A stretch of DNA of 47,546 nucleotides from a virus, in IMG/VR virus record IMGVR_UViG_3300028534_000006, positions 1 through 47,546 of that record, one strand, 5' to 3'. Positions 1 to 47,546 of the stretch are shown here, piece by piece; positions within the stretch are counted from its first letter, which is position 1, and the number at the start of each line of letters is the position of its first letter. The notes beneath the pieces are model-generated. The model made no database searches. It was not told the DNA's origin and saw only the letters and a program-made list of their open reading frames with translations. Made by a program: the position numbers and the translations under genes.

Positions 1-127
1 TCGCTGCAATAGGTGGCTACGCGGTAGTTACACTAGTTGTTATTTATATTATTAGGGCGATGACTAATGAGCCTCTTGAGTTTAAATAAACCATTATTAG
101 TAATGTTAGCCGTGTCATTAGTTGCTA
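1..127. repeat. Window-terminal direct repeat, identical to 47420-47546. It marks assembly closure of a circular or terminally redundant genome with a unique length of 47419 bp.
   Basis: Both window ends read tcgctgcaataggtggctacgcgg...gtcattagttgcta. As a result the 264-aa ORF ending at 47508 also ends at 89, and the ORF starting at 67 equals 47486. Confidence 0.95.
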
Positions 128-414
128 ACATAGTTTTATACTTCGATACTACTTATTGGTACGGTAAATACTCTAATATTAAGCAAGAGCTAAAACTATG
201 TAAGCAACAAGTAAAGCATGGTGTTGACATGTTAAAAGTAGAAAAAGAAAGTTGTGAGCGTGAGCTACAGTTAGTTAGAAAGGTAGAAGACTTGAAGGTC
301 ACAGTACCTAAGCAAATACAAAAGAAAATTGATAAAGGAAAAGACTATGAGATACTTGCAGCTCCTAAGCCTTGCGGCTGTCACTTTGATGGCACTGGTT
401 GGGTGTTCCACTAA
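67..414 (+). CDS. Candidate i-spanin (type II membrane protein with a coiled-coil periplasmic part).
   Basis: It has an N-terminal TM helix (LLVMLAVSLVANIVLYF) followed by a charged helical region. A lipoprotein ORF starts inside its 3' end in another frame, and it lies two genes upstream of the endolysin. Confidence 0.5.
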   Translation: MSLLSLNKPLLVMLAVSLVANIVLYFDTTYWYGKYSNIKQELKLCKQQVKHGVDMLKVEKESCERELQLVRKVEDLKVTVPKQIQKKIDKGKDYEILAAPKPCGCHFDGTGWVFH

Positions 415-628
415 AGAGTGCCAAACTTATGAAGGGTTCAAGATTTATGATAGGCCTGCGCCACTTAAGATTAAAATCATTACGACGAAAGGCGATAAAG
501 TACATATTAGAACTCTTGAAAATGGTGTTAAAAAGTTAGTTACTAAAGTAAAGCAGCAAGAGGCTATCATAGATAGGTACGAGGCAGACGTAAACAAATA
601 TTTGAAATGGAGACAAAAACAAAAATGA
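347..628 (+). CDS. Candidate o-spanin (outer-membrane lipoprotein), overlapping the i-spanin gene.
   Basis: The ATG at 347 follows AAGGA. The signal peptide MRYLQLLSLAAVTLMALVGC carries the lipobox L-V-G-C. The ORF-track start at 329 is a TTG and looks less likely. Confidence 0.55.
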   Translation: MRYLQLLSLAAVTLMALVGCSTKECQTYEGFKIYDRPAPLKIKIITTKGDKVHIRTLENGVKKLVTKVKQQEAIIDRYEADVNKYLKWRQKQK

Positions 629-810
629 CGCAAGATGTGTATAAAGTTCTGGATGATATTAGAGCTAAGTCAGATAAAACTTATTCTGATATAGTAGCAC
701 AAATACATGATATGACAATACTACAGTCATTTGCTGACGCTCTACAATCTAAACCAGTAGAAGTGGCAGTGCAAGAAGTATTTCATATACGAGTGGAGGT
801 ACAAAAATGA
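607..810 (+). CDS. Hypothetical protein (67 aa) in the lysis cassette.
   Basis: The ORF fills the gap between the spanin and endolysin genes, overlapping both (ATGA overlap with the next gene). No TM segment or motif recognised. Confidence 0.5.
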   Translation: METKTKMTQDVYKVLDDIRAKSDKTYSDIVAQIHDMTILQSFADALQSKPVEVAVQEVFHIRVEVQK

Positions 811-1247
811 AAGCTCTAGTTCGACTACTGCTTGGTGTGTATCTCATTATTGCTACATACTTAGCCTATCCCTCCTTTATGATAATGATACAAGATGAGA
901 GTACGCAAGCGGTGGTTGATGCTAGTCAATCTGATGAGCAATGGGAATTTTTGAAAGATTATGCTAAGCTCATACAATGGGCTGAGCGGCATGGGTATAA
1001 GTTGACTGCTGGTGAGTTATACCGCACTATGTACCAGCAACGATACTACGTCGCTAAAGGGTTGAGTTGGACATATAACTCTAAGCATTTAAAACGAAAG
1101 GCAGGTGATCTTAATCTATTCATAGACGGTAAGTATATTACCAGTAAAGAAGCGTACCGTCCGCTCGGAGAGTACTGGGAAAGTTTAGATAGTAAAAACA
1201 GATGGGGTGGGCGATTTAATGACGCCCCACACTTTGAGCGACGTTAG
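807..1247 (+). CDS. Endolysin, peptidase M15 (VanY / L-Ala-D-Glu peptidase-like) with an N-terminal signal-anchor.
   Basis: The zinc-site pattern H-x6-D (SKHLKRKAGD) plus the C-terminal His (APHFE) is typical of M15 peptidases. The N-terminal hydrophobic stretch LLLGVYLIIATYLAYPSFMIMI suggests a SAR-type or signal-anchored enzyme. Confidence 0.7.
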   Translation: MKALVRLLLGVYLIIATYLAYPSFMIMIQDESTQAVVDASQSDEQWEFLKDYAKLIQWAERHGYKLTAGELYRTMYQQRYYVAKGLSWTYNSKHLKRKAGDLNLFIDGKYITSKEAYRPLGEYWESLDSKNRWGGRFNDAPHFERR

Positions 1248-1254
1248 TATTTAG

Positions 1255-1272
1255 AGGTCTCGTAGGAGGCCT
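1255..1272 (+). terminator. Stem-loop after the endolysin gene (7-bp stem, GUAG loop, then UUUAUAAU).
   Basis: aggtctc-gtag-gaggcct pairs with one G-U. It lies 8 nt after the stop codon at 1247, and its U-tract is short. Confidence 0.45.
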
Positions 1273-1296
1273 TTATAATACTAATAAAGGATAGGT

Positions 1297-3249
1297 ATGA
1301 ATGTATATATAGAAAACTTTAGCGGTGGTATTGTCAATAAACTACACTCTAAGTATAATAAAGTAAATACTGCTATAGATATGCTAAATTGTGACGTAAC
1401 AGACGGCACACTAAAAAGCAGTAAAGGCTTCGATTTTACGCCTAGTGAAACTGCGTGGCCTTATATTATAGGTGATGATACTTACTCTGTAGATAAAGAC
1501 ACATATATAACTCAAGTACTTAATAGCATTGTTACACTTAAAGACGGTACTTTAACATTGTATAAAAATGGTGTTACACATACTATACCAAAATCTAAGC
1601 CTTCTGCTAGCATAGCATTAAATCCTGGGTCAGCAGGCCAAGAAGATGGTGGTGTATATACTTTGCATGAGCTACTATCTGATAAAGATATAGCAGCTGA
1701 TGGCCCTTTGCAATTTGGTATTACTTATTATAATCCTAGTACTAATTATGAAACTAAACCGCTTATTTTAGCCGCGCTTAGACCTAGTGTGTCAGGCGGT
1801 ATAGTAGGTGATACGCTTACTAAAGATGAAGTGCGTTTATTACAAGAAAGAGGCTTTATAGATAATGTAGTAATTGATGGTAGCTATATATCTACCGCTA
1901 GCGGTTTATCCGGCCTTAATTCCGCTGAGAGTGACGCTATATATAACTTTATGCGTACCTTTACAGGTGAGATACCAGTCAGCCAAAGAGACGATTTATT
2001 TTATACTGCTTATGCTGTAGTACAAGATGCACCAGGGGAAGAGAATAGGCTATTCCACTACTGCTCGTATAGGACTAGGGATATACTAGAAGATTTTACA
2101 GACCAGCAGCGTACTGATATGTACAAGTACTTCTATGACCATAATATAGCACTTAATACAAAAGCATTCACATATTTTACAAAGCAAATACCTAAGCGTT
2201 ACACTATATCAGTTGATAGCTTAGAGCCTGGCTGGGAAATCAGAATTTATAGATTTGGCCCATTTAGACATTTAGGTGCTAATACTGAGTATATGCTATA
2301 TACCACTACTACCGACTTAACTATAACGTTAGACTCAGATACAGATATTGGCGAGATACTTACCACATTAGACAATATAGAAGATCTTAATCCTAAGTAT
2401 TTAACAAGCAGTAATAATACGTTATTTATTGCAGATGAGAATAAAGTATGGTTTACAGACCTAGGCACTTGGACTATTAAGTATAGCAACTACCTATTAT
2501 TTGATAGCGATGTTACTAGTATATACCATCTTAGAGATTTTACTATAGTTACTACAGTTAATAACTCTGTGTATAGTATAGTTGGCGACTCAGTGACTAC
2601 TTTTAAAGTACTAAAGCTCGCTGATGATATTGATTGTGTACATGCTAAGACTATGTGTGGTGTTGATAATAATGTAGTGTGGCTGTCATCTGTTGGACTA
2701 GTCGCCACTAATGGTTATACAGTTCAGCCATTACATAAATATACAATCACCTCAGAGACATTTGTATTAGGTGATTTGTATGGTAGTGCTAGCGTACTTA
2801 CCGACTACTACTTACTAATAGACAATTTCATATATAAGTATGATATGCAAATAAATCAGCTAACCAAATACTCTTCACAAGAAATAGAGACCCTATATAT
2901 GAATAGAGGTAAAATTTATGGCGCTCTGCAAAGTCAGTATGGTATACTATTTGCTGGTAATGAGCTACCATTATTTTATCACACTAACCTAGTTGCTCAG
3001 CCTAAACATTACTATACTAAAATGTATGGCCAAGTGCGGTTATTATATAAAGGTCAGATGCTTATCACAGTACGTATAGATAATAGTATAGTTAATTCAG
3101 TACAGCTAGAATTAACAGATAAGCCTAAAGAAGTAGTGTTTTCACTCAATGCTGAGATGGATGTTGGCCACGAAATAAGTATTGTATATGATGGTACAGG
3201 TGTAGTTTATGACACAGAAATAACATTTGATTTAGGTGATACGCTATGA
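1297..3249 (+). CDS. Virion structural protein of unknown function (650 aa).
   Basis: Long ORF with the RBS AAAGGATAGG before the ATG. It sits in the late plus-strand block. No motif recognised. Confidence 0.6.
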   Translation: MNVYIENFSGGIVNKLHSKYNKVNTAIDMLNCDVTDGTLKSSKGFDFTPSETAWPYIIGDDTYSVDKDTYITQVLNSIVTLKDGTLTLYKNGVTHTIPKSKPSASIALNPGSAGQEDGGVYTLHELLSDKDIAADGPLQFGITYYNPSTNYETKPLILAALRPSVSGGIVGDTLTKDEVRLLQERGFIDNVVIDGSYISTASGLSGLNSAESDAIYNFMRTFTGEIPVSQRDDLFYTAYAVVQDAPGEENRLFHYCSYRTRDILEDFTDQQRTDMYKYFYDHNIALNTKAFTYFTKQIPKRYTISVDSLEPGWEIRIYRFGPFRHLGANTEYMLYTTTTDLTITLDSDTDIGEILTTLDNIEDLNPKYLTSSNNTLFIADENKVWFTDLGTWTIKYSNYLLFDSDVTSIYHLRDFTIVTTVNNSVYSIVGDSVTTFKVLKLADDIDCVHAKTMCGVDNNVVWLSSVGLVATNGYTVQPLHKYTITSETFVLGDLYGSASVLTDYYLLIDNFIYKYDMQINQLTKYSSQEIETLYMNRGKIYGALQSQYGILFAGNELPLFYHTNLVAQPKHYYTKMYGQVRLLYKGQMLITVRIDNSIVNSVQLELTDKPKEVVFSLNAEMDVGHEISIVYDGTGVVYDTEITFDLGDTL

Positions 3250-3413
3250 TTAGATACCCAATACCTAGTAATTTAGATTCAGAAGTAAAAGCATATTTAG
3301 AATACTTACAAAATACAATTGCTACTTTAGAGCAGAAAGTATTAGATTTAGAAACTAGGCTAACTCAGGTTGATATTAAGTCAAAATCTAAGCAAACTTT
3401 AAATAAAAACTAG
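3246..3413 (+). CDS. Small coiled-coil protein (55 aa), below the ORF-track size cut-off.
   Basis: I found it by reading the 3250-3438 gap. The ATG at 3246 overlaps the upstream stop (ATGA). The translation is MIRYPIPSNLDSEVKAYLEYLQNTIATLEQKVLDLETRLTQVDIKSKSKQTLNKN, with a stop at 3411-3413. Confidence 0.5.
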   Translation: MIRYPIPSNLDSEVKAYLEYLQNTIATLEQKVLDLETRLTQVDIKSKSKQTLNKN

Positions 3414-3438
3414 ATATAATATCTAAAAGGAGATTTAT

Positions 3439-4113
3439 ATGGGTTTTTGGTCTTCAATAGGCACAGCTGCAGGCCTATTAGTAACTGGCGGTAATCCTGC
3501 TGGCGGAGCTATAGGCGGAGCTATAGGCGGAGCTATAGACAGTAGTGGTAAACAGAAAACACAACTAGATGCTTATACAGCGTATAAATTACAACGTGAG
3601 AAAAAATGGGAGGCTATGTTTGGGCCTATAGAAGAGAACTTAGTGTCTCATTATAACAACTTAAGTGCTACTAGCTATATAGCTAAAGGCAACGAGGCGT
3701 TAGAAAAACAATACACGCAGGCACAGCAACGGCTAAAACAAGAGCTTGCAAACCGCGGTTTAAACCTTGAAGGTGGCATTAGTTTAGGCGCGACAAATAA
3801 TATGTTGCAGAGCTTAGCAAGTAGTAAAGCTGAATTGTATGCGTCTGCGGATGATTACGTAGCTCAGCAACAACAACAATTTTATGCTAGTATGGCAGGT
3901 GCTAAACCTAATGCTGCAAGTGCTGTAAGTGCACAGTCACAACAAGACTTAGCTTGGCAGAAATATAATGATCAGCAAAGTCAAGCCGCTGTAGCAGGAG
4001 TTGTTGATATTTATGACAGATATAACAAATGGAAAATAGATAAAACTAAAACAGATACAAACACAACCACACCTACAGACCCGACTTTAAATTCTACAGG
4101 AGCTACAGGATGA
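3439..4113 (+). CDS. Putative internal virion protein with a Gly-rich N-terminus and Gln-rich centre.
   Basis: Strong RBS AAAGGAG. The N-terminus reads GGNPAGGAIGGAIGGAID, and the protein sits just upstream of the portal. Confidence 0.45.
   Translation: MGFWSSIGTAAGLLVTGGNPAGGAIGGAIGGAIDSSGKQKTQLDAYTAYKLQREKKWEAMFGPIEENLVSHYNNLSATSYIAKGNEALEKQYTQAQQRLKQELANRGLNLEGGISLGATNNMLQSLASSKAELYASADDYVAQQQQQFYASMAGAKPNAASAVSAQSQQDLAWQKYNDQQSQAAVAGVVDIYDRYNKWKIDKTKTDTNTTTPTDPTLNSTGATG
3502..3537 (+). repeat. In-frame 12-bp tandem repeat x3 (ggcggagctata), encoding GGAI x3.
   Basis: Three perfect units read directly from the sequence. Confidence 0.9.
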
Positions 4114-5711
4114 GTGGTATTGGAAATGCTATAATTGGTACTAGCCAAGGTATGAGTCTAGTTGACCAGAGAAACCAAAAACTACAACAATTACAAATGC
4201 AACAAGAGCAGCATAATTTACAAATGCAGCAAGGCCAGCAGAAAATTGATGCTACTCAACTAGCTATAGAGCAAGCACAAATGCAGATTGATCAGACACG
4301 TAAAGAGATTTCTAAGCGCGATATGTTCGAAGCGATGAAAGTAGCAACTAAGCAAAACGATGCAACACTACTTAAGCGCTGGATACTAAAAGACCCAGAG
4401 GCACAGGATGTATTTGATAACCCTGTAGATTTTAAAGTAGCTAGTAAAGTAGATGATCTTGATGGCATAGAGGATGAGATACTTCTAGAGTCAGGCTTTG
4501 ATGAGAACGCGCTTCTTAAAATGTCTAAAGAAGATAAAATAAAAGCCATTAAAGAGTTTGGTGATGACACTTATATAATTACCAAGGCAGATGGCAGTAA
4601 AGAAGTGCTACAACTAGATGAGTTGGCCGCCTCTACTGGGTTTTTAGATTATTTATCCGAACAAGATAAAGCAGAGTATACAAAAGCCGTAGTTGCTGGC
4701 GGGCTGAGGCGTGCTTATGCTCTTGCAATATATAAAGGCGATGAAGAGCTCGCTAAGAAGTATAAAGAAGCTTTAAATGAAACACAAGCTACACGTCAGC
4801 CTGTGCCAACAGCTACTTATAGAAACGCTAGAACTAAAGTACTTGCTAAAAATCCTGAGCTTGAGAATGACCCTAAAGCATTAGAGCAAGCTATAGGGCA
4901 GCAAATGTTAGAGGACGAGAACCCAGCGTTTGTTAAGAAGACTGAGTATAATTTAAGTGCGTTAGAAGATGCTAAGTCTATTTATGATGAAGTATCTGCT
5001 GCCAAAGACCCAGAAACAGCCCAGGCTTTAATAAGAACTAAGCCTGCGCAAAAAGCCTATATGCTAGAGAACGACTTACTTAAAAAAGACCCTACATGGA
5101 ATAAAGTGGTACCTGTAATTGATGAGCGTATGCAGGCAGTACAAACATTTACACCAATAATTGAGCAAGTTGCTTCTGGTAATGTTAAATCATTAGACGC
5201 TATTGATAAAGCATTAAACGCAATATTCTCTAAAGTACCAAATGACTCTATAAAAGATATGGATATTAAAAAAGCTATGCAGCCAGGCGAGATGGATAAA
5301 TTGAACTATGAAATGCAACAATACGTAGCACAAATGAATTTGTCGAATCAGGCACAGCTAGCTATGTTTTCGCTAGTTAAAGCAATGTCTGGTCTAGCTG
5401 TTACCGACAAAGAGCGTGAAGTGTATACGACACTACTTGGCCAAAATAAACTAGACGATTTGCATAAAGCATTTATTGCTGCGCAGTCATTCGTACAACA
5501 CCAAGGTACTATATTAGATGGTGTTATAGACAGGTTGAGTGCGCACTATCCAATGCATGCGGCTACTTATAAAGCTCAATTGAAGCCTATTATGACAGCT
5601 GCTGACCCGGCAACATACACAAATAACAAAGAGCCTAAAGTTATAGATACTAAGAAGATTATAAGTGAAATCAATGCTGCTACACAAGCAGCAATTAAAG
5701 GAGCCTTCTGA
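4110..5711 (+). CDS. Putative internal virion / ejection protein (533 aa, helical, Gln-rich N-terminus).
   Basis: ATGA overlap with the upstream gene. It has a long helical composition (LQQLQMQQEQHNLQMQQGQQ) and sits next to the portal. Confidence 0.4.
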   Translation: MSGIGNAIIGTSQGMSLVDQRNQKLQQLQMQQEQHNLQMQQGQQKIDATQLAIEQAQMQIDQTRKEISKRDMFEAMKVATKQNDATLLKRWILKDPEAQDVFDNPVDFKVASKVDDLDGIEDEILLESGFDENALLKMSKEDKIKAIKEFGDDTYIITKADGSKEVLQLDELAASTGFLDYLSEQDKAEYTKAVVAGGLRRAYALAIYKGDEELAKKYKEALNETQATRQPVPTATYRNARTKVLAKNPELENDPKALEQAIGQQMLEDENPAFVKKTEYNLSALEDAKSIYDEVSAAKDPETAQALIRTKPAQKAYMLENDLLKKDPTWNKVVPVIDERMQAVQTFTPIIEQVASGNVKSLDAIDKALNAIFSKVPNDSIKDMDIKKAMQPGEMDKLNYEMQQYVAQMNLSNQAQLAMFSLVKAMSGLAVTDKEREVYTTLLGQNKLDDLHKAFIAAQSFVQHQGTILDGVIDRLSAHYPMHAATYKAQLKPIMTAADPATYTNNKEPKVIDTKKIISEINAATQAAIKGAF

Positions 5712-7648
5712 TGAAGAGACAAGGTGGTAACTATATTGACGCTCCAAACCTAGGGTCTGGCGAGTCTTTGGCTGCACCTAATAATAGGCTAAGACTTATA
5801 CAAGAATATTTTAAAGAAGCAGTTGATAACTGGGAGCCGTCACATAATGAAGCACAGCTAGTGCTTGATCTGTATGATGATAATCAATATGACGCAAATC
5901 AAATTAATGAACTGCGCCAGTCTGGCAGGCCTATAGAGACATATAACGTCATAAAGAAGTATACTCGTAATCTAGTTGGGTATCTTAGCACTGTAGTCAC
6001 AGATATAAAAATTAAACCGACTAGCTATGATACTATAGATTTTGCTCGTAGATTAGACAGTACCTTGCAATACATTTTAAAGCAAAATCTATGGACTACT
6101 TTGCAAGATGAAATAAATGAGCAAGCAGCTCTTACAGGGCTTACAGCATTCAAGTACTCAATACTTGATACTGGTAAGACAGACTCAGTAGGCCGTAAAA
6201 TTACAGACATACAACTAAAGCTTATACCATCTAAACGTATACTACCGGATATACTTGATGACTCAAATGACTATAGCAAAGCTAGATACACCCATGAATG
6301 GGAATGGCTGCCATATACTGAAATTCAAAAGTTATTTGGTAAGCGCAGAGCCGCAACTTTAGCTAAGCACGGTGATAATAGTATTGGTATGCCATTAGCA
6401 GATATTGAGTCTAACTTTTTAAATATTAGCAAAGGCCGATTTAAACAACAAGATATGTATCTTATTGTAAGATCTGTAGTTCGTAAACCAAACTCTAATA
6501 AGTATATAGATACGTATTGGTGTGGTAATCATATTATATATGAGACAACTATAGACTATATGCCATATAGATGTTTTAGGCTGCATAAAGGTAAGTCTAA
6601 GCCAGAATTCTATGGCATATTCAGAGAGATTATTGAGTCACAGAAAGCTATTAACCAAGCTGTGCTGCAGATACAGCTACTTGTAAATACAAATAAAGTA
6701 TTTGTAGATGAAAATGCTGTTGATGATTTGGACACTTTTGTCACTGAATATAATAGAGTTAATGCTGTAATTCCTATGTTAGATTTAGATGGTTACCGCA
6801 TGGAAAATGTTAACCCAAACATTGTACAGCAGTATCATATTATTGACTCAGCTATACAACGTATACAAGCTATACTTGGTATTAATGATAGTTTTCTTGG
6901 GCTAGCGGCAGCATCAGATAGTGGTAGAAAAGTACAATTACAGCAAAATAGCTCAGTAGTTGCTTTGAGATACTTTACACGACATATAGAGCATATTTAT
7001 AGAACTCTTGGTAAAGACCTTATTACACTAGCTAAGAGATACTTCACAGCACATAGAGTTATGAGGTTACAAGATGAATTAGGTAGAGATAGATGGGCTG
7101 AAGTAAATAAGCCATTTATGATGCCTGAAGATAGGTTAGATTATCAAGGCAATATACAGTGGCGTCCAGTACTTCAACCATTATTAAATGATAATGGTGA
7201 ATTTATACTTAATCCTGACGGCGCTATTCAACATAAAGTAATCAATGAGCCTGACACTGATATATCACCAGATTTTGACGTAGATATTGAAGTAAAAACG
7301 GCTGCTTATGGCGAAAGCGAGGAAGTTGAGCGCGTTATACTTGAGGCTATGATTAACGGTAATCCTGGTATGACTCTTAACCAAGCAAATCCTGTGCTAT
7401 ACTTACGTCTAAATGAAATTTATGCTAAAACACTTAAATCTGAGCACAGCCCAGAGATTGTAGAACTATTCGAATTAGCTCAACAAATGCTTGGCGGCTT
7501 ACCTACTGAAGACCCAAGACAAACTGCGCAAGGCCAAGGCCAAGGGTATAATTTAGGTAATATAAGTGCTAATACAGGTAAATTAACACAAGCAATGGGT
7601 ATTAATAATCAGTATGCACCTGCTGGTTACAATATGAAAAAGGGATAG
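5711..7648 (+). CDS. Portal protein.
   Basis: 645 aa. The N-terminal segment AQLVLDLYDDNQYDANQINELRQSGRPIETYNVIKKYTRNLVGY fits the portal-family pattern (D-x-Q-W/Y ... R-x-x-G-R-P-x-x-T-x-N). Size and neighbourhood are also consistent. Confidence 0.6.
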   Translation: MKRQGGNYIDAPNLGSGESLAAPNNRLRLIQEYFKEAVDNWEPSHNEAQLVLDLYDDNQYDANQINELRQSGRPIETYNVIKKYTRNLVGYLSTVVTDIKIKPTSYDTIDFARRLDSTLQYILKQNLWTTLQDEINEQAALTGLTAFKYSILDTGKTDSVGRKITDIQLKLIPSKRILPDILDDSNDYSKARYTHEWEWLPYTEIQKLFGKRRAATLAKHGDNSIGMPLADIESNFLNISKGRFKQQDMYLIVRSVVRKPNSNKYIDTYWCGNHIIYETTIDYMPYRCFRLHKGKSKPEFYGIFREIIESQKAINQAVLQIQLLVNTNKVFVDENAVDDLDTFVTEYNRVNAVIPMLDLDGYRMENVNPNIVQQYHIIDSAIQRIQAILGINDSFLGLAAASDSGRKVQLQQNSSVVALRYFTRHIEHIYRTLGKDLITLAKRYFTAHRVMRLQDELGRDRWAEVNKPFMMPEDRLDYQGNIQWRPVLQPLLNDNGEFILNPDGAIQHKVINEPDTDISPDFDVDIEVKTAAYGESEEVERVILEAMINGNPGMTLNQANPVLYLRLNEIYAKTLKSEHSPEIVELFELAQQMLGGLPTEDPRQTAQGQGQGYNLGNISANTGKLTQAMGINNQYAPAGYNMKKG

Positions 7649-7649
7649 A

Positions 7650-10600
7650 ATGGAGCAAAACAACGTACTTCCACAAGATGTAAACGATCAGTATACAGTA
7701 CAGCAAGATTATGGTTTTGGTAATAAAGTAGATATAGACCAGCACGGCAATCCTATACAACCGCAACAACAAGTGCAACAAACACCAGAGCAAGATACAG
7801 CGGACGCTTTATATGAAAAAATGTCTAAGTATGACTTTCAAGAAGCCTGGACTAAATATAAAGTATTTAAAGGTACACTGCTTAAAGGTGTGTCAGAAGA
7901 GTTACAGCCATTTGTAGCGGCTAATTTAAATAGTATTGAACAACATTTACGTAACAAGTACCGGGCTAGGCTACGTGCTGAGCTTAAGAAAATACCGTAT
8001 GATAGCTCTGATCGCGCAGAAGCTGAGCAACTATATAGAGACGCTCTACATAGAATGGCTGGTATTATGCCTGCTTCTAAAGTAGATGATTACGTAATTG
8101 ATGCTATAGGTGGCGGCACTATAGCTGCACCATTAAGAGCAGGTAGAATACTATTTAATAGGCTAACTGGTGATACAAAAGAAGCAAATGAATTACAAGT
8201 AGAAGCGAAAGAAATATCTGATGCGCAAAAACAATTTGGTACTGTATCACAAGTAGGTCCGTTAGAAATACCTCTTGATGGTAATATTCCTGCTATGTTT
8301 ATACCATTTAATAGCACAGTACGCGGTTGGACAATGCTAGCGGAAGCTATACAAGCAGATAAAACAGTTAAAGCATTAGGTAAAGCGCAGCCAGTACTTG
8401 ACAAGCTATGGACTGCTGGCAATTTGAGTAAAGTAGGTTTAGCTCGTAATACTGCATTTGGTGCTATGTTTGCGTATGGGTATGGCGCTGACTGGAAAGG
8501 TGCAGTAGTTGGTGGCGTGGCCGGTATGGTTATTCCAGCAGGCGCTTCAGCGATTGGTAAGACAGTCTCGCCCGTAATAACGCACTACTTAGGTACTGAT
8601 TTGGCTAAACAAGAGTTAAATTTAGCTAAGCTAGAGAAATCGGCCGGCGTAACTAAAGATGAGCTTACAACTATTTATAAACAGTATGCAGAGGATGCTA
8701 ATATAGATATGTCTGAGTTGACTCCGGCAGATAAAGCAACTGCTCTAAGAGCTAAATATGATAATATAGATCGCATACTTGCTGCGGCCAGTGAGTACTC
8801 GCCACAAGCACAACGTATTACAGAACAGAAGTCTAAAGAGGCTGTAGTTAAAGTAATGTCTAAACTCTTTGATATTAAACATATAGATGACCCTTCACCG
8901 GCTGGTTTAAAGAAGGCTGCTAAAGAACAAGTAGAAGAGCTTATAGCAGATATGCGCACAGCAATAAATCAAATAACCGATGATATCAGCACATATATAG
9001 CAGACTTTGCGGCTACTTCTAAAAAAGTAAAACTTGATACACCGGTATTTTCAGATGAAATTACTGGTAGTTTACGTAGAGCTATTGATGATATGGACCC
9101 GAAAGAACGTAGAGTATTACGTTCAGTAGAGAAGTTTTTAGACGATAAGCCTAGTATTGACAACTTAGCAGATATAACTAAACTAGAGCGCTTAATACCA
9201 GACAATTTAAAAGCTAGAGCTGAAACTACTAGTGGTATGCCTCTAGAGTCTATGTTTAATGATATTGCGTTTACACACTTAGATGAGTTTGCTTATTCTA
9301 AATACTCTACTATGAAAGATGCTGTTAAATTAAAAGACTGGATGCAAAGTGCCACTGGGCTTAGAACTATATTTAATAGTAATGCACCAACAGAGACAAA
9401 AGCCACTGCTTTACGTAAATTTATGTCTTCAGATAGTTATGCGCCATTAACTAAATTACTATCTGGTAAACAATTAGAGCAACTAGAGGATACTGCTTTT
9501 GCCTCATTATTTACTAAAGATGGTATACTTACTGAAACTGGTAGAGCTAACTTCTGGGCTCTATATAGAGACGCACGTCAAATGCATACAGTTACTGAGC
9601 GCGCAGCGCAAATGAAAGAGTTAATGGCTATGAATGCTAAATATATAGGTAGTAGTAAAATACGCCCTGGCACTAGAACTGAGTATGAGACTGGTAGTAA
9701 AGGTAGATCAAGTATTCAAGAAGAGATGCAGTCAAGGGCTATTGGTCATATTATTGCTTCAGTAATACAGCACTTCCCATTCGACTATGCTAGGCAAACT
9801 TATAATATACGTAATGGCATTAACCTACTTAAAGGTGAAAGAGTTTTTGATGTACGTAGCATAGACGACGCTAGAGTGCTTAGTATTATGGATAAAGCTT
9901 TAACACAGCAAGCAAGAGGTTTACAGGCTCTAAATATAAGTTCTGACTTAACCTACGAACAGTTATTGAGTAAATTGGATAGCGCCTACTTTGATGCTAG
10001 AAGTACTAAGACTACCAGAGCAGCAGCGGAACCTACATTTATGGCTAAAGAAGGCAACACAGATATATATGTACCACATGGTGCTCAAAATGAAGTATTT
10101 AATATACTTAAAACAGATATGAAATTTAATATCAAAAAGCCAGGCGAATATCCATTAAAAGAAGTAGTTCATTCTAAAGCTTTATCAGAGTCTAAAGTAT
10201 GGTCTGATTTGCGTGATTATAAAGTAGTTGTAACGCCTGACTCACCTACTAGGGTTGATGTACACGATAAGAAAATTTATTACAATACCTCAGATGATAA
10301 TGGTAAGCTAGTGCAGGAAATAGCCCATGCTATAGATTATTCAGATGGTAGACGTATAGTAGGTTCATCTGTAGGTATTGAGTGGAAAAATTTACAAAAA
10401 CAATACCCACAATTTGCTGACATATCGCCAGAGTTTATGGCTAATGCTAAGTGGAGTCACCAGTACGCAGTGCTTATGCAGAAATTAGGCGTTACGTCAA
10501 AAGATCAATTGACGCCTGAATTACGTAAACAGTTAAAAGAACTGTCGCCTATGTATAAGTATTTTACAAATGAAGGTGAGATTAGGACACTAGTTGCAGA

Positions 10601-11921
10601 GAAAGGAAATGTTAAAAATAAAGACGAAGTGCTTGAAACTATACGTGGACTTATGCAAAGAGCAGAAGAGTGGTCTGATAAAGCTATAGATGAAGCATTC
10701 AATTACTTAGATAGACAATTTGATGTGTCGGCTAAAGGTAATAAAGTAGATGATACTTATCATGCTGTACAAACTAGAAATTCTAATCCTGCTAATTTTA
10801 CTCAATATGATAATATATTAGCTGACTTAGACATGTTAGTGCTTAATGGTACCAGGAAAATGGACCCTGTGGCTTTGCTAGCATGGCTAAATAAACAAGG
10901 ATATTCAGACAACTACTTAAAAGATATAGGATTTGATGACTTAGTTCTAATGGAAGGCACTAAAGTATCAGTGCCCGCTATTATAACAAGACTAGAAGAC
11001 AAAATGTACTCAGGTAATATGACTAGGACGTACTATGGTACAGAAACACGATTTAGTACTACTATGGATAAAAGCCAACCGTCTAATATTGAGTTGTTAC
11101 CTGCGTTAGAAAATCATTATGAGCGCGTGTTTACTACTGATACTTATGACCTACCTGAGTCTATAACAGAACCTATGGAAACCCACTTTGGCTATTCTGA
11201 CTATAAGTCTCATGCTATATATCGTAATGTTAAATATAATAATGAAAAAGCTGTATATGTACAAGAGTTGCAAAATGACCTACTATCTGCAGGCATGTTT
11301 CCAGATACTGTAGATAAAGCAAAAGCTAAATTAGACAAAGCTATAGCTACAGGTGATGAGCAATTAATTAAGAAAGCTAAACAAGATTATGACTTTGCGG
11401 TAGAAAATGAGCAATTTAAACAGAATCAGTTTGAACGAGAAGATTTAGAAAATGAGCTTGACCGGCTTAACTCTGCTATGCCAAATGAAGACAGTATAGC
11501 GTACTCTGAGTGGGAAGATGAATATATTAATGTGGAACGTCAACTAGCAGAATTAAGTAATGAGAAACCATATGCAACTAAAGATGAAGTACGTAAATAT
11601 GTCGTAGATAAAACAGCTTATATACGTGACGCTATAAATGCTGCTATTAGTGATGCCATGTCTACAGATGCTAGGTATGTAGTACTACCTACTTCAGATG
11701 TAATGATACGTAGATATAATGATGAGCCAGGTAATGCATCTATGTACAAACGGTTGTATGATAAAGACATACCAAAAGTATTACGCAAGTATGCAAAAGC
11801 GCATAATTTAAAGCCGCCGTATAAAGACGGTGAAGTATGGGTTTTAGATATTAAGTCTGTAGCGAACCAAAAACTAGAGAATAAACGTACACAAGCAAAT
11901 GAGTGGTGGTTTAAAATGTAA
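7650..11921 (+). CDS. Very large virion-associated protein (1423 aa), possibly a polyvalent ejected protein.
   Basis: A single uninterrupted ORF directly after the portal. It has a hydrophobic Gly-rich segment (AVVGGVAGMVIPAGASAIG). No catalytic motif could be assigned with confidence. Confidence 0.4.
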   Translation: MEQNNVLPQDVNDQYTVQQDYGFGNKVDIDQHGNPIQPQQQVQQTPEQDTADALYEKMSKYDFQEAWTKYKVFKGTLLKGVSEELQPFVAANLNSIEQHLRNKYRARLRAELKKIPYDSSDRAEAEQLYRDALHRMAGIMPASKVDDYVIDAIGGGTIAAPLRAGRILFNRLTGDTKEANELQVEAKEISDAQKQFGTVSQVGPLEIPLDGNIPAMFIPFNSTVRGWTMLAEAIQADKTVKALGKAQPVLDKLWTAGNLSKVGLARNTAFGAMFAYGYGADWKGAVVGGVAGMVIPAGASAIGKTVSPVITHYLGTDLAKQELNLAKLEKSAGVTKDELTTIYKQYAEDANIDMSELTPADKATALRAKYDNIDRILAAASEYSPQAQRITEQKSKEAVVKVMSKLFDIKHIDDPSPAGLKKAAKEQVEELIADMRTAINQITDDISTYIADFAATSKKVKLDTPVFSDEITGSLRRAIDDMDPKERRVLRSVEKFLDDKPSIDNLADITKLERLIPDNLKARAETTSGMPLESMFNDIAFTHLDEFAYSKYSTMKDAVKLKDWMQSATGLRTIFNSNAPTETKATALRKFMSSDSYAPLTKLLSGKQLEQLEDTAFASLFTKDGILTETGRANFWALYRDARQMHTVTERAAQMKELMAMNAKYIGSSKIRPGTRTEYETGSKGRSSIQEEMQSRAIGHIIASVIQHFPFDYARQTYNIRNGINLLKGERVFDVRSIDDARVLSIMDKALTQQARGLQALNISSDLTYEQLLSKLDSAYFDARSTKTTRAAAEPTFMAKEGNTDIYVPHGAQNEVFNILKTDMKFNIKKPGEYPLKEVVHSKALSESKVWSDLRDYKVVVTPDSPTRVDVHDKKIYYNTSDDNGKLVQEIAHAIDYSDGRRIVGSSVGIEWKNLQKQYPQFADISPEFMANAKWSHQYAVLMQKLGVTSKDQLTPELRKQLKELSPMYKYFTNEGEIRTLVAEKGNVKNKDEVLETIRGLMQRAEEWSDKAIDEAFNYLDRQFDVSAKGNKVDDTYHAVQTRNSNPANFTQYDNILADLDMLVLNGTRKMDPVALLAWLNKQGYSDNYLKDIGFDDLVLMEGTKVSVPAIITRLEDKMYSGNMTRTYYGTETRFSTTMDKSQPSNIELLPALENHYERVFTTDTYDLPESITEPMETHFGYSDYKSHAIYRNVKYNNEKAVYVQELQNDLLSAGMFPDTVDKAKAKLDKAIATGDEQLIKKAKQDYDFAVENEQFKQNQFEREDLENELDRLNSAMPNEDSIAYSEWEDEYINVERQLAELSNEKPYATKDEVRKYVVDKTAYIRDAINAAISDAMSTDARYVVLPTSDVMIRRYNDEPGNASMYKRLYDKDIPKVLRKYAKAHNLKPPYKDGEVWVLDIKSVANQKLENKRTQANEWWFKM

Positions 11922-11947
11922 ATTATTAGACAAATATTAAATATAGG

Positions 11948-12043
11948 TTTTAATTCTAAGGAGTTTTAGGCCTAGGCCCTAGCTAACCCCTTAGATTAAA
12001 ATTTTTGGCCAAATATGGGCTAATATGGACGTCCATATAAGGC
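11948..12043. repeat. Copy A of the three-copy intergenic element (GGCCTAGGCC core plus TATGG repeats).
   Basis: It aligns by eye with 19183-19296 and 32569-32684. It contains the perfect 16-bp palindrome ATATGGACGTCCATAT and lies in the convergent junction between the late block and the minus-strand replication block. Confidence 0.8.
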
Positions 12044-12077
12044 TAAAATCAAATCTATTATAATATAATATTAAGTT

Positions 12078-13319
12078 TCACAAGTAAATTTCCTCATAGT
12101 ACTTACTATTATAATTTTCGCGGTTCTCAGCCACTGTCTTATATACTTGATCACTTATAGCGCCTTTAACTAATGGATAATGCACCACTATTGGGTCTTC
12201 TCTATATAAACCACACTGTCTAGCTCGCCTCTGAATATACTTAACCGTTCTAAAGCTCATGCTATAAACTACTAGTGTATCCATATGAGACAGGTCTACA
12301 CCTTCAGCATATGCGCTACCTTGTAGTATCATAGCCTTAGGAAAAAACTCTCTCAATAGCTCAGCCTCAGCTTGATACTCATGCATAATAACTAGCTTGT
12401 CGCTATCACCAAATGTATCAAGTATCCACTGCGCCTTGAAGGCTATAGATTTTAAAAGTAATGAAACATGGTAAGTCTCACTTTCAGGTATGTATTTTAT
12501 AGTGGCCCCCTCTAGTTGGTGTAGCTTAGTTCTTAGAGACATATCACTATCAGCAAGTATTACATGATTATCTATCTCTAGTACTTTATTACGTTGTAAT
12601 GTATTGTACATTTGCTTGAATACTTCAGGCGGCTCTAAGTAGTGTAATTTATCTGTCGGCTCCTGTGTAAACCCTAACTGAGCTCTTGTATATTTTATAA
12701 ATCCTCTTTCTACGTCAGCAAGTACTAAATCATCTTTTGTCTTAGTACGTATAGTTCTAGGGCCTTGTTTTGTGTATACAATTTCAGGAATACCATAATG
12801 CTCAAACCATTTATAGAAAGTAGTATACTTACGCCAAGGAGACCATGTACACATGTTTATTTGGTTGTATAGCATATAATACCCTTGTGCGCTTGGCGTT
12901 GCTGATATAAATATGATAGGTTTATTTCTCATTACTTGACGCCCTAGCTTAATACGCTCACTCATAGTAGCCCGCTTAGCGCCCTTCTTTTTAGTTCTAG
13001 CTGTACTACCAAAATTATGGGCTTCATCAAGTATCACCATATCATACTTATCACCGTCTACAGTATGTAAACTATCCATGCTAACTATATCATAGTTCTT
13101 AGTTAAAGGCAGATTTTTTAAGTGGTCTTTCCAGCCAGGTATAGCCTTACTTGGGCATATAATTAAGTAGTTCTTATACGCTATGCGCTCACATGCCCAT
13201 AAAGCCATGCCAGATTTTCTAGTACGCTCTTCAGCTACTAAATACGCCCAGCCTAGCTCTTGGAGTATTTCAACTATTTTATTACCTATCTCTTTTTGGT
13301 AGTCTACAAATTCCCACAT
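12078..13319 (-). CDS. SNF2/DEAD-like superfamily 2 helicase.
   Basis: DEAH box (VILDEAHNF), LIICPSKAIPGW, and helicase C-terminal-like motifs (QRRARQ). The ATG at 13319 follows GGAGG and forms a TAATG overlap with the deaminase stop. The track start at 13331 is a TTG. Confidence 0.75.
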   Translation of the reverse strand: MWEFVDYQKEIGNKIVEILQELGWAYLVAEERTRKSGMALWACERIAYKNYLIICPSKAIPGWKDHLKNLPLTKNYDIVSMDSLHTVDGDKYDMVILDEAHNFGSTARTKKKGAKRATMSERIKLGRQVMRNKPIIFISATPSAQGYYMLYNQINMCTWSPWRKYTTFYKWFEHYGIPEIVYTKQGPRTIRTKTKDDLVLADVERGFIKYTRAQLGFTQEPTDKLHYLEPPEVFKQMYNTLQRNKVLEIDNHVILADSDMSLRTKLHQLEGATIKYIPESETYHVSLLLKSIAFKAQWILDTFGDSDKLVIMHEYQAEAELLREFFPKAMILQGSAYAEGVDLSHMDTLVVYSMSFRTVKYIQRRARQCGLYREDPIVVHYPLVKGAISDQVYKTVAENRENYNSKYYEEIYL

Positions 13320-13744
13320 TAGTGCCTCCAATTATGAACTACTGTCACACCATTAGCTGTTAAATACATTAAACCTTTAGAACCAGTACTTGTTAAATTA
13401 GTATAATATACATACTTTATACCTGCTTTAACTAGCTCTTTAGCACAGTTTATGCATGGCGCATGAGTTACATAGGCCGAGCATGCTACTACTGATATAC
13501 CATAAGACTTAGCCATACGTAGAGCATTAATCTCCGCATGTACAACACCAGGCAACGTCTCGCCATGTTCATCTTCACATATATTGTCGACTCCTGGCTC
13601 TGTGCCGTTATATCCAGTAGCAATAATACGTCGGTCACATACTAAAACACAACCTACTTTATGTCGTTTACAGTATGATAACTTCGCTACTTCTTCCGCT
13701 ATATTACCATATGCAATATCAAATCTATTCAAAACTAAACTCAT
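13319..13744 (-). CDS. dCMP deaminase (cytidine/deoxycytidylate deaminase zinc-binding family).
   Basis: HAEINAL ... PCINCAKELVKAGIKYVYY is the H-A-E / P-C-x-x-C zinc signature with the typical dCMP deaminase context (GYNG). Confidence 0.85.
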   Translation of the reverse strand: MSLVLNRFDIAYGNIAEEVAKLSYCKRHKVGCVLVCDRRIIATGYNGTEPGVDNICEDEHGETLPGVVHAEINALRMAKSYGISVVACSAYVTHAPCINCAKELVKAGIKYVYYTNLTSTGSKGLMYLTANGVTVVHNWRH

Positions 13745-14076
13745 AGCATTCCCTCAAATTTTACTATACCTGGTATTTTAAACGGTACGCGCCCGTAAGA
13801 AGTATCTCTTAATACTCGTATTACATCATCTAATGTATTAGTACATATAGCCTGGCCACCAGCTCTTATGACGCCATTTAACCATAAAGCTTGGTGCGCA
13901 TCAGGCTCTGGGCGTCTACCTTCATCTTTTACTTCTATCGCTATATAGCGGCCATAATGGCATACAAGTATATCTGCTATACCATTAGTACTACCGCTAT
14001 GTATTTTGTCTACTTTTGTCATTGAATTAGCTTTTAAATACTTAAGTATCTTTTCTTGTATATCACTTTCAGCCAT
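13741..14076 (-). CDS. VRR-NUC domain nuclease.
   Basis: GIADILVCHYGRYIAIEVK (PD-(D/E)xK-type D...E-V-K) followed by QALWLNGVIRAGGQA is typical of VRR-NUC. The ATG at 14076 follows AGGAG, and I prefer it to the track start at 14100. Confidence 0.7.
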   Translation of the reverse strand: MAESDIQEKILKYLKANSMTKVDKIHSGSTNGIADILVCHYGRYIAIEVKDEGRRPEPDAHQALWLNGVIRAGGQAICTNTLDDVIRVLRDTSYGRVPFKIPGIVKFEGML

Positions 14077-15313
14077 TATCAAACTCCTGCTTATCTTCAC
14101 GTATACACTTAAATACAGGTATAGTTACAGAGCCATCGTCAGTAATTTCATTGTACGTAAGCTCTATAACTTTACCTATTACAGGCTCACGCCAATATTG
14201 CTCTCGTTGAAAATCTGTAAAACCTGTGCCTACTCTAAATTCTAACTGCTTATCATTATAAGTAGCCACGCATATAAATGCACCAAGTCTGCCTGCATGT
14301 TTACCTTCACCTTCAACTATATCTACAATCTTAGCATCTAAAGTTTTAGCTTCTTTAAAACGCATCCAGTCCCAACTACGTTTAAATGAGAACTTATGAT
14401 TTTTAGGTTTTACAACTATGCCTTCAAAGCCTGCGGCTAACTCTTTAGTTAGAAATTCTTGTACATCTTCTTTAGTTGAGCCCTCTTCCATATGTATAGG
14501 AGACATCCAGTCAAAGTTCATAGCTGCAGCAATTGAACGTAGGGATCGTTTGTAGTATGGTGTATTGCACTTTTTAGTTTCCCACTCTTCTTTTGTTAAG
14601 TAATCAAATACTTTAAACTTTAGTTCCTGGCGTTCACTCGCTGTAGCTGTGCCTACTCTACACTTAGTGCATATACCTTGTGTAATTGTGCGTTCACCTA
14701 GTTTACCACACTTAACTATAGCCTCAGTAACTAGTACGCCACCAAAATTAACATCACGTATGTCCTGGCTGTACTCAGGTAAATGTAACTCTTCACCATT
14801 TCTTGTAAAGAACCTATCACCTATAATGTATACATTATTACCATCATACTTACGCTCCATATAAAACTCAGATGGTAACTTACTATAGTCTAAGTCTTTC
14901 GCCTTTTGAACTAGGAACTCAGTTATAAAAGGCTCGCCAAGAGCTGCATTTATAGTTTTAGCGCCTAGAGCTACTCCAGGTATACGACGATTGAAAATTG
15001 AATACGCAATAATACCGTATTCTTTCAGTAAATACTCACAAGTCTCTCTATGGGCATCAGAGCGTGTTTTACTACGTAAGTTTTGCAGTGTATGAAATAA
15101 TAAAGTGCAATCATTATTTATATTTACACGCAGCGCATCAAAGTCTTTCTTATTTACTTTAAAGTTATACTTATAAGTAATAGTATCAAATGTATACTTT
15201 AAAAATTTTTTAACTGACTCTGAGTTTATATGCTGTTTAACTACTGATTTCAAAGCAATAGCACCACTAGCGTTGTGTGCTACGTTTATAAAAGCCATAA
15301 TGTCTTTACACAT
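14069..15313 (-). CDS. ATP-dependent DNA ligase.
   Basis: Adenylation motif I K-x-D-G (ERKYDGNNV), motif IV-like FEGIVVK, and motif V-like WMRFKEAK. C-terminal OB-like region. The RBS AAAGGAG precedes the start. Confidence 0.8.
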   Translation of the reverse strand: MCKDIMAFINVAHNASGAIALKSVVKQHINSESVKKFLKYTFDTITYKYNFKVNKKDFDALRVNINNDCTLLFHTLQNLRSKTRSDAHRETCEYLLKEYGIIAYSIFNRRIPGVALGAKTINAALGEPFITEFLVQKAKDLDYSKLPSEFYMERKYDGNNVYIIGDRFFTRNGEELHLPEYSQDIRDVNFGGVLVTEAIVKCGKLGERTITQGICTKCRVGTATASERQELKFKVFDYLTKEEWETKKCNTPYYKRSLRSIAAAMNFDWMSPIHMEEGSTKEDVQEFLTKELAAGFEGIVVKPKNHKFSFKRSWDWMRFKEAKTLDAKIVDIVEGEGKHAGRLGAFICVATYNDKQLEFRVGTGFTDFQREQYWREPVIGKVIELTYNEITDDGSVTIPVFKCIREDKQEFDNG

Positions 15314-15684
15314 TAGAACTCCTTTCCGTGCTTATATGGTCGCGAGGCATTTAGTTCTGATTTCCATGCTAACTGAGTCTCTATATCTATACCCATAAAT
15401 CCTATTAAATCCATCAGTCTAAGAAGTGTGTCCGCTAGTTCATCTTCAAAAGTGTCTTTCTCACGTAGACCGTACTTATCTTTACGCATTGCCTCAACTG
15501 CTTCACCAACTTCAGACATAATTAGTGCTAGTCGTGTTGCTATAGCGTTATTGTATAATTCTTGATTAAAGTCAGTGTCTGTCTCTACATACTTCATATC
15601 GTCCCAAAAACCTTTTTTAAGCATATTTTTATTATGCTCGTGGCATGCTTTATTAAACCCCTCTGGCAATGTGGCAAATTTCAT
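15313..15684 (-). CDS. MazG-like nucleoside triphosphate pyrophosphohydrolase.
   Basis: MSEVGEAVEAMRK ... EDELADTLLRLMDL matches the E-x-x-E ... E-x-x-D all-alpha MazG signature. Confidence 0.75.
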   Translation of the reverse strand: MKFATLPEGFNKACHEHNKNMLKKGFWDDMKYVETDTDFNQELYNNAIATRLALIMSEVGEAVEAMRKDKYGLREKDTFEDELADTLLRLMDLIGFMGIDIETQLAWKSELNASRPYKHGKEF

Positions 15685-15887
15685 TTTCTCTCCTTATATG
15701 TAAATGCTGTCAATGTTTGTATTGTTTTATCTCGCTGCTTGATAGCCTCATCGCTAGTTATTGTGCCTGTACGCTCTTTATCATATGTTTTGCGTAACAT
15801 AGTAAGTATTAACTCACTACTTGTTAGCGTAGCCAACTCTAACTTAATTGTACCGGGTAGCTTCTTAAATTGGTTTGTACACATCAA
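15681..15887 (-). CDS. Hypothetical protein (68 aa).
   Basis: The ORF is translationally coupled on both sides. No motif recognised. Confidence 0.55.
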   Translation of the reverse strand: MMCTNQFKKLPGTIKLELATLTSSELILTMLRKTYDKERTGTITSDEAIKQRDKTIQTLTAFTYKERK

Positions 15888-16266
15888 TTATAGTCCTCAC
15901 ACTTGTATAGACAGTAAATATTTTCTTATACTCAGTCAAACGAAACTGCTTACACTTTTTACCTAAGTGATCGCTGCGTACAACAAATAATACATCTGGT
16001 TTATAAGCATCTAAAGTACTAATACCAAGATTAACTATAGGCATGCCACTGTCTAGCAACTCTGCTATATCCTGTGGGTTTGTATATACGCCTTTAGCTA
16101 CTTTACGTATAGACGGTGGCAGCATAACTTCTGTATTTTCTGAGCAAATAATCGCAGCATCTTCGCAAAATTGCTTAAGTATAAGCTTATCATCTATAGG
16201 TCTTTTTGGTATCTTGCCATCAACTAGATAGCAATTGTCATATGTCAATAATAATATTCCTACCAT
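15865..16266 (-). CDS. Hypothetical protein (133 aa), with a weak resemblance to the DHFR/RibD_C-like fold.
   Basis: It lies directly downstream of the ThyA-family gene. The pattern is a hydrophobic strand, then G-K-I-P...D..L.K.F....AII.S..T, then ...IVNLG. This is only a loose match, so the function is not claimed. Confidence 0.5.
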   Translation of the reverse strand: MVGILLLTYDNCYLVDGKIPKRPIDDKLILKQFCEDAAIICSENTEVMLPPSIRKVAKGVYTNPQDIAELLDSGMPIVNLGISTLDAYKPDVLFVVRSDHLGKKCKQFRLTEYKKIFTVYTSVRTIIDVYKPI

Positions 16267-16267
16267 A

Positions 16268-17050
16268 TTATGCCTTTAGTTTAAATTTTATTACAGGTTC
16301 ATGCTGATAGTCATACACTCGTAAATCATCAGGTCTAAATAAACCTGTATATGTATACTCATACTTTGGTGGTGTATGCATAGGCCTGTTTAAATATGTA
16401 TATGCATCGTCAAAATGCTCTTTATAGATATGAGTATCAGCTAGTACTAGTTGTACTGAGCCTACTTTTAAATCAGCAGCCGCTGCTATATACAGTAGCA
16501 TTGCTGACGCAAATATAGCGTCTGATGGTAGGCCCACCATAGTGTCCACACTTCTCTGATACCATATCATATGTACTCTGTCGTTATTATCAACGTAAAA
16601 CTGATACAATAAATGACAGCAAGGTAAACTAAGATCTCTACTACTTGGGTCCCACCCAGTAATAATATGGCGCCTGTCCATAGGTCTATATCGTAAGCTG
16701 TCAAGTAGTTGCTCCATTTGATTTATACCGTGAAAGTCATACCACTTATTACCGTAGTCTACTCTAATACTACCATCTTCATCAGCCCAGTCTTTCCAAT
16801 AATTACAGCCCCACTTCTCAAAATCGTTTATATGCTTTGGCTGCCTAAGCATTGCTGCCAACTCACCAAGTACACCTTTGTAAAACATCTTACGGCCTGT
16901 AAGTACTGGTATATACCCTGCCGATAAATCAAATGTTATACCGGCACCAAATATTGCTTTTGTTACACCATTACGTGTATGACGTGTTTCACCGTGCTGC
17001 AAAACATGCTGAACTAAATTTCTATAATGCGCTTCAAATGCTACTGCCAT
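16268..17050 (-). CDS. ThyA-family pyrimidine C5 (hydroxy)methylase with Asp at the Asn177-equivalent position. I predict it acts on dCMP.
   Basis: It aligns without gaps to E. coli ThyA from YQRS to DTH. Conserved features are LPCCH (catalytic Cys), DRRH, YWKDWADEDG, YGNKW and ADTHIY. The specificity position reads GLPSDAI instead of GLPFNIA (Asp177, GAC at 16520-16522). Confidence 0.7.
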   Translation of the reverse strand: MAVAFEAHYRNLVQHVLQHGETRHTRNGVTKAIFGAGITFDLSAGYIPVLTGRKMFYKGVLGELAAMLRQPKHINDFEKWGCNYWKDWADEDGSIRVDYGNKWYDFHGINQMEQLLDSLRYRPMDRRHIITGWDPSSRDLSLPCCHLLYQFYVDNNDRVHMIWYQRSVDTMVGLPSDAIFASAMLLYIAAAADLKVGSVQLVLADTHIYKEHFDDAYTYLNRPMHTPPKYEYTYTGLFRPDDLRVYDYQHEPVIKFKLKA

Positions 17051-17370
17051 TAAAAATCCTTCTGTACAATATTATGCCATTCATCTATAGTATCATCTTG
17101 TTCAAGCCAAATGAGAAAAGCCAAATTAGTTATTGCATGTGATAAATGTGATAACCCTGACTCTCTATCAGTTAACTCACCAGCACGCCATGCTTCTAAA
17201 TGGCGATATAATGCATCTAAGTACCTATTTTCAGCGTCTTCAACTAACTGCCAGTTGTTAGGACCATACTTCTCAGCACCAAAAGTAAGTACTTTAGCCA
17301 TTTCTCTTGTAACTACAGGCGGGATTAACCCATACCGTAGTTTGCCTTTATCGTATTTAATACCTTCCAC
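17050..17370 (-). CDS. All-alpha dNTP pyrophosphohydrolase of the dATP/dGTP diphosphohydrolase (MazZ-like, DUF5664) family.
   Basis: DKGKLRYGLIPP...VLTFGAEKYGPNNW...RHLEAW..GE..D.ESGLSHLSHAITNLAFL matches my recollection of this phage family. GTG start after AAGGAG. Confidence 0.6.
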   Translation of the reverse strand: MEGIKYDKGKLRYGLIPPVVTREMAKVLTFGAEKYGPNNWQLVEDAENRYLDALYRHLEAWRAGELTDRESGLSHLSHAITNLAFLIWLEQDDTIDEWHNIVQKDF

Positions 17371-17491
17371 TTGCTCTCCTTAGTATATTCACAATACCAT
17401 ACTTAGCTCTAGCTAATTTATAAGCTGTGTGGCTATTGCTAGCTCTAATAGCGCCTAAATACTTATGCCCTATGAACGCGTGAAATATCAT
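17357..17491 (-). CDS. Possible small basic protein (44 aa), below the ORF-track size cut-off.
   Basis: It fills the 17371-17487 gap. Its ATG overlaps the stop of the exonuclease gene (ATGA). The translation is MIFHAFIGHKYLGAIRASNSHTAYKLARAKYGIVNILRRASGRY. Confidence 0.4.
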   Translation of the reverse strand: MIFHAFIGHKYLGAIRASNSHTAYKLARAKYGIVNILRRASGRY

Positions 17492-18453
17492 AATAATATC
17501 CTCTCTTTATTTTCTAGCTCAACTAGGAACTGCCCATCTTCATAGTGTACTTGATGCATACTTGCTAATCTCAATGTAGCTAATGCCTCTTTTTCACCCA
17601 TACCTTTAGACTCAAACGCTTTTACAGTGTTCAAGTATAGGTCACGTTCACTCATCTCTTCATTGATAAACTTACCTACTCTCTTAGGACCTACACCAGG
17701 TACACCTTTATAACCATCTGAAGGGTCACCAACTATAGCTTGATAGTACTTATAATAAAGCGCTTTTTCAACACCAGTAAAGTATAGATACTCATCCTCT
17801 GTTTTGCCCAGTTTATGGTAATCAATATGAGTGCCTGGTACTTGGTTAAGCACGTCTTTATCCATAGCTGCAACTATAGTCCAATCTGGGTCTGCCATAT
17901 GCATAGCTACAATAGCATCATCTGCCTCAATGTAATCAAAAATCATATGGTTAAACTGTGTAATCATAGTATACATAATTGACTCATAACCATGCAAAGG
18001 CTTCTGAATACGATTGTGCTTATATCCATGTTGTAAATCTTCAGATACTTTATATCTAAAGTTCTTAGTAAGGCTGTGCCCTTCAGGTAGGTCTATGCCA
18101 AACTCTTCATGAATAATATGTGGTATAACAGCATTAGCATGCTCAAATAAATTACGAGTACGCTCACCGGCAGTTAGAAGTAGTATGTACTTATCAGTGC
18201 CTGCTATTTCGCATAGCTCATCAATAAATGCCTGCACCTCTTCTCTAGCTATATCAAGGTCGCACTCTACTTCATAGTCCACGTCAGCTTCTGCATCATA
18301 ATGTATCTCAGTGTAAATTTCACATGGCTCTGTGCCTACAACTTCGCCATCTTCCTCTACTTGAAAGCCTTGTGAAGGCCTAGCACCAACTAGTACTTTA
18401 TCAGCTTTTTTATATGCGATGCTGTCTGCATCAATCAGTAGTATTTTACTCAT
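17488..18453 (-). CDS. 5'-3' exonuclease / flap endonuclease (PIN-like plus H3TH).
   Basis: N-terminal ILLIDADSIAYK and EADD acidic clusters. H3TH signature GDPSDGYKGVPGVGPKRVGKFI. Confidence 0.85.
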   Translation of the reverse strand: MSKILLIDADSIAYKKADKVLVGARPSQGFQVEEDGEVVGTEPCEIYTEIHYDAEADVDYEVECDLDIAREEVQAFIDELCEIAGTDKYILLLTAGERTRNLFEHANAVIPHIIHEEFGIDLPEGHSLTKNFRYKVSEDLQHGYKHNRIQKPLHGYESIMYTMITQFNHMIFDYIEADDAIVAMHMADPDWTIVAAMDKDVLNQVPGTHIDYHKLGKTEDEYLYFTGVEKALYYKYYQAIVGDPSDGYKGVPGVGPKRVGKFINEEMSERDLYLNTVKAFESKGMGEKEALATLRLASMHQVHYEDGQFLVELENKERILL

Positions 18454-18724
18454 TACTAACTCCTTCTTTAAAGTCTACATACCACTCATCGTTCACAGCA
18501 TCTACAATATGCTTTAAAGCAGCCTTCTTTGCTTGCTCATACATTTTATCACCTGGATTTAATTTAGCAGTAATACGAGCAACGCTATAGCCAGACTTGG
18601 TATCTACCACAACTACTTTACCAACAGGTATAATATCTGTAACGCCTTCTACTGTTAAAAACGAATAGCTAGTTTTTGAATTTCTAAATCTGCATAGTGC
18701 AATTGTATCACTTACCTTAAGCAT
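18446..18724 (-). CDS. Hypothetical protein (92 aa).
   Basis: The ORF overlaps both neighbours by a few nt. No motif recognised. Confidence 0.6.
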   Translation of the reverse strand: MLKVSDTIALCRFRNSKTSYSFLTVEGVTDIIPVGKVVVVDTKSGYSVARITAKLNPGDKMYEQAKKAALKHIVDAVNDEWYVDFKEGVSNE

Positions 18725-19082
18725 TTTTGCCTCCTGTGATAATATCTTTTAAATCGTCTAAATCTTCAGCTTTTACTGGTACTACAGTAGCAATTAGCGC
18801 TTCTAGTTGATCTCTAAGGTCATCATGGTGCGTCGCTAGTAAATGCGTATACATACCAAGTATGAACTCAGTTGCAGCCGCATTATCCATAAGTACGTCT
18901 TTTATATACGCTATAAATACAGACTTGTCTTCTACTGGCTTATAAGTACTATCTCTATCTAACAATAGTAGCTCAGTTATACTAAAAAATATATTTGCAA
19001 ATGGAGACGTTTCCAGCATCTGTAGAGCTAAATCTACTTTAAATTCTGGCGTAGCTTCTTTTAAGTCAATCGTAATTGCCAT
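18717..19082 (-). CDS. Hypothetical protein (121 aa, acidic).
   Basis: It is the first ORF downstream of the promoter at 19132-19162. RBS AAAGGATAGG. Confidence 0.65.
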   Translation of the reverse strand: MAITIDLKEATPEFKVDLALQMLETSPFANIFFSITELLLLDRDSTYKPVEDKSVFIAYIKDVLMDNAAATEFILGMYTHLLATHHDDLRDQLEALIATVVPVKAEDLDDLKDIITGGKNA

Positions 19083-19131
19083 ATCCTATCCTTTATGAGT
19101 AAGTTATACTGCATTTTAAACAATATAATAT

Positions 19132-19162
19132 ATTATATCGAAATAAGTTTAGACTAACATTA
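19132..19162 (-). promoter_or_regulatory. Phage-consensus promoter (TAATGTTAGTCTAAAC-N6-CGATATAAT).
   Basis: Read on the minus strand. It is a member of the nine-copy family and lies about 50 nt upstream of the start codon at 19082. Confidence 0.65.
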
Positions 19163-19182
19163 AAAAGAAATTAAATAAGATT

Positions 19183-19296
19183 AAACTAAGTTTAAATATA
19201 AATTTTAATTTTAAGGCCAATTAGGCCTAGGCCCTAGCCAACCCCTTAGATTAAATTTTTTGATCGATATGGGCTGATATGGAAGTCCTATGGGTA
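19183..19296. repeat. Copy B of the three-copy intergenic element.
   Basis: It shares 54 bp of perfect identity with copy C (aaactaagtttaaatataaattttaattttaaggccaattaggcctaggcccta). This is followed by ccccttag and TATGG x3 at 10-11 nt spacing. Confidence 0.85.
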
Positions 19297-19306
19297 ATAT
19301 TTTTTA

Positions 19307-19513
19307 TTACCCTAATAATTTATTTTGAATGTCTTTGTACTTAAGTTTATTTTGTGCTAACTTATAGCCAATCTGTACGCCTGCTTCTAGCGCGGCTTCT
19401 GTAAGCACACGTATATCGGCCGGTAGTTCCCTTGAGTCTAGTATCTGTGTAATAACTAAATCTACATCTTGCTTTGTGCGTATTTCCATTTCAGCTAAAT
19501 TAGAATGTTTCAT
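19307..19513 (-). CDS. Hypothetical protein (68 aa).
   Basis: The ORF follows the DNA polymerase gene with its own RBS (AAGGAGAAATATG). No motif recognised. Confidence 0.6.
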   Translation of the reverse strand: MKHSNLAEMEIRTKQDVDLVITQILDSRELPADIRVLTEAALEAGVQIGYKLAQNKLKYKDIQNKLLG

Positions 19514-19521
19514 ATTTCTCC

Positions 19522-21558
19522 TTAACTCATTAATCTGTCAGCTACTTTTACTTCAACATCTAAAGGCACGTCATTATATTTAAAATAGTCTATTTGCAGT
19601 AATTGTCGCCAAGCTTTCTCCATACTATATTTTAATGCTATACTAAACTCTTCTGATAAGTGTTTAGGCACATCATAGTATGCAGCATCATGTAGTGGGA
19701 ATATGTCGTATTTTAAAGACTCGCCGTCAGTTTCTTTAAGCATATGTACTTTTGATAACTTATATACATCTGCCGCTGACCCTTGTACCATTAGATTTAT
19801 ACCGTCAGTTACTCTACGCGGTTTAGCTATACGCCCACCAACAGTATTAGCTAAGAAAGTACTTTTATATCTACTTAAAGCTTTAATAAAAAACTCTAGC
19901 GCTCTATCTACCTCCGGGTAAGTCTCGCGATATACTTTATGAATATTACGACATTCGTCAATGCTATAAGTAATACCATAACTAACAAAAGCATAATCTT
20001 GGAAAGCTGGTGCGCCCATACCGAAGGCAAGACCAAAATTAACAGCCTTTGCTTTAAATCGTGTTTCTGAGTCAATTTTTTCAATTGATAATCCTGTAAG
20101 GCTACTAGCTGTAGCATAGTGTAAATCTACACCATCTTTCAAATACTGATACATAACATCAGGTACATCATACCAATACTTTAATAATCGTTTATCTGTA
20201 AGTAGCTGTGTATTATATCTACCTAAAGCATTAAGCATATTTGGATATAAGCTAGCAATTACTCTTAGCTCAATAGTCGGGTAATCTGCCCCAACTATAA
20301 CATTACCATCTCTTGGTATAAATACATTCCTACGCGCTCTTGGTATCTGCTGTGTATTAACCCCTCTATAAACTTTATCACCAGAACTAGTAAACCGTCC
20401 TGTGTTTGCTCCACCTACATTATACCTACTCTGTACCCAGCCATGACTATATGACTCTAACATACCGTCACTTTTCTTAGCTCTACGATAGTTGTAAATA
20501 GTCTCAGCTAGTTTTGATAGTTGTGTATTACTAGAAGTAATAGCTGTAATCAGTGACTGCTTATCACTACTAGTTATAGAACTATCAAATCTTTGCATAG
20601 CTGCTGTACATTGCTTAGAGCTATTAGGATTTAAACCACTAAACCCTAAGTCTACTAGCGTCTGCTTATACTCAGATATTTTCTGCTCATCTTTTTTCAT
20701 CTCTTCTTTAATAAGCTCTACGTCTGTGTATAGCTTATTCTGCTGATATACGGCTGCTTGCCTAGCATTTTGCATGTCCAGTTTATACGATAGTTTTTTG
20801 CGAGCTCTCTGAATTGTTGGATTTATAAATACTCCCCAAGTAGCTACTACGTCTGCGGCTGAGTATACTATCTGCGTAACGTCCAGGTGTTCAATACTAA
20901 AGTTAGACTTTTGTAATGAACTTTTGTCAATCTCTTCTGTATCTACAGGCTCATTATTTATAGTATACATATCTGTTGTATAGTACTTTTGTAATCCCAT
21001 ACCCTCAACTAATGCCTCAAGCCCTTTTGACTCTGCGTATGGAAATGCCTGTCTAGCTAAGTACAGTGTATCCTCTAGCATATATGGTAAATAGTTAGGT
21101 TTTAACATAGCTACATCAAATGCATGATTATGCATAATAACTGTATGCCTGTATAACTCATCCACTAGCTCTTGGTATACATCTAAAACCTCTGTCTTAA
21201 CTAGCTCAGTACATATAATATCATCATCTTTAAGCAATGTACCAAAGTCTAACACGTATACTTGATTAAGATTATAAGTAGGTATGTATAATGAGGCTAG
21301 CCTAAGTAGCCGTATAGGCTTGGACTTACCTTTTGAGTCTACTTTATAAAATAAAGGATGCTCAAAACTAGGTGTGTAATCATACGTCTCTGTATCACAT
21401 ACTATAAGTTGGTTATCAGGTAAACTACGTATGCTATCAATAAAAAATAAGATATTATTGATGTCTGTCATATCTAAGTAGTCAATATTTATTTGAGAAG
21501 TCGGCAACCCAGGGAGCTCATACTCCTCTGGTACCGCCACATTAATGTGGTTGTGCAT
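19522..21558 (-). CDS. Family A DNA polymerase with a 3'-5' exonuclease domain.
   Basis: Exo I VCDTETYD, Exo II HNHAFDVAML, Exo III YSAADV. Pol motif A GADYPTIELRV, motif B RFKAKAVNFGLAFGMG, motif C PLHDAAYY. Confidence 0.9.
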   Translation of the reverse strand: MHNHINVAVPEEYELPGLPTSQINIDYLDMTDINNILFFIDSIRSLPDNQLIVCDTETYDYTPSFEHPLFYKVDSKGKSKPIRLLRLASLYIPTYNLNQVYVLDFGTLLKDDDIICTELVKTEVLDVYQELVDELYRHTVIMHNHAFDVAMLKPNYLPYMLEDTLYLARQAFPYAESKGLEALVEGMGLQKYYTTDMYTINNEPVDTEEIDKSSLQKSNFSIEHLDVTQIVYSAADVVATWGVFINPTIQRARKKLSYKLDMQNARQAAVYQQNKLYTDVELIKEEMKKDEQKISEYKQTLVDLGFSGLNPNSSKQCTAAMQRFDSSITSSDKQSLITAITSSNTQLSKLAETIYNYRRAKKSDGMLESYSHGWVQSRYNVGGANTGRFTSSGDKVYRGVNTQQIPRARRNVFIPRDGNVIVGADYPTIELRVIASLYPNMLNALGRYNTQLLTDKRLLKYWYDVPDVMYQYLKDGVDLHYATASSLTGLSIEKIDSETRFKAKAVNFGLAFGMGAPAFQDYAFVSYGITYSIDECRNIHKVYRETYPEVDRALEFFIKALSRYKSTFLANTVGGRIAKPRRVTDGINLMVQGSAADVYKLSKVHMLKETDGESLKYDIFPLHDAAYYDVPKHLSEEFSIALKYSMEKAWRQLLQIDYFKYNDVPLDVEVKVADRLMS

Positions 21559-21559
21559 G

Positions 21560-22207
21560 TTACACCCCTACATCGGGTGATTGTTCGTCTGTATCCTCAA
21601 CAGGTACACCAGTAAACTCATTGTTTTCTGTAGATACAAAGTCACCATCCTCTTCAGCAGTAAACTCGTTCTCTACGTACTCAACTAGTTTGATGACTTG
21701 AATACTTGACAAGTAAAGTGATACTCCACCTGCTTGCGCTCTATACCATGTCATTGCTGTACCACTTATTCTACCAATAGAACCATTACCAATTTTAGTG
21801 TCGCCGAGATCTACTTTCTTAGCTTGTGCATTATAGACATCAATCTTGGCTTGTTTAACACCTTTCTTGGTTTCAAATTCTGTATTAGTTTTGAAGCGGA
21901 AACTGATAGTACCTGTAGGATTACCGTGATCGTCTTCATCAATCACATAACCAGGGTGAATTTCAAACTTAGCTTGCATCGCAGGTTTAGCCTCTGCAAA
22001 CGCCTTCTCGTACTGCGCTTTTTCTTGTGAATTTTCCCACAACTCATCAAGTTTTTGTTTAAAAGCTTGTGCTTCATGGTCATCAATAGGCATAGTAAGC
22101 GTAGCTTTGTACTCATACTTTTCTGCTAGCTCATTGTATGAACCTTCACCATTAATAAAAACCCAATTCAATTCACCCTTAGGGGTAGTAACTCTAGTTT
22201 TTGCCAT
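21560..22207 (-). CDS. Single-stranded DNA-binding protein (DUF2815-type) with an acidic C-terminal tail.
   Basis: It starts MAKTRVTTPKGELNWVFINGEG and ends in the acidic tail EEDGDFVSTENNEFTGVPVEDTDEQSPD. It lies directly upstream of the polymerase, as in related replication modules. Confidence 0.6.
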   Translation of the reverse strand: MAKTRVTTPKGELNWVFINGEGSYNELAEKYEYKATLTMPIDDHEAQAFKQKLDELWENSQEKAQYEKAFAEAKPAMQAKFEIHPGYVIDEDDHGNPTGTISFRFKTNTEFETKKGVKQAKIDVYNAQAKKVDLGDTKIGNGSIGRISGTAMTWYRAQAGGVSLYLSSIQVIKLVEYVENEFTAEEDGDFVSTENNEFTGVPVEDTDEQSPDVGV

Positions 22208-22433
22208 TGCATTACTCCTAATATTCGCTTTGCGATAAATTAGCGGTGGCTAGGAATTGCACCTAGCGCGCATAAACGCCACGCCATAGCTATGCACCGC
22301 ATAAACAATGACCGGCCAAAAGGAATGCGAAAGGCCGGCCACAGCTAAAGGAAAGTGATAAATCACACTCAAAAGACACAAGACTTACTTGGAAGGTTGT
22401 TTATGCTCAGCTAGTGACTAGCTAGCTGAATAA
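22208..22433 (-). promoter_or_regulatory. G+C-richer structured leader or ncRNA candidate upstream of the SSB gene.
   Basis: The 10-nt stretch 22397-22406 is complementary to 22299-22308, with a competing copy near 22268-22277. There are hairpins at 22312-22338 (GC-only), 22250-22266 and 22409-22423. I found no ORF and no consensus promoter. Confidence 0.4.
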
Positions 22434-22451
22434 AGCACCCCGTAGGATGCT
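22434..22451 (-). terminator. Intrinsic terminator after the 203-aa gene (stem with a UACG tetraloop, then UUUAUU).
   Basis: The minus-strand RNA reads AGCAUCC-UACG-GGGUGCU UUUAUU and starts 12 nt after the stop codon. Confidence 0.6.
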
Positions 22452-22462
22452 CTATCAACCAA

Positions 22463-23074
22463 CTATTTAGTTGGAATACTTGGGTTTGATGCTGGCGCTT
22501 TTGGCGCCGACTTATTTGCATTTTCGTCAGCAGTTGTTTTTTTAGCTTCAATCTTAGCTTTTGCTTTTTCTACAAGCGCTTCGAATGCTTCAACCTCTTT
22601 AGAAGGCTTGATCTCGCCAGCATTTGGCTGCCCGAATGGTACAATACGGCTATAGTCGATTTTAGGCAACTTTTCTGTAAGCATATTGATCTCTTCTCTT
22701 GTGAGAGCATTTGTTTGAATGACACCTTCCCACATAAGATCTTTGATGTGCTTTTTAAGTTTTTGGTGCTCTTTAACAAGCTTCTCTCTTGCTTTAGAGT
22801 GATTTTTGAGCCCGTTCATTTTAGGGTCTGGATTTACTTTCTCTTCATAGAAGAGATCTTTATCAGCCGGTAGCCATACATTTGCTACTGTATCAAGAAT
22901 TGCAACAGTTTTACCATTCTCTACTTTGATTAAATCTTCAACATTTTGCTTACCTCTACCTGCTCCGCCTTGCGCTGCGAACAAATCAAGAATTTCTTTC
23001 TTTCTCTCTTGAGTGATAGTCTCACCAACCTTAAGTGCTGCATCCAGCTTTTCTCTAACAGCTTTTTTTGTCAT
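22463..23074 (-). CDS. Lys-rich protein of unknown function (203 aa) in a monocistronic unit.
   Basis: It has a consensus promoter plus AAAGGAG upstream and a terminator downstream. The C-terminal tail is Lys/Ala/Pro-rich. It may be a paralogue of the 134-aa protein at 31126-31530. Confidence 0.7.
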   Translation of the reverse strand: MTKKAVREKLDAALKVGETITQERKKEILDLFAAQGGAGRGKQNVEDLIKVENGKTVAILDTVANVWLPADKDLFYEEKVNPDPKMNGLKNHSKAREKLVKEHQKLKKHIKDLMWEGVIQTNALTREEINMLTEKLPKIDYSRIVPFGQPNAGEIKPSKEVEAFEALVEKAKAKIEAKKTTADENANKSAPKAPASNPSIPTK

Positions 23075-23100
23075 TTTGACTCCTTTATGATTTAGTGTAA

Positions 23101-23150
23101 TTATAGACTTCGCCCATATTCAAACTTATAGACTTCGCCCATATTCAAAA
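23101..23150 (-). repeat. 25-bp tandem repeat x2 in the predicted 5' leader of the 203-aa gene.
   Basis: ttatagacttcgcccatattcaaa(c/a) occurs twice back to back, between the -10 box (23154-23162) and the RBS. Confidence 0.9.
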
Positions 23151-23153
23151 TAT

Positions 23154-23185
23154 ATTATATCACACCAAAGCTTAAACTAACATTA
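23154..23185 (-). promoter_or_regulatory. Phage-consensus promoter (TAATGTTAGTTTAAGC-N7-TGATATAAT), a perfect match.
   Basis: Read on the minus strand. Further GTTTAAAC/ATTTAAGC half-motifs lie upstream at 23190-23220. Confidence 0.7.
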
Positions 23186-23249
23186 AAAAGTACTAGTTTA
23201 AACTTAAATTTAGCTTAAATTTTATACCAAATTTCACAACTAAATATAT

Positions 23250-24698
23250 CTAATTATTGATATACACCTCATATCTAGCGCGTGACACTGCTGTATAAAA
23301 TAATGACACATACTCCATGGCATTATACTTGTATAAAGTAAGCATATCAGCCCCGTCAATAAACACATAGTCATAAGTACTACCTTGCGCTTTATGCACT
23401 GTGCTAGCATACGGTAATGAAAATGCAGTAACTAACTCATTGAATGTCATATACATACGCCAAGCATAGTTACGGGCGCGTACTTCTTGTAAATTCCTAT
23501 TTTCTCTACAAAACTCAGTCACAGTTTGACATTTGTACCTATCTTTAATTAAGTTATTATGCTTAACTGCCTCCTCAGATAGCTGTTTCTTAATCTCATT
23601 AAACTTAGCATAGCCATAAATTGCAGGCTTAAGTACAGCGTGCTGCCTGCCTTGCAATTGTAGTAGTTCTATAGGTAGGTCAGCAATAAGCTGCTCAAGT
23701 ATATTTAAACTGCCATATTTATCATTTGACTCTGTAAGTACTGACTTATTATCATTTTTAAGTATGCCGCCTTTATACTTATCACGTGTATCAAAGTCAA
23801 ACTCTTCTGCTAAGTCTGGCGTAAATGGCTTATACTTATACATAGTTTTATTGAAGTCAAGTATTACTTTATCACCTGCTTGTATAGACTGCCTACCTGT
23901 CATTTTTTCATGTACTAACATATTTAATGTATCAGTCTTAGCATTAGTATACGCAACCATCAAGCATGAGAACTCGCGCCTATCTATAGCCTTAACACAA
24001 TACTCAGCCACAATCTCCGCTCCTCTGTGTACACATGGTACTTTTGGCAGTCTAATAATCTTACCCGTCTCTTTCATTTGTCTTAAAGTAGTAAGTACCG
24101 GCTGCAGGCAATCGTCAGCCCTATAATTATGCGTCAGTTCTACTTGATATTTACCTCTAGGATATATAGCTCTAGCTGAACCAACAGGTGGTAGCTGCAT
24201 CTTATCACCTAAATATACTAGCTTCGTAACTACTTTACCATCATCGTCCGTCTGTATACTACCTATGTCAAAGTAGTCCTGCTCACTAATCATACTGTAC
24301 TCATCAAAGAATATGACTCTAACTATCTCGGGCTCGCCACGCTTATTACTTACTGTCACATGCTTAATATTTGTCGCATTCTCATTAACACCTGGTGACT
24401 TTTTCAAAAACGACCATATAGTTTTTACTGGTGCTAATGCGTAGCCCTCAGCAAATATACGCTTCTTTAATACATCACATGCTTTATGCGTATACGCACC
24501 AACTAGGTAGGTAATGTCATTGTCTAAGCAATATCGCACCATATGAGCTAGTTGCTCAGTTTTACCAGTACCACCAGGCCCGGATACATACATTTCTGTT
24601 TCGTCTTCATCTTCTAAAAATGCCTTGAAAGTATCAAGTACAGTTTTATTTGGCTCGCTTTTTATAGGTGCTAGTATACTGTCATACTTATCGCTCAT
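23250..24698 (-). CDS. SF1 (RecD/Dda-like) DNA helicase.
   Basis: Walker A GPGGTGKT, Walker B IFFDEYSMI, and the C-terminal motif ASTVHKAQGSTYDYVFI. Confidence 0.8.
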   Translation of the reverse strand: MSDKYDSILAPIKSEPNKTVLDTFKAFLEDEDETEMYVSGPGGTGKTEQLAHMVRYCLDNDITYLVGAYTHKACDVLKKRIFAEGYALAPVKTIWSFLKKSPGVNENATNIKHVTVSNKRGEPEIVRVIFFDEYSMISEQDYFDIGSIQTDDDGKVVTKLVYLGDKMQLPPVGSARAIYPRGKYQVELTHNYRADDCLQPVLTTLRQMKETGKIIRLPKVPCVHRGAEIVAEYCVKAIDRREFSCLMVAYTNAKTDTLNMLVHEKMTGRQSIQAGDKVILDFNKTMYKYKPFTPDLAEEFDFDTRDKYKGGILKNDNKSVLTESNDKYGSLNILEQLIADLPIELLQLQGRQHAVLKPAIYGYAKFNEIKKQLSEEAVKHNNLIKDRYKCQTVTEFCRENRNLQEVRARNYAWRMYMTFNELVTAFSLPYASTVHKAQGSTYDYVFIDGADMLTLYKYNAMEYVSLFYTAVSRARYEVYINN

Positions 24699-24708
24699 AA
24701 ATATTCTC

Positions 24709-24768
24709 CTACAATGCGCTTCGCTATATTCATAGTAGATAGTCTACTACAATGCGCTTCGCTATATT
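24709..24768. repeat. 22-bp perfect direct repeat (24709-24730 and 24747-24768) spanning a gene boundary.
   Basis: ctacaatgcgcttcgctatatt occurs twice. One copy encodes the C-terminus of the 171-aa ORF, and the other carries the RBS region of the helicase gene. Confidence 0.9.
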
Positions 24769-25245
24769 GTGCATCTTAATCTTATCAAATAATTTGAAAC
24801 CTGCTGTGTCTAGTGTATCAACTACTATAGCATACTGTTCTTTATCTGTATATTCATAGAATGGCTCATACACTACCTCTCTACCCACAAATTTATGGTA
24901 CATAATATACATACCAAGTACTTCAAGTGATATATTATCCTTGGCTATTACCTCAAGTATAATTGGCATAGTATTATGAGTGAATGACCTCACTTTACGT
25001 GCACACAGTGGTGACATATGCTCATATAATGTAGCCTTCATACGTTTAGTTAAGTCCTCTATAGTACTGTCTAGCATCTCTTTATAACCGTCTGGATAGC
25101 TAAAGTCTTTAGGTAATAATCCTGGTTGTTCACTATCCTGTTGGTCCAAGTACGTAGCAATAGACAGCATACTACTCACTATGTTAAGTGCATTAATATC
25201 TGATGTAAATGCTTTATTACAAGGTGTTTTCTTAATTATCTGCAT
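24730..25245 (-). CDS. Hypothetical protein (171 aa).
   Basis: ORF in the replication operon. No motif recognised. Confidence 0.65.
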   Translation of the reverse strand: MQIIKKTPCNKAFTSDINALNIVSSMLSIATYLDQQDSEQPGLLPKDFSYPDGYKEMLDSTIEDLTKRMKATLYEHMSPLCARKVRSFTHNTMPIILEVIAKDNISLEVLGMYIMYHKFVGREVVYEPFYEYTDKEQYAIVVDTLDTAGFKLFDKIKMHNIAKRIVVDYLL

Positions 25246-25284
25246 AAAATGGTCCTTATATAATTTGTACTAAACACCAAGTAT

Positions 25285-25686
25285 TCATTGTTGCTCTTCT
25301 TCATCTAACAATACTGGTGGGTTTACCTCAAATGACATTTTTAATAGTTGTTCACGTGTATATAATTTACCATTAACCTCAAACATATAGTCATTTGCAT
25401 ATACAAATACTGTTGAGGCCCATATTTGCTGTGTGTAAGTAGGTAACTTAGAAATATCTACATACATATCTCTCATTAAACGTAAGTAGTTAGTGATTGT
25501 AATCTTAGCTTTAATACTATAGATAGTATCAACCAAACTACCAGCTACGCCGTTATATATTCTTGTGAACTGCTTAATTTGTAAGTTTATACTTGACATT
25601 GGCTCTAGTAAATTAACTAAATCTAACGTATTATAATCCCTAACTAGTATTTCACAAGTAATCTCTTTCTCTTTATTGTCTGCCAT
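25285..25686 (-). CDS. Hypothetical protein (133 aa).
   Basis: It is the first ORF after the promoter at 25740-25771. RBS AAAAGGAG. Confidence 0.65.
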   Translation of the reverse strand: MADNKEKEITCEILVRDYNTLDLVNLLEPMSSINLQIKQFTRIYNGVAGSLVDTIYSIKAKITITNYLRLMRDMYVDISKLPTYTQQIWASTVFVYANDYMFEVNGKLYTREQLLKMSFEVNPPVLLDEEEQQ

Positions 25687-25739
25687 AATATTCTCCTTTT
25701 GATTTACATTAAATAAGCTTTTGGCTTATATTAAAATAT

Positions 25740-25771
25740 ATTATACCATAGTTTAGCTTAAACCTTCATTA
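25740..25771 (-). promoter_or_regulatory. Phage-consensus promoter variant (TAATGAAGGTTTAAGC-N7-TGGTATAAT).
   Basis: Read on the minus strand. It overlaps the last codons and stop of the primase-helicase gene. Confidence 0.55.
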
Positions 25772-28700
25772 GTCGAGCTGCTGGCTAAACTTTTTGTTAT
25801 TTCTGCTCGCCAATCTAACGTAGAATTTAGTATTTTATCTGATAAATCTTTAAATGTAAGCTGTCCAACTGTCCTACTTATTAAATTGTATAATTCTGGT
25901 GTCATAAGTACTACATTATATTTATCTGCTAATTCTATCAACTTATCAGCACGCTTAGCTTTATACTCTAACTGAAACTCTTTCTTAATATCATTATGTA
26001 CATAAGTAGATACCCAATCTGTATTCTTTGACTGCTTTAAGTGGCTCTTATGTGGTAATAATAAATCATAGGCCAACGACTTAGTAAATCTACCGCGCTC
26101 ATGCCATGGACTTTGATCAATAGCTTTAAACATCTTATTTACTGTAGTAAAGTCATTCACTATGTCATTGACTTTCTTAAGCGACCATGGTTTTAAAGCG
26201 TATGGCATTTGGCATGCTCGCACATCCTCAAATGGCTGCACTAACTCATCAAATGTGACCTTTGAGCGCGCCCCCTCTGATAATGATATATTTATTAAAA
26301 ATGTAACATCTGCCCTATGTATGATTAGCCTATCGTCTTTTGCTGGCGAGTCGTCCAGCATATATAATATTGCGGGCCTATCAAGTATTGCTTGCAAATA
26401 CTCTTCCTCTCTATCATCAGAAGTATAGTCGAACATATCCGCAACCTCTAGTTTTTGTATATGATCTGACAGTGATTTGCTTGATGCTATGCTAGCCTCC
26501 TGGATTTGATGTTTTACTGGTGGGGTTGGAACTTCAGTTTTAAAGTATACCTCTAGTTCTGAGCGATTGTAATTATTATCAAACAACCATCTTAAGTATT
26601 TAGCAAAATTAAGTACGTCTTCATGCTCTGGTCGCATATGCCGTAGATCTGACTGTAGCTTATTTAGTACTTGTGAAGGCATATCCTGTGACCTCTTAAT
26701 TTCTATTGGAAACCACCTACGATCTTGCTTGTCTGGTATTTTAGGCATATAATTTGACGTCACAAGTACCATTAGGTCCAACTCTATCTCACGAATTGAC
26801 ATACCTTTACGCTCAATGGGATACCGTACTTTATAGTCACCAAGTATCTTCAATTTCTCATATAGTTCTGCACTTAGCTGTTGCTGCTTAAACTCAACCT
26901 CAGTAAGTGTGGCTATACGCATCTGGTCAAAGTTTGGACTAAAGCGCCCAACTACTTGCTTAGCTTGTACTTCTTGCGCTGTCTGCCCAAATAATAGGCG
27001 CGGTATCAGCGACGTCATGTTTGACTTACCTGCCCCCTGCTCACCATAAAACACATACACACCCATTGGCGACATGTGTTGGCTATATAATGCTATTGAT
27101 AACATAAAATGGAACCAAGTAAGCTGTGTGAATGGCGTATTATTGTGCATATATATTTGCTTGCCATGCCTATTGGTTATTACTGCTTCTGGTATACTAT
27201 AATAATATTGTTGCCATAGTATATTTGACTTAATTTCATCTATAGTTATATGCTCATTTTGTTGTACCATCTGAGCAGGTGTAGTAGGTATCTTATTATA
27301 TGTTGGTGGTTGCACTGTCAAATCCAACTGGCCTATTTGCTGGCGTTGTACTGAGGCTATTAATTGCACTGGCTCCAAAGTATGCAATTTGTCAAGTAGT
27401 TTATCCACCTGCTCTTTTGCCGCTTTCATCACTTTATTACGCGTTTTATAGTCTAGTGCGTCCACTGTCTCAGCACCATAGTGAGCAGCCATGTCATTTG
27501 CTTTTTTAATTTGTAAGTGCTTTTGCACAAACCTTGGCGATCTTAGGTCTATTTTATCTGTGGCTAATTGTAGCAGCACCTCATCTTGCTTTGGGTCATA
27601 CATAAAGTATGTAATCTCACCTAATGATGTAGTTGTCGGCAAGTAGTTGTACACTTTATTACCACGCATATACACCATCTCGTTATTTAGTGAGTACACA
27701 TTGAGGTTATGCTTATTCTTTTGCTGTAGTATATGCATTGTATCACCCGGCTGGCGGTATTGTATATGCGCACTTGGGTCTATTGACTCAGACACTGGAG
27801 CCTCTTCCTTAGGTAGCGTATTCTCAGCAAACGTCCAAAACTTAGCTAGATAGTTGTCGATTGTAAATTGTTTATACTGCGGCGCTGTAAGTATAAAGTC
27901 CTTTAGCCAAAATACTGCCAATGCTTGGCGCTCTTCCTCATCAAGTAATGTTTGTGAATAGCAGGCCAATGTTGCCGTCCTGTAGTAAGTATAATTATTC
28001 TCGAGCACTGGCATACCAATATTACGCATACTATTAACTAGTGTCGTCGGCGGTTTGTGATACTGTGTGACTTTGCGAGCTGCGTAGAATGCGTCTGCTT
28101 TCACATTTGCGTTGGCGTGTGTTGGTGCTGCTGGGTTGAATATGTTATTATAGATTGCGCATAGGCCTTCTGATGTGCACCCATCCTTTGACAACTTATT
28201 ATGCACTATTGGCGCCAACGGCGTACCCTCCAACTTTTTTAAGTCGTCGACTGTTAAATTGTAGCCATGGTGTACGAATGCTTGTATATAACCCGCTAGC
28301 TCTGCGTCAGTGTACGAATATAAATCGTCTGAAGTATAGTGATTTTGTGATGCTAGCTCCTCATTTGTCTTCTCCAGCAAGTAGGTGTTGATTATGTCAA
28401 TATCGGACTGAGTGAGTGTATGTAGCGGTTTGTTTTGAGCTATCCACTCATCTGACAACTCATCTTTAAGAGTACCTGTCTCTGCATCCCAATAGCGCAA
28501 ATACCCCTCAAACACAAATCCTGATGGCAAGTAGTCACCAACTATCTGTGTGCCGTTTATTGAAGTCTCGCTCGTCGTATCTCCTCGCGCTACTGAGGTC
28601 TCGCTCGTCGTATCTCCTCGCGCTACTGAAGTAGTTATCTTCGCTCTCTTAGGCCATATGTTATTTAGTGGTTCGTACTTAGTTATGTCTGGCACTTTGA

Positions 28701-29109
28701 ACCATATGTGCACTTTATCTTTTGAAGAGCCGTAAGTAATGAATGTATTTTTAACTGCTGGAAGTATTGATGCTAGCGCTTTGACGGCGTCTTTAGCATT
28801 TTTGTCTATATCTATGACTATAAACTCAGGTATTGTAGATTGTGACTGCTGTTCTAAGAACACACGAACTACGTGGTCACCTCGCCGTACATTACTACCT
28901 GGCTTAATTTTGAGGTTTTTGAACTCTTTCTTTGGCTTTAATTGTGTGAGTTCGCCCCCTCTTGATATAGATGTATTTAGATTAGACTGTCCTGTATAGT
29001 GTGGGTTTATGTCTACTGCGTGCTTTCTTAGCGCTGATTTTCTATCGTACGCTACTTTAGCTAAGTCTATATTAAGATTGGCTATTAAGTAGGTTAGAAT
29101 ATTTTGCAT
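25753..29109 (-). CDS. Bifunctional primase-polymerase (AEP) / SF3 (D5-like) helicase.
   Basis: AEP motifs FIVIDIDKN and KVHIWFKV. Walker A VFYGEQGAGKSN in the C-terminal half. The ATG at 29109 follows AAAGGAGAGG. The track start at 29166 lies at or near the predicted transcription start, so I reject it. Confidence 0.8.
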   Translation of the reverse strand: MQNILTYLIANLNIDLAKVAYDRKSALRKHAVDINPHYTGQSNLNTSISRGGELTQLKPKKEFKNLKIKPGSNVRRGDHVVRVFLEQQSQSTIPEFIVIDIDKNAKDAVKALASILPAVKNTFITYGSSKDKVHIWFKVPDITKYEPLNNIWPKRAKITTSVARGDTTSETSVARGDTTSETSINGTQIVGDYLPSGFVFEGYLRYWDAETGTLKDELSDEWIAQNKPLHTLTQSDIDIINTYLLEKTNEELASQNHYTSDDLYSYTDAELAGYIQAFVHHGYNLTVDDLKKLEGTPLAPIVHNKLSKDGCTSEGLCAIYNNIFNPAAPTHANANVKADAFYAARKVTQYHKPPTTLVNSMRNIGMPVLENNYTYYRTATLACYSQTLLDEEERQALAVFWLKDFILTAPQYKQFTIDNYLAKFWTFAENTLPKEEAPVSESIDPSAHIQYRQPGDTMHILQQKNKHNLNVYSLNNEMVYMRGNKVYNYLPTTTSLGEITYFMYDPKQDEVLLQLATDKIDLRSPRFVQKHLQIKKANDMAAHYGAETVDALDYKTRNKVMKAAKEQVDKLLDKLHTLEPVQLIASVQRQQIGQLDLTVQPPTYNKIPTTPAQMVQQNEHITIDEIKSNILWQQYYYSIPEAVITNRHGKQIYMHNNTPFTQLTWFHFMLSIALYSQHMSPMGVYVFYGEQGAGKSNMTSLIPRLLFGQTAQEVQAKQVVGRFSPNFDQMRIATLTEVEFKQQQLSAELYEKLKILGDYKVRYPIERKGMSIREIELDLMVLVTSNYMPKIPDKQDRRWFPIEIKRSQDMPSQVLNKLQSDLRHMRPEHEDVLNFAKYLRWLFDNNYNRSELEVYFKTEVPTPPVKHQIQEASIASSKSLSDHIQKLEVADMFDYTSDDREEEYLQAILDRPAILYMLDDSPAKDDRLIIHRADVTFLINISLSEGARSKVTFDELVQPFEDVRACQMPYALKPWSLKKVNDIVNDFTTVNKMFKAIDQSPWHERGRFTKSLAYDLLLPHKSHLKQSKNTDWVSTYVHNDIKKEFQLEYKAKRADKLIELADKYNVVLMTPELYNLISRTVGQLTFKDLSDKILNSTLDWRAEITKSLASSSTNEGLS
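28562..28627 (-). repeat. In-frame 33-bp tandem duplication inside the primase-helicase gene (protein repeat SVARGDTTSET x2).
   Basis: The two units differ at one base. The segment is visibly G+C-richer than its surroundings. Confidence 0.9.
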
Positions 29110-29181
29110 TGCCTCTCCTTTATAATATGTACAAAGTTTAAGATAACTGTAGTTTAGCAGGTTCAACTATCTTAATATTTT

Positions 29182-29213
29182 ATTATATCATAGTTTTGTT
29201 TAGACTAACATTA
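29182..29213 (-). promoter_or_regulatory. Phage-consensus promoter (TAATGTTAGTCTAAAC-N7-TGATATAAT) for the replication operon.
   Basis: Read on the minus strand, about 70 nt upstream of the ATG at 29109. Confidence 0.7.
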
Positions 29214-29428
29214 GGGATAAATTACAGGTTTCGCAAAGAATGAGGTAGTGGCCTTGTTGATAGAAATTGGTTCAAAAGTCGGTGCACTTTGCGCGGCGTT
29301 GGCTAAAAGCTGGGGCAATTCCATGGGTGTGCATAGTTTGCACCGAAACGGATTTTTTACGCTGAACCAGTGATTTGGTATACCTTTGTGCCATTGACCC
29401 GTATTCAGCTTTAAAGTGTGAAAGTAGA

Positions 29429-29457
29429 TAATGTTAGTTTAGATATTGATATATAAT
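29429..29457 (+). promoter_or_regulatory. Weaker promoter-like copy (TAATGTTAGTTTAGAT, with TATAAT at 29452-29457).
   Basis: The 16-mer matches well, but the spacing to TATAAT is 2-3 nt shorter than in the other copies. It would transcribe the non-coding stretch 29465-29800. Confidence 0.35.
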
Positions 29458-29726
29458 ATCCCTTATATATATATTTATTTTATTTTAAATTTAATATATA
29501 AATAAAATAATATTAATATAATTGAACCCGGTGTAGATATATAAAAAATTTCACCTCTATATACAGCGAAGTTAAAACCCATATCCCCTAAAAATTCAAT
29601 GTTTTTCTGCGCGGCGGGATAGCGAGTGTAGTTATCCCGTGCTTCCTAGTTTTGCCCCAGTTTTTCTCGAGATTTGCGTAGTATGTAGACTGCTGCCTCC
29701 TCGCTACTTTGAGGCCGTACTTGTCA

Positions 29727-29796
29727 GTGGTGGACAGCCTGCGTGTAGTGGGCAGCCTGCGTGCGGTGGACCGCCTGCGTGCGGTGGACCGCCTGC
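29727..29796 (+). repeat. G+C-rich tandem repeat of about 18 bp, roughly 4 units (GGTGGACCGCCTGCGTGC), abutting the promoter at 29797.
   Basis: gtggtggacagcctgcgtgta / gtgggcagcctgcgtgc / ggtggaccgcctgcgtgc / ggtggaccgcctgc, read directly from the sequence. Confidence 0.9.
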
Positions 29797-29828
29797 TAAT
29801 GTTAGTTTAAGCAAAATTTTGATATAAT
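29797..29828 (+). promoter_or_regulatory. Phage-consensus promoter (perfect TAATGTTAGTTTAAGC-N7-TGATATAAT) for the early plus-strand genes.
   Basis: About 55 nt upstream of the ATG at 29885. Confidence 0.7.
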
Positions 29829-29884
29829 ATAAATATAAATACGAGTGAAGTGCTCGTGTATATAAATTACCTACTAAAGGACAC

Positions 29885-30421
29885 ATGATGTACAAGAAAT
29901 TTGAAATCTCTGAGTTGACTGAGCTAGAAGTGGCTAATCTACAACCTGCTATAACACACAAAGGCTACTTGTATGTGCCTACTTATATAGTAGAATTTGC
30001 CGTAGCCGAGTTTAATATGAAAGTTAAGCCACAAGATGCTGACTACTATGTAGTCGAGTTTCTTGAAGAGTGGACACAGGAGACTGAAGATATTTTATGT
30101 GACATTCAAGTAGAGACTCTATCACAAGTGTACTTAGTAAATAATAAATTGGTAGTACCAGAGCAATGGTTATCAACTGTGCAAGCATTCTTAGTTAATA
30201 AGACATATGTAGCAAGTAGTCATAATACTTGTAACAAGATTGTAAGTGCCGCCAATGGTAAGATGTATGAAGTTTACATGTACTTTACTAGTGAGACAGA
30301 TAAATGGGTAATTTATGCAGAGGCTGACGACAAGTTTACTGTATTTTGGTGGCTTGGTAGTGAGGAGCCAAGCTCAGAGACTTTAATCGAGCGACTTACT
30401 AATATTGATATTTGGCATTAA
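29885..30421 (+). CDS. Acidic early protein of unknown function (178 aa).
   Basis: RBS AAAGGA. It is Glu/Asp-rich and is the first gene after a consensus promoter. Confidence 0.7.
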   Translation: MMYKKFEISELTELEVANLQPAITHKGYLYVPTYIVEFAVAEFNMKVKPQDADYYVVEFLEEWTQETEDILCDIQVETLSQVYLVNNKLVVPEQWLSTVQAFLVNKTYVASSHNTCNKIVSAANGKMYEVYMYFTSETDKWVIYAEADDKFTVFWWLGSEEPSSETLIERLTNIDIWH

Positions 30422-30430
30422 GACTCTTAC

Positions 30431-30462
30431 TAATGTTAGTTTAAGCAAAATTATGATATAAT
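30431..30462 (+). promoter_or_regulatory. Phage-consensus promoter (perfect TAATGTTAGTTTAAGC-N7-TGATATAAT).
   Basis: It lies between the two early genes, about 58 nt upstream of the ATG at 30520. Confidence 0.7.
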
Positions 30463-30519
30463 ATAATATAAATAAGTATTTAACTACTTGTTTATAAAAA
30501 AACTTATAAAGGATGCATT

Positions 30520-30864
30520 ATGCAGAAACTTACTATTTTAATTGATATGGACAACATACCACCAAGTGACTTAGGAGCTTTGGTTGCAAGCCTTACAGCC
30601 ACACATTCGGATGTTACTTTAAAATGTGACCAATTTATACAATATGACGCTTATGATGATGGGCCACTTGTACTTATGCATATCGATGTAACTGCAGCAG
30701 ATGAATGGACACTTGATGATATTGTGTCTACCTTGCAGCTACTTGAAAAGAGACAACCTGAGGTATTTAAGCATGTACGTATGTCACAAGATGCACAAGA
30801 TACGTGTGATTTAATTATATCATTATATCATGCTGCATATCCAGAGGCTATAATTTGTCAATAG
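30520..30864 (+). CDS. Strongly acidic early protein of unknown function (114 aa).
   Basis: RBS AAAGGA. Many Asp/Glu and few Lys/Arg residues. Followed by a terminator. Confidence 0.7.
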   Translation: MQKLTILIDMDNIPPSDLGALVASLTATHSDVTLKCDQFIQYDAYDDGPLVLMHIDVTAADEWTLDDIVSTLQLLEKRQPEVFKHVRMSQDAQDTCDLIISLYHAAYPEAIICQ

Positions 30865-30870
30865 CATATA

Positions 30871-30897
30871 AGCAAGTAATAATAACTATTACTTGCT
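30871..30897 (+). terminator. Intrinsic terminator of the early plus-strand unit (11-bp perfect stem).
   Basis: agcaagtaata-ataac-tattacttgct followed by gcttatt. It starts 7 nt after the stop codon. Confidence 0.6.
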
Positions 30898-30910
30898 GCT
30901 TATTAATATT

Positions 30911-31054
30911 AGGCACTTGCGCAGGTAGTATATACAGCTTGCGCAAGTGGAACTGCTTATTGTTAGGTAGTGATACCCAGCTGCTTACAGTTGCAACTTA
31001 ATATTCTCGGAATTCGTGAGAGGCCTACTACAAACACTACTTGCGCAGGTGCCT
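30911..31054 (+). ncRNA. Candidate structured RNA (about 145 nt) closed by a 19-bp stem.
   Basis: 30911-30929 pairs with 31036-31054 over 19 consecutive positions, two of which are G-U only on the plus-strand transcript. There are internal palindromes (cttgcgcaag, cagctg, gttgcaac) and no ORF. It sits between two terminators. Confidence 0.4.
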
Positions 31055-31070
31055 AAATATTATAAAAAAT

Positions 31071-31099
31071 AAGTGACCAGTCTTTTTGACTAGTCACTT
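31071..31099 (-). terminator. Intrinsic terminator of the 134-aa gene.
   Basis: The minus-strand RNA reads AAGUGACUAG-UCAAAAAGA-CUGGUCACUU followed by AUUUUUUAU. Confidence 0.7.
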
Positions 31100-31102
31100 A
31101 AT

Positions 31103-31118
31103 AAATTGTCAAGTGTTG
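31103..31118. repeat. Left arm of a perfect 16-bp inverted repeat flanking the 134-aa gene.
   Basis: aaattgtcaagtgttg is the exact reverse complement of 31586-31601. Confidence 0.9.
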
Positions 31119-31125
31119 AAGTAGC

Positions 31126-31530
31126 TTAGTTTAATTCTTTGATAAGTTTCAATTGATCTTTAGTGAAGCCTGTATCATCAAACTCGTGCTTGATTGACTC
31201 AAGATGTTTTATATCTTTCTTGATGGCTTCAATATCTGCATCTTCGTCAAAAGCGGATGCTTTCAACTTTTCAATGTCTCTAGTTACTTTCTTAAGATGA
31301 GACTCAGCAAATCTGCAGTGACTGTAGTAACCGTCTTTTGCTCTTGAATTTCTTGGGAATACTTCAATTGGCTCATATCGTTTGTGTCTTGAGCACCACT
31401 TAGCTATGATTTTGTCGCCATCATAGATTGGAGCATGTGCCCTAGTGTCATTGTGTGCATGTGCAATCTCTAGAACTTTCATAGCCTGATCTTCAGTTAG
31501 CCCAATTTCAAGTAATTGTTTCTTAGTCAT
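31126..31530 (-). CDS. Small protein of unknown function (134 aa) with a C-x2-H ... H-C pattern, in a monocistronic unit.
   Basis: RBS AAAAGGA. WCSRHKRYEPIEVFPRNSRAKDGYYSHC could be a zinc-binding element. It has its own terminator and is flanked by the 16-bp inverted repeat. Confidence 0.7.
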   Translation of the reverse strand: MTKKQLLEIGLTEDQAMKVLEIAHAHNDTRAHAPIYDGDKIIAKWCSRHKRYEPIEVFPRNSRAKDGYYSHCRFAESHLKKVTRDIEKLKASAFDEDADIEAIKKDIKHLESIKHEFDDTGFTKDQLKLIKELN

Positions 31531-31585
31531 TTTTGTATCCTTTTTAGTGTGATTTTTGATTGTTTCAGATTAATGATTATTTAAA

Positions 31586-31601
31586 CAACACTTGACAATT
31601 T
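31586..31601. repeat. Right arm of the 16-bp inverted repeat.
   Basis: caacacttgacaattt. It overlaps tandem TTGACA hexamers (31593-31598 and 31605-31610). Confidence 0.9.
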
Positions 31602-31824
31602 TATTGACAATGATAAATTAAAGAACAATTATATATAAAAAATAAGTTTAAATTTTATATATAAATAAATTATATATATTCTTATTTTTTATATAATAAT
31701 ATTATAGCATAAATTATATTAAATTTATATTAATTCGCTGCATAAATATATAAATAAATTAAATATATTCGTTACTTATTTTAAATTTTATTTAAATTTC
31801 TGTATTAATACTAATCTATTTATT

Positions 31825-31856
31825 TAATCGAATTTTAATAATAATTATGATATAAT
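31825..31856 (+). promoter_or_regulatory. Promoter-like site inside the AT-rich non-coding region (TAATCGAATTTTAATA-N7-TGATATAAT).
   Basis: The extended -10 is perfect and the upstream 16-mer matches the family consensus at 10 of 16 positions. It points toward the tandem repeats at 32121-32390. Confidence 0.35.
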
Positions 31857-31871
31857 GCAAATATTTAAATA

Positions 31872-31953
31872 AATATTAAATAAATAAATTAGTGTCGATA
31901 TTTAAGATTAAATTAATATACATAAAATTAATATTAAATAAATAAATTAGTGT
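31872..31953 (+). repeat. 24-bp AT-rich direct repeat x2 (aatattaaataaataaattagtgt) with a 58-bp period.
   Basis: The copies are at 31872-31895 and 31930-31953, and each is followed by (c/a)(g/a)atatttaa. Confidence 0.85.
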
Positions 31954-32120
31954 AAATATTTAATATTTGTTTAATAATAAGGCTATTTTAATCTGCAATA
32001 ATAATTAAAATAGTGAAGCTATTTAAATAAATTTAAGGTGGCTATCTTAATTAATTAAATATACCCCCAGGGTGCATCAAAAAATTAAATATGCTGCGAC
32101 CGGCCGAGGTTTACCGAGGC

Positions 32121-32390
32121 GCCACCACGAAAAATTTTTCATAGCTTTTTATTATAGGTAAGATTTTTCTTACCTGCCTCACTATAAATGCCACCGCAAA
32201 AAATTTTTCATAGCTTTTTATTATAGGTAAGATTTTCTACCTAACTCACTATAAATGCCACCAGCTGCTATTGCTTTTTATTATAGGTAAGGTTTTCTTA
32301 CCTAACACTATAAATAATAATGCAGTATATAAATATGTCACCACGAAAAATTTTTCATAGCTTTTTATTATAGGTAAGATTTTTCTTGCC
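32121..32390 (+). repeat. Four tandem direct repeats of about 67-80 bp. Each has GCCACC, an A5T5 palindrome, and an AGGTAAG-N6-CTTACCT hairpin.
   Basis: The units start at 32121, 32190, 32257 and 32337. The shared core is catagctttttattataggtaagatttttcttacct..cactataaat. Unit 3 lacks the gaaaaatttttc palindrome. Confidence 0.9.
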
Positions 32391-32568
32391 ATTTTTGTTT
32401 TTCATATAAATACTGTATATGTTTTTGTAGCGCAGTATTAAGTGCATAAGTAATAGTAGTATCAATACATTTACCTATAGCCATTTTACCATTACGTACG
32501 ACGTCTTTACGAATTAGGTAGGTAATAGGCAGCGTATATAATATTTTTCCGGTAATTTTAGAAAGTTT

Positions 32569-32684
32569 AAACTAAGTTTAAATATAAATTTTAATTTTAA
32601 GGCCAATTAGGCCTAGGCCCTATAAAACCCCTTAGTTGAGCTTAGTTTGGCCAATACGGGCCCATTTTGAAGTCCTATGGGCTA
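32569..32684. repeat. Copy C of the three-copy intergenic element (right half degenerate).
   Basis: Its left 54 bp are identical to copy B. It begins about 25 nt beyond the stop codon of the large terminase gene. Confidence 0.85.
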
Positions 32685-32709
32685 TATATAAATTTTTTTA
32701 TTATATCAA

Positions 32710-34332
32710 TTATATCCCACCTGCCCGTTTAAGTCGTCGACGGCGTGCCTCTATAGTTTTACGACGTTGTTTTATGCTAGCATTGCTTTTTTCCGAAGTA
32801 TCGATTACTTTACGCTTTTTAGTATGCTTGAGCCCCATTACACCAGTTCTTAGAGCATCAGCCATATGCGACCAAAAGTTGTGCTTTGGTGTAGTTTTTG
32901 CTAGTTGTAGTTTTTCGTCCCATTCCTTCACATAGTTGATGAGCATTTTACGCACCATTGTACAACTCTCATCAATTTGTGTGACTGGTAAGTACTGTCT
33001 GACTCTGTCGATACCGTCCATAAGGCCAGATCTCTTCACTACTTCTACGCGGAAACCTTCCTCTATAAATGCCTGCTTCCTGGTTTTCTTGTCATTTAGC
33101 GAGCGGACCATAGCATCGTGTGGTAAGTACACCTTCTCAATTTCCCATTCTCGACGACGCATAAGATCACAATAATAAGGAATAGCCTCGTCTGAGGCGT
33201 AATCTTCGCCGATAATACGCAAGTCATCACCTACTTCTTGTAGGTAAACAACACAAAATAGGTCTGTTTCTGAGATGCCCAAGTCAACAGCAGCGTAGAC
33301 AGGCAGCGCTGGCTCATAAAGCCCCTTAACAATGCCACCGCGCTGCTCAATAAAGTGGAGGTACTTGGCGTAAAACGATAGTTCGAGGGCTGCTTGGAAG
33401 GCCTCATCGGCGGTAGTTGGGTACTCTTTTGTAATTCGTGGCCCCAATCTACGCTTCTTGGCAATGTAGAAGTTTTTCTTGCGTTGATCGGTGATGCCGT
33501 GCCGTATAAAATATAACTCCTCCTCCTTGGTGCAAGGCTGATACACGTCGTTGACGCAGTCTGGGTCGTCAACCCACGATAAAAATATAGGCAAAAAATC
33601 TTCAGGTGAGCGCTGCTCATCAGGTATACTTGTGGCCTCATCCCACATAGCCTTAAATTTATCTTCGCCTTCAGCTGTTGACTCAATACAAATATTATTA
33701 CCGCGCCGTGGGGCGCATGCCTCTAGTGAGCCAGATATAATCTCATGGGCTTTGTCCGGATACTTACTTGCCGTCTTACCAAATTCAGATACGTGGAGGT
33801 CGTGCAGAGTGGCAGATCTGAACGACGTACGAATGTAAATATTACTATCATTGCTAAATGCCTGCTTGGTGGTGCTATCGGCAACACGCTCAAGGCCACC
33901 CAAAGCGTACATTTTGTAGTTGTCGTCCAAATTTTCCCATAATCTCTTGACGCGTTCAAGCAGTGTGGCTGATTCCTCACGGCCTTGGGCCTGCATACCA
34001 ACAGTGAAGTGCGGTATGTGTATGGCATCATCAAAGTAGTCAACTAAATAGTACGTGCTTATACCACGCTGGCGCGATTTGAGGATTAGCTGGCGGCCAT
34101 GTGTCTGGCGCTTACTGTACACCTCTAGTTGGGCTTCATTCATAATAAATGGGACGAGCTGACCCTCTTTATTAACAACTTTGTACAGATTATTTAGGCG
34201 CCACAACTTACTTGGAGCATAATTTTTGAGCATGTCATCAAAATTATCAGGCTCAGTGTAAAAAACCCACAAATAATCTTTTACTTGCGGCACTAGCTCA
34301 ACTAGTCGATCTTGTGAGACGCTCATAGCCAT
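32710..34332 (-). CDS. terL: Terminase large subunit.
   Basis: Walker A-like LILKSRQRGIST and Walker B-like LHDLHVSEFG. C-terminal RNaseH-like nuclease motifs AAVDLGISETD and VYLPHDA. The ATG at 34332 lies 1 nt after the terS stop. The track start at 34404 would overlap terS by 71 nt. Confidence 0.85.
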   Translation of the reverse strand: MAMSVSQDRLVELVPQVKDYLWVFYTEPDNFDDMLKNYAPSKLWRLNNLYKVVNKEGQLVPFIMNEAQLEVYSKRQTHGRQLILKSRQRGISTYYLVDYFDDAIHIPHFTVGMQAQGREESATLLERVKRLWENLDDNYKMYALGGLERVADSTTKQAFSNDSNIYIRTSFRSATLHDLHVSEFGKTASKYPDKAHEIISGSLEACAPRRGNNICIESTAEGEDKFKAMWDEATSIPDEQRSPEDFLPIFLSWVDDPDCVNDVYQPCTKEEELYFIRHGITDQRKKNFYIAKKRRLGPRITKEYPTTADEAFQAALELSFYAKYLHFIEQRGGIVKGLYEPALPVYAAVDLGISETDLFCVVYLQEVGDDLRIIGEDYASDEAIPYYCDLMRRREWEIEKVYLPHDAMVRSLNDKKTRKQAFIEEGFRVEVVKRSGLMDGIDRVRQYLPVTQIDESCTMVRKMLINYVKEWDEKLQLAKTTPKHNFWSHMADALRTGVMGLKHTKKRKVIDTSEKSNASIKQRRKTIEARRRRLKRAGGI

Positions 34333-34333
34333 A

Positions 34334-34789
34334 TTAAACTCTTTGTGAGGTAATGGCAGGCATACTTGTGAAGTTATTAACCTGTACTTGTGGGCCTGTG
34401 GCAAACATAGCCTTGCGCATCATAACAAAACCTTGTATTATTGTGAGCATCTCAACAGCACTATCACAGTTACTTACTTGTACAGCAAGCTTATTGATGA
34501 TATCATTTGCCAAACGCTGCATATTCTCATCAAGGCGCTGTAGGCCATGTAGTTCCTCGACGAAATCAACACCAAGCTTCTCAGCGGCATTAATTAACTC
34601 TTTATTTTTTACAAGTTTATCGACAGCTCTGTCTATGTCTGCTTCTACTTGTGTGTCCAAACTAGCCAATTCGTCATAACGAGTAGGTGTGATACCGTAC
34701 TTGTCAATAACAAATTGCCGTGGTGTGCCTTTTTGTATGGCGGCAATAATTGCCATATCTTCACGTGTAAATGGTTTTTTCTTTGCCAT
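34334..34789 (-). CDS. Terminase small subunit (putative).
   Basis: It lies directly upstream of terL. N-terminal HTH-like segment FTREDMAIIAAIQKGTPRQFVIDKYGITPTRY. The ATG at 34789 follows GAGG. Confidence 0.55.
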   Translation of the reverse strand: MAKKKPFTREDMAIIAAIQKGTPRQFVIDKYGITPTRYDELASLDTQVEADIDRAVDKLVKNKELINAAEKLGVDFVEELHGLQRLDENMQRLANDIINKLAVQVSNCDSAVEMLTIIQGFVMMRKAMFATGPQVQVNNFTSMPAITSQRV

Positions 34790-34897
34790 ATCTACCTCAT
34801 CATGCATTAGAATATAAAACATTATATAGCAATACTTGTCAAGCTTACTTTAAATATAAATTTTAATAATATAATTTAATATTCGTTTAAGCTAATT

Positions 34898-34928
34898 TAA
34901 TGTTAGTTTAAGCGATTTATGGTATAAT
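34898..34928 (+). promoter_or_regulatory. Phage-consensus promoter (TAATGTTAGTTTAAGC-N6-TGGTATAAT) for the late/structural block.
   Basis: About 30 nt upstream of the ATG at 34960. A second CGTTTAAGC half-motif lies at 34884-34892. Confidence 0.7.
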
Positions 34929-34959
34929 ATAACTATTAGTTTATACAAAGGGATAGTAT

Positions 34960-35505
34960 ATGGACGCAGAAGAGGCATTGAAAGCAGTACAGGCGGCGCA
35001 TAAAGCACTACATGATACAAAAGCATACGCAACGAAACTTGCGCAAGAACTAGCAGCTAAAAACGCTGAAATCGAGGTTTTTGAGACGGTAGGCGTGAAG
35101 GTGCCAAAAGAGATTGATGCGCTCAAGGAGTCCGACCCTGAGAAGTACGCGACTGAACTAGAGAAGTATAAGCAGAAATTGGAGCAAGAGCGACAAAAGA
35201 AAGCTGATGAGGCAAAAGCACAGGCATTAAAACAGATGCTGAATGACGCAGCACAAAATGCAGGCTTAAAAGATGACTTGACAAAACTAGTGCCGCCAGT
35301 AGTGATTGAGCAATATGAGAGTGGTAAAATAGATGCGACAAGAGTAGTTGAACTAGCACAACAATATGAGAAGGCCGCAAAGTCGGTGACGTCTCCTACT
35401 ACTACGGAAGAGTTTGATTTAACCACCGTAGCAGGGGCAGATTTTGTGCCTTCGCAAAAACGCGAGGCTGATGAAACTTTAAATCCTAGAGACTATATTC
35501 TCTAA
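34960..35505 (+). CDS. Scaffolding protein (putative).
   Basis: 181 aa, highly helical and charged (Ala/Glu/Lys-rich), directly upstream of the major capsid gene. Confidence 0.55.
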   Translation: MDAEEALKAVQAAHKALHDTKAYATKLAQELAAKNAEIEVFETVGVKVPKEIDALKESDPEKYATELEKYKQKLEQERQKKADEAKAQALKQMLNDAAQNAGLKDDLTKLVPPVVIEQYESGKIDATRVVELAQQYEKAAKSVTSPTTTEEFDLTTVAGADFVPSQKREADETLNPRDYIL

Positions 35506-35523
35506 GTATAAACAGGAGCAACA

Positions 35524-36684
35524 ATGGATAGATTTAGTGGGCAGACTGGCGTTATTCCATATAAGAATAAACTCGCCAGACAAAAGTGGTTGCGCGAAGG
35601 TATCACTCCAATTATGGAGCAGAGCTTTTGGGCAGCTTACATTGGTAATGATAAAAATGCGGCAGTATATCAAGCGGCAGACTTTTCTGCAGGCGATGGG
35701 CATACAGTAGTTTTTGACTTTGACGGTTTCCTTTCAAATGAAGGCCGTAGAGGTAAAGAGCAGGCATACGGATACGGTGAAACTAAGAAAAAATTCTCAA
35801 GCATGATCACAATTGAGCGCGGTAGATACGTAGTTCATAACGGTGATGAGTTTGACCTTGAGAATATTGATGCAATTGACCTTGCACAACACAGTGACTC
35901 AGTACGTAAACTAGGTGAGCTTTGGACTAAGAATAAAAACCAGCGTATTTTTGATATTGCGCAAGGGTTTGCTGACGGTAAAGAACCTACGCATATTTGG
36001 AGACCAAACAAAAGAAGTACACTTGCAGATCTAACAGATACAGATGTACTTACAGTAGATGTACTTACTGAGATCGAACTTACTTGCCGTACAGGACAAG
36101 GCTTCGCAGTTGGTAGAGATAGAATGCCACTTATTCCAGTATCTGGTAACTATGGTGGGCGCTATACTATGATTATCGACGCTTACCAAGAAGCACAGCT
36201 AAGAAAGGATGCTGAGTGGAAAGATATTATGAAACATGCCGACGTGCGCGGGCAAAAGAACAGACTCATTCAAGGATATATCGGGTCTATTGGACTACTT
36301 GACATTGTGACGGCGCCATCATTTTACGGTTCAAGTTCAAGTAAAGCACAATACAAAACTTCTGTTATTGCGTCTGGCATGAGAATGCTTAACTCACGAG
36401 GTGTGTACCAAGGTGAGAAGACATTTACGCTAGAAGGTGAGAAGCAAATCAGTAGAGCTATCGTACTTGGGCAGTCGGCAATTCAATTAGCCAGTGGTAA
36501 ATCACCTGATTTCAAGCTACAAGAGTCTGAAGATTTCGGAATTGACTCTGAGAGCGCAATCATTGTTTATAGCAATGGCCAAAAAACACAACTCGAAGCA
36601 GAAACAGAAGATTACCAAGGGCAAGCGGCACTTACTGGTATAGATTTTGGTATGTTCGTAGTTGATACGTACATTGCAGGGTAA
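35524..36684 (+). CDS. Major capsid protein (N4 gp56-like / DUF4043-type).
   Basis: 386 aa. GDGHTVVFDFDGFLSNEGRRGKEQAYGYGE...ITIERGRYVV fits my recollection of the G-D-x-I-x-F...L-x-G-x-G...G-x-E-E...R-H-A pattern of this capsid family. RBS AGGAG. Confidence 0.65.
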   Translation: MDRFSGQTGVIPYKNKLARQKWLREGITPIMEQSFWAAYIGNDKNAAVYQAADFSAGDGHTVVFDFDGFLSNEGRRGKEQAYGYGETKKKFSSMITIERGRYVVHNGDEFDLENIDAIDLAQHSDSVRKLGELWTKNKNQRIFDIAQGFADGKEPTHIWRPNKRSTLADLTDTDVLTVDVLTEIELTCRTGQGFAVGRDRMPLIPVSGNYGGRYTMIIDAYQEAQLRKDAEWKDIMKHADVRGQKNRLIQGYIGSIGLLDIVTAPSFYGSSSSKAQYKTSVIASGMRMLNSRGVYQGEKTFTLEGEKQISRAIVLGQSAIQLASGKSPDFKLQESEDFGIDSESAIIVYSNGQKTQLEAETEDYQGQAALTGIDFGMFVVDTYIAG

Positions 36685-36693
36685 GGAGATAAA

Positions 36694-37137
36694 ATGGCAA
36701 GACAAATCGTAGACCAAACTCAGCTTTCTTATATGCTGAGAAACGACAAAAAGAACCAGCAAACGCATTTGGTGGCCACATTGGCAGCTAAAATGCCTAA
36801 TGGTAGAGAGTACACAGCTACAGGTGTACAGTATCCAACAGCCCTCATCCCTGAGAAAACAGTGGTTGGTACAGTGTATCCAGTGATAGTAGAAGCATTT
36901 GACGCAGGTGCTACTTTTGATATCGGAACTAAAGCAGACCCTAAGTGTTTTGCTGAGGGCGTCGACGGCTCAGCAGTTACAACAGCTGTAAATGCGGTGG
37001 AATACAACAAGTATTTTGAAGTAGACACAGAAATTATTATTACCCCTACTTATGCAGGTGATAATGAAACTGGTCGCATCTCTGTCATGTTCGAATTGTA
37101 TGAACTTGAGGCAAGCATTGGTAGATACACACGATAG
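36694..37137 (+). CDS. Virion protein of unknown function (147 aa), possibly a capsid accessory protein.
   Basis: RBS AAGGAG. It lies directly after the capsid gene. Confidence 0.6.
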   Translation: MARQIVDQTQLSYMLRNDKKNQQTHLVATLAAKMPNGREYTATGVQYPTALIPEKTVVGTVYPVIVEAFDAGATFDIGTKADPKCFAEGVDGSAVTTAVNAVEYNKYFEVDTEIIITPTYAGDNETGRISVMFELYELEASIGRYTR

Positions 37138-37161
37138 TGTGTCTGCCTATAAAGGATTAAT

Positions 37162-37557
37162 ATGGCAAAAGTAATTTTACCAGCTTCACTTGCACTACTT
37201 TATTACAGAGGTGTCAACTTTACTACTCGTATGGTGTCACCACCTGTTGAATTGAAAGATGACACTGTGTATATTTTGCCTTTTAAAGATGCAAAAAAGC
37301 TACAAAACAATAATTTAGGTGTTATTGTAGATAGTGTTGATCTGCAAGAAGTAGAAATTGATGTTGAAGTAGAGCCGAATGAGAATACATCTGTACTTCA
37401 AATCACTAGAAAACCTCCTATTAAAAAAGAGGCAGCTGACACAGGCCATACTTTAAATGCAGAGTTAGATAATGTGTTTGGAAATGATGGTGGAGATGAA
37501 GTATTTGGAGATGACGGCGATTTTGTTCAACCACCAGAAACGAGCTTATTCGACTAA
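37162..37557 (+). CDS. Hypothetical structural-module protein (131 aa, acidic C-terminus).
   Basis: ORF with RBS AAAGGA. ATGA-type coupling to the next gene. Confidence 0.6.
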   Translation: MAKVILPASLALLYYRGVNFTTRMVSPPVELKDDTVYILPFKDAKKLQNNNLGVIVDSVDLQEVEIDVEVEPNENTSVLQITRKPPIKKEAADTGHTLNAELDNVFGNDGGDEVFGDDGDFVQPPETSLFD

Positions 37558-38354
37558 TGAAAGTACAAGATTTATTCGTAGGGTCTAGCGAGCTTCGTTA
37601 CGCCCTGCGCGATTCGCTGAAGACTCGTTACAGTGATAGTATGTTATTGGCTTTTTTCAATAGGGCTGCTAAAGCTATTGCGCGGGATACTCTATACTTT
37701 CATGGCATGTTTGAGATTAGAGTTGTAGCTGGACAAGCACGGTATAAGTTAGATAGACGTATATTAAAAGTATTTCAGGCGTATACTGAGCATTGTACAT
37801 ATAATTTACTATCACCTAGTAAGCCAGTTTGCACAAAGCGTGCAGGCTATAAAATACGTAAAATTATGCCTAGTTATGGGCAAACTAAGGAAATAATTGT
37901 ATATCCAGTGCTTAGTGAGATACCAAATGTAAATGCAACTTTTGATGGTATAGTTATTGATAATGATGTGACAGACACTACTATACCTACTTTTGGCGTA
38001 ACTTTGCAAATTGGCGACGACGGTAATATACTACCTATTATTGCAGCCTATGATAATTATATACCAGTGGCGCTGCTTTGTGCCTATGAACCTGACGATT
38101 TTGAGTTAGATAGTGATGTGCCAGACGCTGTCATAGATGTACTAGAGGCTATAAAATTATATATAGTACATATAGTAAATTCACAGAGCGGTATACAGCA
38201 GGCTGATAGAATTAGTAAAGACGCTCTAAGCGAGTATGCAATGCTAGCGGCTAAGTACAAAAAATTGGTTACTAGTAAGTTTATGAAAGTGCCATATACC
38301 GTTCAATATAGAACACCATTTAGTAGGCCTCAGCCTATAGAGAAGGATTTTTAA
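37557..38354 (+). CDS. Structural-module protein (265 aa), possibly a head-tail adaptor.
   Basis: The assignment rests on its position and on translational coupling on both sides. No motif recognised. Confidence 0.5.
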   Translation: MKVQDLFVGSSELRYALRDSLKTRYSDSMLLAFFNRAAKAIARDTLYFHGMFEIRVVAGQARYKLDRRILKVFQAYTEHCTYNLLSPSKPVCTKRAGYKIRKIMPSYGQTKEIIVYPVLSEIPNVNATFDGIVIDNDVTDTTIPTFGVTLQIGDDGNILPIIAAYDNYIPVALLCAYEPDDFELDSDVPDAVIDVLEAIKLYIVHIVNSQSGIQQADRISKDALSEYAMLAAKYKKLVTSKFMKVPYTVQYRTPFSRPQPIEKDF

Positions 38355-39523
38355 TGGCTATAGTCACTGGACGTCTTGGACTAGAAGATTTATTATGGGG
38401 TGAAGGTACTGTAACACAAGACCTTGGTAATGGCCTTAGCAGAACTGTATCAAAAATTAATGCAAAAAATTTACCGTTTGATGAAACTAAAACTCTAGCT
38501 GAGGCAATAGATACGGCTTTAGCTGTATTTAATACTACTGACATAAAATACTTTATTGATAATTTACCTGCAGTATTACAGGTAGCTGAAGTATTGGCTA
38601 AGATAAAGGCTATGGATTTATCAGATATAGCAAGTGTGGCAGATGCTTTGCCTATGCTACAGCTTGTAGCAAATAATATACACGTTATAAATAATGCTAT
38701 AACTGCAAGTCTTGAAGCTAAGCAGGCTGCAGCTGATGCTAAATACTTGCGCTGCGATATTCAGAATCAGCTAGATATAGCCAATATGCACGCTGTGAGA
38801 ATAGAGTATATTTATAATGATAAACTTATACCATTACAAGATAGTATAAATAATTTACTAGAAGTTGCACAAGGTCTAGTAGCTACTGCTAGGGACCAAG
38901 TAATAGCAGGCCACGAATTAGCTGTAAAATTTGCTACTTATGACTTAAAATTGCAAGTTGTACCTACTTGTAGAACGCCGTCTATACGTATTGATGACAC
39001 AGCTAAAGCTGTAGTGTGGAGTATACCAAGGCCAATGTGTGCAGTAGCAATAGACGAGTTACCAGACACTGTAGTACGCGACGCAGTAGATAGTTATTTA
39101 GCAACACTGCCTAATTTAGGCGGCGGTTTTGATGAACCTGTAACAGTTGATGATCTTGAACCTGCAAATACTGTGTCACTTGATTTTAGTATTGCTATAA
39201 ATGAAAATACGTTGTCTTACATTGATGAAACAAAACCTGTTATGATGTATGATATTGATGGTGTGAGAAATGATATATATCTAAGTGATCTGACACTTGT
39301 GAATGTGCTTGATTCTGATAAATATTACTCTATTCATCTTGAACTTCCTAATTCAGTTACGCAGCAGAGATTCTATATAGGTGACGATGCACCATATTAC
39401 ATTACTGATGTAACTTTTGATCCACTCAATGAGCCTGATGATGCGTGGGATTCAGTTGATTTCTATGTAGCTGTAAGTAATGATTATGATAAATTTGTTA
39501 GCTTCAGACTGGAGACACCATAA
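38354..39523 (+). CDS. Structural-module protein (389 aa).
   Basis: Translationally coupled ORF. The C-terminal third (from about 39100) changes codon style. Confidence 0.55.
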   Translation: MAIVTGRLGLEDLLWGEGTVTQDLGNGLSRTVSKINAKNLPFDETKTLAEAIDTALAVFNTTDIKYFIDNLPAVLQVAEVLAKIKAMDLSDIASVADALPMLQLVANNIHVINNAITASLEAKQAAADAKYLRCDIQNQLDIANMHAVRIEYIYNDKLIPLQDSINNLLEVAQGLVATARDQVIAGHELAVKFATYDLKLQVVPTCRTPSIRIDDTAKAVVWSIPRPMCAVAIDELPDTVVRDAVDSYLATLPNLGGGFDEPVTVDDLEPANTVSLDFSIAINENTLSYIDETKPVMMYDIDGVRNDIYLSDLTLVNVLDSDKYYSIHLELPNSVTQQRFYIGDDAPYYITDVTFDPLNEPDDAWDSVDFYVAVSNDYDKFVSFRLETP

Positions 39524-41385
39524 TGACAAAAGAGCAGAAAATTGAATACTATAATGTAATAAAACAAGGATTTCAAAGAGCGTTTAAGCTTGATGATATG
39601 GCAACAAAAGCTGATCTAGCAAATGCGGTAGCTGCACTTAAGGGTGGTGATCTGCCTGAAAATGCAGATACTTTAAAGGAGCTTGCTGATTTAATATTGC
39701 AGTCAAATGGTTCTGTTGATACAGATACAGTAAATCAACTGATTGAAGATTATATTGCAAATAATAATATTTCTGATAAAGCATATGTTGATGCAAGTTC
39801 TGCTACAGCTATTGAAACAATAAGAGATGGTGTTGACACAGAATATGATACTTTAAAAAAGATTGCGGGGTATATTACAAGTGCTTCAGGTTTTGTGATT
39901 GTTCACAAAGAATACGATACTGTTGTTTCACTAACTCAGGTTGAAGAGCTCATCAATCAGAAAATATCTGAAGTGCAACCTGTATTCCAGCCTGTTAAGA
40001 CAGTATATGTTCCAATCTCAGGTGATCGCCCTAAAATATCAGGAGAATACAATACTTCAGAATTTGTATCAGGAGTAAATGATAGCTATAAGATTGCATT
40101 TGCCCCTGAAGGTAAACTTGTATTTTATACAAAAAATACAGGTGGAGAGGCAGCAGATACGCTGGTTGTTGCAAATATCAATACAGGGGATGTGCTACAA
40201 GAGATAAAAATTGATGATTATGGTGCAAATAAGAATAGTCCATATTATAATAAAAATATAATAGGCATTGCTTGTGGGTCAACAGGAACAAGAGTACAAA
40301 TTATTCTTGGTCTTGCGTATAGTTCGTATTCATATGTATTCCGGCTTGGATTTATGACATTTGAAAAAAATGAAAATGGAGTATTTGAGAAAACACAGTA
40401 CAGTATCTTGTCTCCAGTTGATAATGACAGATACTACAATTATAATACAATAAAATCAGATTATACAAATACAACACTTTTAGTTGGAACCACCAGACAT
40501 GACTATAGCGATAGTTCAAAATATAATTATTTTGCAATCATGCATCTTGATGACTTTGGAACATGGGTAAAAACATATGAAGCAAGACAACAGGATAGCA
40601 TGATACGTGTTGAAACAAATCTTGGATACATCAATATTATTCAAAATGCTATATCTTCTGATGGAACATATATGTTATGCAGAAAATATGATAGTAGCTA
40701 TTCAGCTATATGGGTTAAAGTACCACTTAATAATGGTGTCCCTGATTTTAATAATTGTAACGAGTCATTTCCAATAGAGATACAATCTGACGTATCATAT
40801 CCAAGCTTGTATGCAGGAGTACTTGAAACAACAAGACTATCAGCTGATAATTCAGCATTATATATTGACGGCTATAACGGGTATATTTATCAATATCTAC
40901 TAAATGCTGATAAAACAAACTATGAATTTTATAAAAAATTTGCAAGAAGTAGAGTTGCGCTTGGGTTGTCTCTTGACGGTAAACAGCTTATGCTGGCTGA
41001 TAGTTCAGGATGGACTATATATACAGATATAGATACTAGCACTACAGTATCTATAAATGCACCTGTAACTATAAATCAAGGCCTGGAACCACATTATATT
41101 CCTGTTGATATAACATTAAGTAAAGCATTCACAGTTGATACTGACATAGTGTTTAGCGTTATTCCGCAGAGTCAAGTAAATGCTAATGGTGACATGCCTG
41201 TAGTTGACACAACTATTACATTTCCTGCAGGTGTTACGGCAGTTACATCTGTTAACCTAGAGCATGCAGCTATAAACATAGGGTACGTGGTTAATTTTGA
41301 CATTAAAGTGTCAACTGCTAACACTACACCTATTGCTACAGATACTAGTACTGTACTTGCTACGGTAGAAATTACAAATACATAA
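39523..41385 (+). CDS. Tail fibre / receptor-binding protein candidate (620 aa).
   Basis: The N-terminal segment KADLANAVAALKGGDLPENADTLKELADLI resembles common tail-fibre N-terminal repeats. The rest is beta-rich and Asn/Ser/Thr/Tyr-rich. Confidence 0.45.
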   Translation: MTKEQKIEYYNVIKQGFQRAFKLDDMATKADLANAVAALKGGDLPENADTLKELADLILQSNGSVDTDTVNQLIEDYIANNNISDKAYVDASSATAIETIRDGVDTEYDTLKKIAGYITSASGFVIVHKEYDTVVSLTQVEELINQKISEVQPVFQPVKTVYVPISGDRPKISGEYNTSEFVSGVNDSYKIAFAPEGKLVFYTKNTGGEAADTLVVANINTGDVLQEIKIDDYGANKNSPYYNKNIIGIACGSTGTRVQIILGLAYSSYSYVFRLGFMTFEKNENGVFEKTQYSILSPVDNDRYYNYNTIKSDYTNTTLLVGTTRHDYSDSSKYNYFAIMHLDDFGTWVKTYEARQQDSMIRVETNLGYINIIQNAISSDGTYMLCRKYDSSYSAIWVKVPLNNGVPDFNNCNESFPIEIQSDVSYPSLYAGVLETTRLSADNSALYIDGYNGYIYQYLLNADKTNYEFYKKFARSRVALGLSLDGKQLMLADSSGWTIYTDIDTSTTVSINAPVTINQGLEPHYIPVDITLSKAFTVDTDIVFSVIPQSQVNANGDMPVVDTTITFPAGVTAVTSVNLEHAAINIGYVVNFDIKVSTANTTPIATDTSTVLATVEITNT

Positions 41386-41393
41386 GGCGTATA

Positions 41394-41720
41394 ATGGCTA
41401 ATTTAGTAGTACAAGACATAGATAAGATAGCGGTTGAGCAGCTGTTACTTGGTGATAAAGTAGTACAAATATCAGATTGTGATGGTAATATAGTAGATGT
41501 ACATGGCTTACTAGCTAATGATTTAGTAGTTAAAACCATTGATGGTACACTAATACCGCTACCGCAATATGTACGTCAGTATGCTGGTGATTCACCAGAT
41601 GTTACAGATGGCACAGTAACACTTAATGATGGTTCTACGGTAACATTAAAAGAGATTGCTGAGGCTGTAGGTGATGTAGAGTTCACATTAGCGGAGTTAG
41701 AAGCAAAATATAATAATTAA
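41394..41720 (+). CDS. Small tail-module protein (108 aa), paralogue of 44846-45088.
   Basis: Shared block LLLG(D/N)KV...GLLANDLVV.T.DGT..PL..Y..Q. Confidence 0.65.
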   Translation: MANLVVQDIDKIAVEQLLLGDKVVQISDCDGNIVDVHGLLANDLVVKTIDGTLIPLPQYVRQYAGDSPDVTDGTVTLNDGSTVTLKEIAEAVGDVEFTLAELEAKYNN

Positions 41721-41730
41721 GGAGATTTAA

Positions 41731-42312
41731 ATGGCATATGATTTAAAAGCAGTACTAGAAGCAGAAGTAATAGATAAACTTATCGTATTGATGAAGGCTA
41801 AAGATCAGGAGTTGGCTAGTCAAATTGCTAAACTTGGTACAAGAGTAGGAGCCAAATCAACATATGCTGACCTACCCACAGTAGATCAAAACGGTAAAGC
41901 GGTGTCAGTCGGCGACACAGCAACTTTAACACAAACTGACGGCGATCACCCAGCTGGTTTATATGAGTGGGACGGCGCACAATGGGTACTTGCTATCAAC
42001 TATGATGCTTTAGATATTGCGTCTATTATCGCTAATGCTAAGGCAGCAGCAGATGCGTTACAAGTAGATATGGTAACAGCTATAGTAACAGCAACTGAAG
42101 ACGGTAAATTTGTTACGCCAGTACAAATTAAAGAGGCGCTTAATAAAATTACGCAAAGAAATGATGTTACTTATCACCCAAAAGGTGGCGATACATCACT
42201 AGTTACTGTTGGTAAAGCAGCGGAAGAGAATACTGATCAGTATGTTACAGCTAATCAGCTGTCAGCTACATTTACCCAAGACGAAGTAAATGCTAAATAC
42301 GATACGTTGTAG
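41731..42312 (+). CDS. Tail-module protein (193 aa).
   Basis: RBS AAGGAG. GDTATLTQTDGDHPAGLYEWDGAQWVL is a motif type often seen in fibre or collar proteins. This is a weak call. Confidence 0.5.
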   Translation: MAYDLKAVLEAEVIDKLIVLMKAKDQELASQIAKLGTRVGAKSTYADLPTVDQNGKAVSVGDTATLTQTDGDHPAGLYEWDGAQWVLAINYDALDIASIIANAKAAADALQVDMVTAIVTATEDGKFVTPVQIKEALNKITQRNDVTYHPKGGDTSLVTVGKAAEENTDQYVTANQLSATFTQDEVNAKYDTL

Positions 42313-42318
42313 TATTTA

Positions 42319-42342
42319 TAGAGCTCTTGCATGAGGGCTCTA
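42319..42342 (+). terminator. Stem-loop after the 193-aa gene (8-bp stem, no clear U-tract).
   Basis: tagagctc-ttgcatga-gggctcta. It may be an attenuating or stabilising hairpin rather than a full terminator. Confidence 0.3.
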
Positions 42343-42365
42343 GTAAGTACTAAGAAAGGGTTTTA

Positions 42366-43058
42366 ATGGCAACACCGACTAATTTTATACGTGACTGGGT
42401 TTTTAATGTTATAGCACCATTCTTAACGCAATTAAAAAATAGGTTAGCTAATATTAAGCTTACATATGATTTATCAAGAAATAGATTAAATTTTTATAAT
42501 GCAGAAAATGAGTTAAACGTTATTGATCTGCATCCACCATACCATAACGGTATTTTAACTGTATATCCAAGATTTGCAAGAGTAAGCTCAGGAACATCAA
42601 CAACTAAAGGTTTTCTTGTTATCAAATTGCCTGAATCGCTTCCTGATTATACCATGTTTTCTGTATATATTGATATTTTCATATACAGATGGTCTCAGTC
42701 TTTTAGTTGTTTGCTTGCTGGGTACAATTATCCTAACACGCCACGTTGGTATAATATGACTGGTAGAGGTTTGTCTAAAGTTCCTACTGATAAAAATACA
42801 GTTAAATTTGTAAGATTCCTTGATGATGGCGGCGACCCTAGTAATAATGCTGATTATAATCGTTATGGGTATATTATAGGCAACAGTGATGATACTATAT
42901 GGCCATACGCAAAAGTTGCTGTTACAAAGGTTATTGCAGGGTATAGAGTAGGTGATGACCCATACGTAATTGATAATTATGACTGGGAGATGGGTTGGTA
43001 TTTGGAAGCCGATATACCTGAGCATGTGGTAGATGGCGAACGTAATATGAATAATTAG
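42366..43058 (+). CDS. Tail-module protein (230 aa).
   Basis: ORF with RBS AAAGGG. No motif recognised. Confidence 0.6.
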   Translation: MATPTNFIRDWVFNVIAPFLTQLKNRLANIKLTYDLSRNRLNFYNAENELNVIDLHPPYHNGILTVYPRFARVSSGTSTTKGFLVIKLPESLPDYTMFSVYIDIFIYRWSQSFSCLLAGYNYPNTPRWYNMTGRGLSKVPTDKNTVKFVRFLDDGGDPSNNADYNRYGYIIGNSDDTIWPYAKVAVTKVIAGYRVGDDPYVIDNYDWEMGWYLEADIPEHVVDGERNMNN

Positions 43059-43066
43059 GAGTTAGC

Positions 43067-43519
43067 GTGAATACAATAGAAGTAACTGATGAAATGATAC
43101 AGCAAGAGTTAGAGGACATGGAGCGCGAGCTCAAAGCAGCTAAAAAGAAAAAATTAATAGAGCAGATAGTTACAGTAGTTGATAATGTACCTTATGCTGG
43201 TGATGATAAATCTCAGGCACGTATGACGTCAGTCTTAGCTATTGCAAATTGGCAGCATAATAAAAGCATAGGGGCAGTATTACGTGGCGTAGCAGAAGAC
43301 CAAAACACTGACGATGTAACTGCTGCAATGCTAGTTGGTTTAGCAAATATATTTGATGTGCTATTTAGAAAAGTTTATAAAGATATCGAGATACAATGGA
43401 AAGCGGCAGATAACGCATTTCATACTACTAATGCTGATAATGTAGGTAATGCTTTGTATAAAACTATGCAAACAGTTGGTAGCGTATTACAAACAATTGA
43501 ACAGGAGGATTTATTATGA
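43067..43519 (+). CDS. Hypothetical structural-module protein (150 aa).
   Basis: GTG start after TAGGAG. No motif recognised. Confidence 0.55.
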   Translation: MNTIEVTDEMIQQELEDMERELKAAKKKKLIEQIVTVVDNVPYAGDDKSQARMTSVLAIANWQHNKSIGAVLRGVAEDQNTDDVTAAMLVGLANIFDVLFRKVYKDIEIQWKAADNAFHTTNADNVGNALYKTMQTVGSVLQTIEQEDLL

Positions 43520-43938
43520 GTTTAAAAGCAGTATATAGAACAACAGAGGCATTTGGATTTGTGGATGCAGGGCCAGAGGAAAAGCCAAGATTTGCTGTAG
43601 TCAGGCTAGACATTAATAATAATGGTGTAGTTGATGAGGCTGAAAAGATAGCAGTTAAGGCGTCTCTGTATACTTTAGCGCTACAAAAAGGTGGCGAGCC
43701 GCTTGACGATAATGGTCAGATTATTGGCGTAAATAGCTGTGTTGACTTTTCTAATGGAGGTGAGGTCGCTCAGAATGACTCTGCATATGTATTTAATAAA
43801 GGTGAGATAATTGCGCTCACAACTAATTATACAGATAAAAACGGTAATGAGTGGATTACACCAGAAGATGCGTTAACACGCCTATCTTTTGACGCTTTGC
43901 ATTGGCTAGAAGATAATGGATTTATTGAGGGTGTGTAG
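43516..43938 (+). CDS. Hypothetical structural-module protein (140 aa).
   Basis: ATGA overlap with the upstream gene. RBS AGGAGG. Confidence 0.6.
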   Translation: MSLKAVYRTTEAFGFVDAGPEEKPRFAVVRLDINNNGVVDEAEKIAVKASLYTLALQKGGEPLDDNGQIIGVNSCVDFSNGGEVAQNDSAYVFNKGEIIALTTNYTDKNGNEWITPEDALTRLSFDALHWLEDNGFIEGV

Positions 43939-44480
43939 TGGCTATAGATATTGCTTTCTTTAAAGCTAAGCATGGGCAGCTCGATGATAAGCTTATAGAC
44001 TTCTTTAGTGGTCGCATAGGCTATAGTCATTGTGAATTTGTAGTTGACCCTTATAACACTATAGGGTCACATGCTTTAACTAATGGTGTAGCTAGGTTTA
44101 AATATAACAACATATATAATAACCCAGCGTGGGATATTATACGTGTGCCAGAGGCAGATTATAAAAAAGCTTTAGAATATGCCGAAGTGCATATCGGAGA
44201 CTCATATGATTTTTTGGGCGTTGCTTTGCATTATATTGGTATTGATATTTACGAGGAAAGAGATGGTCAATGGTGCAGTGAATTTTGTGACAATTGTATT
44301 GCTGCAAGTGTAGACAGGTCTAAATGGCAAACGTCATTACCTATGCCAAATGAGTTGTTTGTGCATATGTTAAATAAGTTAGGCAGTTATAAAGTACAAA
44401 ATTTAGACGCTGGCAATAAGCCAACATATGCAAAATTGCCTATAGATTACTTAGGAAGGATTGGTTATGGAGCGCAGTGA
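43938..44480 (+). CDS. Permuted papain-fold (NlpC/P60-related, YiiX/C92-like) peptidase candidate.
   Basis: GYSHCEFVV (His region) precedes GQWCSEFC (Cys region). That His-before-Cys order is the one I recall for permuted C92-type amidases. GTG start. Confidence 0.45.
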   Translation: MAIDIAFFKAKHGQLDDKLIDFFSGRIGYSHCEFVVDPYNTIGSHALTNGVARFKYNNIYNNPAWDIIRVPEADYKKALEYAEVHIGDSYDFLGVALHYIGIDIYEERDGQWCSEFCDNCIAASVDRSKWQTSLPMPNELFVHMLNKLGSYKVQNLDAGNKPTYAKLPIDYLGRIGYGAQ

Positions 44481-44853
44481 AGCAGACAGGTTAACTATAG
44501 TTGAAGTGATAACAGAACAAAATGCAGAAGCTATACACAAACTTACTTTGACTATAGAGAAACTATCTGATATAGTTGCACGAGAAGATGCTAATATACG
44601 TAAGACTCTTGACCATTTGACGCGTACTGCCACAGAGTGCCAAATGAGACACGAGCATTTTATGGCAACTTTACGTGAAAAGAAAGAGACTTTAGTTATA
44701 GTGCAAAATAAGCTGGATAAGAAAGCGTCTATTGATGAGGTTAAAGCTTTACGCCAGGCAATGCTTAAAGTAATGTGGTGGATACTTGGTGGTGTATTTG
44801 GTACTGCTGGGCTAGCTGTTTTATATTATATGCAAGGAGGTAAGCATGGCTGA
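44467..44853 (+). CDS. Coiled-coil protein with a C-terminal TM helix (128 aa).
   Basis: The ATG at 44467 follows AGGAAGGA, whereas the track start at 44461 is a TTG. TM helix VMWWILGGVFGTAGLAVLYYM. Confidence 0.6.
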   Translation: MERSEADRLTIVEVITEQNAEAIHKLTLTIEKLSDIVAREDANIRKTLDHLTRTATECQMRHEHFMATLREKKETLVIVQNKLDKKASIDEVKALRQAMLKVMWWILGGVFGTAGLAVLYYMQGGKHG

Positions 44854-45088
44854 GTTACTACAGATAAGCGACCCAATGAAGACTGGTAAGCAAGAACTAT
44901 TGCTTGGCAATAAAGTAGCAACTAGATGCGGCAAGTTAATAACAGGTTTGCTTGCTAACGACTTAGTTGTGCTATTGACTGATGGCACTACTGTCCCATT
45001 ACTTACGTATATTCAGCAAGTACTAGGCGGTGTAGCAGGTACGCCAGCTAACACAACTGATAATACAATATTTATAACATTCGGTTAA
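44846..45088 (+). CDS. Small tail-module protein (80 aa), paralogue of 41394-41720.
   Basis: Shared block LLLGNKV...GLLANDLVVLLTDGTTVPLLTYIQQ. Confidence 0.65.
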   Translation: MAELLQISDPMKTGKQELLLGNKVATRCGKLITGLLANDLVVLLTDGTTVPLLTYIQQVLGGVAGTPANTTDNTIFITFG

Positions 45089-45097
45089 GGAGATAAT

Positions 45098-46426
45098 ATG
45101 GCTATAACAAATTTAGTATGGCAGTCTGGTAGTGCAACTATTACAATTGATAATGGCACGCCAGTAGTAGTTGCAGATCAGAAATATAGCGTAGATTTGG
45201 CGCCTGGACAGCATCTAGTTAAAGTAGAGTTTGATACTGGCGCCATAGTTGAGCAGACTATTGATGTACCAGATGTAATTGCTACTTCAGAAGTAGACCT
45301 GCAGATACAAAATGCATTAAAAATTTCCCAGGGATATATTGACGTTCAGGAAGTTTATGAAACAGAAAGTCTTGTAACTCCATATGGTGTTAAGATAAAA
45401 GTAAAACAGTATGGAACCGGTAGTGGAAAAGAAGCTAAAAAACTTGTTGTATATGATAATCCAGGAAATGTATTGCTTCAGCAAGATTTAACCTTTACAT
45501 ATGGCTTGTCCGATGAAATTGATCTTTATATGCTTGACATGCGGTATGGCGTAGTGCTTGATGCAGATGGAAATGAAATAGACCGGTTTGACCTTTATTT
45601 TGTAAATTCGCAAACTATAAAACCAAATGTGTGCTGGAGTATTGACGATACAACAAGAAATGGAACATACTATAAAGATGATATTACATCAGGTACTCAG
45701 GTTGCTGTAATCTCATACGGTAGTTCTCATCCTGATTTTGTTATAGAGCCACGAAACAGTTATACAGAATCAGTATTCAAAACTGTTTATGAGGATAGCG
45801 GAGACCCAAATGCTACATACAATGTAGCACGTGTATACTTTCAGGAGTCTCAAATACCAAATATTCAAGAAGATGTTGCATATCTTGGTGAATGGAATAT
45901 CAAGGATTCCAGTGGCTCTATTGTTGACAGAGTATCAAATACTGTAAATATTAAAAGAGAGAAATTTTCTGATTTTAGACATATAGGTGAACATGTAGAT
46001 GATTATTCGTTTTCACAATTTGTTGATATATCAGGAGATATGACTATAGATTCAACAGGAATTTTAATTGGGTCATCTACAGGATATGCTACAATTAATA
46101 TTACCGATGCATTCAATTATTTTAATGTTGACAGCACATTAATAAACGGTAATTGGCTTTTTAGAGCATATATTTCACCGTCTACGGCAGGAAATACAAG
46201 CCAGATTCTTGATCTGCAAATCAATGGCGTTATTGGCGGGTCAAATTTTATAAGCAATGAACCAAAAAGAAATATATCATTTTCTCAGAATATAAACATT
46301 CCACTTGTTATGAAAAATATTGACTCAAACAATGTATATACCGTCAGTATTACATGCTCATCTCTGAGCAGCGATAAAATTATCGGATGGAGCATGGATA
46401 AGCTGCCAGATACACTTTTTAACTAA
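45098..46426 (+). CDS. Second receptor-binding / tail-spike-like protein candidate (442 aa).
   Basis: RBS AAGGAG. It follows the adaptor-like paralogue. Codon style changes after about the first 80 codons. Confidence 0.4.
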   Translation: MAITNLVWQSGSATITIDNGTPVVVADQKYSVDLAPGQHLVKVEFDTGAIVEQTIDVPDVIATSEVDLQIQNALKISQGYIDVQEVYETESLVTPYGVKIKVKQYGTGSGKEAKKLVVYDNPGNVLLQQDLTFTYGLSDEIDLYMLDMRYGVVLDADGNEIDRFDLYFVNSQTIKPNVCWSIDDTTRNGTYYKDDITSGTQVAVISYGSSHPDFVIEPRNSYTESVFKTVYEDSGDPNATYNVARVYFQESQIPNIQEDVAYLGEWNIKDSSGSIVDRVSNTVNIKREKFSDFRHIGEHVDDYSFSQFVDISGDMTIDSTGILIGSSTGYATINITDAFNYFNVDSTLINGNWLFRAYISPSTAGNTSQILDLQINGVIGGSNFISNEPKRNISFSQNINIPLVMKNIDSNNVYTVSITCSSLSSDKIIGWSMDKLPDTLFN

Positions 46427-46435
46427 GGAAAATAT

Positions 46436-46717
46436 ATGAAAATAATGAAATATACAATATATTGCTTTGCTATTTCTTTAGCAATATTCTCAGGGTGCGA
46501 AAAAACACAAAAACATAAAGAAGTGCCTTCTGATAAATATATTCATGAAGAGCCTGTAAATGCGGAATATAGAGGACAGGTTGAGGGTTGTATTGCACAC
46601 TATGACTCTCTGTATTGTCCTGATAAGTATAAGCCAGGAACCACAGCGTCTGATAAAGTTGAGATAATCAGTAATGAAAACGGGTCAGAAGTAATTATTA
46701 ACAGGAAAGAAAAATGA
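46436..46717 (+). CDS. Small lipoprotein (93 aa).
   Basis: Signal peptide MKIMKYTIYCFAISLAIFSGC with the lipobox F-S-G-C. RBS AAGGAA. Confidence 0.7.
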   Translation: MKIMKYTIYCFAISLAIFSGCEKTQKHKEVPSDKYIHEEPVNAEYRGQVEGCIAHYDSLYCPDKYKPGTTASDKVEIISNENGSEVIINRKEK

Positions 46718-47508
46718 CGTATGAAACATATAACAAGTTATCAAAAGACGTAAAGAAAAAACTTTTAAATGAAAAAATACTTGAACTTAGAAATCTTTGG
46801 GATGTTACGCTAGGAGCAAATCCAACATATGATCAGTTGGCTGCAGTACAAAAATGGGCATTGAGTCATTTTGATTATACACCTGATGGTTATCAGTTTA
46901 ATAAGGAAGACATGTGGGATCCACTCGCATTTGAAAAGATGCTTTTAGTCGATAAATTAAAAGACGATTGCGACGGTTTTGGATATGCAATACTTGGTAT
47001 TATGTATCATGTATTCGGAATGAAAAAACAGGATATATACCGTGTATCATGTGCAACAGAAACAAATGAAGGACATTTTGTTGCATGGGTTAGATCAAAA
47101 TCAGGTATAGTATACCAACTTGAAAACAGAGTTCGTAAACCGCGTACAATAAAATATATGAGAGAGCTTGGATATGAATACTGGCATTACAGCCCTATGA
47201 CAAATGTAGGGCAATGGTTTAATGCAAAAAAGAAAGCTGCTGAATTTGTGTATGATACTCCAATTAAAGCTGCAGGCAACGAACCCGAGCTAAATGTAGG
47301 AACTATGATCAAAGCAACACCAAAGTCAAAAACATTGATGTTTGGTTGGTTAGATAAACTGATTACTACAAGTATCGGAACATTAGGTGCTCTTGCTACA
47401 CAGGCTGACTGGAAAGTAGTCGCTGCAATAGGTGGCTACGCGGTAGTTACACTAGTTGTTATTTATATTATTAGGGCGATGACTAATGAGCCTCTTGAGT
47501 TTAAATAA
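46714..47508 (+). CDS. Transglutaminase-like / papain-fold cysteine peptidase domain protein with a C-terminal TM anchor.
   Basis: DDCDGFGYAILG (Cys) ... EGHFVAWV (His) ... QLEN fits a Cys-His-acid triad arrangement. C-terminal TM helix VVAAIGGYAVVTLVVIYII. It lies directly upstream of the spanin genes across the closure point. Confidence 0.45.
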   Translation: MTYETYNKLSKDVKKKLLNEKILELRNLWDVTLGANPTYDQLAAVQKWALSHFDYTPDGYQFNKEDMWDPLAFEKMLLVDKLKDDCDGFGYAILGIMYHVFGMKKQDIYRVSCATETNEGHFVAWVRSKSGIVYQLENRVRKPRTIKYMRELGYEYWHYSPMTNVGQWFNAKKKAAEFVYDTPIKAAGNEPELNVGTMIKATPKSKTLMFGWLDKLITTSIGTLGALATQADWKVVAAIGGYAVVTLVVIYIIRAMTNEPLEFK

Positions 47509-47546
47509 ACCATTATTAGTAATGTTAGCCGTGTCATTAGTTGCTA
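47420..47546. repeat. Second copy of the 127-bp terminal overlap.
   Basis: Identical by eye to 1-127. Confidence 0.95.

Follow-up and report, generated by a model that had tools for sequence, protein, structure and literature searches.

An aspartate at the specificity position of a phage ThyA-family enzyme predicts methylation of dCMP

In canonical thymidylate synthases (TS), Asn177 (E. coli numbering) hydrogen-bonds O4 and N3-H of dUMP. What does a ThyA-family enzyme make when this residue is aspartate, and what would its product mean for the DNA of a phage that encodes it? The question is raised by a gene at positions 16268..17050 (- strand) of the window, the 47,546-nt stretch of viral DNA analysed here, which a 127-nt terminal overlap identifies as a complete genome of 47.4 kb. 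An earlier note, made from the letters of this DNA, had predicted that the enzyme modifies C5 of dCMP and that the phage DNA contains modified cytosine. All available computational evidence supports that prediction, as does the N177D rule published for TS homologues of phages (PMC8670742; bioRxiv 10.1101/2024.12.05.627091; PMC13326640). In our best explanation, the gene probably encodes a folate-dependent dCMP C5-methyltransferase (5-methyl-dCMP synthase), and the phage DNA would carry 5-methylcytosine (5mC) in place of C. The central idea has already been published and is experimentally supported for similar metavirome enzymes, and it will not surprise a specialist.

Asp177 in a ThyA-family protein

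The open reading frame begins with ATG and codes for 260 amino acids. Its product matches the Pfam Thymidylat_synt profile (PF00303) at E 4.7e-62 over residues 8-258, with a score of 210 bits against a curated cut-off of 24.3 and with profile positions 2-264 of 266 covered. All of the motifs quoted in the earlier note were located, starting at residues 84 (YWKDWADEDG), 99 (YGNKW), 125 (DRRH), 142 (LPCCH), 164 (YQRS), 173 (GLPSDAI), and 204 (ADTHIY). The catalytic Cys146, Glu58, Tyr94, His207, and Tyr209 and the phosphate-binding Arg21, Arg126, Arg127, Arg166, and Ser167 are present and are invariant among 120 homologues. With the exception of Asn177, every catalytic and folate-binding residue of ThyA is kept. 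Neither a second TS nor a ThyX was found in the complete genome, which has this single TS-family locus.

The exceptional residue, Asp177, is encoded by a GAC codon (16522-16520, - strand) that can be read directly from the sequence. The protein and E. coli ThyA can be aligned gap-free from YQRS to DTH, in the same numbering, which places D177 at N177. Five phmmer alignments with thymidylate synthases of solved structure give the same pairing, as do two MAFFT alignments with E. coli ThyA and T4 gp42 among the sequences, in which D177 also stands opposite T4 Asp179. The comparison with ThyA and gp42, which the earlier note had proposed as a check, finds at the specificity position the Asp expected of a dCMP C5-methyltransferase and not the Asn of a canonical TS. 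Asp also occupies column 177 in 119 of the 120 nearest database homologues, in 71 of 72 non-redundant IMG/VR members of the clade, and in all six GenBank phage relatives checked (KF-1, VPMS1, PH1, Amaethon, Kolga, and MW202665; five are cultured). In a large and diverged clade, with 45-55% identity between its members and the window protein, about 99% share this residue; by these alignments Asp177 is therefore under selection and neither a product of chance nor a sequencing error.

A change from Asn to Asp at this position can turn a canonical TS from dUMP to dCMP, yielding 5mdCMP, and Asp177 is enriched among metavirome contigs with modified cytosine (PMC8670742). When deaminase-linked enzymes of this type, here called TS(Asp), were assayed in vivo, five of seven made 5mdC and two gave none (bioRxiv 10.1101/2024.12.05.627091). 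The clade of the window protein has a further signature in which Pro145 is replaced by Cys (giving LPCCH) and Phe176 by Ser or Ala, and these substitutions may tune the enzyme for dCMP. A megablast search with 8 kb around the TS gene against 50,697 phage records returned no match, and by this measure no sequenced phage is close to it in nucleotide sequence. In the literature on phages KF-1, IW-1, ETP-1, ZHX, VPMS1, PH1, Amaethon, and Kolga, no reports of restriction resistance or modified bases were found.

Neighbouring genes and a predicted route to 5mC

Directly upstream of the TS gene lies a gene for a 106-aa DUF5664 (dGTP_diPhyd_N) protein (17050..17370, - strand; PF18909, E 3.8e-33); the stop codon of this gene and the start codon of TS overlap (TAATG). 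This candidate dNTP pyrophosphohydrolase matches phrog_801, 'dATP/dGTP pyrophosphohydrolase', at E 2.6e-39; a sequence-profile search against the PDB gave chance matches only. For one standalone DUF5664 protein, that of Arthrobacter phage Wayne, hydrolysis of dNTPs to dNMPs has been demonstrated (PMC12884076). An unrelated T7-like phage also carries a DUF5664 gene directly upstream of TS(Asp), and in many relatives of the window phage DUF5664 is fused to a deaminase. We propose the window protein as a candidate dCTPase.

The removal of dCTP or other dNTPs from the pool could also fall to a 123-aa MazG-like nucleotide pyrophosphohydrolase (15313..15684, - strand), which matches the MazG (E 3.8e-5) and PRA-PH (E 0.0054) profiles of Pfam as well as phrog_3301, 'pyrophosphatase' (E 6.6e-20). 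PRA-PH is one of five domains that co-localise with the deaminases of modified-cytosine phages (bioRxiv 10.1101/2024.12.05.627091). In searches of low sensitivity, the T4 gp56 dCTPase showed no similarity to the MazG-like protein or to the DR2231-like pyrophosphatase of KF-1 (pairwise BLAST) and had no match on the window (tblastn).

One nucleotide downstream of the TS gene is a gene for a 133-aa protein (15865..16266, - strand) that has no Pfam or PHROG match. Its AF2 model (pLDDT 95.2) has the fold of dihydrofolate reductase (DHFR): the best 50 Foldseek matches in the PDB are all DHFR (best E 5.5e-8, TMq 0.60-0.69), and every named match among the best 41 in BFVD is a viral DHFR, although many matches are nameless. 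Profile searches of this family against the PDB reached DHFR at E 0.06-2 only, below threshold, and in these matches the invariant D26 of the family stands opposite the catalytic Asp of DHFR. A profile comparison with the single DHFR sequence of Xanthomonas phage Xp12 was not significant, and hhalign found no relationship among the 133-aa family, the DR2231-like pyrophosphatase, MazG, and DUF5664. All eight IMG/VR homologues are encoded 0-163 nt downstream of a clade TS gene. The 133-aa protein is proposed as a putative DHFR that would recycle the dihydrofolate (DHF) made by a methylase. Between its gene and the MazG-like gene, a 68-aa ORF (15681..15887, - strand; a 67-aa gene call on the source contig) has no Pfam or PHROG match.

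The last member of this group is a dCMP-deaminase-family enzyme of 141 aa (13319..13744, - strand; Pfam dCMP_cyt_deam_1, E 1.4e-21). Its gene is 2.5 kb from the TS gene, inside the 3-kb distance used for 5mC-selective cytidine deaminases (mSCD). The protein carries HAE and PCxxC zinc motifs and matches phrog_174 (E 3e-45), and its best PDB match is the dCMP deaminase of cyanophage S-TIM5 (4p9c, E 1.4e-22). The preference for 5mC among mSCD is polyphyletic and is without a published sequence signature. Such deaminases have been proposed to make dT from 5mdC nucleotides (Yang et al., bioRxiv 10.1101/2024.12.05.627091), and by analogy the window deaminase may turn 5-methyl-dC nucleotides into dT nucleotides.

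Of the non-redundant clade loci, 40 have wide flanks, and 38 of these encode Asp177. A deaminase is present in 35 of the 40, and DUF5664 or a DR2231-like pyrophosphatase in 30. The two rare Asn177 members keep similar neighbourhoods, one with the order TS, 114-aa protein, deaminase, and the other with TS beside a DHFR-like gene and no deaminase within 8 kb. Since these members share the neighbourhood, it is by itself no proof of dCMP chemistry.

If TS(Asp) is a dCMP methylase, its Asp177 would cause the base site to take the N3/4-NH2 face of cytosine instead of the N3-H/O4 face of uracil. Because the remaining TS machinery is intact, the full methylation reaction would be expected, in which a Cys146 adduct receives the methylene from CH2-THF and a hydride transfer then yields 5-methyl-dCMP and dihydrofolate. 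The DUF5664 protein, the MazG-like pyrophosphatase, or both would convert dCTP to dCMP, clearing the one and supplying the other as substrate for methylation by TS(Asp), and the adjacent DHFR-fold protein would regenerate THF. Host kinases would presumably raise 5mdCMP to 5mdCTP, which the phage family-A polymerase would incorporate, such that 5mC replaces C in the virion DNA. Part of the 5-methyl-dC nucleotide pool would pass through the deaminase to dT nucleotides, providing thymidine without a dUMP-specific TS.

The earlier note had seen no glycosyltransferase or dNMP kinase and expected downstream chemistry that was unusual or host-dependent. Neither type of gene is detectable in the complete genome, and the only P-loop motifs that a scan found lie in a helicase, a primase, and a 1423-aa ORF of the virion-gene region. 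A missing glycosyltransferase is no obstacle because 5mC needs none. Dependence on the host is a fair expectation for the phosphorylation of 5mdCMP, but the chemistry need not be unusual, given that the DUF5664, DHFR-fold, MazG-like, and deaminase genes would complete a conventional pathway. Older literature reports the induction of a 5mdCMP kinase by Xp12. In heterologous assays, TS(Asp) is co-expressed with T4 gp1 (bioRxiv 10.1101/2024.12.05.627091).

The lack of a detectable dNMP kinase also suits another reading, in which dCMP is methylated chiefly to open a dUMP-independent route to thymidylate (dCMP to 5mdCMP to dTMP, by way of the deaminase) and little or no 5mC enters the DNA. The deaminase accompanies TS(Asp) in 34 of the 38 Asp loci and is often fused to DUF5664, and the proposal of Yang et al. 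that such enzymes make dT points the same way. So may the under-representation of GATC and CATG in the genome, where some restriction pressure evidently persists, but there is no avoidance of the remaining 4-mer palindromes that contain C, or of 6-mer palindromes taken together. Moreover, the characterised deaminase mSCD-B5 needs triphosphate substrates (bioRxiv 10.1101/2024.12.05.627091), which implies a pool of 5mdCTP, and two pyrophosphatase-type genes suggest the active exclusion of a canonical dNTP. TS(Asp) contigs were also recovered because their DNA resisted cytosine-dependent enzymatic selection (PMC8670742; bioRxiv 10.1101/2024.12.05.627091). A route that serves thymidylate and leaves the DNA largely unmethylated therefore seems unlikely.

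The predicted product

The earlier note left the product as either 5-hydroxymethyl- or 5-methyl-dCMP. A modified dCMP remains supported, and residue rules are available for distinguishing methyl, hydroxymethyl, and hydroxy products (PMC13326640; PMC6400193). The window TS(Asp) keeps Leu143, Trp80/Trp83, Tyr94, Cys146, His147, Asp169, and the full C-terminal tail, and hence the hydride-transfer apparatus, which consists of a hydrophobic residue at 143, Trp80/Trp83, Asp169, and the tail that seals the site. In dCMP hydroxymethylase, the substrate water is activated by an acidic residue, Asp or Glu, where E. coli ThyA has Leu143 (PMC13326640; PMC6400193). T4 gp42 has Asp145 there, whereas Leu143 is invariant in the clade of the window protein. 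The rule for this position is only correlative, and the Xp12 dCMP methylase shows Asn or Val there in two alignments. T4-type enzymes also have a tail-less, open, and water-rich folate site, but the window protein can be aligned with E. coli ThyA right through to the C-terminus, and its tail is modelled at pLDDT ~94-98. The window protein and 119 of 120 homologues have Asp169, and this retention rejects a flavin-dependent 5-hydroxy-dCMP synthase of the RB69 gp48 type, which has D169N (PMC13326640).

The AF2 model of TS(Asp) (pLDDT 95.7) matches full-length E. coli ThyA in Foldseek with a TM of 0.92 and an rmsd of 1.6 A over ~264 columns. Its best 50 fold matches in the PDB are all true thymidylate synthases, with no dCMP hydroxymethylase structure among them. 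The DHFR-fold gene next door makes sense only if DHF is produced, and so it speaks for methylation and not for hydroxymethylation, which yields THF. Because of Leu143, Trp83, Asp169, the intact tail, the full-length ThyA-like model, and this adjacent gene, methylation to 5-methyl-dCMP is favoured over hydroxymethylation or hydroxylation as the predicted reaction.

It is distinctly unlikely that the enzyme is instead a dCMP hydroxymethylase like T4 gp42, which would make 5-hydroxymethyl-dCMP and THF and lead to DNA with 5hmC or a derivative. The Asp at the specificity position is common to both enzymes, the TS(Asp) set of Yang et al. was predicted to yield 5hmdC or 5mdC (bioRxiv 10.1101/2024.12.05.627091), and Xp12 breaks the Leu143 rule. 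In addition to the residues, tail, and fold matches described above, however, TS(Asp) is 22% identical to gp42 versus 30-31% to E. coli ThyA, and a DHFR would be needless beside a THF-producing enzyme. Searches of the complete genome found no gene for decorating 5hmC, such as a glycosyltransferase or carbamoyltransferase gene, and deamination of 5hmdC nucleotides would give 5hmdU and not thymidine.

A functional thymidylate synthase, or a dual dUMP/dCMP enzyme, would use dUMP made by the deaminase to produce dTMP and would leave the DNA canonical. The window protein does pass the cut-off of the NCBIfam thymidylate synthase model TIGR03284 (139.6 vs 108.35), and the inspected relatives are all annotated 'thymidylate synthase' except MW202665, 'pyrimidine hmase'. 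A set of deaminase, TS, and DHFR-like genes equally suits a canonical dTMP pathway, and the two Asn177 clade members have similar neighbourhoods. This reading is nonetheless very unlikely: the near-complete fixation of Asp177 implies selection, Asn-to-Asp mutants switch to dCMP, natural Asp177 enzymes go with modified-cytosine DNA, and the other seven NCBIfam thymidylate synthase models matched are all below cut-off (e.g., NF002497, 174 vs 327).

Known systems and wider meaning

The predicted methylation system matches the module of TS(Asp), deaminase, PRA-PH, and PolA that has been tied to phage genomes with 5mC (Yang et al. 2021, 2024). As in the window, the MetaGPA phages with TS(Asp177) from marine and aquatic metaviromes (PMC8670742; bioRxiv 10.1101/2024.12.05.627091) have Asp at the N177 position, a deaminase at <3 kb, a PRA-PH/MazG-type pyrophosphatase, and a family-A DNA polymerase, and they too are metagenomic with podovirus-sized genomes. 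The five co-localised domains listed for them do not include a DHFR fold or DUF5664, both of which are present in the window.

Xp12 (MT664984), whose DNA has C fully replaced by 5mC (PMC7653180), likewise combines Asp177 with TS, deaminase, and DHFR genes that occur together. Its deaminase is 34% identical to that of the window, but the two TS proteins share only 23% identity, below that between the window TS and E. coli ThyA, and Xp12 has Pro147, Thr151, and Asn or Val143 where the window TS has His, Gln, and Leu. From these comparisons the two enzymes look like separate Asp lineages, with the window TS a putative functional analogue and not an orthologue of the Xp12 protein. Xp12 is also a 64-kb siphovirus with a ribonucleotide reductase, unlike the window phage, and its DHFR is a recognisable 162-aa protein rather than the cryptic 133-aa form.

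The E. coli ThyA N177D and L. casei TS N229D mutants methylate dCMP (PMC8670742; PMC13326640). Like the window TS, they combine a canonical active site with a single Asn-to-Asp change, and all other residues of the window TS within reach of the substrate are identical to those of the E. coli enzyme. Unlike these laboratory mutants, the window TS belongs to a natural and conserved lineage with the Cys145 and Ser/Ala176 signature. T4, with gp42 and the gp56 dCTPase, shares both the Asp at the specificity position and the logic of converting dCTP to dCMP, modifying C5, re-phosphorylating, and incorporating the product. In contrast to T4, the window is without a glucosyltransferase or a gp1-like kinase.

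A bolder proposal, which we regard as possible but doubtful, is that the LPCCH/Asp177 clade represents an independently evolved, self-contained, and kinase-less system for replacing C with 5mC. It would include two undescribed enzyme types, namely a minimal DHFR of ~120-135 aa that sequence profiles do not see and a DUF5664 pyrophosphatase specific for dCTP. If true, the DUF5664-deaminase fusions of many relatives would couple dCTP removal to thymidine supply. These fusions and the compact DHFR-fold protein are candidates for enzyme discovery.

The label 'thymidylate synthase' is probably wrong for these proteins, and annotation pipelines keep spreading it since one NCBIfam equivalog model passes. 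If our preferred reading of the gene as a dCMP methylase is true, a large and widespread group of 40-48-kb podovirus-like phages, whose cultured members include phages of Edwardsiella, Vibrio, Pseudoalteromonas, Dickeya, and Pelagibacter, carries fully 5-methylated cytosine. Such methylation would affect bisulfite, EM-seq, and nanopore sequencing of these phages and their use in phage therapy or aquaculture, and it would alter their sensitivity to restriction and possibly to CRISPR defences.

Asp177 in a lineage of thymidylate synthase-like enzymes

Because nucleotides 1-127 are identical to 47420-47546, the window represents a complete, circularly assembled genome of ~47.4 kb. Pfam and PHROG scans were applied to nearly all un-nested ORFs of at least 90 aa, leaving out a 1423-aa ORF (7650-11921), and from these the phage is judged to be podovirus-like. 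Its replication module comprises a primase, a Dda-like helicase, a T7-type SSB, a family-A polymerase, a 5'-3' exonuclease, a ligase, and an SNF2-like helicase. A very large primase-like protein (1137 aa; 25753-29166, minus strand) is recognizable only at residues ~700-820, which match DUF5906 and phrog_1156 'DNA primase'. A low-GC stretch (30% GC, 30-32 kb) separates the replication and packaging modules and includes a 134-aa ORF (31126-31530, minus strand) with weak PHROG matches to HNH endonuclease (E 2.4e-5) and a Lar-like restriction-alleviation protein (E 4.1e-5).

The single thymidylate synthase (TS) family gene (16268-17050) begins with ATG and lies within a tightly packed run of minus-strand genes. 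Its 260-aa product is spanned entirely by Thymidylat_synt (Pfam E 4.7e-62), matches PHROG 160 'thymidylate synthase' (E 3.3e-69), and retrieves many solved thymidylate synthases with phmmer (best 3ix6, E 1.2e-41). Every TS motif named in the earlier note is found at its stated position. That note also proposed Asp in place of the Asn that specifies dUMP, and this assignment is borne out. The codon is GAC (16522-16520, minus strand), and in five phmmer alignments with solved TS structures 'vglpsDai' falls on 'lgvpfNia' without gaps. Two MAFFT alignments that include MG1655 ThyA and the T4 dCMP hydroxymethylase (gp42) assign D177 to the column of E. coli N177 and T4 D179.

A collection of 5.8 billion proteins contains an identical protein on one metagenomic contig of 47,560 bp. 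Its relatives there number more than 1,000 at E <= 1e-30, and even the closest shares just 55% identity. When the best 120 relatives were aligned with E. coli ThyA, Asp177 and D169 were each present in 119 of the 120, and R21, E58, W80, Y94, R126, R127, L143, C146, H147, Q151, Q165, R166, S167, G173, H207, and Y209 were invariant. The clade is further distinguished by Cys in place of Pro145 (LPCCH) and by Ser or Ala in place of Phe176. An IMG/VR scan with the clade alignment yielded 80 loci, which when pooled with earlier loci gave 72 non-redundant TS sequences, all but one carrying Asp177. The six nearest GenBank phages (Edwardsiella KF-1, Vibrio VPMS1, Pseudoalteromonas PH1, Dickeya Amaethon, Pelagibacter Kolga, and uncultured MW202665; 43-49% identity) all have both Asp177 and Asp169. 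Asp177 is therefore, judging from these alignments, a fixed and selected character of a large lineage.

Chemistry of the enzyme and its DHFR-fold neighbor

Substitution of Asp for Asn177 can redirect a canonical TS from dUMP to dCMP, yielding 5mdCMP, and Asp177 marks metavirome contigs with modified cytosine (PMC8670742). We consider it highly probable that the window enzyme acts on dCMP. The earlier note had left the product as either 5-hydroxymethyl- or 5-methyl-dCMP; its dCMP-directed reading is supported, and Leu143, Trp83, Asp169, and the C-terminal tail favor the methyl form. A bulky hydrophobic residue at position 143 (Leu143 in E. coli) keeps water out and accompanies methylation, Asp or Glu at this position accompanies hydroxymethylation (T4 gp42, MilA), and flavin-dependent 5-hydroxy-dCMP synthases are marked by D169N (PMC13326640). 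Solvent access in TS is controlled by Trp83 and Leu143; in the T4 enzyme the substrate water is activated by Asp145, and there is no C-terminal tail of the kind with which TS closes off its active site (PMC6400193). The window protein has Leu143, Trp80, Trp83, Asp169, and His147, and at the C-terminus its alignment runs to the end of E. coli ThyA.

An AlphaFold2 model (pLDDT 95.7, 61 sequences) superposes on E. coli ThyA over its full length (TM 0.92, rmsd 1.6 A). The best 50 PDB matches of the model are all thymidylate synthases, with no dCMP hydroxymethylase among them. Sequence identity of the protein is 30-31% with E. coli ThyA, 23% with the Xp12 dCMP methylase, and 22% with T4 gp42. The protein thus resembles a naturally occurring version of the N177D mutant made in the laboratory, with a reductive methylase turned toward dCMP, and it comes from a lineage separate from that of the Xp12 enzyme. 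In the latter, residue 143 is Asn or Val, depending on which of two alignments is used, so the position-143 rule is a correlation.

One nucleotide past the TS stop begins a 133-aa ORF (15865-16266, minus strand) that has no Pfam or PHROG match. Its aligned IMG/VR homologs display a DHFR-like N-terminal pattern, and a family profile matches mainly DHFRs among PDB sequences, weakly (E 0.06-2), with the family-invariant Asp26 falling on the catalytic Asp. A database search with this profile returned 59 homologs, all unannotated and none with a Pfam domain. For an AlphaFold2 model (pLDDT 95.2, 58 sequences), the best 50 PDB matches are all dihydrofolate reductases (best E 5.5e-8, TMq 0.60-0.69), and among the top 41 matches in BFVD, a viral structure library, every named entry is a viral DHFR, many entries being nameless. 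The family may be a minimal DHFR missed by sequence profiles.

Family members usually lie directly downstream from the Asp177 gene. All eight IMG/VR homologs sit 0-163 nt downstream from a clade TS, and one database homolog occurs in the order PolA, exonuclease, TS, 133-aa homolog, deaminase-DUF5664 fusion, and ligase; another, more distant homolog is placed elsewhere. A DHFR-fold gene beside the sole TS-family gene makes sense if the enzyme yields dihydrofolate, that is, if it methylates. In Xp12 the TS, deaminase, and DHFR genes are side by side, and the window similarly adjoins its TS gene with a DHFR-fold gene.

Candidate nucleotide-pool genes around the TS locus

The start of the TS gene overlaps (TAATG) the stop of a 106-aa DUF5664 (PF18909) protein (17050-17370; Pfam E 3.8e-33). 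Beyond the DHFR-fold ORF, on the same minus strand, are a 68-aa ORF (15681-15887), a MazG-like pyrophosphatase (15313-15684; Pfam/PHROG), a ligase (14069-15313), a small endonuclease-like ORF (13741-14100), and a 141-aa dCMP-deaminase-family protein (13319-13744; Pfam E 1.4e-21) with HAE and PCxxC motifs. The deaminase has cyanophage S-TIM5 dCMP deaminase as its best PDB match and is 34% identical to that of Xp12.

Neighbors were counted with profile HMMs at 40 non-redundant clade loci whose flanks span 1.5 kb or more upstream and 7 kb or more downstream. A deaminase was detected at 35 loci, DUF5664 at 22, a DR2231-like pyrophosphatase at 23, one or both of the latter two at 30, and the DHFR-fold protein at eight. 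DUF5664 stands alone in the window and is joined to the deaminase C-terminus in many clade members, including KF-1 (ORF-27, labeled hypothetical), Amaethon, and PH1; further examples of the fusion are L100:4354-4959, L001:9350-9955, and L027:5202-5804.

In Arthrobacter phage Wayne, a DUF5664 protein that likewise stands alone is reported to hydrolyze dNTPs (dATP, dUTP, and dGTP) to dNMPs (PMC12884076, 2026), which marks the domain as catalytic. On the model of the T4 dCTPase gp56, one pyrophosphatase-type neighbor is proposed to clear dCTP and supply dCMP; no similarity to gp56 was detected for the pyrophosphatase-type proteins compared. The gene order PRA-PH/MazG-like, DUF5664, TS(Asp177) also occurs in an unrelated T7-like phage (contigs L008-L010, carrying P0025) that has a single-subunit RNA polymerase and a backbone unlike that of the window. 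The module appears to move between phage lineages.

Two rare clade members have Asn177. In L068 (8004-8816, IMGVR_UViG_3300037247_000787) the TS gene is followed by a DHFR-fold gene, with no deaminase within 8 kb, and in P0031/L104 (8001-8792) it is followed by a 114-aa ORF and a deaminase. Because these members keep similar gene sets, the deaminase and DHFR-fold genes can also serve the canonical dUMP route, and neighborhood alone is no proof of dCMP chemistry. The two loci offer naturally occurring controls for the change in specificity.

Possible fate of the predicted 5-methyl-dCMP and relation to described phages

Neither ThyX, a recognizable DHFR, a dNMP kinase, nor a glycosyltransferase was found by Pfam and PHROG among the scanned ORFs; the earlier note likewise saw no dNMP kinase or glycosyltransferase. 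Walker-A motifs are limited to the helicase, the primase, and the 1423-aa ORF of the virion-gene region. With no phage kinase found for 5mdCMP, its phosphorylation would fall to host enzymes. The same gap speaks for a less likely alternative in which 5mdCMP is mainly an intermediate of a dUMP-independent route to dTMP and little 5mC enters DNA. On balance we lean toward a dCMP methylase by way of which 5mC enters the phage DNA.

Across the window, GATC (58 observed vs. 100.5 expected, ratio 0.58, z -5.0) and CATG (112 vs. 168.6, ratio 0.66, z -5.4) are the only strongly depleted 4-mer palindromes. Most C-containing 4-mer palindromes are at expectation, as are 6-mer palindromes as a group, with GATATC (4 vs. 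13.6) and TCTAGA (3 vs. 8.3) individually low. The depletion could possibly reflect host restriction enzymes that are insensitive to 5mC.

The window agrees gene for gene with the modified-cytosine contigs of Yang et al. (bioRxiv 2024, 10.1101/2024.12.05.627091). In that study, 70% of the dCMP-deaminase genes from modified-cytosine contigs had a TS gene within 3 kb, vs. 6% in unmodified contigs, and for 85% of these co-localized TS genes the residues present predict 5mdC or 5hmdC. The top co-localized domains were TS, MafB19-type deaminase, PRA-PH, and DNA_pol_A with its exonuclease. In vivo, 5mdC was produced by five out of seven TS enzymes of this type, and many deaminases favored 5mC substrates, which suggests that dT is made from 5mdC nucleotides.

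The window module is therefore of a kind already described, and both the Asp177 rule and the module were published before. Our findings extend slightly beyond this in defining an LPCCH/Asp177 lineage of its own with cultured phages among its members, a cryptic DHFR-fold family, and the coupling of DUF5664 to TS together with its fusion to the deaminase. Nearly all GenBank relatives (KF-1, IW-1, ETP-1, ZHX, VPMS1, PH1, Amaethon, and Kolga) are labeled 'thymidylate synthase', and 'pyrimidine hmase' is applied only in MW202665. Because the window protein still passes the cut-off of the NCBIfam equivalog TIGR03284 despite Asp177, automatic annotation will continue to assign a probably wrong function to such enzymes. 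Two side results merit follow-up, the family of minimal DHFR-fold proteins and the fusions of DUF5664 with the deaminase.

Follow-up and report, generated by a model that had tools for sequence, protein, structure and literature searches.

Phage transcription terminators are usually short, idiosyncratic hairpins. In the window analyzed here, the whole 47,546-nt stretch of a viral record (IMGVR_UViG_3300028534_000006), an intergenic composite recurs three times behind the last genes of minus-strand blocks. The question is what such a repeat does at the end of a transcription unit, and whether it acts on the RNA or on duplex DNA.

A Three-copy Repeat in a Complete Phage Genome

The phage genome is complete and circularly assembled, with a size of ∼47.4 kb and a GC content of 37%. 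Its two ends are identical (1–127 = 47420–47546), and since the source is a 47,560-nt MEGAHIT k141 contig, we take this end repeat to be the 141-nt overlap of a circular assembly rather than a physical terminal repeat. The genes are arranged as follows.

34960 to the end, continuing 1–11921, plus strand: structural operon (portal, internal virion protein, 1423-aa ORF)
29166–12078, minus strand: replication/nucleotide-metabolism region (primase-helicase, UvrD-like helicase, T7-type SSB, PolA, 5′–3′ exonuclease, MazZ-like protein, ThyA, MazG, ligase, endonuclease, dCMP deaminase, SNF2-like helicase)
34822–32710, minus strand: terS-terL
29.4–31.5 kb, both strands: small early region
31100–31070, minus strand: ordinary compact terminator of an early-region unit (13-bp stem and T6)
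30871–30897, plus strand: second ordinary compact terminator of an early-region unit

The SNF2-like gene has SNF2 and helicase Pfam matches, and sequence searches of Pfam, PHROG, and PDB left the 1423-aa ORF without a match. Among the ORFs searched we found no phage RNA polymerase (Pfam, PHROG), no regulator protein, and no repressor or integrase. A tRNA/tmRNA scan of the whole genome returned no gene, and Rfam returned no match at the gathering score and two chance matches, both outside the modules, at E values up to 5. The eight recognizable promoters have one motif in common (TAATGTTAGTTTAAGC-N6–9-(G)ATATAAT), and the promoter of the late operon carries the same canonical motif as those of the other units. 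GC skew merely tracks gene orientation. The cultured phages nearest by TerL (∼40% identity) are Pseudoalteromonas phage PH1 and Vibrio phage VPMS1.

A profile built from eight copies of the element finds exactly three places in the genome, all in one orientation.

11906–12068, minus strand: copy A, whole module (nhmmer E 5.5e-33)
19167–19312, minus strand: copy B, whole module (nhmmer E 6.7e-37)
32545–32709, minus strand: copy C, whole module (nhmmer E 2e-34)

Three copies in the same orientation had been proposed in an earlier sequence-only reading; repeat finding, alignment, and profile search agree on them, and the spans given at the time correspond to the inner parts of a module of ∼120 bp (120–160 nt for the composite). 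Copies B and C are indeed perfectly identical, over 56 bp (19181–19236 = 32567–32622) and not over 54 bp as first counted, and copy A matches both exactly over 16–18 bp (TTAGGCCTAGGCCCTA[GC]). A Logan contig from a separate run (SRR8439170) is 100% identical to the window over 9388 nt and breaks within the 56-bp stretch common to B and C, as expected of a true repeat. As this 9.4-kb identity stops inside the common stretch, the repeat is confirmed as real and is not an assembly artifact.

The fourth AT-rich piece of the sequence-only reading is real as well.

34841–34867, minus strand: partial fourth copy, AT block and flank, 24 of 27 nt identical to B and C

It lies directly upstream of the probable terS-terL promoter, in a divergent promoter region, and is not kept in the related phages described below. 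We considered it as a shared late promoter and rejected this, as the piece is unconserved and the late operon already has a canonical promoter.

Anatomy of the Module

Read on the minus strand, each module consists of a box array, an A-run, a GC-rich core, and an AT block. The boxes are ∼8 nt long and spaced 10–12 nt apart; in this genome they read (G/T)(T/C)CCATAT, with an inverted box in addition. The A-run (CAAAAAA) is seen as a T-run on the plus strand. The core has the form AGGGG-N6–8-CTAGGGCC(C)TAG and contains loop-less palindromes, and the AT block (CCTTAAAATTAAAATTTATATTTAA) is followed by TTTAAT-like words ∼11 nt apart.

11937–11961, minus strand: copy A AT block, CCTTAGAATTAAAACCTATATTTAA
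11960–11994, either strand: copy A GC-rich core with GGCCTAGGCC
12002–12006, plus strand: copy A T5 run directly past the stem (A-run on the minus strand)
12010–12043, minus-strand reading: copy A box array, ATATGGAC abutting GTCCATAT as a 16-bp perfect palindrome, then GCCCATAT
19192–19216, minus strand: copy B AT block, CCTTAAAATTAAAATTTATATTTAA
19215–19249: copy B GC-rich core, GGCCAATTAGGCCTAGGCCCTAGCCAACCCCTTAG
19256–19261, plus strand: copy B T6 run (A6 on the minus strand)
19266–19296: three copy B boxes, TATGG on the plus strand and CCATA on the minus strand, at 19268, 19278, and 19289, 10–11 nt apart
32578–32602, minus strand: copy C AT block, identical to that of copy B
32601–32635: copy C GC-rich core, with no T-run after it
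32650–32684, minus-strand reading: degenerate copy C boxes, GCCCATAGGACTTCAAAATGGGC, in which GCCCAT/ATGGGC can pair

The palindrome that the sequence-only reading had ascribed to all three copies is present in each (GGCCTAGGCC at 11969, 19224, and 32610), and the T-run is found in A and B and missing from C, as it had noted. Its three TATGG boxes per module hold for copy B; copy A has two (12014 and 12024) and a TATAAGG at 12036, and copy C has a single intact one (32676), the other two being degenerate (TACGG and TTTGA). In copy A, the core and its AT-rich flanks (∼11949–12001) can form a stem of ∼17 bp on either strand. The spacing of the boxes by 10–12 nt, their dyads, and the adjoining AT block resemble an iteron or operator layout, and this is a resemblance only. 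We also considered the GGCC-rich core as an island of avoided restriction sites, which we discarded as GGCC is not avoided in the genome (81 seen versus 55 expected).

A related box motif in the opposite orientation had been reported elsewhere in the genome, and we find it there.

23101–23150, plus strand: two exact 25-bp repeats with the box motif GACTTCGCCCATAT, orientation opposite to the modules

These repeats fall within the first ∼50 transcribed nucleotides of a 203-aa gene, just past its promoter (23185–23154), a position that is operator-like, and the relatives lack them. The 203-aa protein was considered as the box binder because of the repeats in its 5′ UTR, but it belongs to no family, its AlphaFold model has a pLDDT of 66, and there is no fold match, so we set this candidate aside.

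Position at the Ends of Gene Blocks

The modules occupy the 3′ ends of minus-strand blocks (terS-terL, PolA with a 68-aa ORF, and the SNF2-like gene), in agreement with the sequence-only reading, and the same holds in relatives. All three begin after a minus-strand stop codon, at distances that depart from the 15–30 nt given before: copy A lies 34 nt past the stop of the SNF2-like gene (12078–12080), copy B 10 nt past that of the 68-aa ORF behind PolA (19307–19309), and copy C 25 nt past that of terL (32710–32712). By the gene layout, each copy lies where a transcription unit would end, as expected of a terminator. Copy A also touches the stop (11919–11921) of the plus-strand 1423-aa ORF, the last late gene, a point that the sequence-only reading did not emphasize, and takes up the whole 156-nt gap between the convergent genes; copies B and C are not between convergent genes. 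Copy C adjoins a 1-kb non-coding, repeat-rich region (31531–32566), which we describe as ori/pac-like, and copy B is directly followed by a promoter.

19132–19162, minus strand: canonical promoter directly after copy B, TAATGTTAGTCTAAAC-N7-GATATAAT

By its sequence, this promoter (19162–19132) would restart minus-strand transcription just past the module, and the arrangement recurs in three related contigs (L008, L009, L010).

Conservation in Related Phages

Searching with PolA and TerL, we retrieved a small clade made up of metagenomic contigs. Those that carry the module encode PolA and TerL proteins that are 41–55% and 67–86% identical to those of this phage, respectively.

After PolA (pol copies): L008, L009, L010
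After SNF2 (snf copies): L008, L009, L010, L044
After terL (ter copies): L046, L047, L048/L049, L050

A search of related phages for the element, which the sequence-only reading had suggested, thus locates it by profile at the same three places in this clade, and its placement is the same in every relative recovered. L009 and L050 are parts of one contig, and L010 and L047 are parts of another; both of these phages carry all three copies. No further profile match was found in this genome or in the fetched parts of the related contigs. Among the carriers, L044 is the most distant (PolA 41%); it has the module at the convergent junction only, and its next gene follows directly after PolA; L051, a terL contig from the same sample, has no copy. 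On this distribution, the convergent junction is probably the ancestral site.

Profile search found no copy in L045, a Sulfurimonas-MAG contig (PolA 34%), and no match in 80 IMG/VR terL loci with TerL identities of ≤43%, apart from L065, which is part of the L010 contig and whose diverged terL copy falls below the reach of the profile. A distant PolA match on a Sulfurimonas-MAG contig gives the only hint at a host. BLASTN of the PolA region against INPHARED and a single-protein scan of IMG/VR with PolA gave no close relative. Scans of viral, metagenome, and genome collections for the GC core, the AT block, and the L008-type core returned chance matches only; they cover exact patterns, and the profile covers only the ∼30-nt pattern in those matches. 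Within this reach, the module appears to be a clade-specific signal rather than a generic host repeat, the possibility that the sequence-only reading had set against its own interpretation. We found no described equivalent in the literature.

In our alignments, the best-conserved part of the module is the AT block, which hardly varies across copies, and not the palindrome or the boxes. It is identical at 25 of 25 positions in copy B, copy C, L008snf, and L046ter, despite the fact that the L008 PolA is only 55% identical to that of this phage, and it is under strong purifying selection. Copies in one genome have the same boxes, which change from phage to phage: CCATAT in this phage and L008, CCAGAT in L009, and another set in L010, with only ATGGAC-like cores common across phages. 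Dyads such as ATGGAC-GTCCAT occur among the boxes. L046ter and copy C have box regions that do not align, although their TerL proteins are 86% identical. In L009snf the box array lies on both sides of the core and forms a perfect 23-nt inverted repeat, and boxes flank the core on both sides in L010 as well; box words form no extra clusters outside the modules of the relatives. L010pol and L010snf are nearly identical. The copies within each genome evolve in concert; gene conversion may account for this, as may a common partner that co-evolves with them, or the two together. In L050, a canonical promoter lies ∼110 nt upstream and fires into the module.

Hairpins and RNA Structure

Against dinucleotide shuffles, copy A alone shows a clearly more stable fold (z −2.8 and −2.3); trimmed to 75 nt, it has an MFE of −21.0 on the minus and −18.1 on the plus strand (z −4.4 and −2.3). 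As whole elements, copies B and C are no better than shuffles (z −0.4 to −0.9), and their trimmed stretches have MFEs of −13 to −21 kcal/mol. RNAalifold on eight copies gives no consensus helix beyond three GC pairs. The AAGG/CCTT closing pair is found in all eight and, both sides being invariant, is uninformative; a possible compensatory change exists within one phage, where the stem foot is AAATTA/TAATTT in L009pol versus AAACTA/TAGTTT in L050ter. The strongest hairpins occur at the convergent junction, with weaker ones in the pol and terL copies.

L009snf hairpin: MFE −53 minus strand, −53 plus strand
L010snf hairpin: MFE −24 minus strand, −22 plus strand
L044snf hairpin: MFE −13 minus strand, −21 plus strand

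The L008snf hairpin is weak (−11).

On the plus strand, a T4–6 run follows close past the hairpin in copies A and B and in most pol and snf copies of the relatives. In L009snf, U5 lies two nucleotides past the stem, and in L044snf a 16-bp stem is followed by U5; on the minus strand, the 3′ foot of this stem coincides with the beginning of the AT block. L044snf is a textbook case, with A-run and AT block as nothing more than the two tails that a bidirectional terminator would have. No T-run is found close past the plus-strand stem of L010snf, nor on the plus strand of copy C and the other terL copies. The minus-strand tail past the hairpin, on the strand relevant to copies B and C, begins with A's (UAAAAUUAAAAUUU; UAAAAUUAAAAUUUAUAUUU) and is not a classical U-tract. 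A simple terminator pattern scan flagged none of the three copies, and a home-made scan of both strands of 14 copies found no consistent canonical terminator. The full layout of a bidirectional terminator (A-tract, hairpin, and T-tract between convergent genes) is present in copy A, L009snf, and L044snf.

The box regions often form a second hairpin (L008snf, −17; L046ter, −20; L044snf). On the minus strand, the C:G counts of the box stretch are 10:8 in copy A, 12:4 in B, and 10:9 in C; in the relatives they are 11:4 and 11:5 for L008, 12:4 for L050ter, 11:15 for L046ter, and 7:8 for L048ter. A rut site calls for an unstructured, C-rich and G-poor stretch of ∼60–80 nt, whereas the box stretch is ∼40 nt long, its C:G ratio is variable, and several of these stretches are self-complementary.

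Discussion

We infer that transcription terminates at these modules. Our best explanation, which we advance tentatively and as somewhat short of probable, is that the module has an intrinsic-terminator core working in both directions, which began at the convergent junction and later spread to two more operon ends, and that factor-binding boxes accompany this core. With its A-run, GC-rich hairpin, and T/A-rich tail, the core would stop the host RNA polymerase intrinsically and largely in both directions, as a terminator or insulator. It would have originated between the plus-strand late structural operon and the minus-strand replication/nucleotide-metabolism operon; judged from its sequence, the hairpin of copy A with its plus-strand T-run should make a good terminator for the convergent late operon. 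In one subclade, the module would then have been duplicated behind the PolA block and behind terL, at two further ends of minus-strand operons, where it could keep the upstream unit apart from the next promoter or from the non-coding ori/pac-like region. The boxes on the upstream (minus-strand) side would most likely be bound by a co-evolving phage-encoded factor, which could be a roadblock or a termination modulator. This reading is backed by the position of the copies, their recurrence at the same places in relatives, the strong two-strand hairpins of the convergent junction, the L044 distribution, the LUZ7 T50 precedent, the possible compensatory change, and the pattern of the boxes. Counting against it are the folding of B and C at shuffle level, the lack of a consensus helix, the negative terminator pattern scan, the A-led minus-strand tail, and the absence of a plus-strand T-run from copy C and the other terL copies.

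As compact terminators are used elsewhere in the genome, a 120-nt composite exceeds the needs of termination, and termination alone leaves unexplained both the invariance of the AT block and the phage-specific dyad boxes at helical period. These two features point to sequence-specific recognition, which is likelier to concern duplex DNA than RNA. We speculate that a rapidly co-evolving phage factor binds the box array, and perhaps the palindrome and the AT block, and thereby controls the three operon ends; in this full form the proposal is possible but somewhat unlikely, and any role assigned to the boxes and to the AT block is speculative. Control by such a factor could take the form of regulated termination or antitermination, of a polar roadblock, or of transcription-fed replication initiation or nicking.

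Since strong hairpins occur only at the convergent junction and no consensus RNA structure emerges, a role at the level of DNA keeps some weight. The module could be a site complex on duplex DNA in which iteron-like boxes, the GC palindrome, and an AT block for unwinding or recognition are bound by a phage protein; possible roles of such a complex are a transcription-fed secondary origin, a polar replication/transcription barrier, or a strand-specific nicking site. We consider this unlikely overall; the following features are in line with it. The boxes follow the helical period of 10–12 nt and occur in both orientations (dyads, L009snf, L010), their motif recurs inverted at the operator-like position in the first transcribed bases of the 203-aa gene, the AT block is invariant at every one of its 25 nt, and the loop-less palindrome of the core (CTAGGGCCCTAG or GGCCTAGGCC) would make a poor RNA hairpin. 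The L050 promoter firing into the module and the repeat-rich region next to copy C fit as well. However, Pfam, PHROG, and fold searches give no candidate binder, the small ORFs being without family matches; GC skew tracks gene orientation only; the 23101–23150 repeats are missing from relatives; the hairpins are strongest where a bidirectional terminator is needed; and three origins or barriers exactly at operon ends are less economical than terminators. If instead the minus-strand transcripts are concerned, the module could be a processing or stability element, a long imperfect AU/GC helix that is cut or blocks 3′–5′ exonucleases. Such an element would resemble T7 RNase III sites or bacterial REP elements, fixing the 3′ ends of the upstream mRNAs. 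Its single orientation in intergenic 3′ regions, the second hairpin of many box regions, and the potential long imperfect helices between the A-run side and the AT block (17 bp in copy A; also L009pol, L050ter, and L010snf) speak for this distinctly improbable option, yet the helix register is not conserved, covariation is not detectable, B and C are no more stable than shuffles, and the invariant AT block and phage-specific boxes are left unexplained.

A Rho-dependent signal, with the CCAUA boxes as a C-rich rut site on the minus-strand RNA and the hairpin as pause site, had been the suggestion of the sequence-only reading and does not stand up well. C exceeds G in copy B, L008pol, L008snf, and L050ter, YC dinucleotides recur about every 11 nt, and the location at operon ends is suitable, but the box stretch is short, C is not clearly above G in copies A, C, L046ter, and L048ter, and several box regions pair with themselves. 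Moreover, boxes that are uniform within a genome and change between phages argue for a specific partner and not for a compositional signal, and in L009snf and L010 they flank the core on both sides, and we regard a Rho mechanism as very unlikely. The two alternatives that the sequence-only reading named, a binding array and a processing site, may still hold. The plus-strand order of AT block, hairpin, and T-run would also suit a small-RNA gene in which a promoter in the AT block (TATAAAT) drives a ∼55-nt hairpin RNA that consists of the GC core and is terminated at the T-run; the AT block is the most conserved part, and a piece of it recurs ahead of the late operon on the plus strand. This is hard to reconcile with the eight recognizable promoters, all of which use a different and very uniform motif, with the weak −10-like hexamers of the AT block, the T-run missing from the terL copies, a putative RNA that varies freely between phages, an unconserved fourth copy, and the lack of an Rfam match, and we hold it to be extremely unlikely. 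Hardly more credible is a functionless selfish or neutral repeat, a MITE-like remnant homogenized by gene conversion. Concerted evolution within genomes (56 bp between B and C; L010pol and L010snf) and the palindromic character of the element would be expected of it, but synteny of the three sites extends over all relatives, at PolA identities of 50–55%, the AT block is subject to strong purifying selection, and no transposase and no copies elsewhere were found. Of the hallmarks of MITEs, variable insertion sites are replaced here by syntenic ones, and target duplications are absent from the sequences read.

Phages whose proteins have diverged to ∼50% identity keep one composite signal at three fixed operon ends, and within it one block is frozen base for base while another changes in concert in each genome. 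Should the boxes bind a phage factor, they would make the module a compact example of sequence-specific operon-boundary control in a phage that uses the host RNA polymerase, and a possible source of insulator parts; such a dedicated boundary system would be undescribed for phages of this type. If it is a terminator only, it is still useful for annotating transcription units in an uncultured clade.

Comparison with Known Systems

An A-tract/hairpin/U-tract arrangement between convergent phage genes is documented as a bidirectional phage terminator, LUZ7 T50, and the phage terminators characterized in that study “do not share conserved sequences” (PMC10204088). The module is like T50 in its A-tract, hairpin, and T-tract and in its potential to act on both strands, and at copy A and the relatives' SNF2 copies also in the short convergent gap that it occupies. 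Unlike T50, the terminator-like core is part of a 120–160-nt composite that also includes a box array and the invariant AT block of 25 nt; further copies stand at two co-directional operon ends, different phages have kept the sequence, and the hairpins of B and C are weak. Long stems at operon ends can help to resist antitermination (PMC10325885). This may be relevant to the very long stems of the SNF2 copies.

REP/BIME elements are imperfect GC-rich palindromes in an AT-richer context that lie in 3′ extragenic regions and form composites with other motifs; proposed roles include mRNA 3′-end protection, termination, and protein binding. The module shares the GC-rich imperfect palindrome in an AT-richer setting, the 3′ extragenic location, and the composite build. 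It differs in having three copies only, at fixed syntenic phage sites, with chance matches alone in the exact-pattern scan of genome contigs, and in the lack of a RAYT-type transposase here. T7-like phages have intergenic RNase III sites and a few terminators at class boundaries (TE, Tphi), and the module is similar in that a few sequence-related intergenic signals lie along transcription at the boundaries of expression units, in a phage with a T7-type replication module (SSB, PolA, exonuclease, ligase). Unlike in T7, no phage RNA polymerase was found, and the module has no conserved double-stranded RNA geometry.

In iteron-plus-AT-rich origins such as lambda ori, and in operator arrays, short repeats at helical period lie near an AT-rich block. 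The repeats of the module likewise vary between related phages as if co-evolving with a binder, and AT block and palindrome adjoin them. In contrast to such origins, the module is found in three dispersed copies at operon ends, no initiator was found, and its AT block is invariant in sequence and not merely AT-rich. The stoperators of cluster-A mycobacteriophages are single 13-bp sites, present in 20–30 copies and bound by the immunity repressor of a temperate phage, whereas the module consists of three 120-nt composites and the ORFs searched include no repressor or integrase. The likeness lies in short asymmetric intergenic sites along transcription that are bound by an elongation-blocking phage protein, the binding being hypothetical in our case. 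Set beside these systems, the module looks like a signal for stopping transcription at operon ends to which further parts, probably bound by protein, have been added. This is unusual, though the system is not of a new kind.

Promoters and terminators

Eight promoters in the window carry a highly uniform 30-nt motif, TAATGTTAGTTTAAGC-N6-9-(G)ATATAAT. This single motif serves the early, replication and structural units and is kept in the related phages, which are represented by metagenomic loci found in PolA/TerL searches. Judged from sequence, the terS-terL unit seems to have a separate promoter type.

19162, 23185, 25771, 29213 (minus): four motif promoters
29429, 29797, 30431, 34898 (plus): four motif promoters
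about 34805-34815: putative terS-terL promoter, TGCTATATAAT
L050 7310-7345: canonical promoter directly 3' of the terL stop in the L009/L050 phage (two loci of one contig)
31070-31100 (minus): ordinary compact hairpin terminator, end of the 134-aa HNH/Lar-like gene
30871-30897 (plus): ordinary compact hairpin terminator, end of a small early unit

Two CCCATATTAAAATAAT repeats separate the L050 promoter from the terL copy of the three-copy non-coding module, and the promoter is oriented to transcribe across them into that copy. The predicted product would be a non-coding RNA of ∼170 nt or, alternatively, a transcript that supplies what lies past the module. Not every unit end carries the module.

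Non-coding regions

Two further non-coding regions were located, one beside the module copy that follows terL (copy C) and one upstream of the gene for a T7-type SSB.

31531-32566: AT-rich non-coding region of 1 kb adjoining copy C
L047 11800-11900, L048 11780-11860, L009 1422-2963, L050 from 7570 onward: region at the equivalent place in relatives
22208-22462 (minus): GC-richer spacer between the 203-aa gene and the SSB gene (180-255 nt in the window and relatives)
L008 4638-4860, L009 9123-9320, L010 3584-3763: spacer at the equivalent place in relatives

The AT-rich region contains 52-nt repeats at 32123, 32192 and 32339, every one of which includes a small hairpin plus a T-run, besides numerous inverted AT-rich repeats. 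Relatives have tandem repeats of their own at the corresponding place; in L009, repeats of the CAGCTAAC/CAGTCAA type extend over about 1 kb, and the repeat number differs between L048 and L049. Candidate roles for the region are those of an origin or a packaging region.

The SSB-side spacer folds far more strongly than shuffled sequences (MFE is -90.9, z is -4.1). Its position is kept in relatives, with sequence conservation confined to the small hairpin YCGCWAWGCGR, the final one ahead of the ribosome-binding site. The spacer may act as a structured leader, or it may encode a non-coding RNA.

Genome ends and gene content

The identical window ends (1-127 and 47420-47546) are what remains of a 141-nt overlap in a circular MEGAHIT k141 contig of 47,560 nt; with the circular-assembly overlap taken off, the true genome size is ∼47,419 bp. 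The last gene of the plus-strand late operon is a 1423-aa ORF (7650-11921) with no sequence match in Pfam, PHROG or PDB, and relatives encode similarly large genes at this place (1520 aa in L010).

Four genes of nucleotide metabolism were annotated.

13319-13744: dCMP deaminase
15313-15684: MazG-like
16268-17050: ThyA-like
17050-17370: MazZ-like dGTP diphosphohydrolase N-domain

A PurZ-like gene was not found among the ORFs searched. The four-gene set is kept in all relatives, and its conservation suggests a modified base in the phage DNA.

Follow-up and report, generated by a model that had tools for sequence, protein, structure and literature searches.

The array of four tandem repeat units that lies beside the terminase genes of this phage genome is most likely an amplified cis-acting DNA element, located where the right end of the genome joins the left one, between the terminase genes and the early genes. 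The element most likely serves packaging or end formation rather than encoding an RNA, and it is a variant of the known packaging and terminus control regions, not a new class of element. The array occupies positions 32121-32402 of the window, that is, of the whole stretch of 47,546 nucleotides that was analysed, in a stretch without genes that separates terL from the first early gene. For this region, the initial annotation had put forward three readings, namely iterons of a replication origin, packaging or terminal-repeat sites, and a transcribed repeat RNA; among these, the packaging or terminal-site reading is the best supported, being the one in closest agreement with the comparative anatomy.

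The window was assembled as a circle with ends that overlap by 127 bp, so that the genome is about 47.4 kb long, and the phage is lytic and podovirus-like. On the minus strand, genes run from 34822 down to 12078 and include terS, terL, a small early gene and the genes for a DUF5906 primase-helicase, a Dda-like helicase, a gp2.5-like SSB, a family A DNA polymerase, an exonuclease, a thymidylate synthase, a ligase, a dCMP deaminase and a helicase, the run being broken by two small plus-strand ORFs (29885-30864). The plus-strand genes, from 34960 to 11921, span the assembly break, and those for the major capsid protein, the portal and an internal virion protein are among them. When the 30 larger ORFs were scanned against PHROGs, neither an integrase nor an RNA polymerase was found among them, and an ORF of 1423 aa gave no PHROGs match. 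No tRNA or tmRNA was detected in the window by ARAGORN, and no Rfam 15 family was matched at E <= 1 in the region 29000-35500. As terL is the last late gene on the minus strand before the junction, with the early genes beyond it, the array lies on the side expected for packaging initiation. The features of the junction, from the terminase genes to the first early gene, are the following.

34334 to 34822, minus strand: terS, the gene of the small terminase subunit
32710 to 34404, minus strand: terL, the gene of the large terminase subunit, transcribed toward the array
31531 to 32709: non-coding stretch of 1179 bp that holds the array, from the terL stop to the first early gene
32556 to 32619: block downstream of the terL stop, with the palindrome GGCCTAGGCC at 32610-32619 and an A/T block that reads CCTTAAAATTAAAATTTATATTTAAAC on the minus strand
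32064 to 32128: conserved spacer and G/C-run block (GC-2), whose minus strand reads GGTGGCGCCTCGGTAAACCTCGGCCGG...GATGCACCCTGGGGG
31620 to 32060: second repeat-bearing stretch ('array B'), with repeats of its own about 58 bp apart and motifs of the GATAGCC type
31701 to 31709, minus strand: early promoter with the extended -10 element TGCTATAAT, then ATTATTATA, reading toward the first early gene
31126 to 31530, minus strand: first early gene, encoding a zinc-ribbon-like protein of 134 aa, inside a perfect 16-bp inverted repeat

The gene-free region that had been noticed at first sight is indeed non-coding over the whole of 31531-32709, and the A/T-rich flank at 31620-32060 was also confirmed, with 10.9% G+C compared to 37% for the whole window. 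The position of the array 'next to terL' requires a qualification, since terL is the neighbouring gene but the array is found about 320 nt beyond its stop codon (32710). On the other side of the junction, the 134-aa early protein gave weak PHROGs matches (E ~1e-5) to families annotated as HNH endonuclease and as Lar-like restriction alleviation; no HNH motif and no significant Pfam match were found in it.

The presence of four tandem units, as initially described, was confirmed with Tandem Repeats Finder and with a repeat search. The former reported a period of 69 with 2.1 copies and 90% matches at 32121-32263 (score 240), and the latter a 29-nt core present four times, at 32141, 32210, 32270 and 32357, with an identity of at least 93% and spacings of 69, 60 and 87, together with 52-nt copies at 32123, 32192 and 32339 that correspond to units 1, 2 and 4. 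Throughout the 47.5-kb window, TTATTATAGGTAAG occurs four times and the exact sequence CACTATAAAT three times, every one of these occurrences being inside the array. The units are 69, 67, 80 and about 66 bp long.

32121 to 32189: unit 1, 69 bp, nearest to the G+C block; core GAAAAATTTTTC at 32129-32140; perfect hairpin AGGTAAG-ATTTTT-CTTACCT at 32156-32175
32190 to 32256: unit 2, 67 bp; core A6T5 at 32198-32209; hairpin at 32225-32242 with a one-base deletion in its 3' arm
32257 to 32336: unit 3, 80 bp; agctgctatt in place of the A/T core; perfect hairpin at 32285-32303, then a 21-bp unique tail
32337 to 32402: unit 4, truncated, about 66 bp; core GAAAAATTTTTC at 32345-32356; hairpin at 32372-32391 with one arm base changed (CTTGCC), which makes a T-G pair on the plus strand, then ATTTTTGTTTTT

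The short G+C-rich patch that precedes the units carries CCGAGG twice, as described (32104-32109 and 32114-32119), whereas other details of the first description apply to part of the array. The 12-bp palindrome is absent from unit 3, as had been stated, but it is perfect only in units 1 and 4, and the hairpin presented as conserved is perfect in units 1 and 3 and imperfect in units 2 and 4. As unit 3 has no core, not all the units can be functional. The claim that no U-tract follows the hairpins holds for units 1-3, which have no intrinsic-terminator layout on either strand, but not for unit 4, the only one that qualifies, on the plus strand, because ATTTTTGTTTTT comes directly after its hairpin. 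Likewise, no conserved ORF spans the units, although a non-conserved minus-strand ORF of 47 codons (32249-32392) runs across units 3 and 4. Both strands fold better than shuffled sequences (z = -3.9 and -4.4), but such folding is expected from palindromes and therefore does not discriminate between the strands.

No close DNA relatives were found among deposited phages or in IMG/VR. Through TerL homologues, seven relatives with the same gene order were obtained (TerL identity 59-86%), and their junctions were read in the terL sense, which is the minus strand of the window. The comparison of repeat copy number among relatives that the initial annotation had suggested was run on this set, and an array was found at the equivalent position in all seven, with 1 to at least 6 copies, unit lengths of 10-114 bp and unrelated sequences. 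Two 104-bp units are present in L001, two 114-bp units plus 20-bp repeats in L002, and a single core with 20-bp repeats in L003. L005 has five cores, spaced by 40-104 bp, plus 10-bp repeats, L006 has six or more units of some 70-85 bp in an array that a scaffold gap interrupts, and L007 has two cores 10 bp apart. In a further locus, L008, there is one TTTAATAAATTTATTAAA palindrome. The only sequence common to the arrays of the window and of its relatives is (G)GAAAAATTTT(T), a DNA core of 10-13 nt.

When the position of this core was measured, the distance from the proximal copy to the G/C run was 66, 68, 66, 63, 61 and 61 bp in six genomes, and a degenerate proximal copy, read from the sequence by eye, lies about 65 bp from the run in the seventh, L003. 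Distal cores, in contrast, are spaced by 10 to 362 bp. The sequence of the G/C run is CACCCTGGGGG in the window and TACCCCCGCCCC in L006, and L001 and L005 share TACCCGGGGG. Furthermore, L003 and L004, whose TerL proteins are identical, are one 20-bp repeat copy apart. This difference and the unrelated units indicate that the arrays turn over fast, whereas the core stays the same and keeps its distance to the block.

Regarding the rest of the junction, the A/T block downstream of terL is conserved together with its palindrome in L001, L002, L003 and L005, and the early-promoter element is also present in L001, L002 and L006. In the window, L001, L002 and L007, the core has a small inverted repeat 12-30 nt upstream of it, with arms that differ by genome (GGTAAG/CTTACC, GGATAA/TTATCC, TTAATT/AATTAA); the upstream stems are weak in L005 (at most 6 pairs, 1 G-C pair) and there are none in L006. 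As a reference, stems of at least 6 pairs with at least 2 G-C pairs were obtained in 2% of shuffled windows. The place of array B is taken in the relatives by lineage-specific short-repeat arrays, and the 400 nt past the G+C block have 11-30% G+C in all seven, compared to 35-38% for the genome. Non-coding tandem repeats abound in these genomes in general, and L005 carries about 700 bp of 7-bp repeats.

The isolates with the closest TerL (36-42% identity) are phages of Pseudoalteromonas (PH1), Vibrio (VPMS1), Dickeya (Amaethon) and Edwardsiella (the Kafunavirus phages KF-1, IW-1, ETP-1 and ZHX). All of them have the same synteny and a gap of 500-960 bp past terL, in which the order is, in each isolate, A/T palindromes, G+C block, short-repeat array and early promoters. 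The palindromes number one to four and are centred on AAATTT (TTAATAAATTTATTAA or TTATTAAATTTAATAA), often with a CTG..(G)AAATTTT element after them. The G+C block of the cultured relatives is of the type GGTCCGGT/GCCTAGGG, and reads GGACTGTCGCCGGGGCCCTAG in PH1 and GGTCCGGTGCCTAGGGTCCCCC in ZHX, whilst the short-repeat array consists of about twenty copies of CTGGACGTCTA at 8 or 16-bp spacing in PH1 and of GTGACTATMAC in Amaethon. Multi-unit arrays are also found in the Kafunavirus group, where PH1 has three 58-bp units, VPMS1 three to four and L085 four. Among 80 metagenome loci, many show the same junction order, and so do loci from IMG/VR. In one locus, L073, both motif types are present 30 nt apart, and therefore the GAAAAATTTTTC units of the window correspond to the second element, amplified.

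When palindromes were counted past terL, at least one A/T palindrome centred on AATT was found within 1.5 kb in 58 of 79 loci. AATT-centred palindromes amounted to 114 per 59.4 kb in the first 800 nt past terL versus 46 per 102.5 kb beyond, an enrichment of about four-fold, and no enrichment was observed for palindromes centred on TTAA, ATAT or TATA in the same loci. The centre of the palindrome is AnTn in every case and TnAn in none, AnTn being reportedly, from the work of Hagerman in 1986, the curved, narrow-groove arrangement. A pattern scan of IMG/VR with AATAAATTTATT-N(40-68)-GACTGTC was discarded, since 12 of the 12 matches inspected were in unrelated, apparently coding sequence.

The layout that characterises a cos or pac site, repeated or bent elements beside a conserved candidate cleavage block and near the terminase genes, is found at this junction. 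The putative functional unit would have two parts, the AnTn tract (G)GAAAAATTTT(T), predicted to be intrinsically bent and to have a narrow minor groove, and the conserved G/C-run block, about six helical turns away, whose G/C run (32064-32074) is a candidate cleavage or terminus site. Together, the core and the block may constitute a bend or terminase-docking module, similar to cosB or pac, beside that site. One or more AnTn elements on the terL side would position TerS or serve as its docking site, maybe with the involvement of a host architectural protein, and TerL would then cut at or near the G/C-run block. Packaging would run from the cut into terL, terS and the structural genes, and the early-gene end would enter the capsid last and leave it first, in keeping with the needs of a short-tailed lytic phage. 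Because the early-gene end should exit the capsid first, it should also be packaged last, and the start is thus expected on the terL side, the one that carries the AnTn elements. Units 2-4, the distal copies, would be lineage-specific tandem duplications that add docking or bending sites. As we infer the binding, the cutting and the physical end alike, this assignment of roles to the core and the block is a tentative one, in which our confidence stays somewhat below even.

The sole hint of a physical end at the block comes from ETP-1, whose GenBank record, a single one labelled circular, is broken inside the G+C block (between ...GGCGGTCCGGT and GCCTAGGGTCCCC...). The ends of this record abut exactly on comparison with ZHX, and the chance of a random record break within a few bases of the block is well under 1%. 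The C-run is the sole length polymorphism within the block among KF-1, IW-1 and ZHX, which are otherwise 98% identical, with C3 in KF-1 and IW-1 and C5 in ZHX; in ETP-1 it is C4. None of the truncated metagenome and IMG/VR loci examined had a contig end at the G/C block. Many contigs end inside the second repeat array instead, which points to repeat-induced assembly breaks, and contig ends were consequently dropped as a stand-in for physical ends. In the window itself, any terminal repeat would be collapsed, as the assembly is circular. The packaging or terminal-repeat sites proposed in the initial annotation are favoured by the fixed spacing of 61-68 bp, by the T7-like layout described below and by the break in the ETP-1 record, but no contig end at the block accompanies them.

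The terminase subunits were also compared with those of other phages. By its best annotated matches, the window TerL is not a large terminase of the T7 family, and a sequence search of the window terminase against solved structures gave no match. After the Kafunavirus-group matches, its N-terminal half is closest to 933W-type phages and its C-terminal half to VP2/HTVC010P-type phages. This likeness counts against the proposed role of the array, since terminases of the 933W type are placed with those of headful packagers in the Nahant Collection paper (PMC6029569). The TerS proteins of the Kafunavirus group have a clear helix-turn-helix, and in the window clade about 13 residues, corresponding to the recognition helix of that motif, are deleted. 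In well-studied headful phages, the pac site is usually located in or near terS. The clade with the TerS deletion also uses GGAAAAATTTT arrays instead of the repeated TTAATAAATTTATTAA, a co-variation of TerS and motif that represents one evolutionary event and is confounded by phylogeny.

Among known systems, the cos site of lambda (cosN and cosB with R3-I1-R2-R1) has repeated or bent docking elements between the cleavage site and the terminase genes, as do the candidates described here, and shares with them the bending part of the design and a proximal element at a set distance from the cut site. However, the terminase genes of the window are transcribed toward the site and not away from it, AnTn palindromes are present instead of R boxes, the junction region gave no match to the IHF consensus, and the window TerL is not lambda-like by its best matches; cohesive ends are a feature of lambda. 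In SPP1 (pacL-pacC-pacR) and in P1 pac, repeated small-terminase boxes on bent DNA flank the cleavage region, and the copies cooperate. The comparison with these two sites concerns the layout alone. They lie across or ahead of the terminase genes, in phages that package by the headful and cut imprecisely, and their box sequences are unrelated.

The closest parallel in the order of features is the concatemer junction of T7 (gene 19, repeats, 160-bp terminal repeat, repeats, A1-A3), in which this order is the same as in the window. At the T7 junction, terL is followed by about 650 bp, the 160-bp terminal repeat containing CCCCCATAGGGGG, CCTAAAG short repeats and early promoters, A1 and A2 being those included within the 700 nt fetched. 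Both junctions also have lineage-specific short-repeat arrays beside them, and a C-run/G-run inverted repeat, CCCCCATAGGGGG, is inside that of T7. In contrast to T7, whose feature is the terminal repeat, the window is known from a circular assembly, no phage promoters were found in it and no phage RNA polymerase among its 30 larger ORFs scanned, and its TerL is nearest to the Kafunavirus group and then to 933W- or VP2/HTVC010P-type phages, not to T7-like ones. T7, in turn, does not have AnTn palindrome units.

The same observations were weighed against other explanations. One of them, a replication origin, would make the AnTn units and the G+C block initiator-binding or bending sites beside an A/T-rich unwinding element at 31620-32060, with replication started either by transcription from the early promoters or by the primase-helicase of the phage. 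This is in agreement with the 440-bp stretch of very low G+C content that directly adjoins the array, with the DNA past the G+C block being A/T-richer than the genome in all seven relatives, with the replication set that the phage has of its own (DUF5906 primase-helicase, family A polymerase, gp2.5-like SSB and helicases), and with the annotated T7 promoters phiOL and phiOR, which are associated with secondary origins, being in the equivalent end regions. Iteron origins such as lambda ori or plasmid oriV also have direct repeats with A-tract bending adjoining an A/T-rich stretch, but their iterons are of 17-22 bp, whereas the units of the window are of 67-80 bp and undergo wholesale turnover between close relatives. 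In addition, no DnaA box (TTATCCACA within one mismatch) is present in 31531-32709, A/T-rich DNA is usual anyway upstream of early promoters, and in most relatives the palindromes sit close to terL. Elsewhere, at 29729-29796, four 18-bp direct repeats with A/T-rich flanks form a more typical iteron set, directly upstream of the primase-helicase gene and with counterparts in L002 and L003. Therefore, in spite of the A/T-rich neighbour, the origin iterons of the initial annotation are a weaker reading than packaging, and we consider them unlikely. We also give a low probability to the view that only the proximal core and the G+C block are functional and that the array is a neutral by-product of slippage or unequal recombination. 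The copy number that goes down to 1 in L003 and L008 and up to at least 6, the core lost in unit 3, the single-copy difference between L003 and L004, the abundance of non-coding tandem repeats in these genomes and the fact that the proximal spacing alone is fixed would all follow from it. Against it, core-bearing multi-copy arrays with differing units arose in at least five of the seven lineages, and again in the Kafunavirus group, so that extra copies seem to be favoured, which is a mild argument.

Explanations based on RNA are less probable still. At a transcription boundary, the hairpins or palindromes would end or stabilise the terS-terL late transcript, or would block read-through between late and early genes. 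In several relatives, the first palindrome is extended to a long perfect hairpin with a T-run (a 32-nt palindrome in L023, L025 and L075, and GTGCTTTATATAAATTTATTAAAGCAC plus ATTTTTAT in L024), and for these a role as terminator or mRNA end is plausible; the terminator-like hairpin of unit 4 on the plus strand and the better-than-shuffled folding of both strands are in line with it as well. The proposal fails for the units of the window, whose hairpins in the terL sense are six-pair stems without U-tracts after them and whose A5T5 core is unable to form a stable RNA hairpin. The weak or missing upstream stems of L005 and L006 and the 320 nt between the stop codon and the beginning of the array also argue against a boundary, which leaves the fixed spacing to the G+C block unexplained and is for us an improbable function of the array. 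For a transcribed repeat RNA, either a decoy or a type III antitoxin-like array, there is an extended -10 element on the plus strand, TGATATAAT at 31848-31856, that faces the array, a terminator-like site that closes unit 4 on that strand, and a T-G pair in the unit-4 stem that would be tolerated only in plus-strand RNA. ToxI-type arrays are likewise non-coding and built of tandem repeats that contain small hairpins, but they are organised as promoter, repeats, terminator and toxin, whereas no toxin-like ORF follows the array of the window on either strand, its neighbours being the convergent terL and the 134-aa protein 590 nt off. Moreover, the plus-strand promoter is not conserved in L001, L002 and L005, the relatives keep the short DNA core only and no foldable unit, and no Rfam family was matched. 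The type III antitoxin-like RNA suggested initially was thus not supported, and we regard it as very improbable.

Several other candidates were tried and rejected. Promoters for a phage polymerase were considered because CACTATAAAT resembles the -7 to +3 region of T7-type promoters, yet this sequence does not recur in the window beyond chance, and the lack of a phage RNA polymerase among the 30 larger ORFs scanned further undercuts this possibility. Tandem sigma-70 promoters (a minus-strand TATAAT per unit) have no conserved -35 element, and the units of L001 and L002 have no -10 element there. A CRISPR-like mini-array or RNA anti-CRISPR was dismissed, as there are no unique spacers and no match to a CRISPR-DR family of Rfam, and a degenerate coding repeat was also dismissed, as the reading frames are not kept between units. 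DnaA boxes are present in the L001 units (TTATCCACT) but absent from the window and from most relatives. Finally, cos cleavage assisted by an HNH protein, as in HK97, was discarded because of the absence of an HNH motif and of a significant Pfam match in the neighbouring 134-aa protein.

The searchable literature yielded no account of how this junction is built, nor of the genome termini in this group of phages, KF-1, IW-1, ETP-1, VPMS1 and Amaethon included. With the packaging or end-forming role as the preferred reading of the array, a bolder version of it can be formulated, in which the AnTn core, the spacer and the G/C block are an undescribed clade-wide module of Kafunavirus-like podophages, and the AnTn element is amplified under selection, either tuning the loading of the terminase or acting as a DNA decoy or sink. 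In the latter case, the target would be a host minor-groove, nucleoid-binding or defence protein, captured at the genome end that is packaged first. We judge this version to be improbable; if it were true, copy number would be an evolvable trait and not noise.

The phages of this group are widespread, poorly studied podophages of marine and enteric origin, in which the set of motifs is conserved and easily recognised. It provides a site for the mapping of termini and a landmark with which to orient metagenome-assembled genomes. The junction also offers a system to study how a terminase finds its start, in which a short bent element keeps a constant distance from a candidate cut site and varies naturally in copy number. 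For the engineering of the cultured Edwardsiella, Vibrio and Dickeya phages proposed for biocontrol, the junction region would be best left undisturbed.

The first 127 nt of the window (1-127) are identical to its last 127 nt (47420-47546); the contig was thus assembled as a circle, and without the overlap the genome measures about 47,419 bp. The following features were located in it:

3502-3538, perfect 12-bp tandem repeat, 3.1 copies, within an ORF of the structural region
23101-23149, perfect 25-bp tandem repeat, 2 copies, in an intergenic gap
28561-28632, 33-bp tandem repeat, 2.2 copies, within the primase-helicase ORF
29729-29796, 18-bp direct repeat, four copies (GGTGGACAGCCTGCGTGC), in the gap that separates the start of the primase-helicase gene from a divergent plus-strand gene (context 29167-29884)
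31103-31118 and 31586-31601, perfect 16-bp inverted repeat (AAATTGTCAAGTGTTG / CAACACTTGACAATTT), with one arm on each side of the gene listed next
31126-31530, minus strand, first early gene
31692-31709, minus strand, early promoter that is conserved in relatives and whose extended -10 reads TGCTATAATATTATTATA
32556-32619, palindrome GGCCTAGGCC and adjoining A/T block (CCTTAAAATTAAAATTTATATTTAAAC, minus strand), just after terL

The structural region also contains a 1423-aa ORF (plus strand, 7650-11921), for which no match was found in PHROGs.

Around the first early gene, the right arm of the inverted repeat carries two TTGACA hexamers on the plus strand, and the extended -10 of the early promoter recurs in the related contigs L001 (3988), L002 (8296) and L006 (7908). 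On the plus strand, at 31848-31856, lies another extended -10 (TGATATAAT), which is not conserved in relatives. L008, a relative with 45% TerL identity, has among its early genes one (11096-11560, present also in L010) whose small product contains the C-terminal domain of RNA polymerase alpha (PF03118).

On the terL side, the palindrome and its A/T block are kept in L001, L002, L003 and L005, forming a second conserved island, which is possibly the terL terminator or a remnant of the clade-wide TTAAATTTAA palindrome. In the G+C block, the conserved G/C-run site beside the A5T5 repeat array, the length of the C-run differs among Edwardsiella phages, being C3 in KF-1 (L182) and IW-1 (L183), C4 in ETP-1 (L013/L014) and C5 in ZHX (L011), with about 98% identity among them over the surrounding 500 bp. 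These differences could be due to homopolymer sequencing error or to genuine variation at a DNA end.

When the TerS proteins were aligned, those of the window and its close relatives (terS at 34334-34822 in the window) lacked about 13 residues compared to those of the Kafunavirus group, and the missing residues match the recognition helix of the helix-turn-helix in that group, S-x-x-T-V-x-R-W.

Upstream of the primase-helicase gene, an A/T-rich stretch (29440-29525) lies in the same context as the 18-bp repeats. Comparable short repeats are found 5' of the primase gene in L003 (9590-9669) and L002 (9854-9902), and about 700 bp of 7-bp repeats occupy the corresponding site in L005. The repeats at 29729-29796 are a candidate for a classical iteron-like origin or operator.
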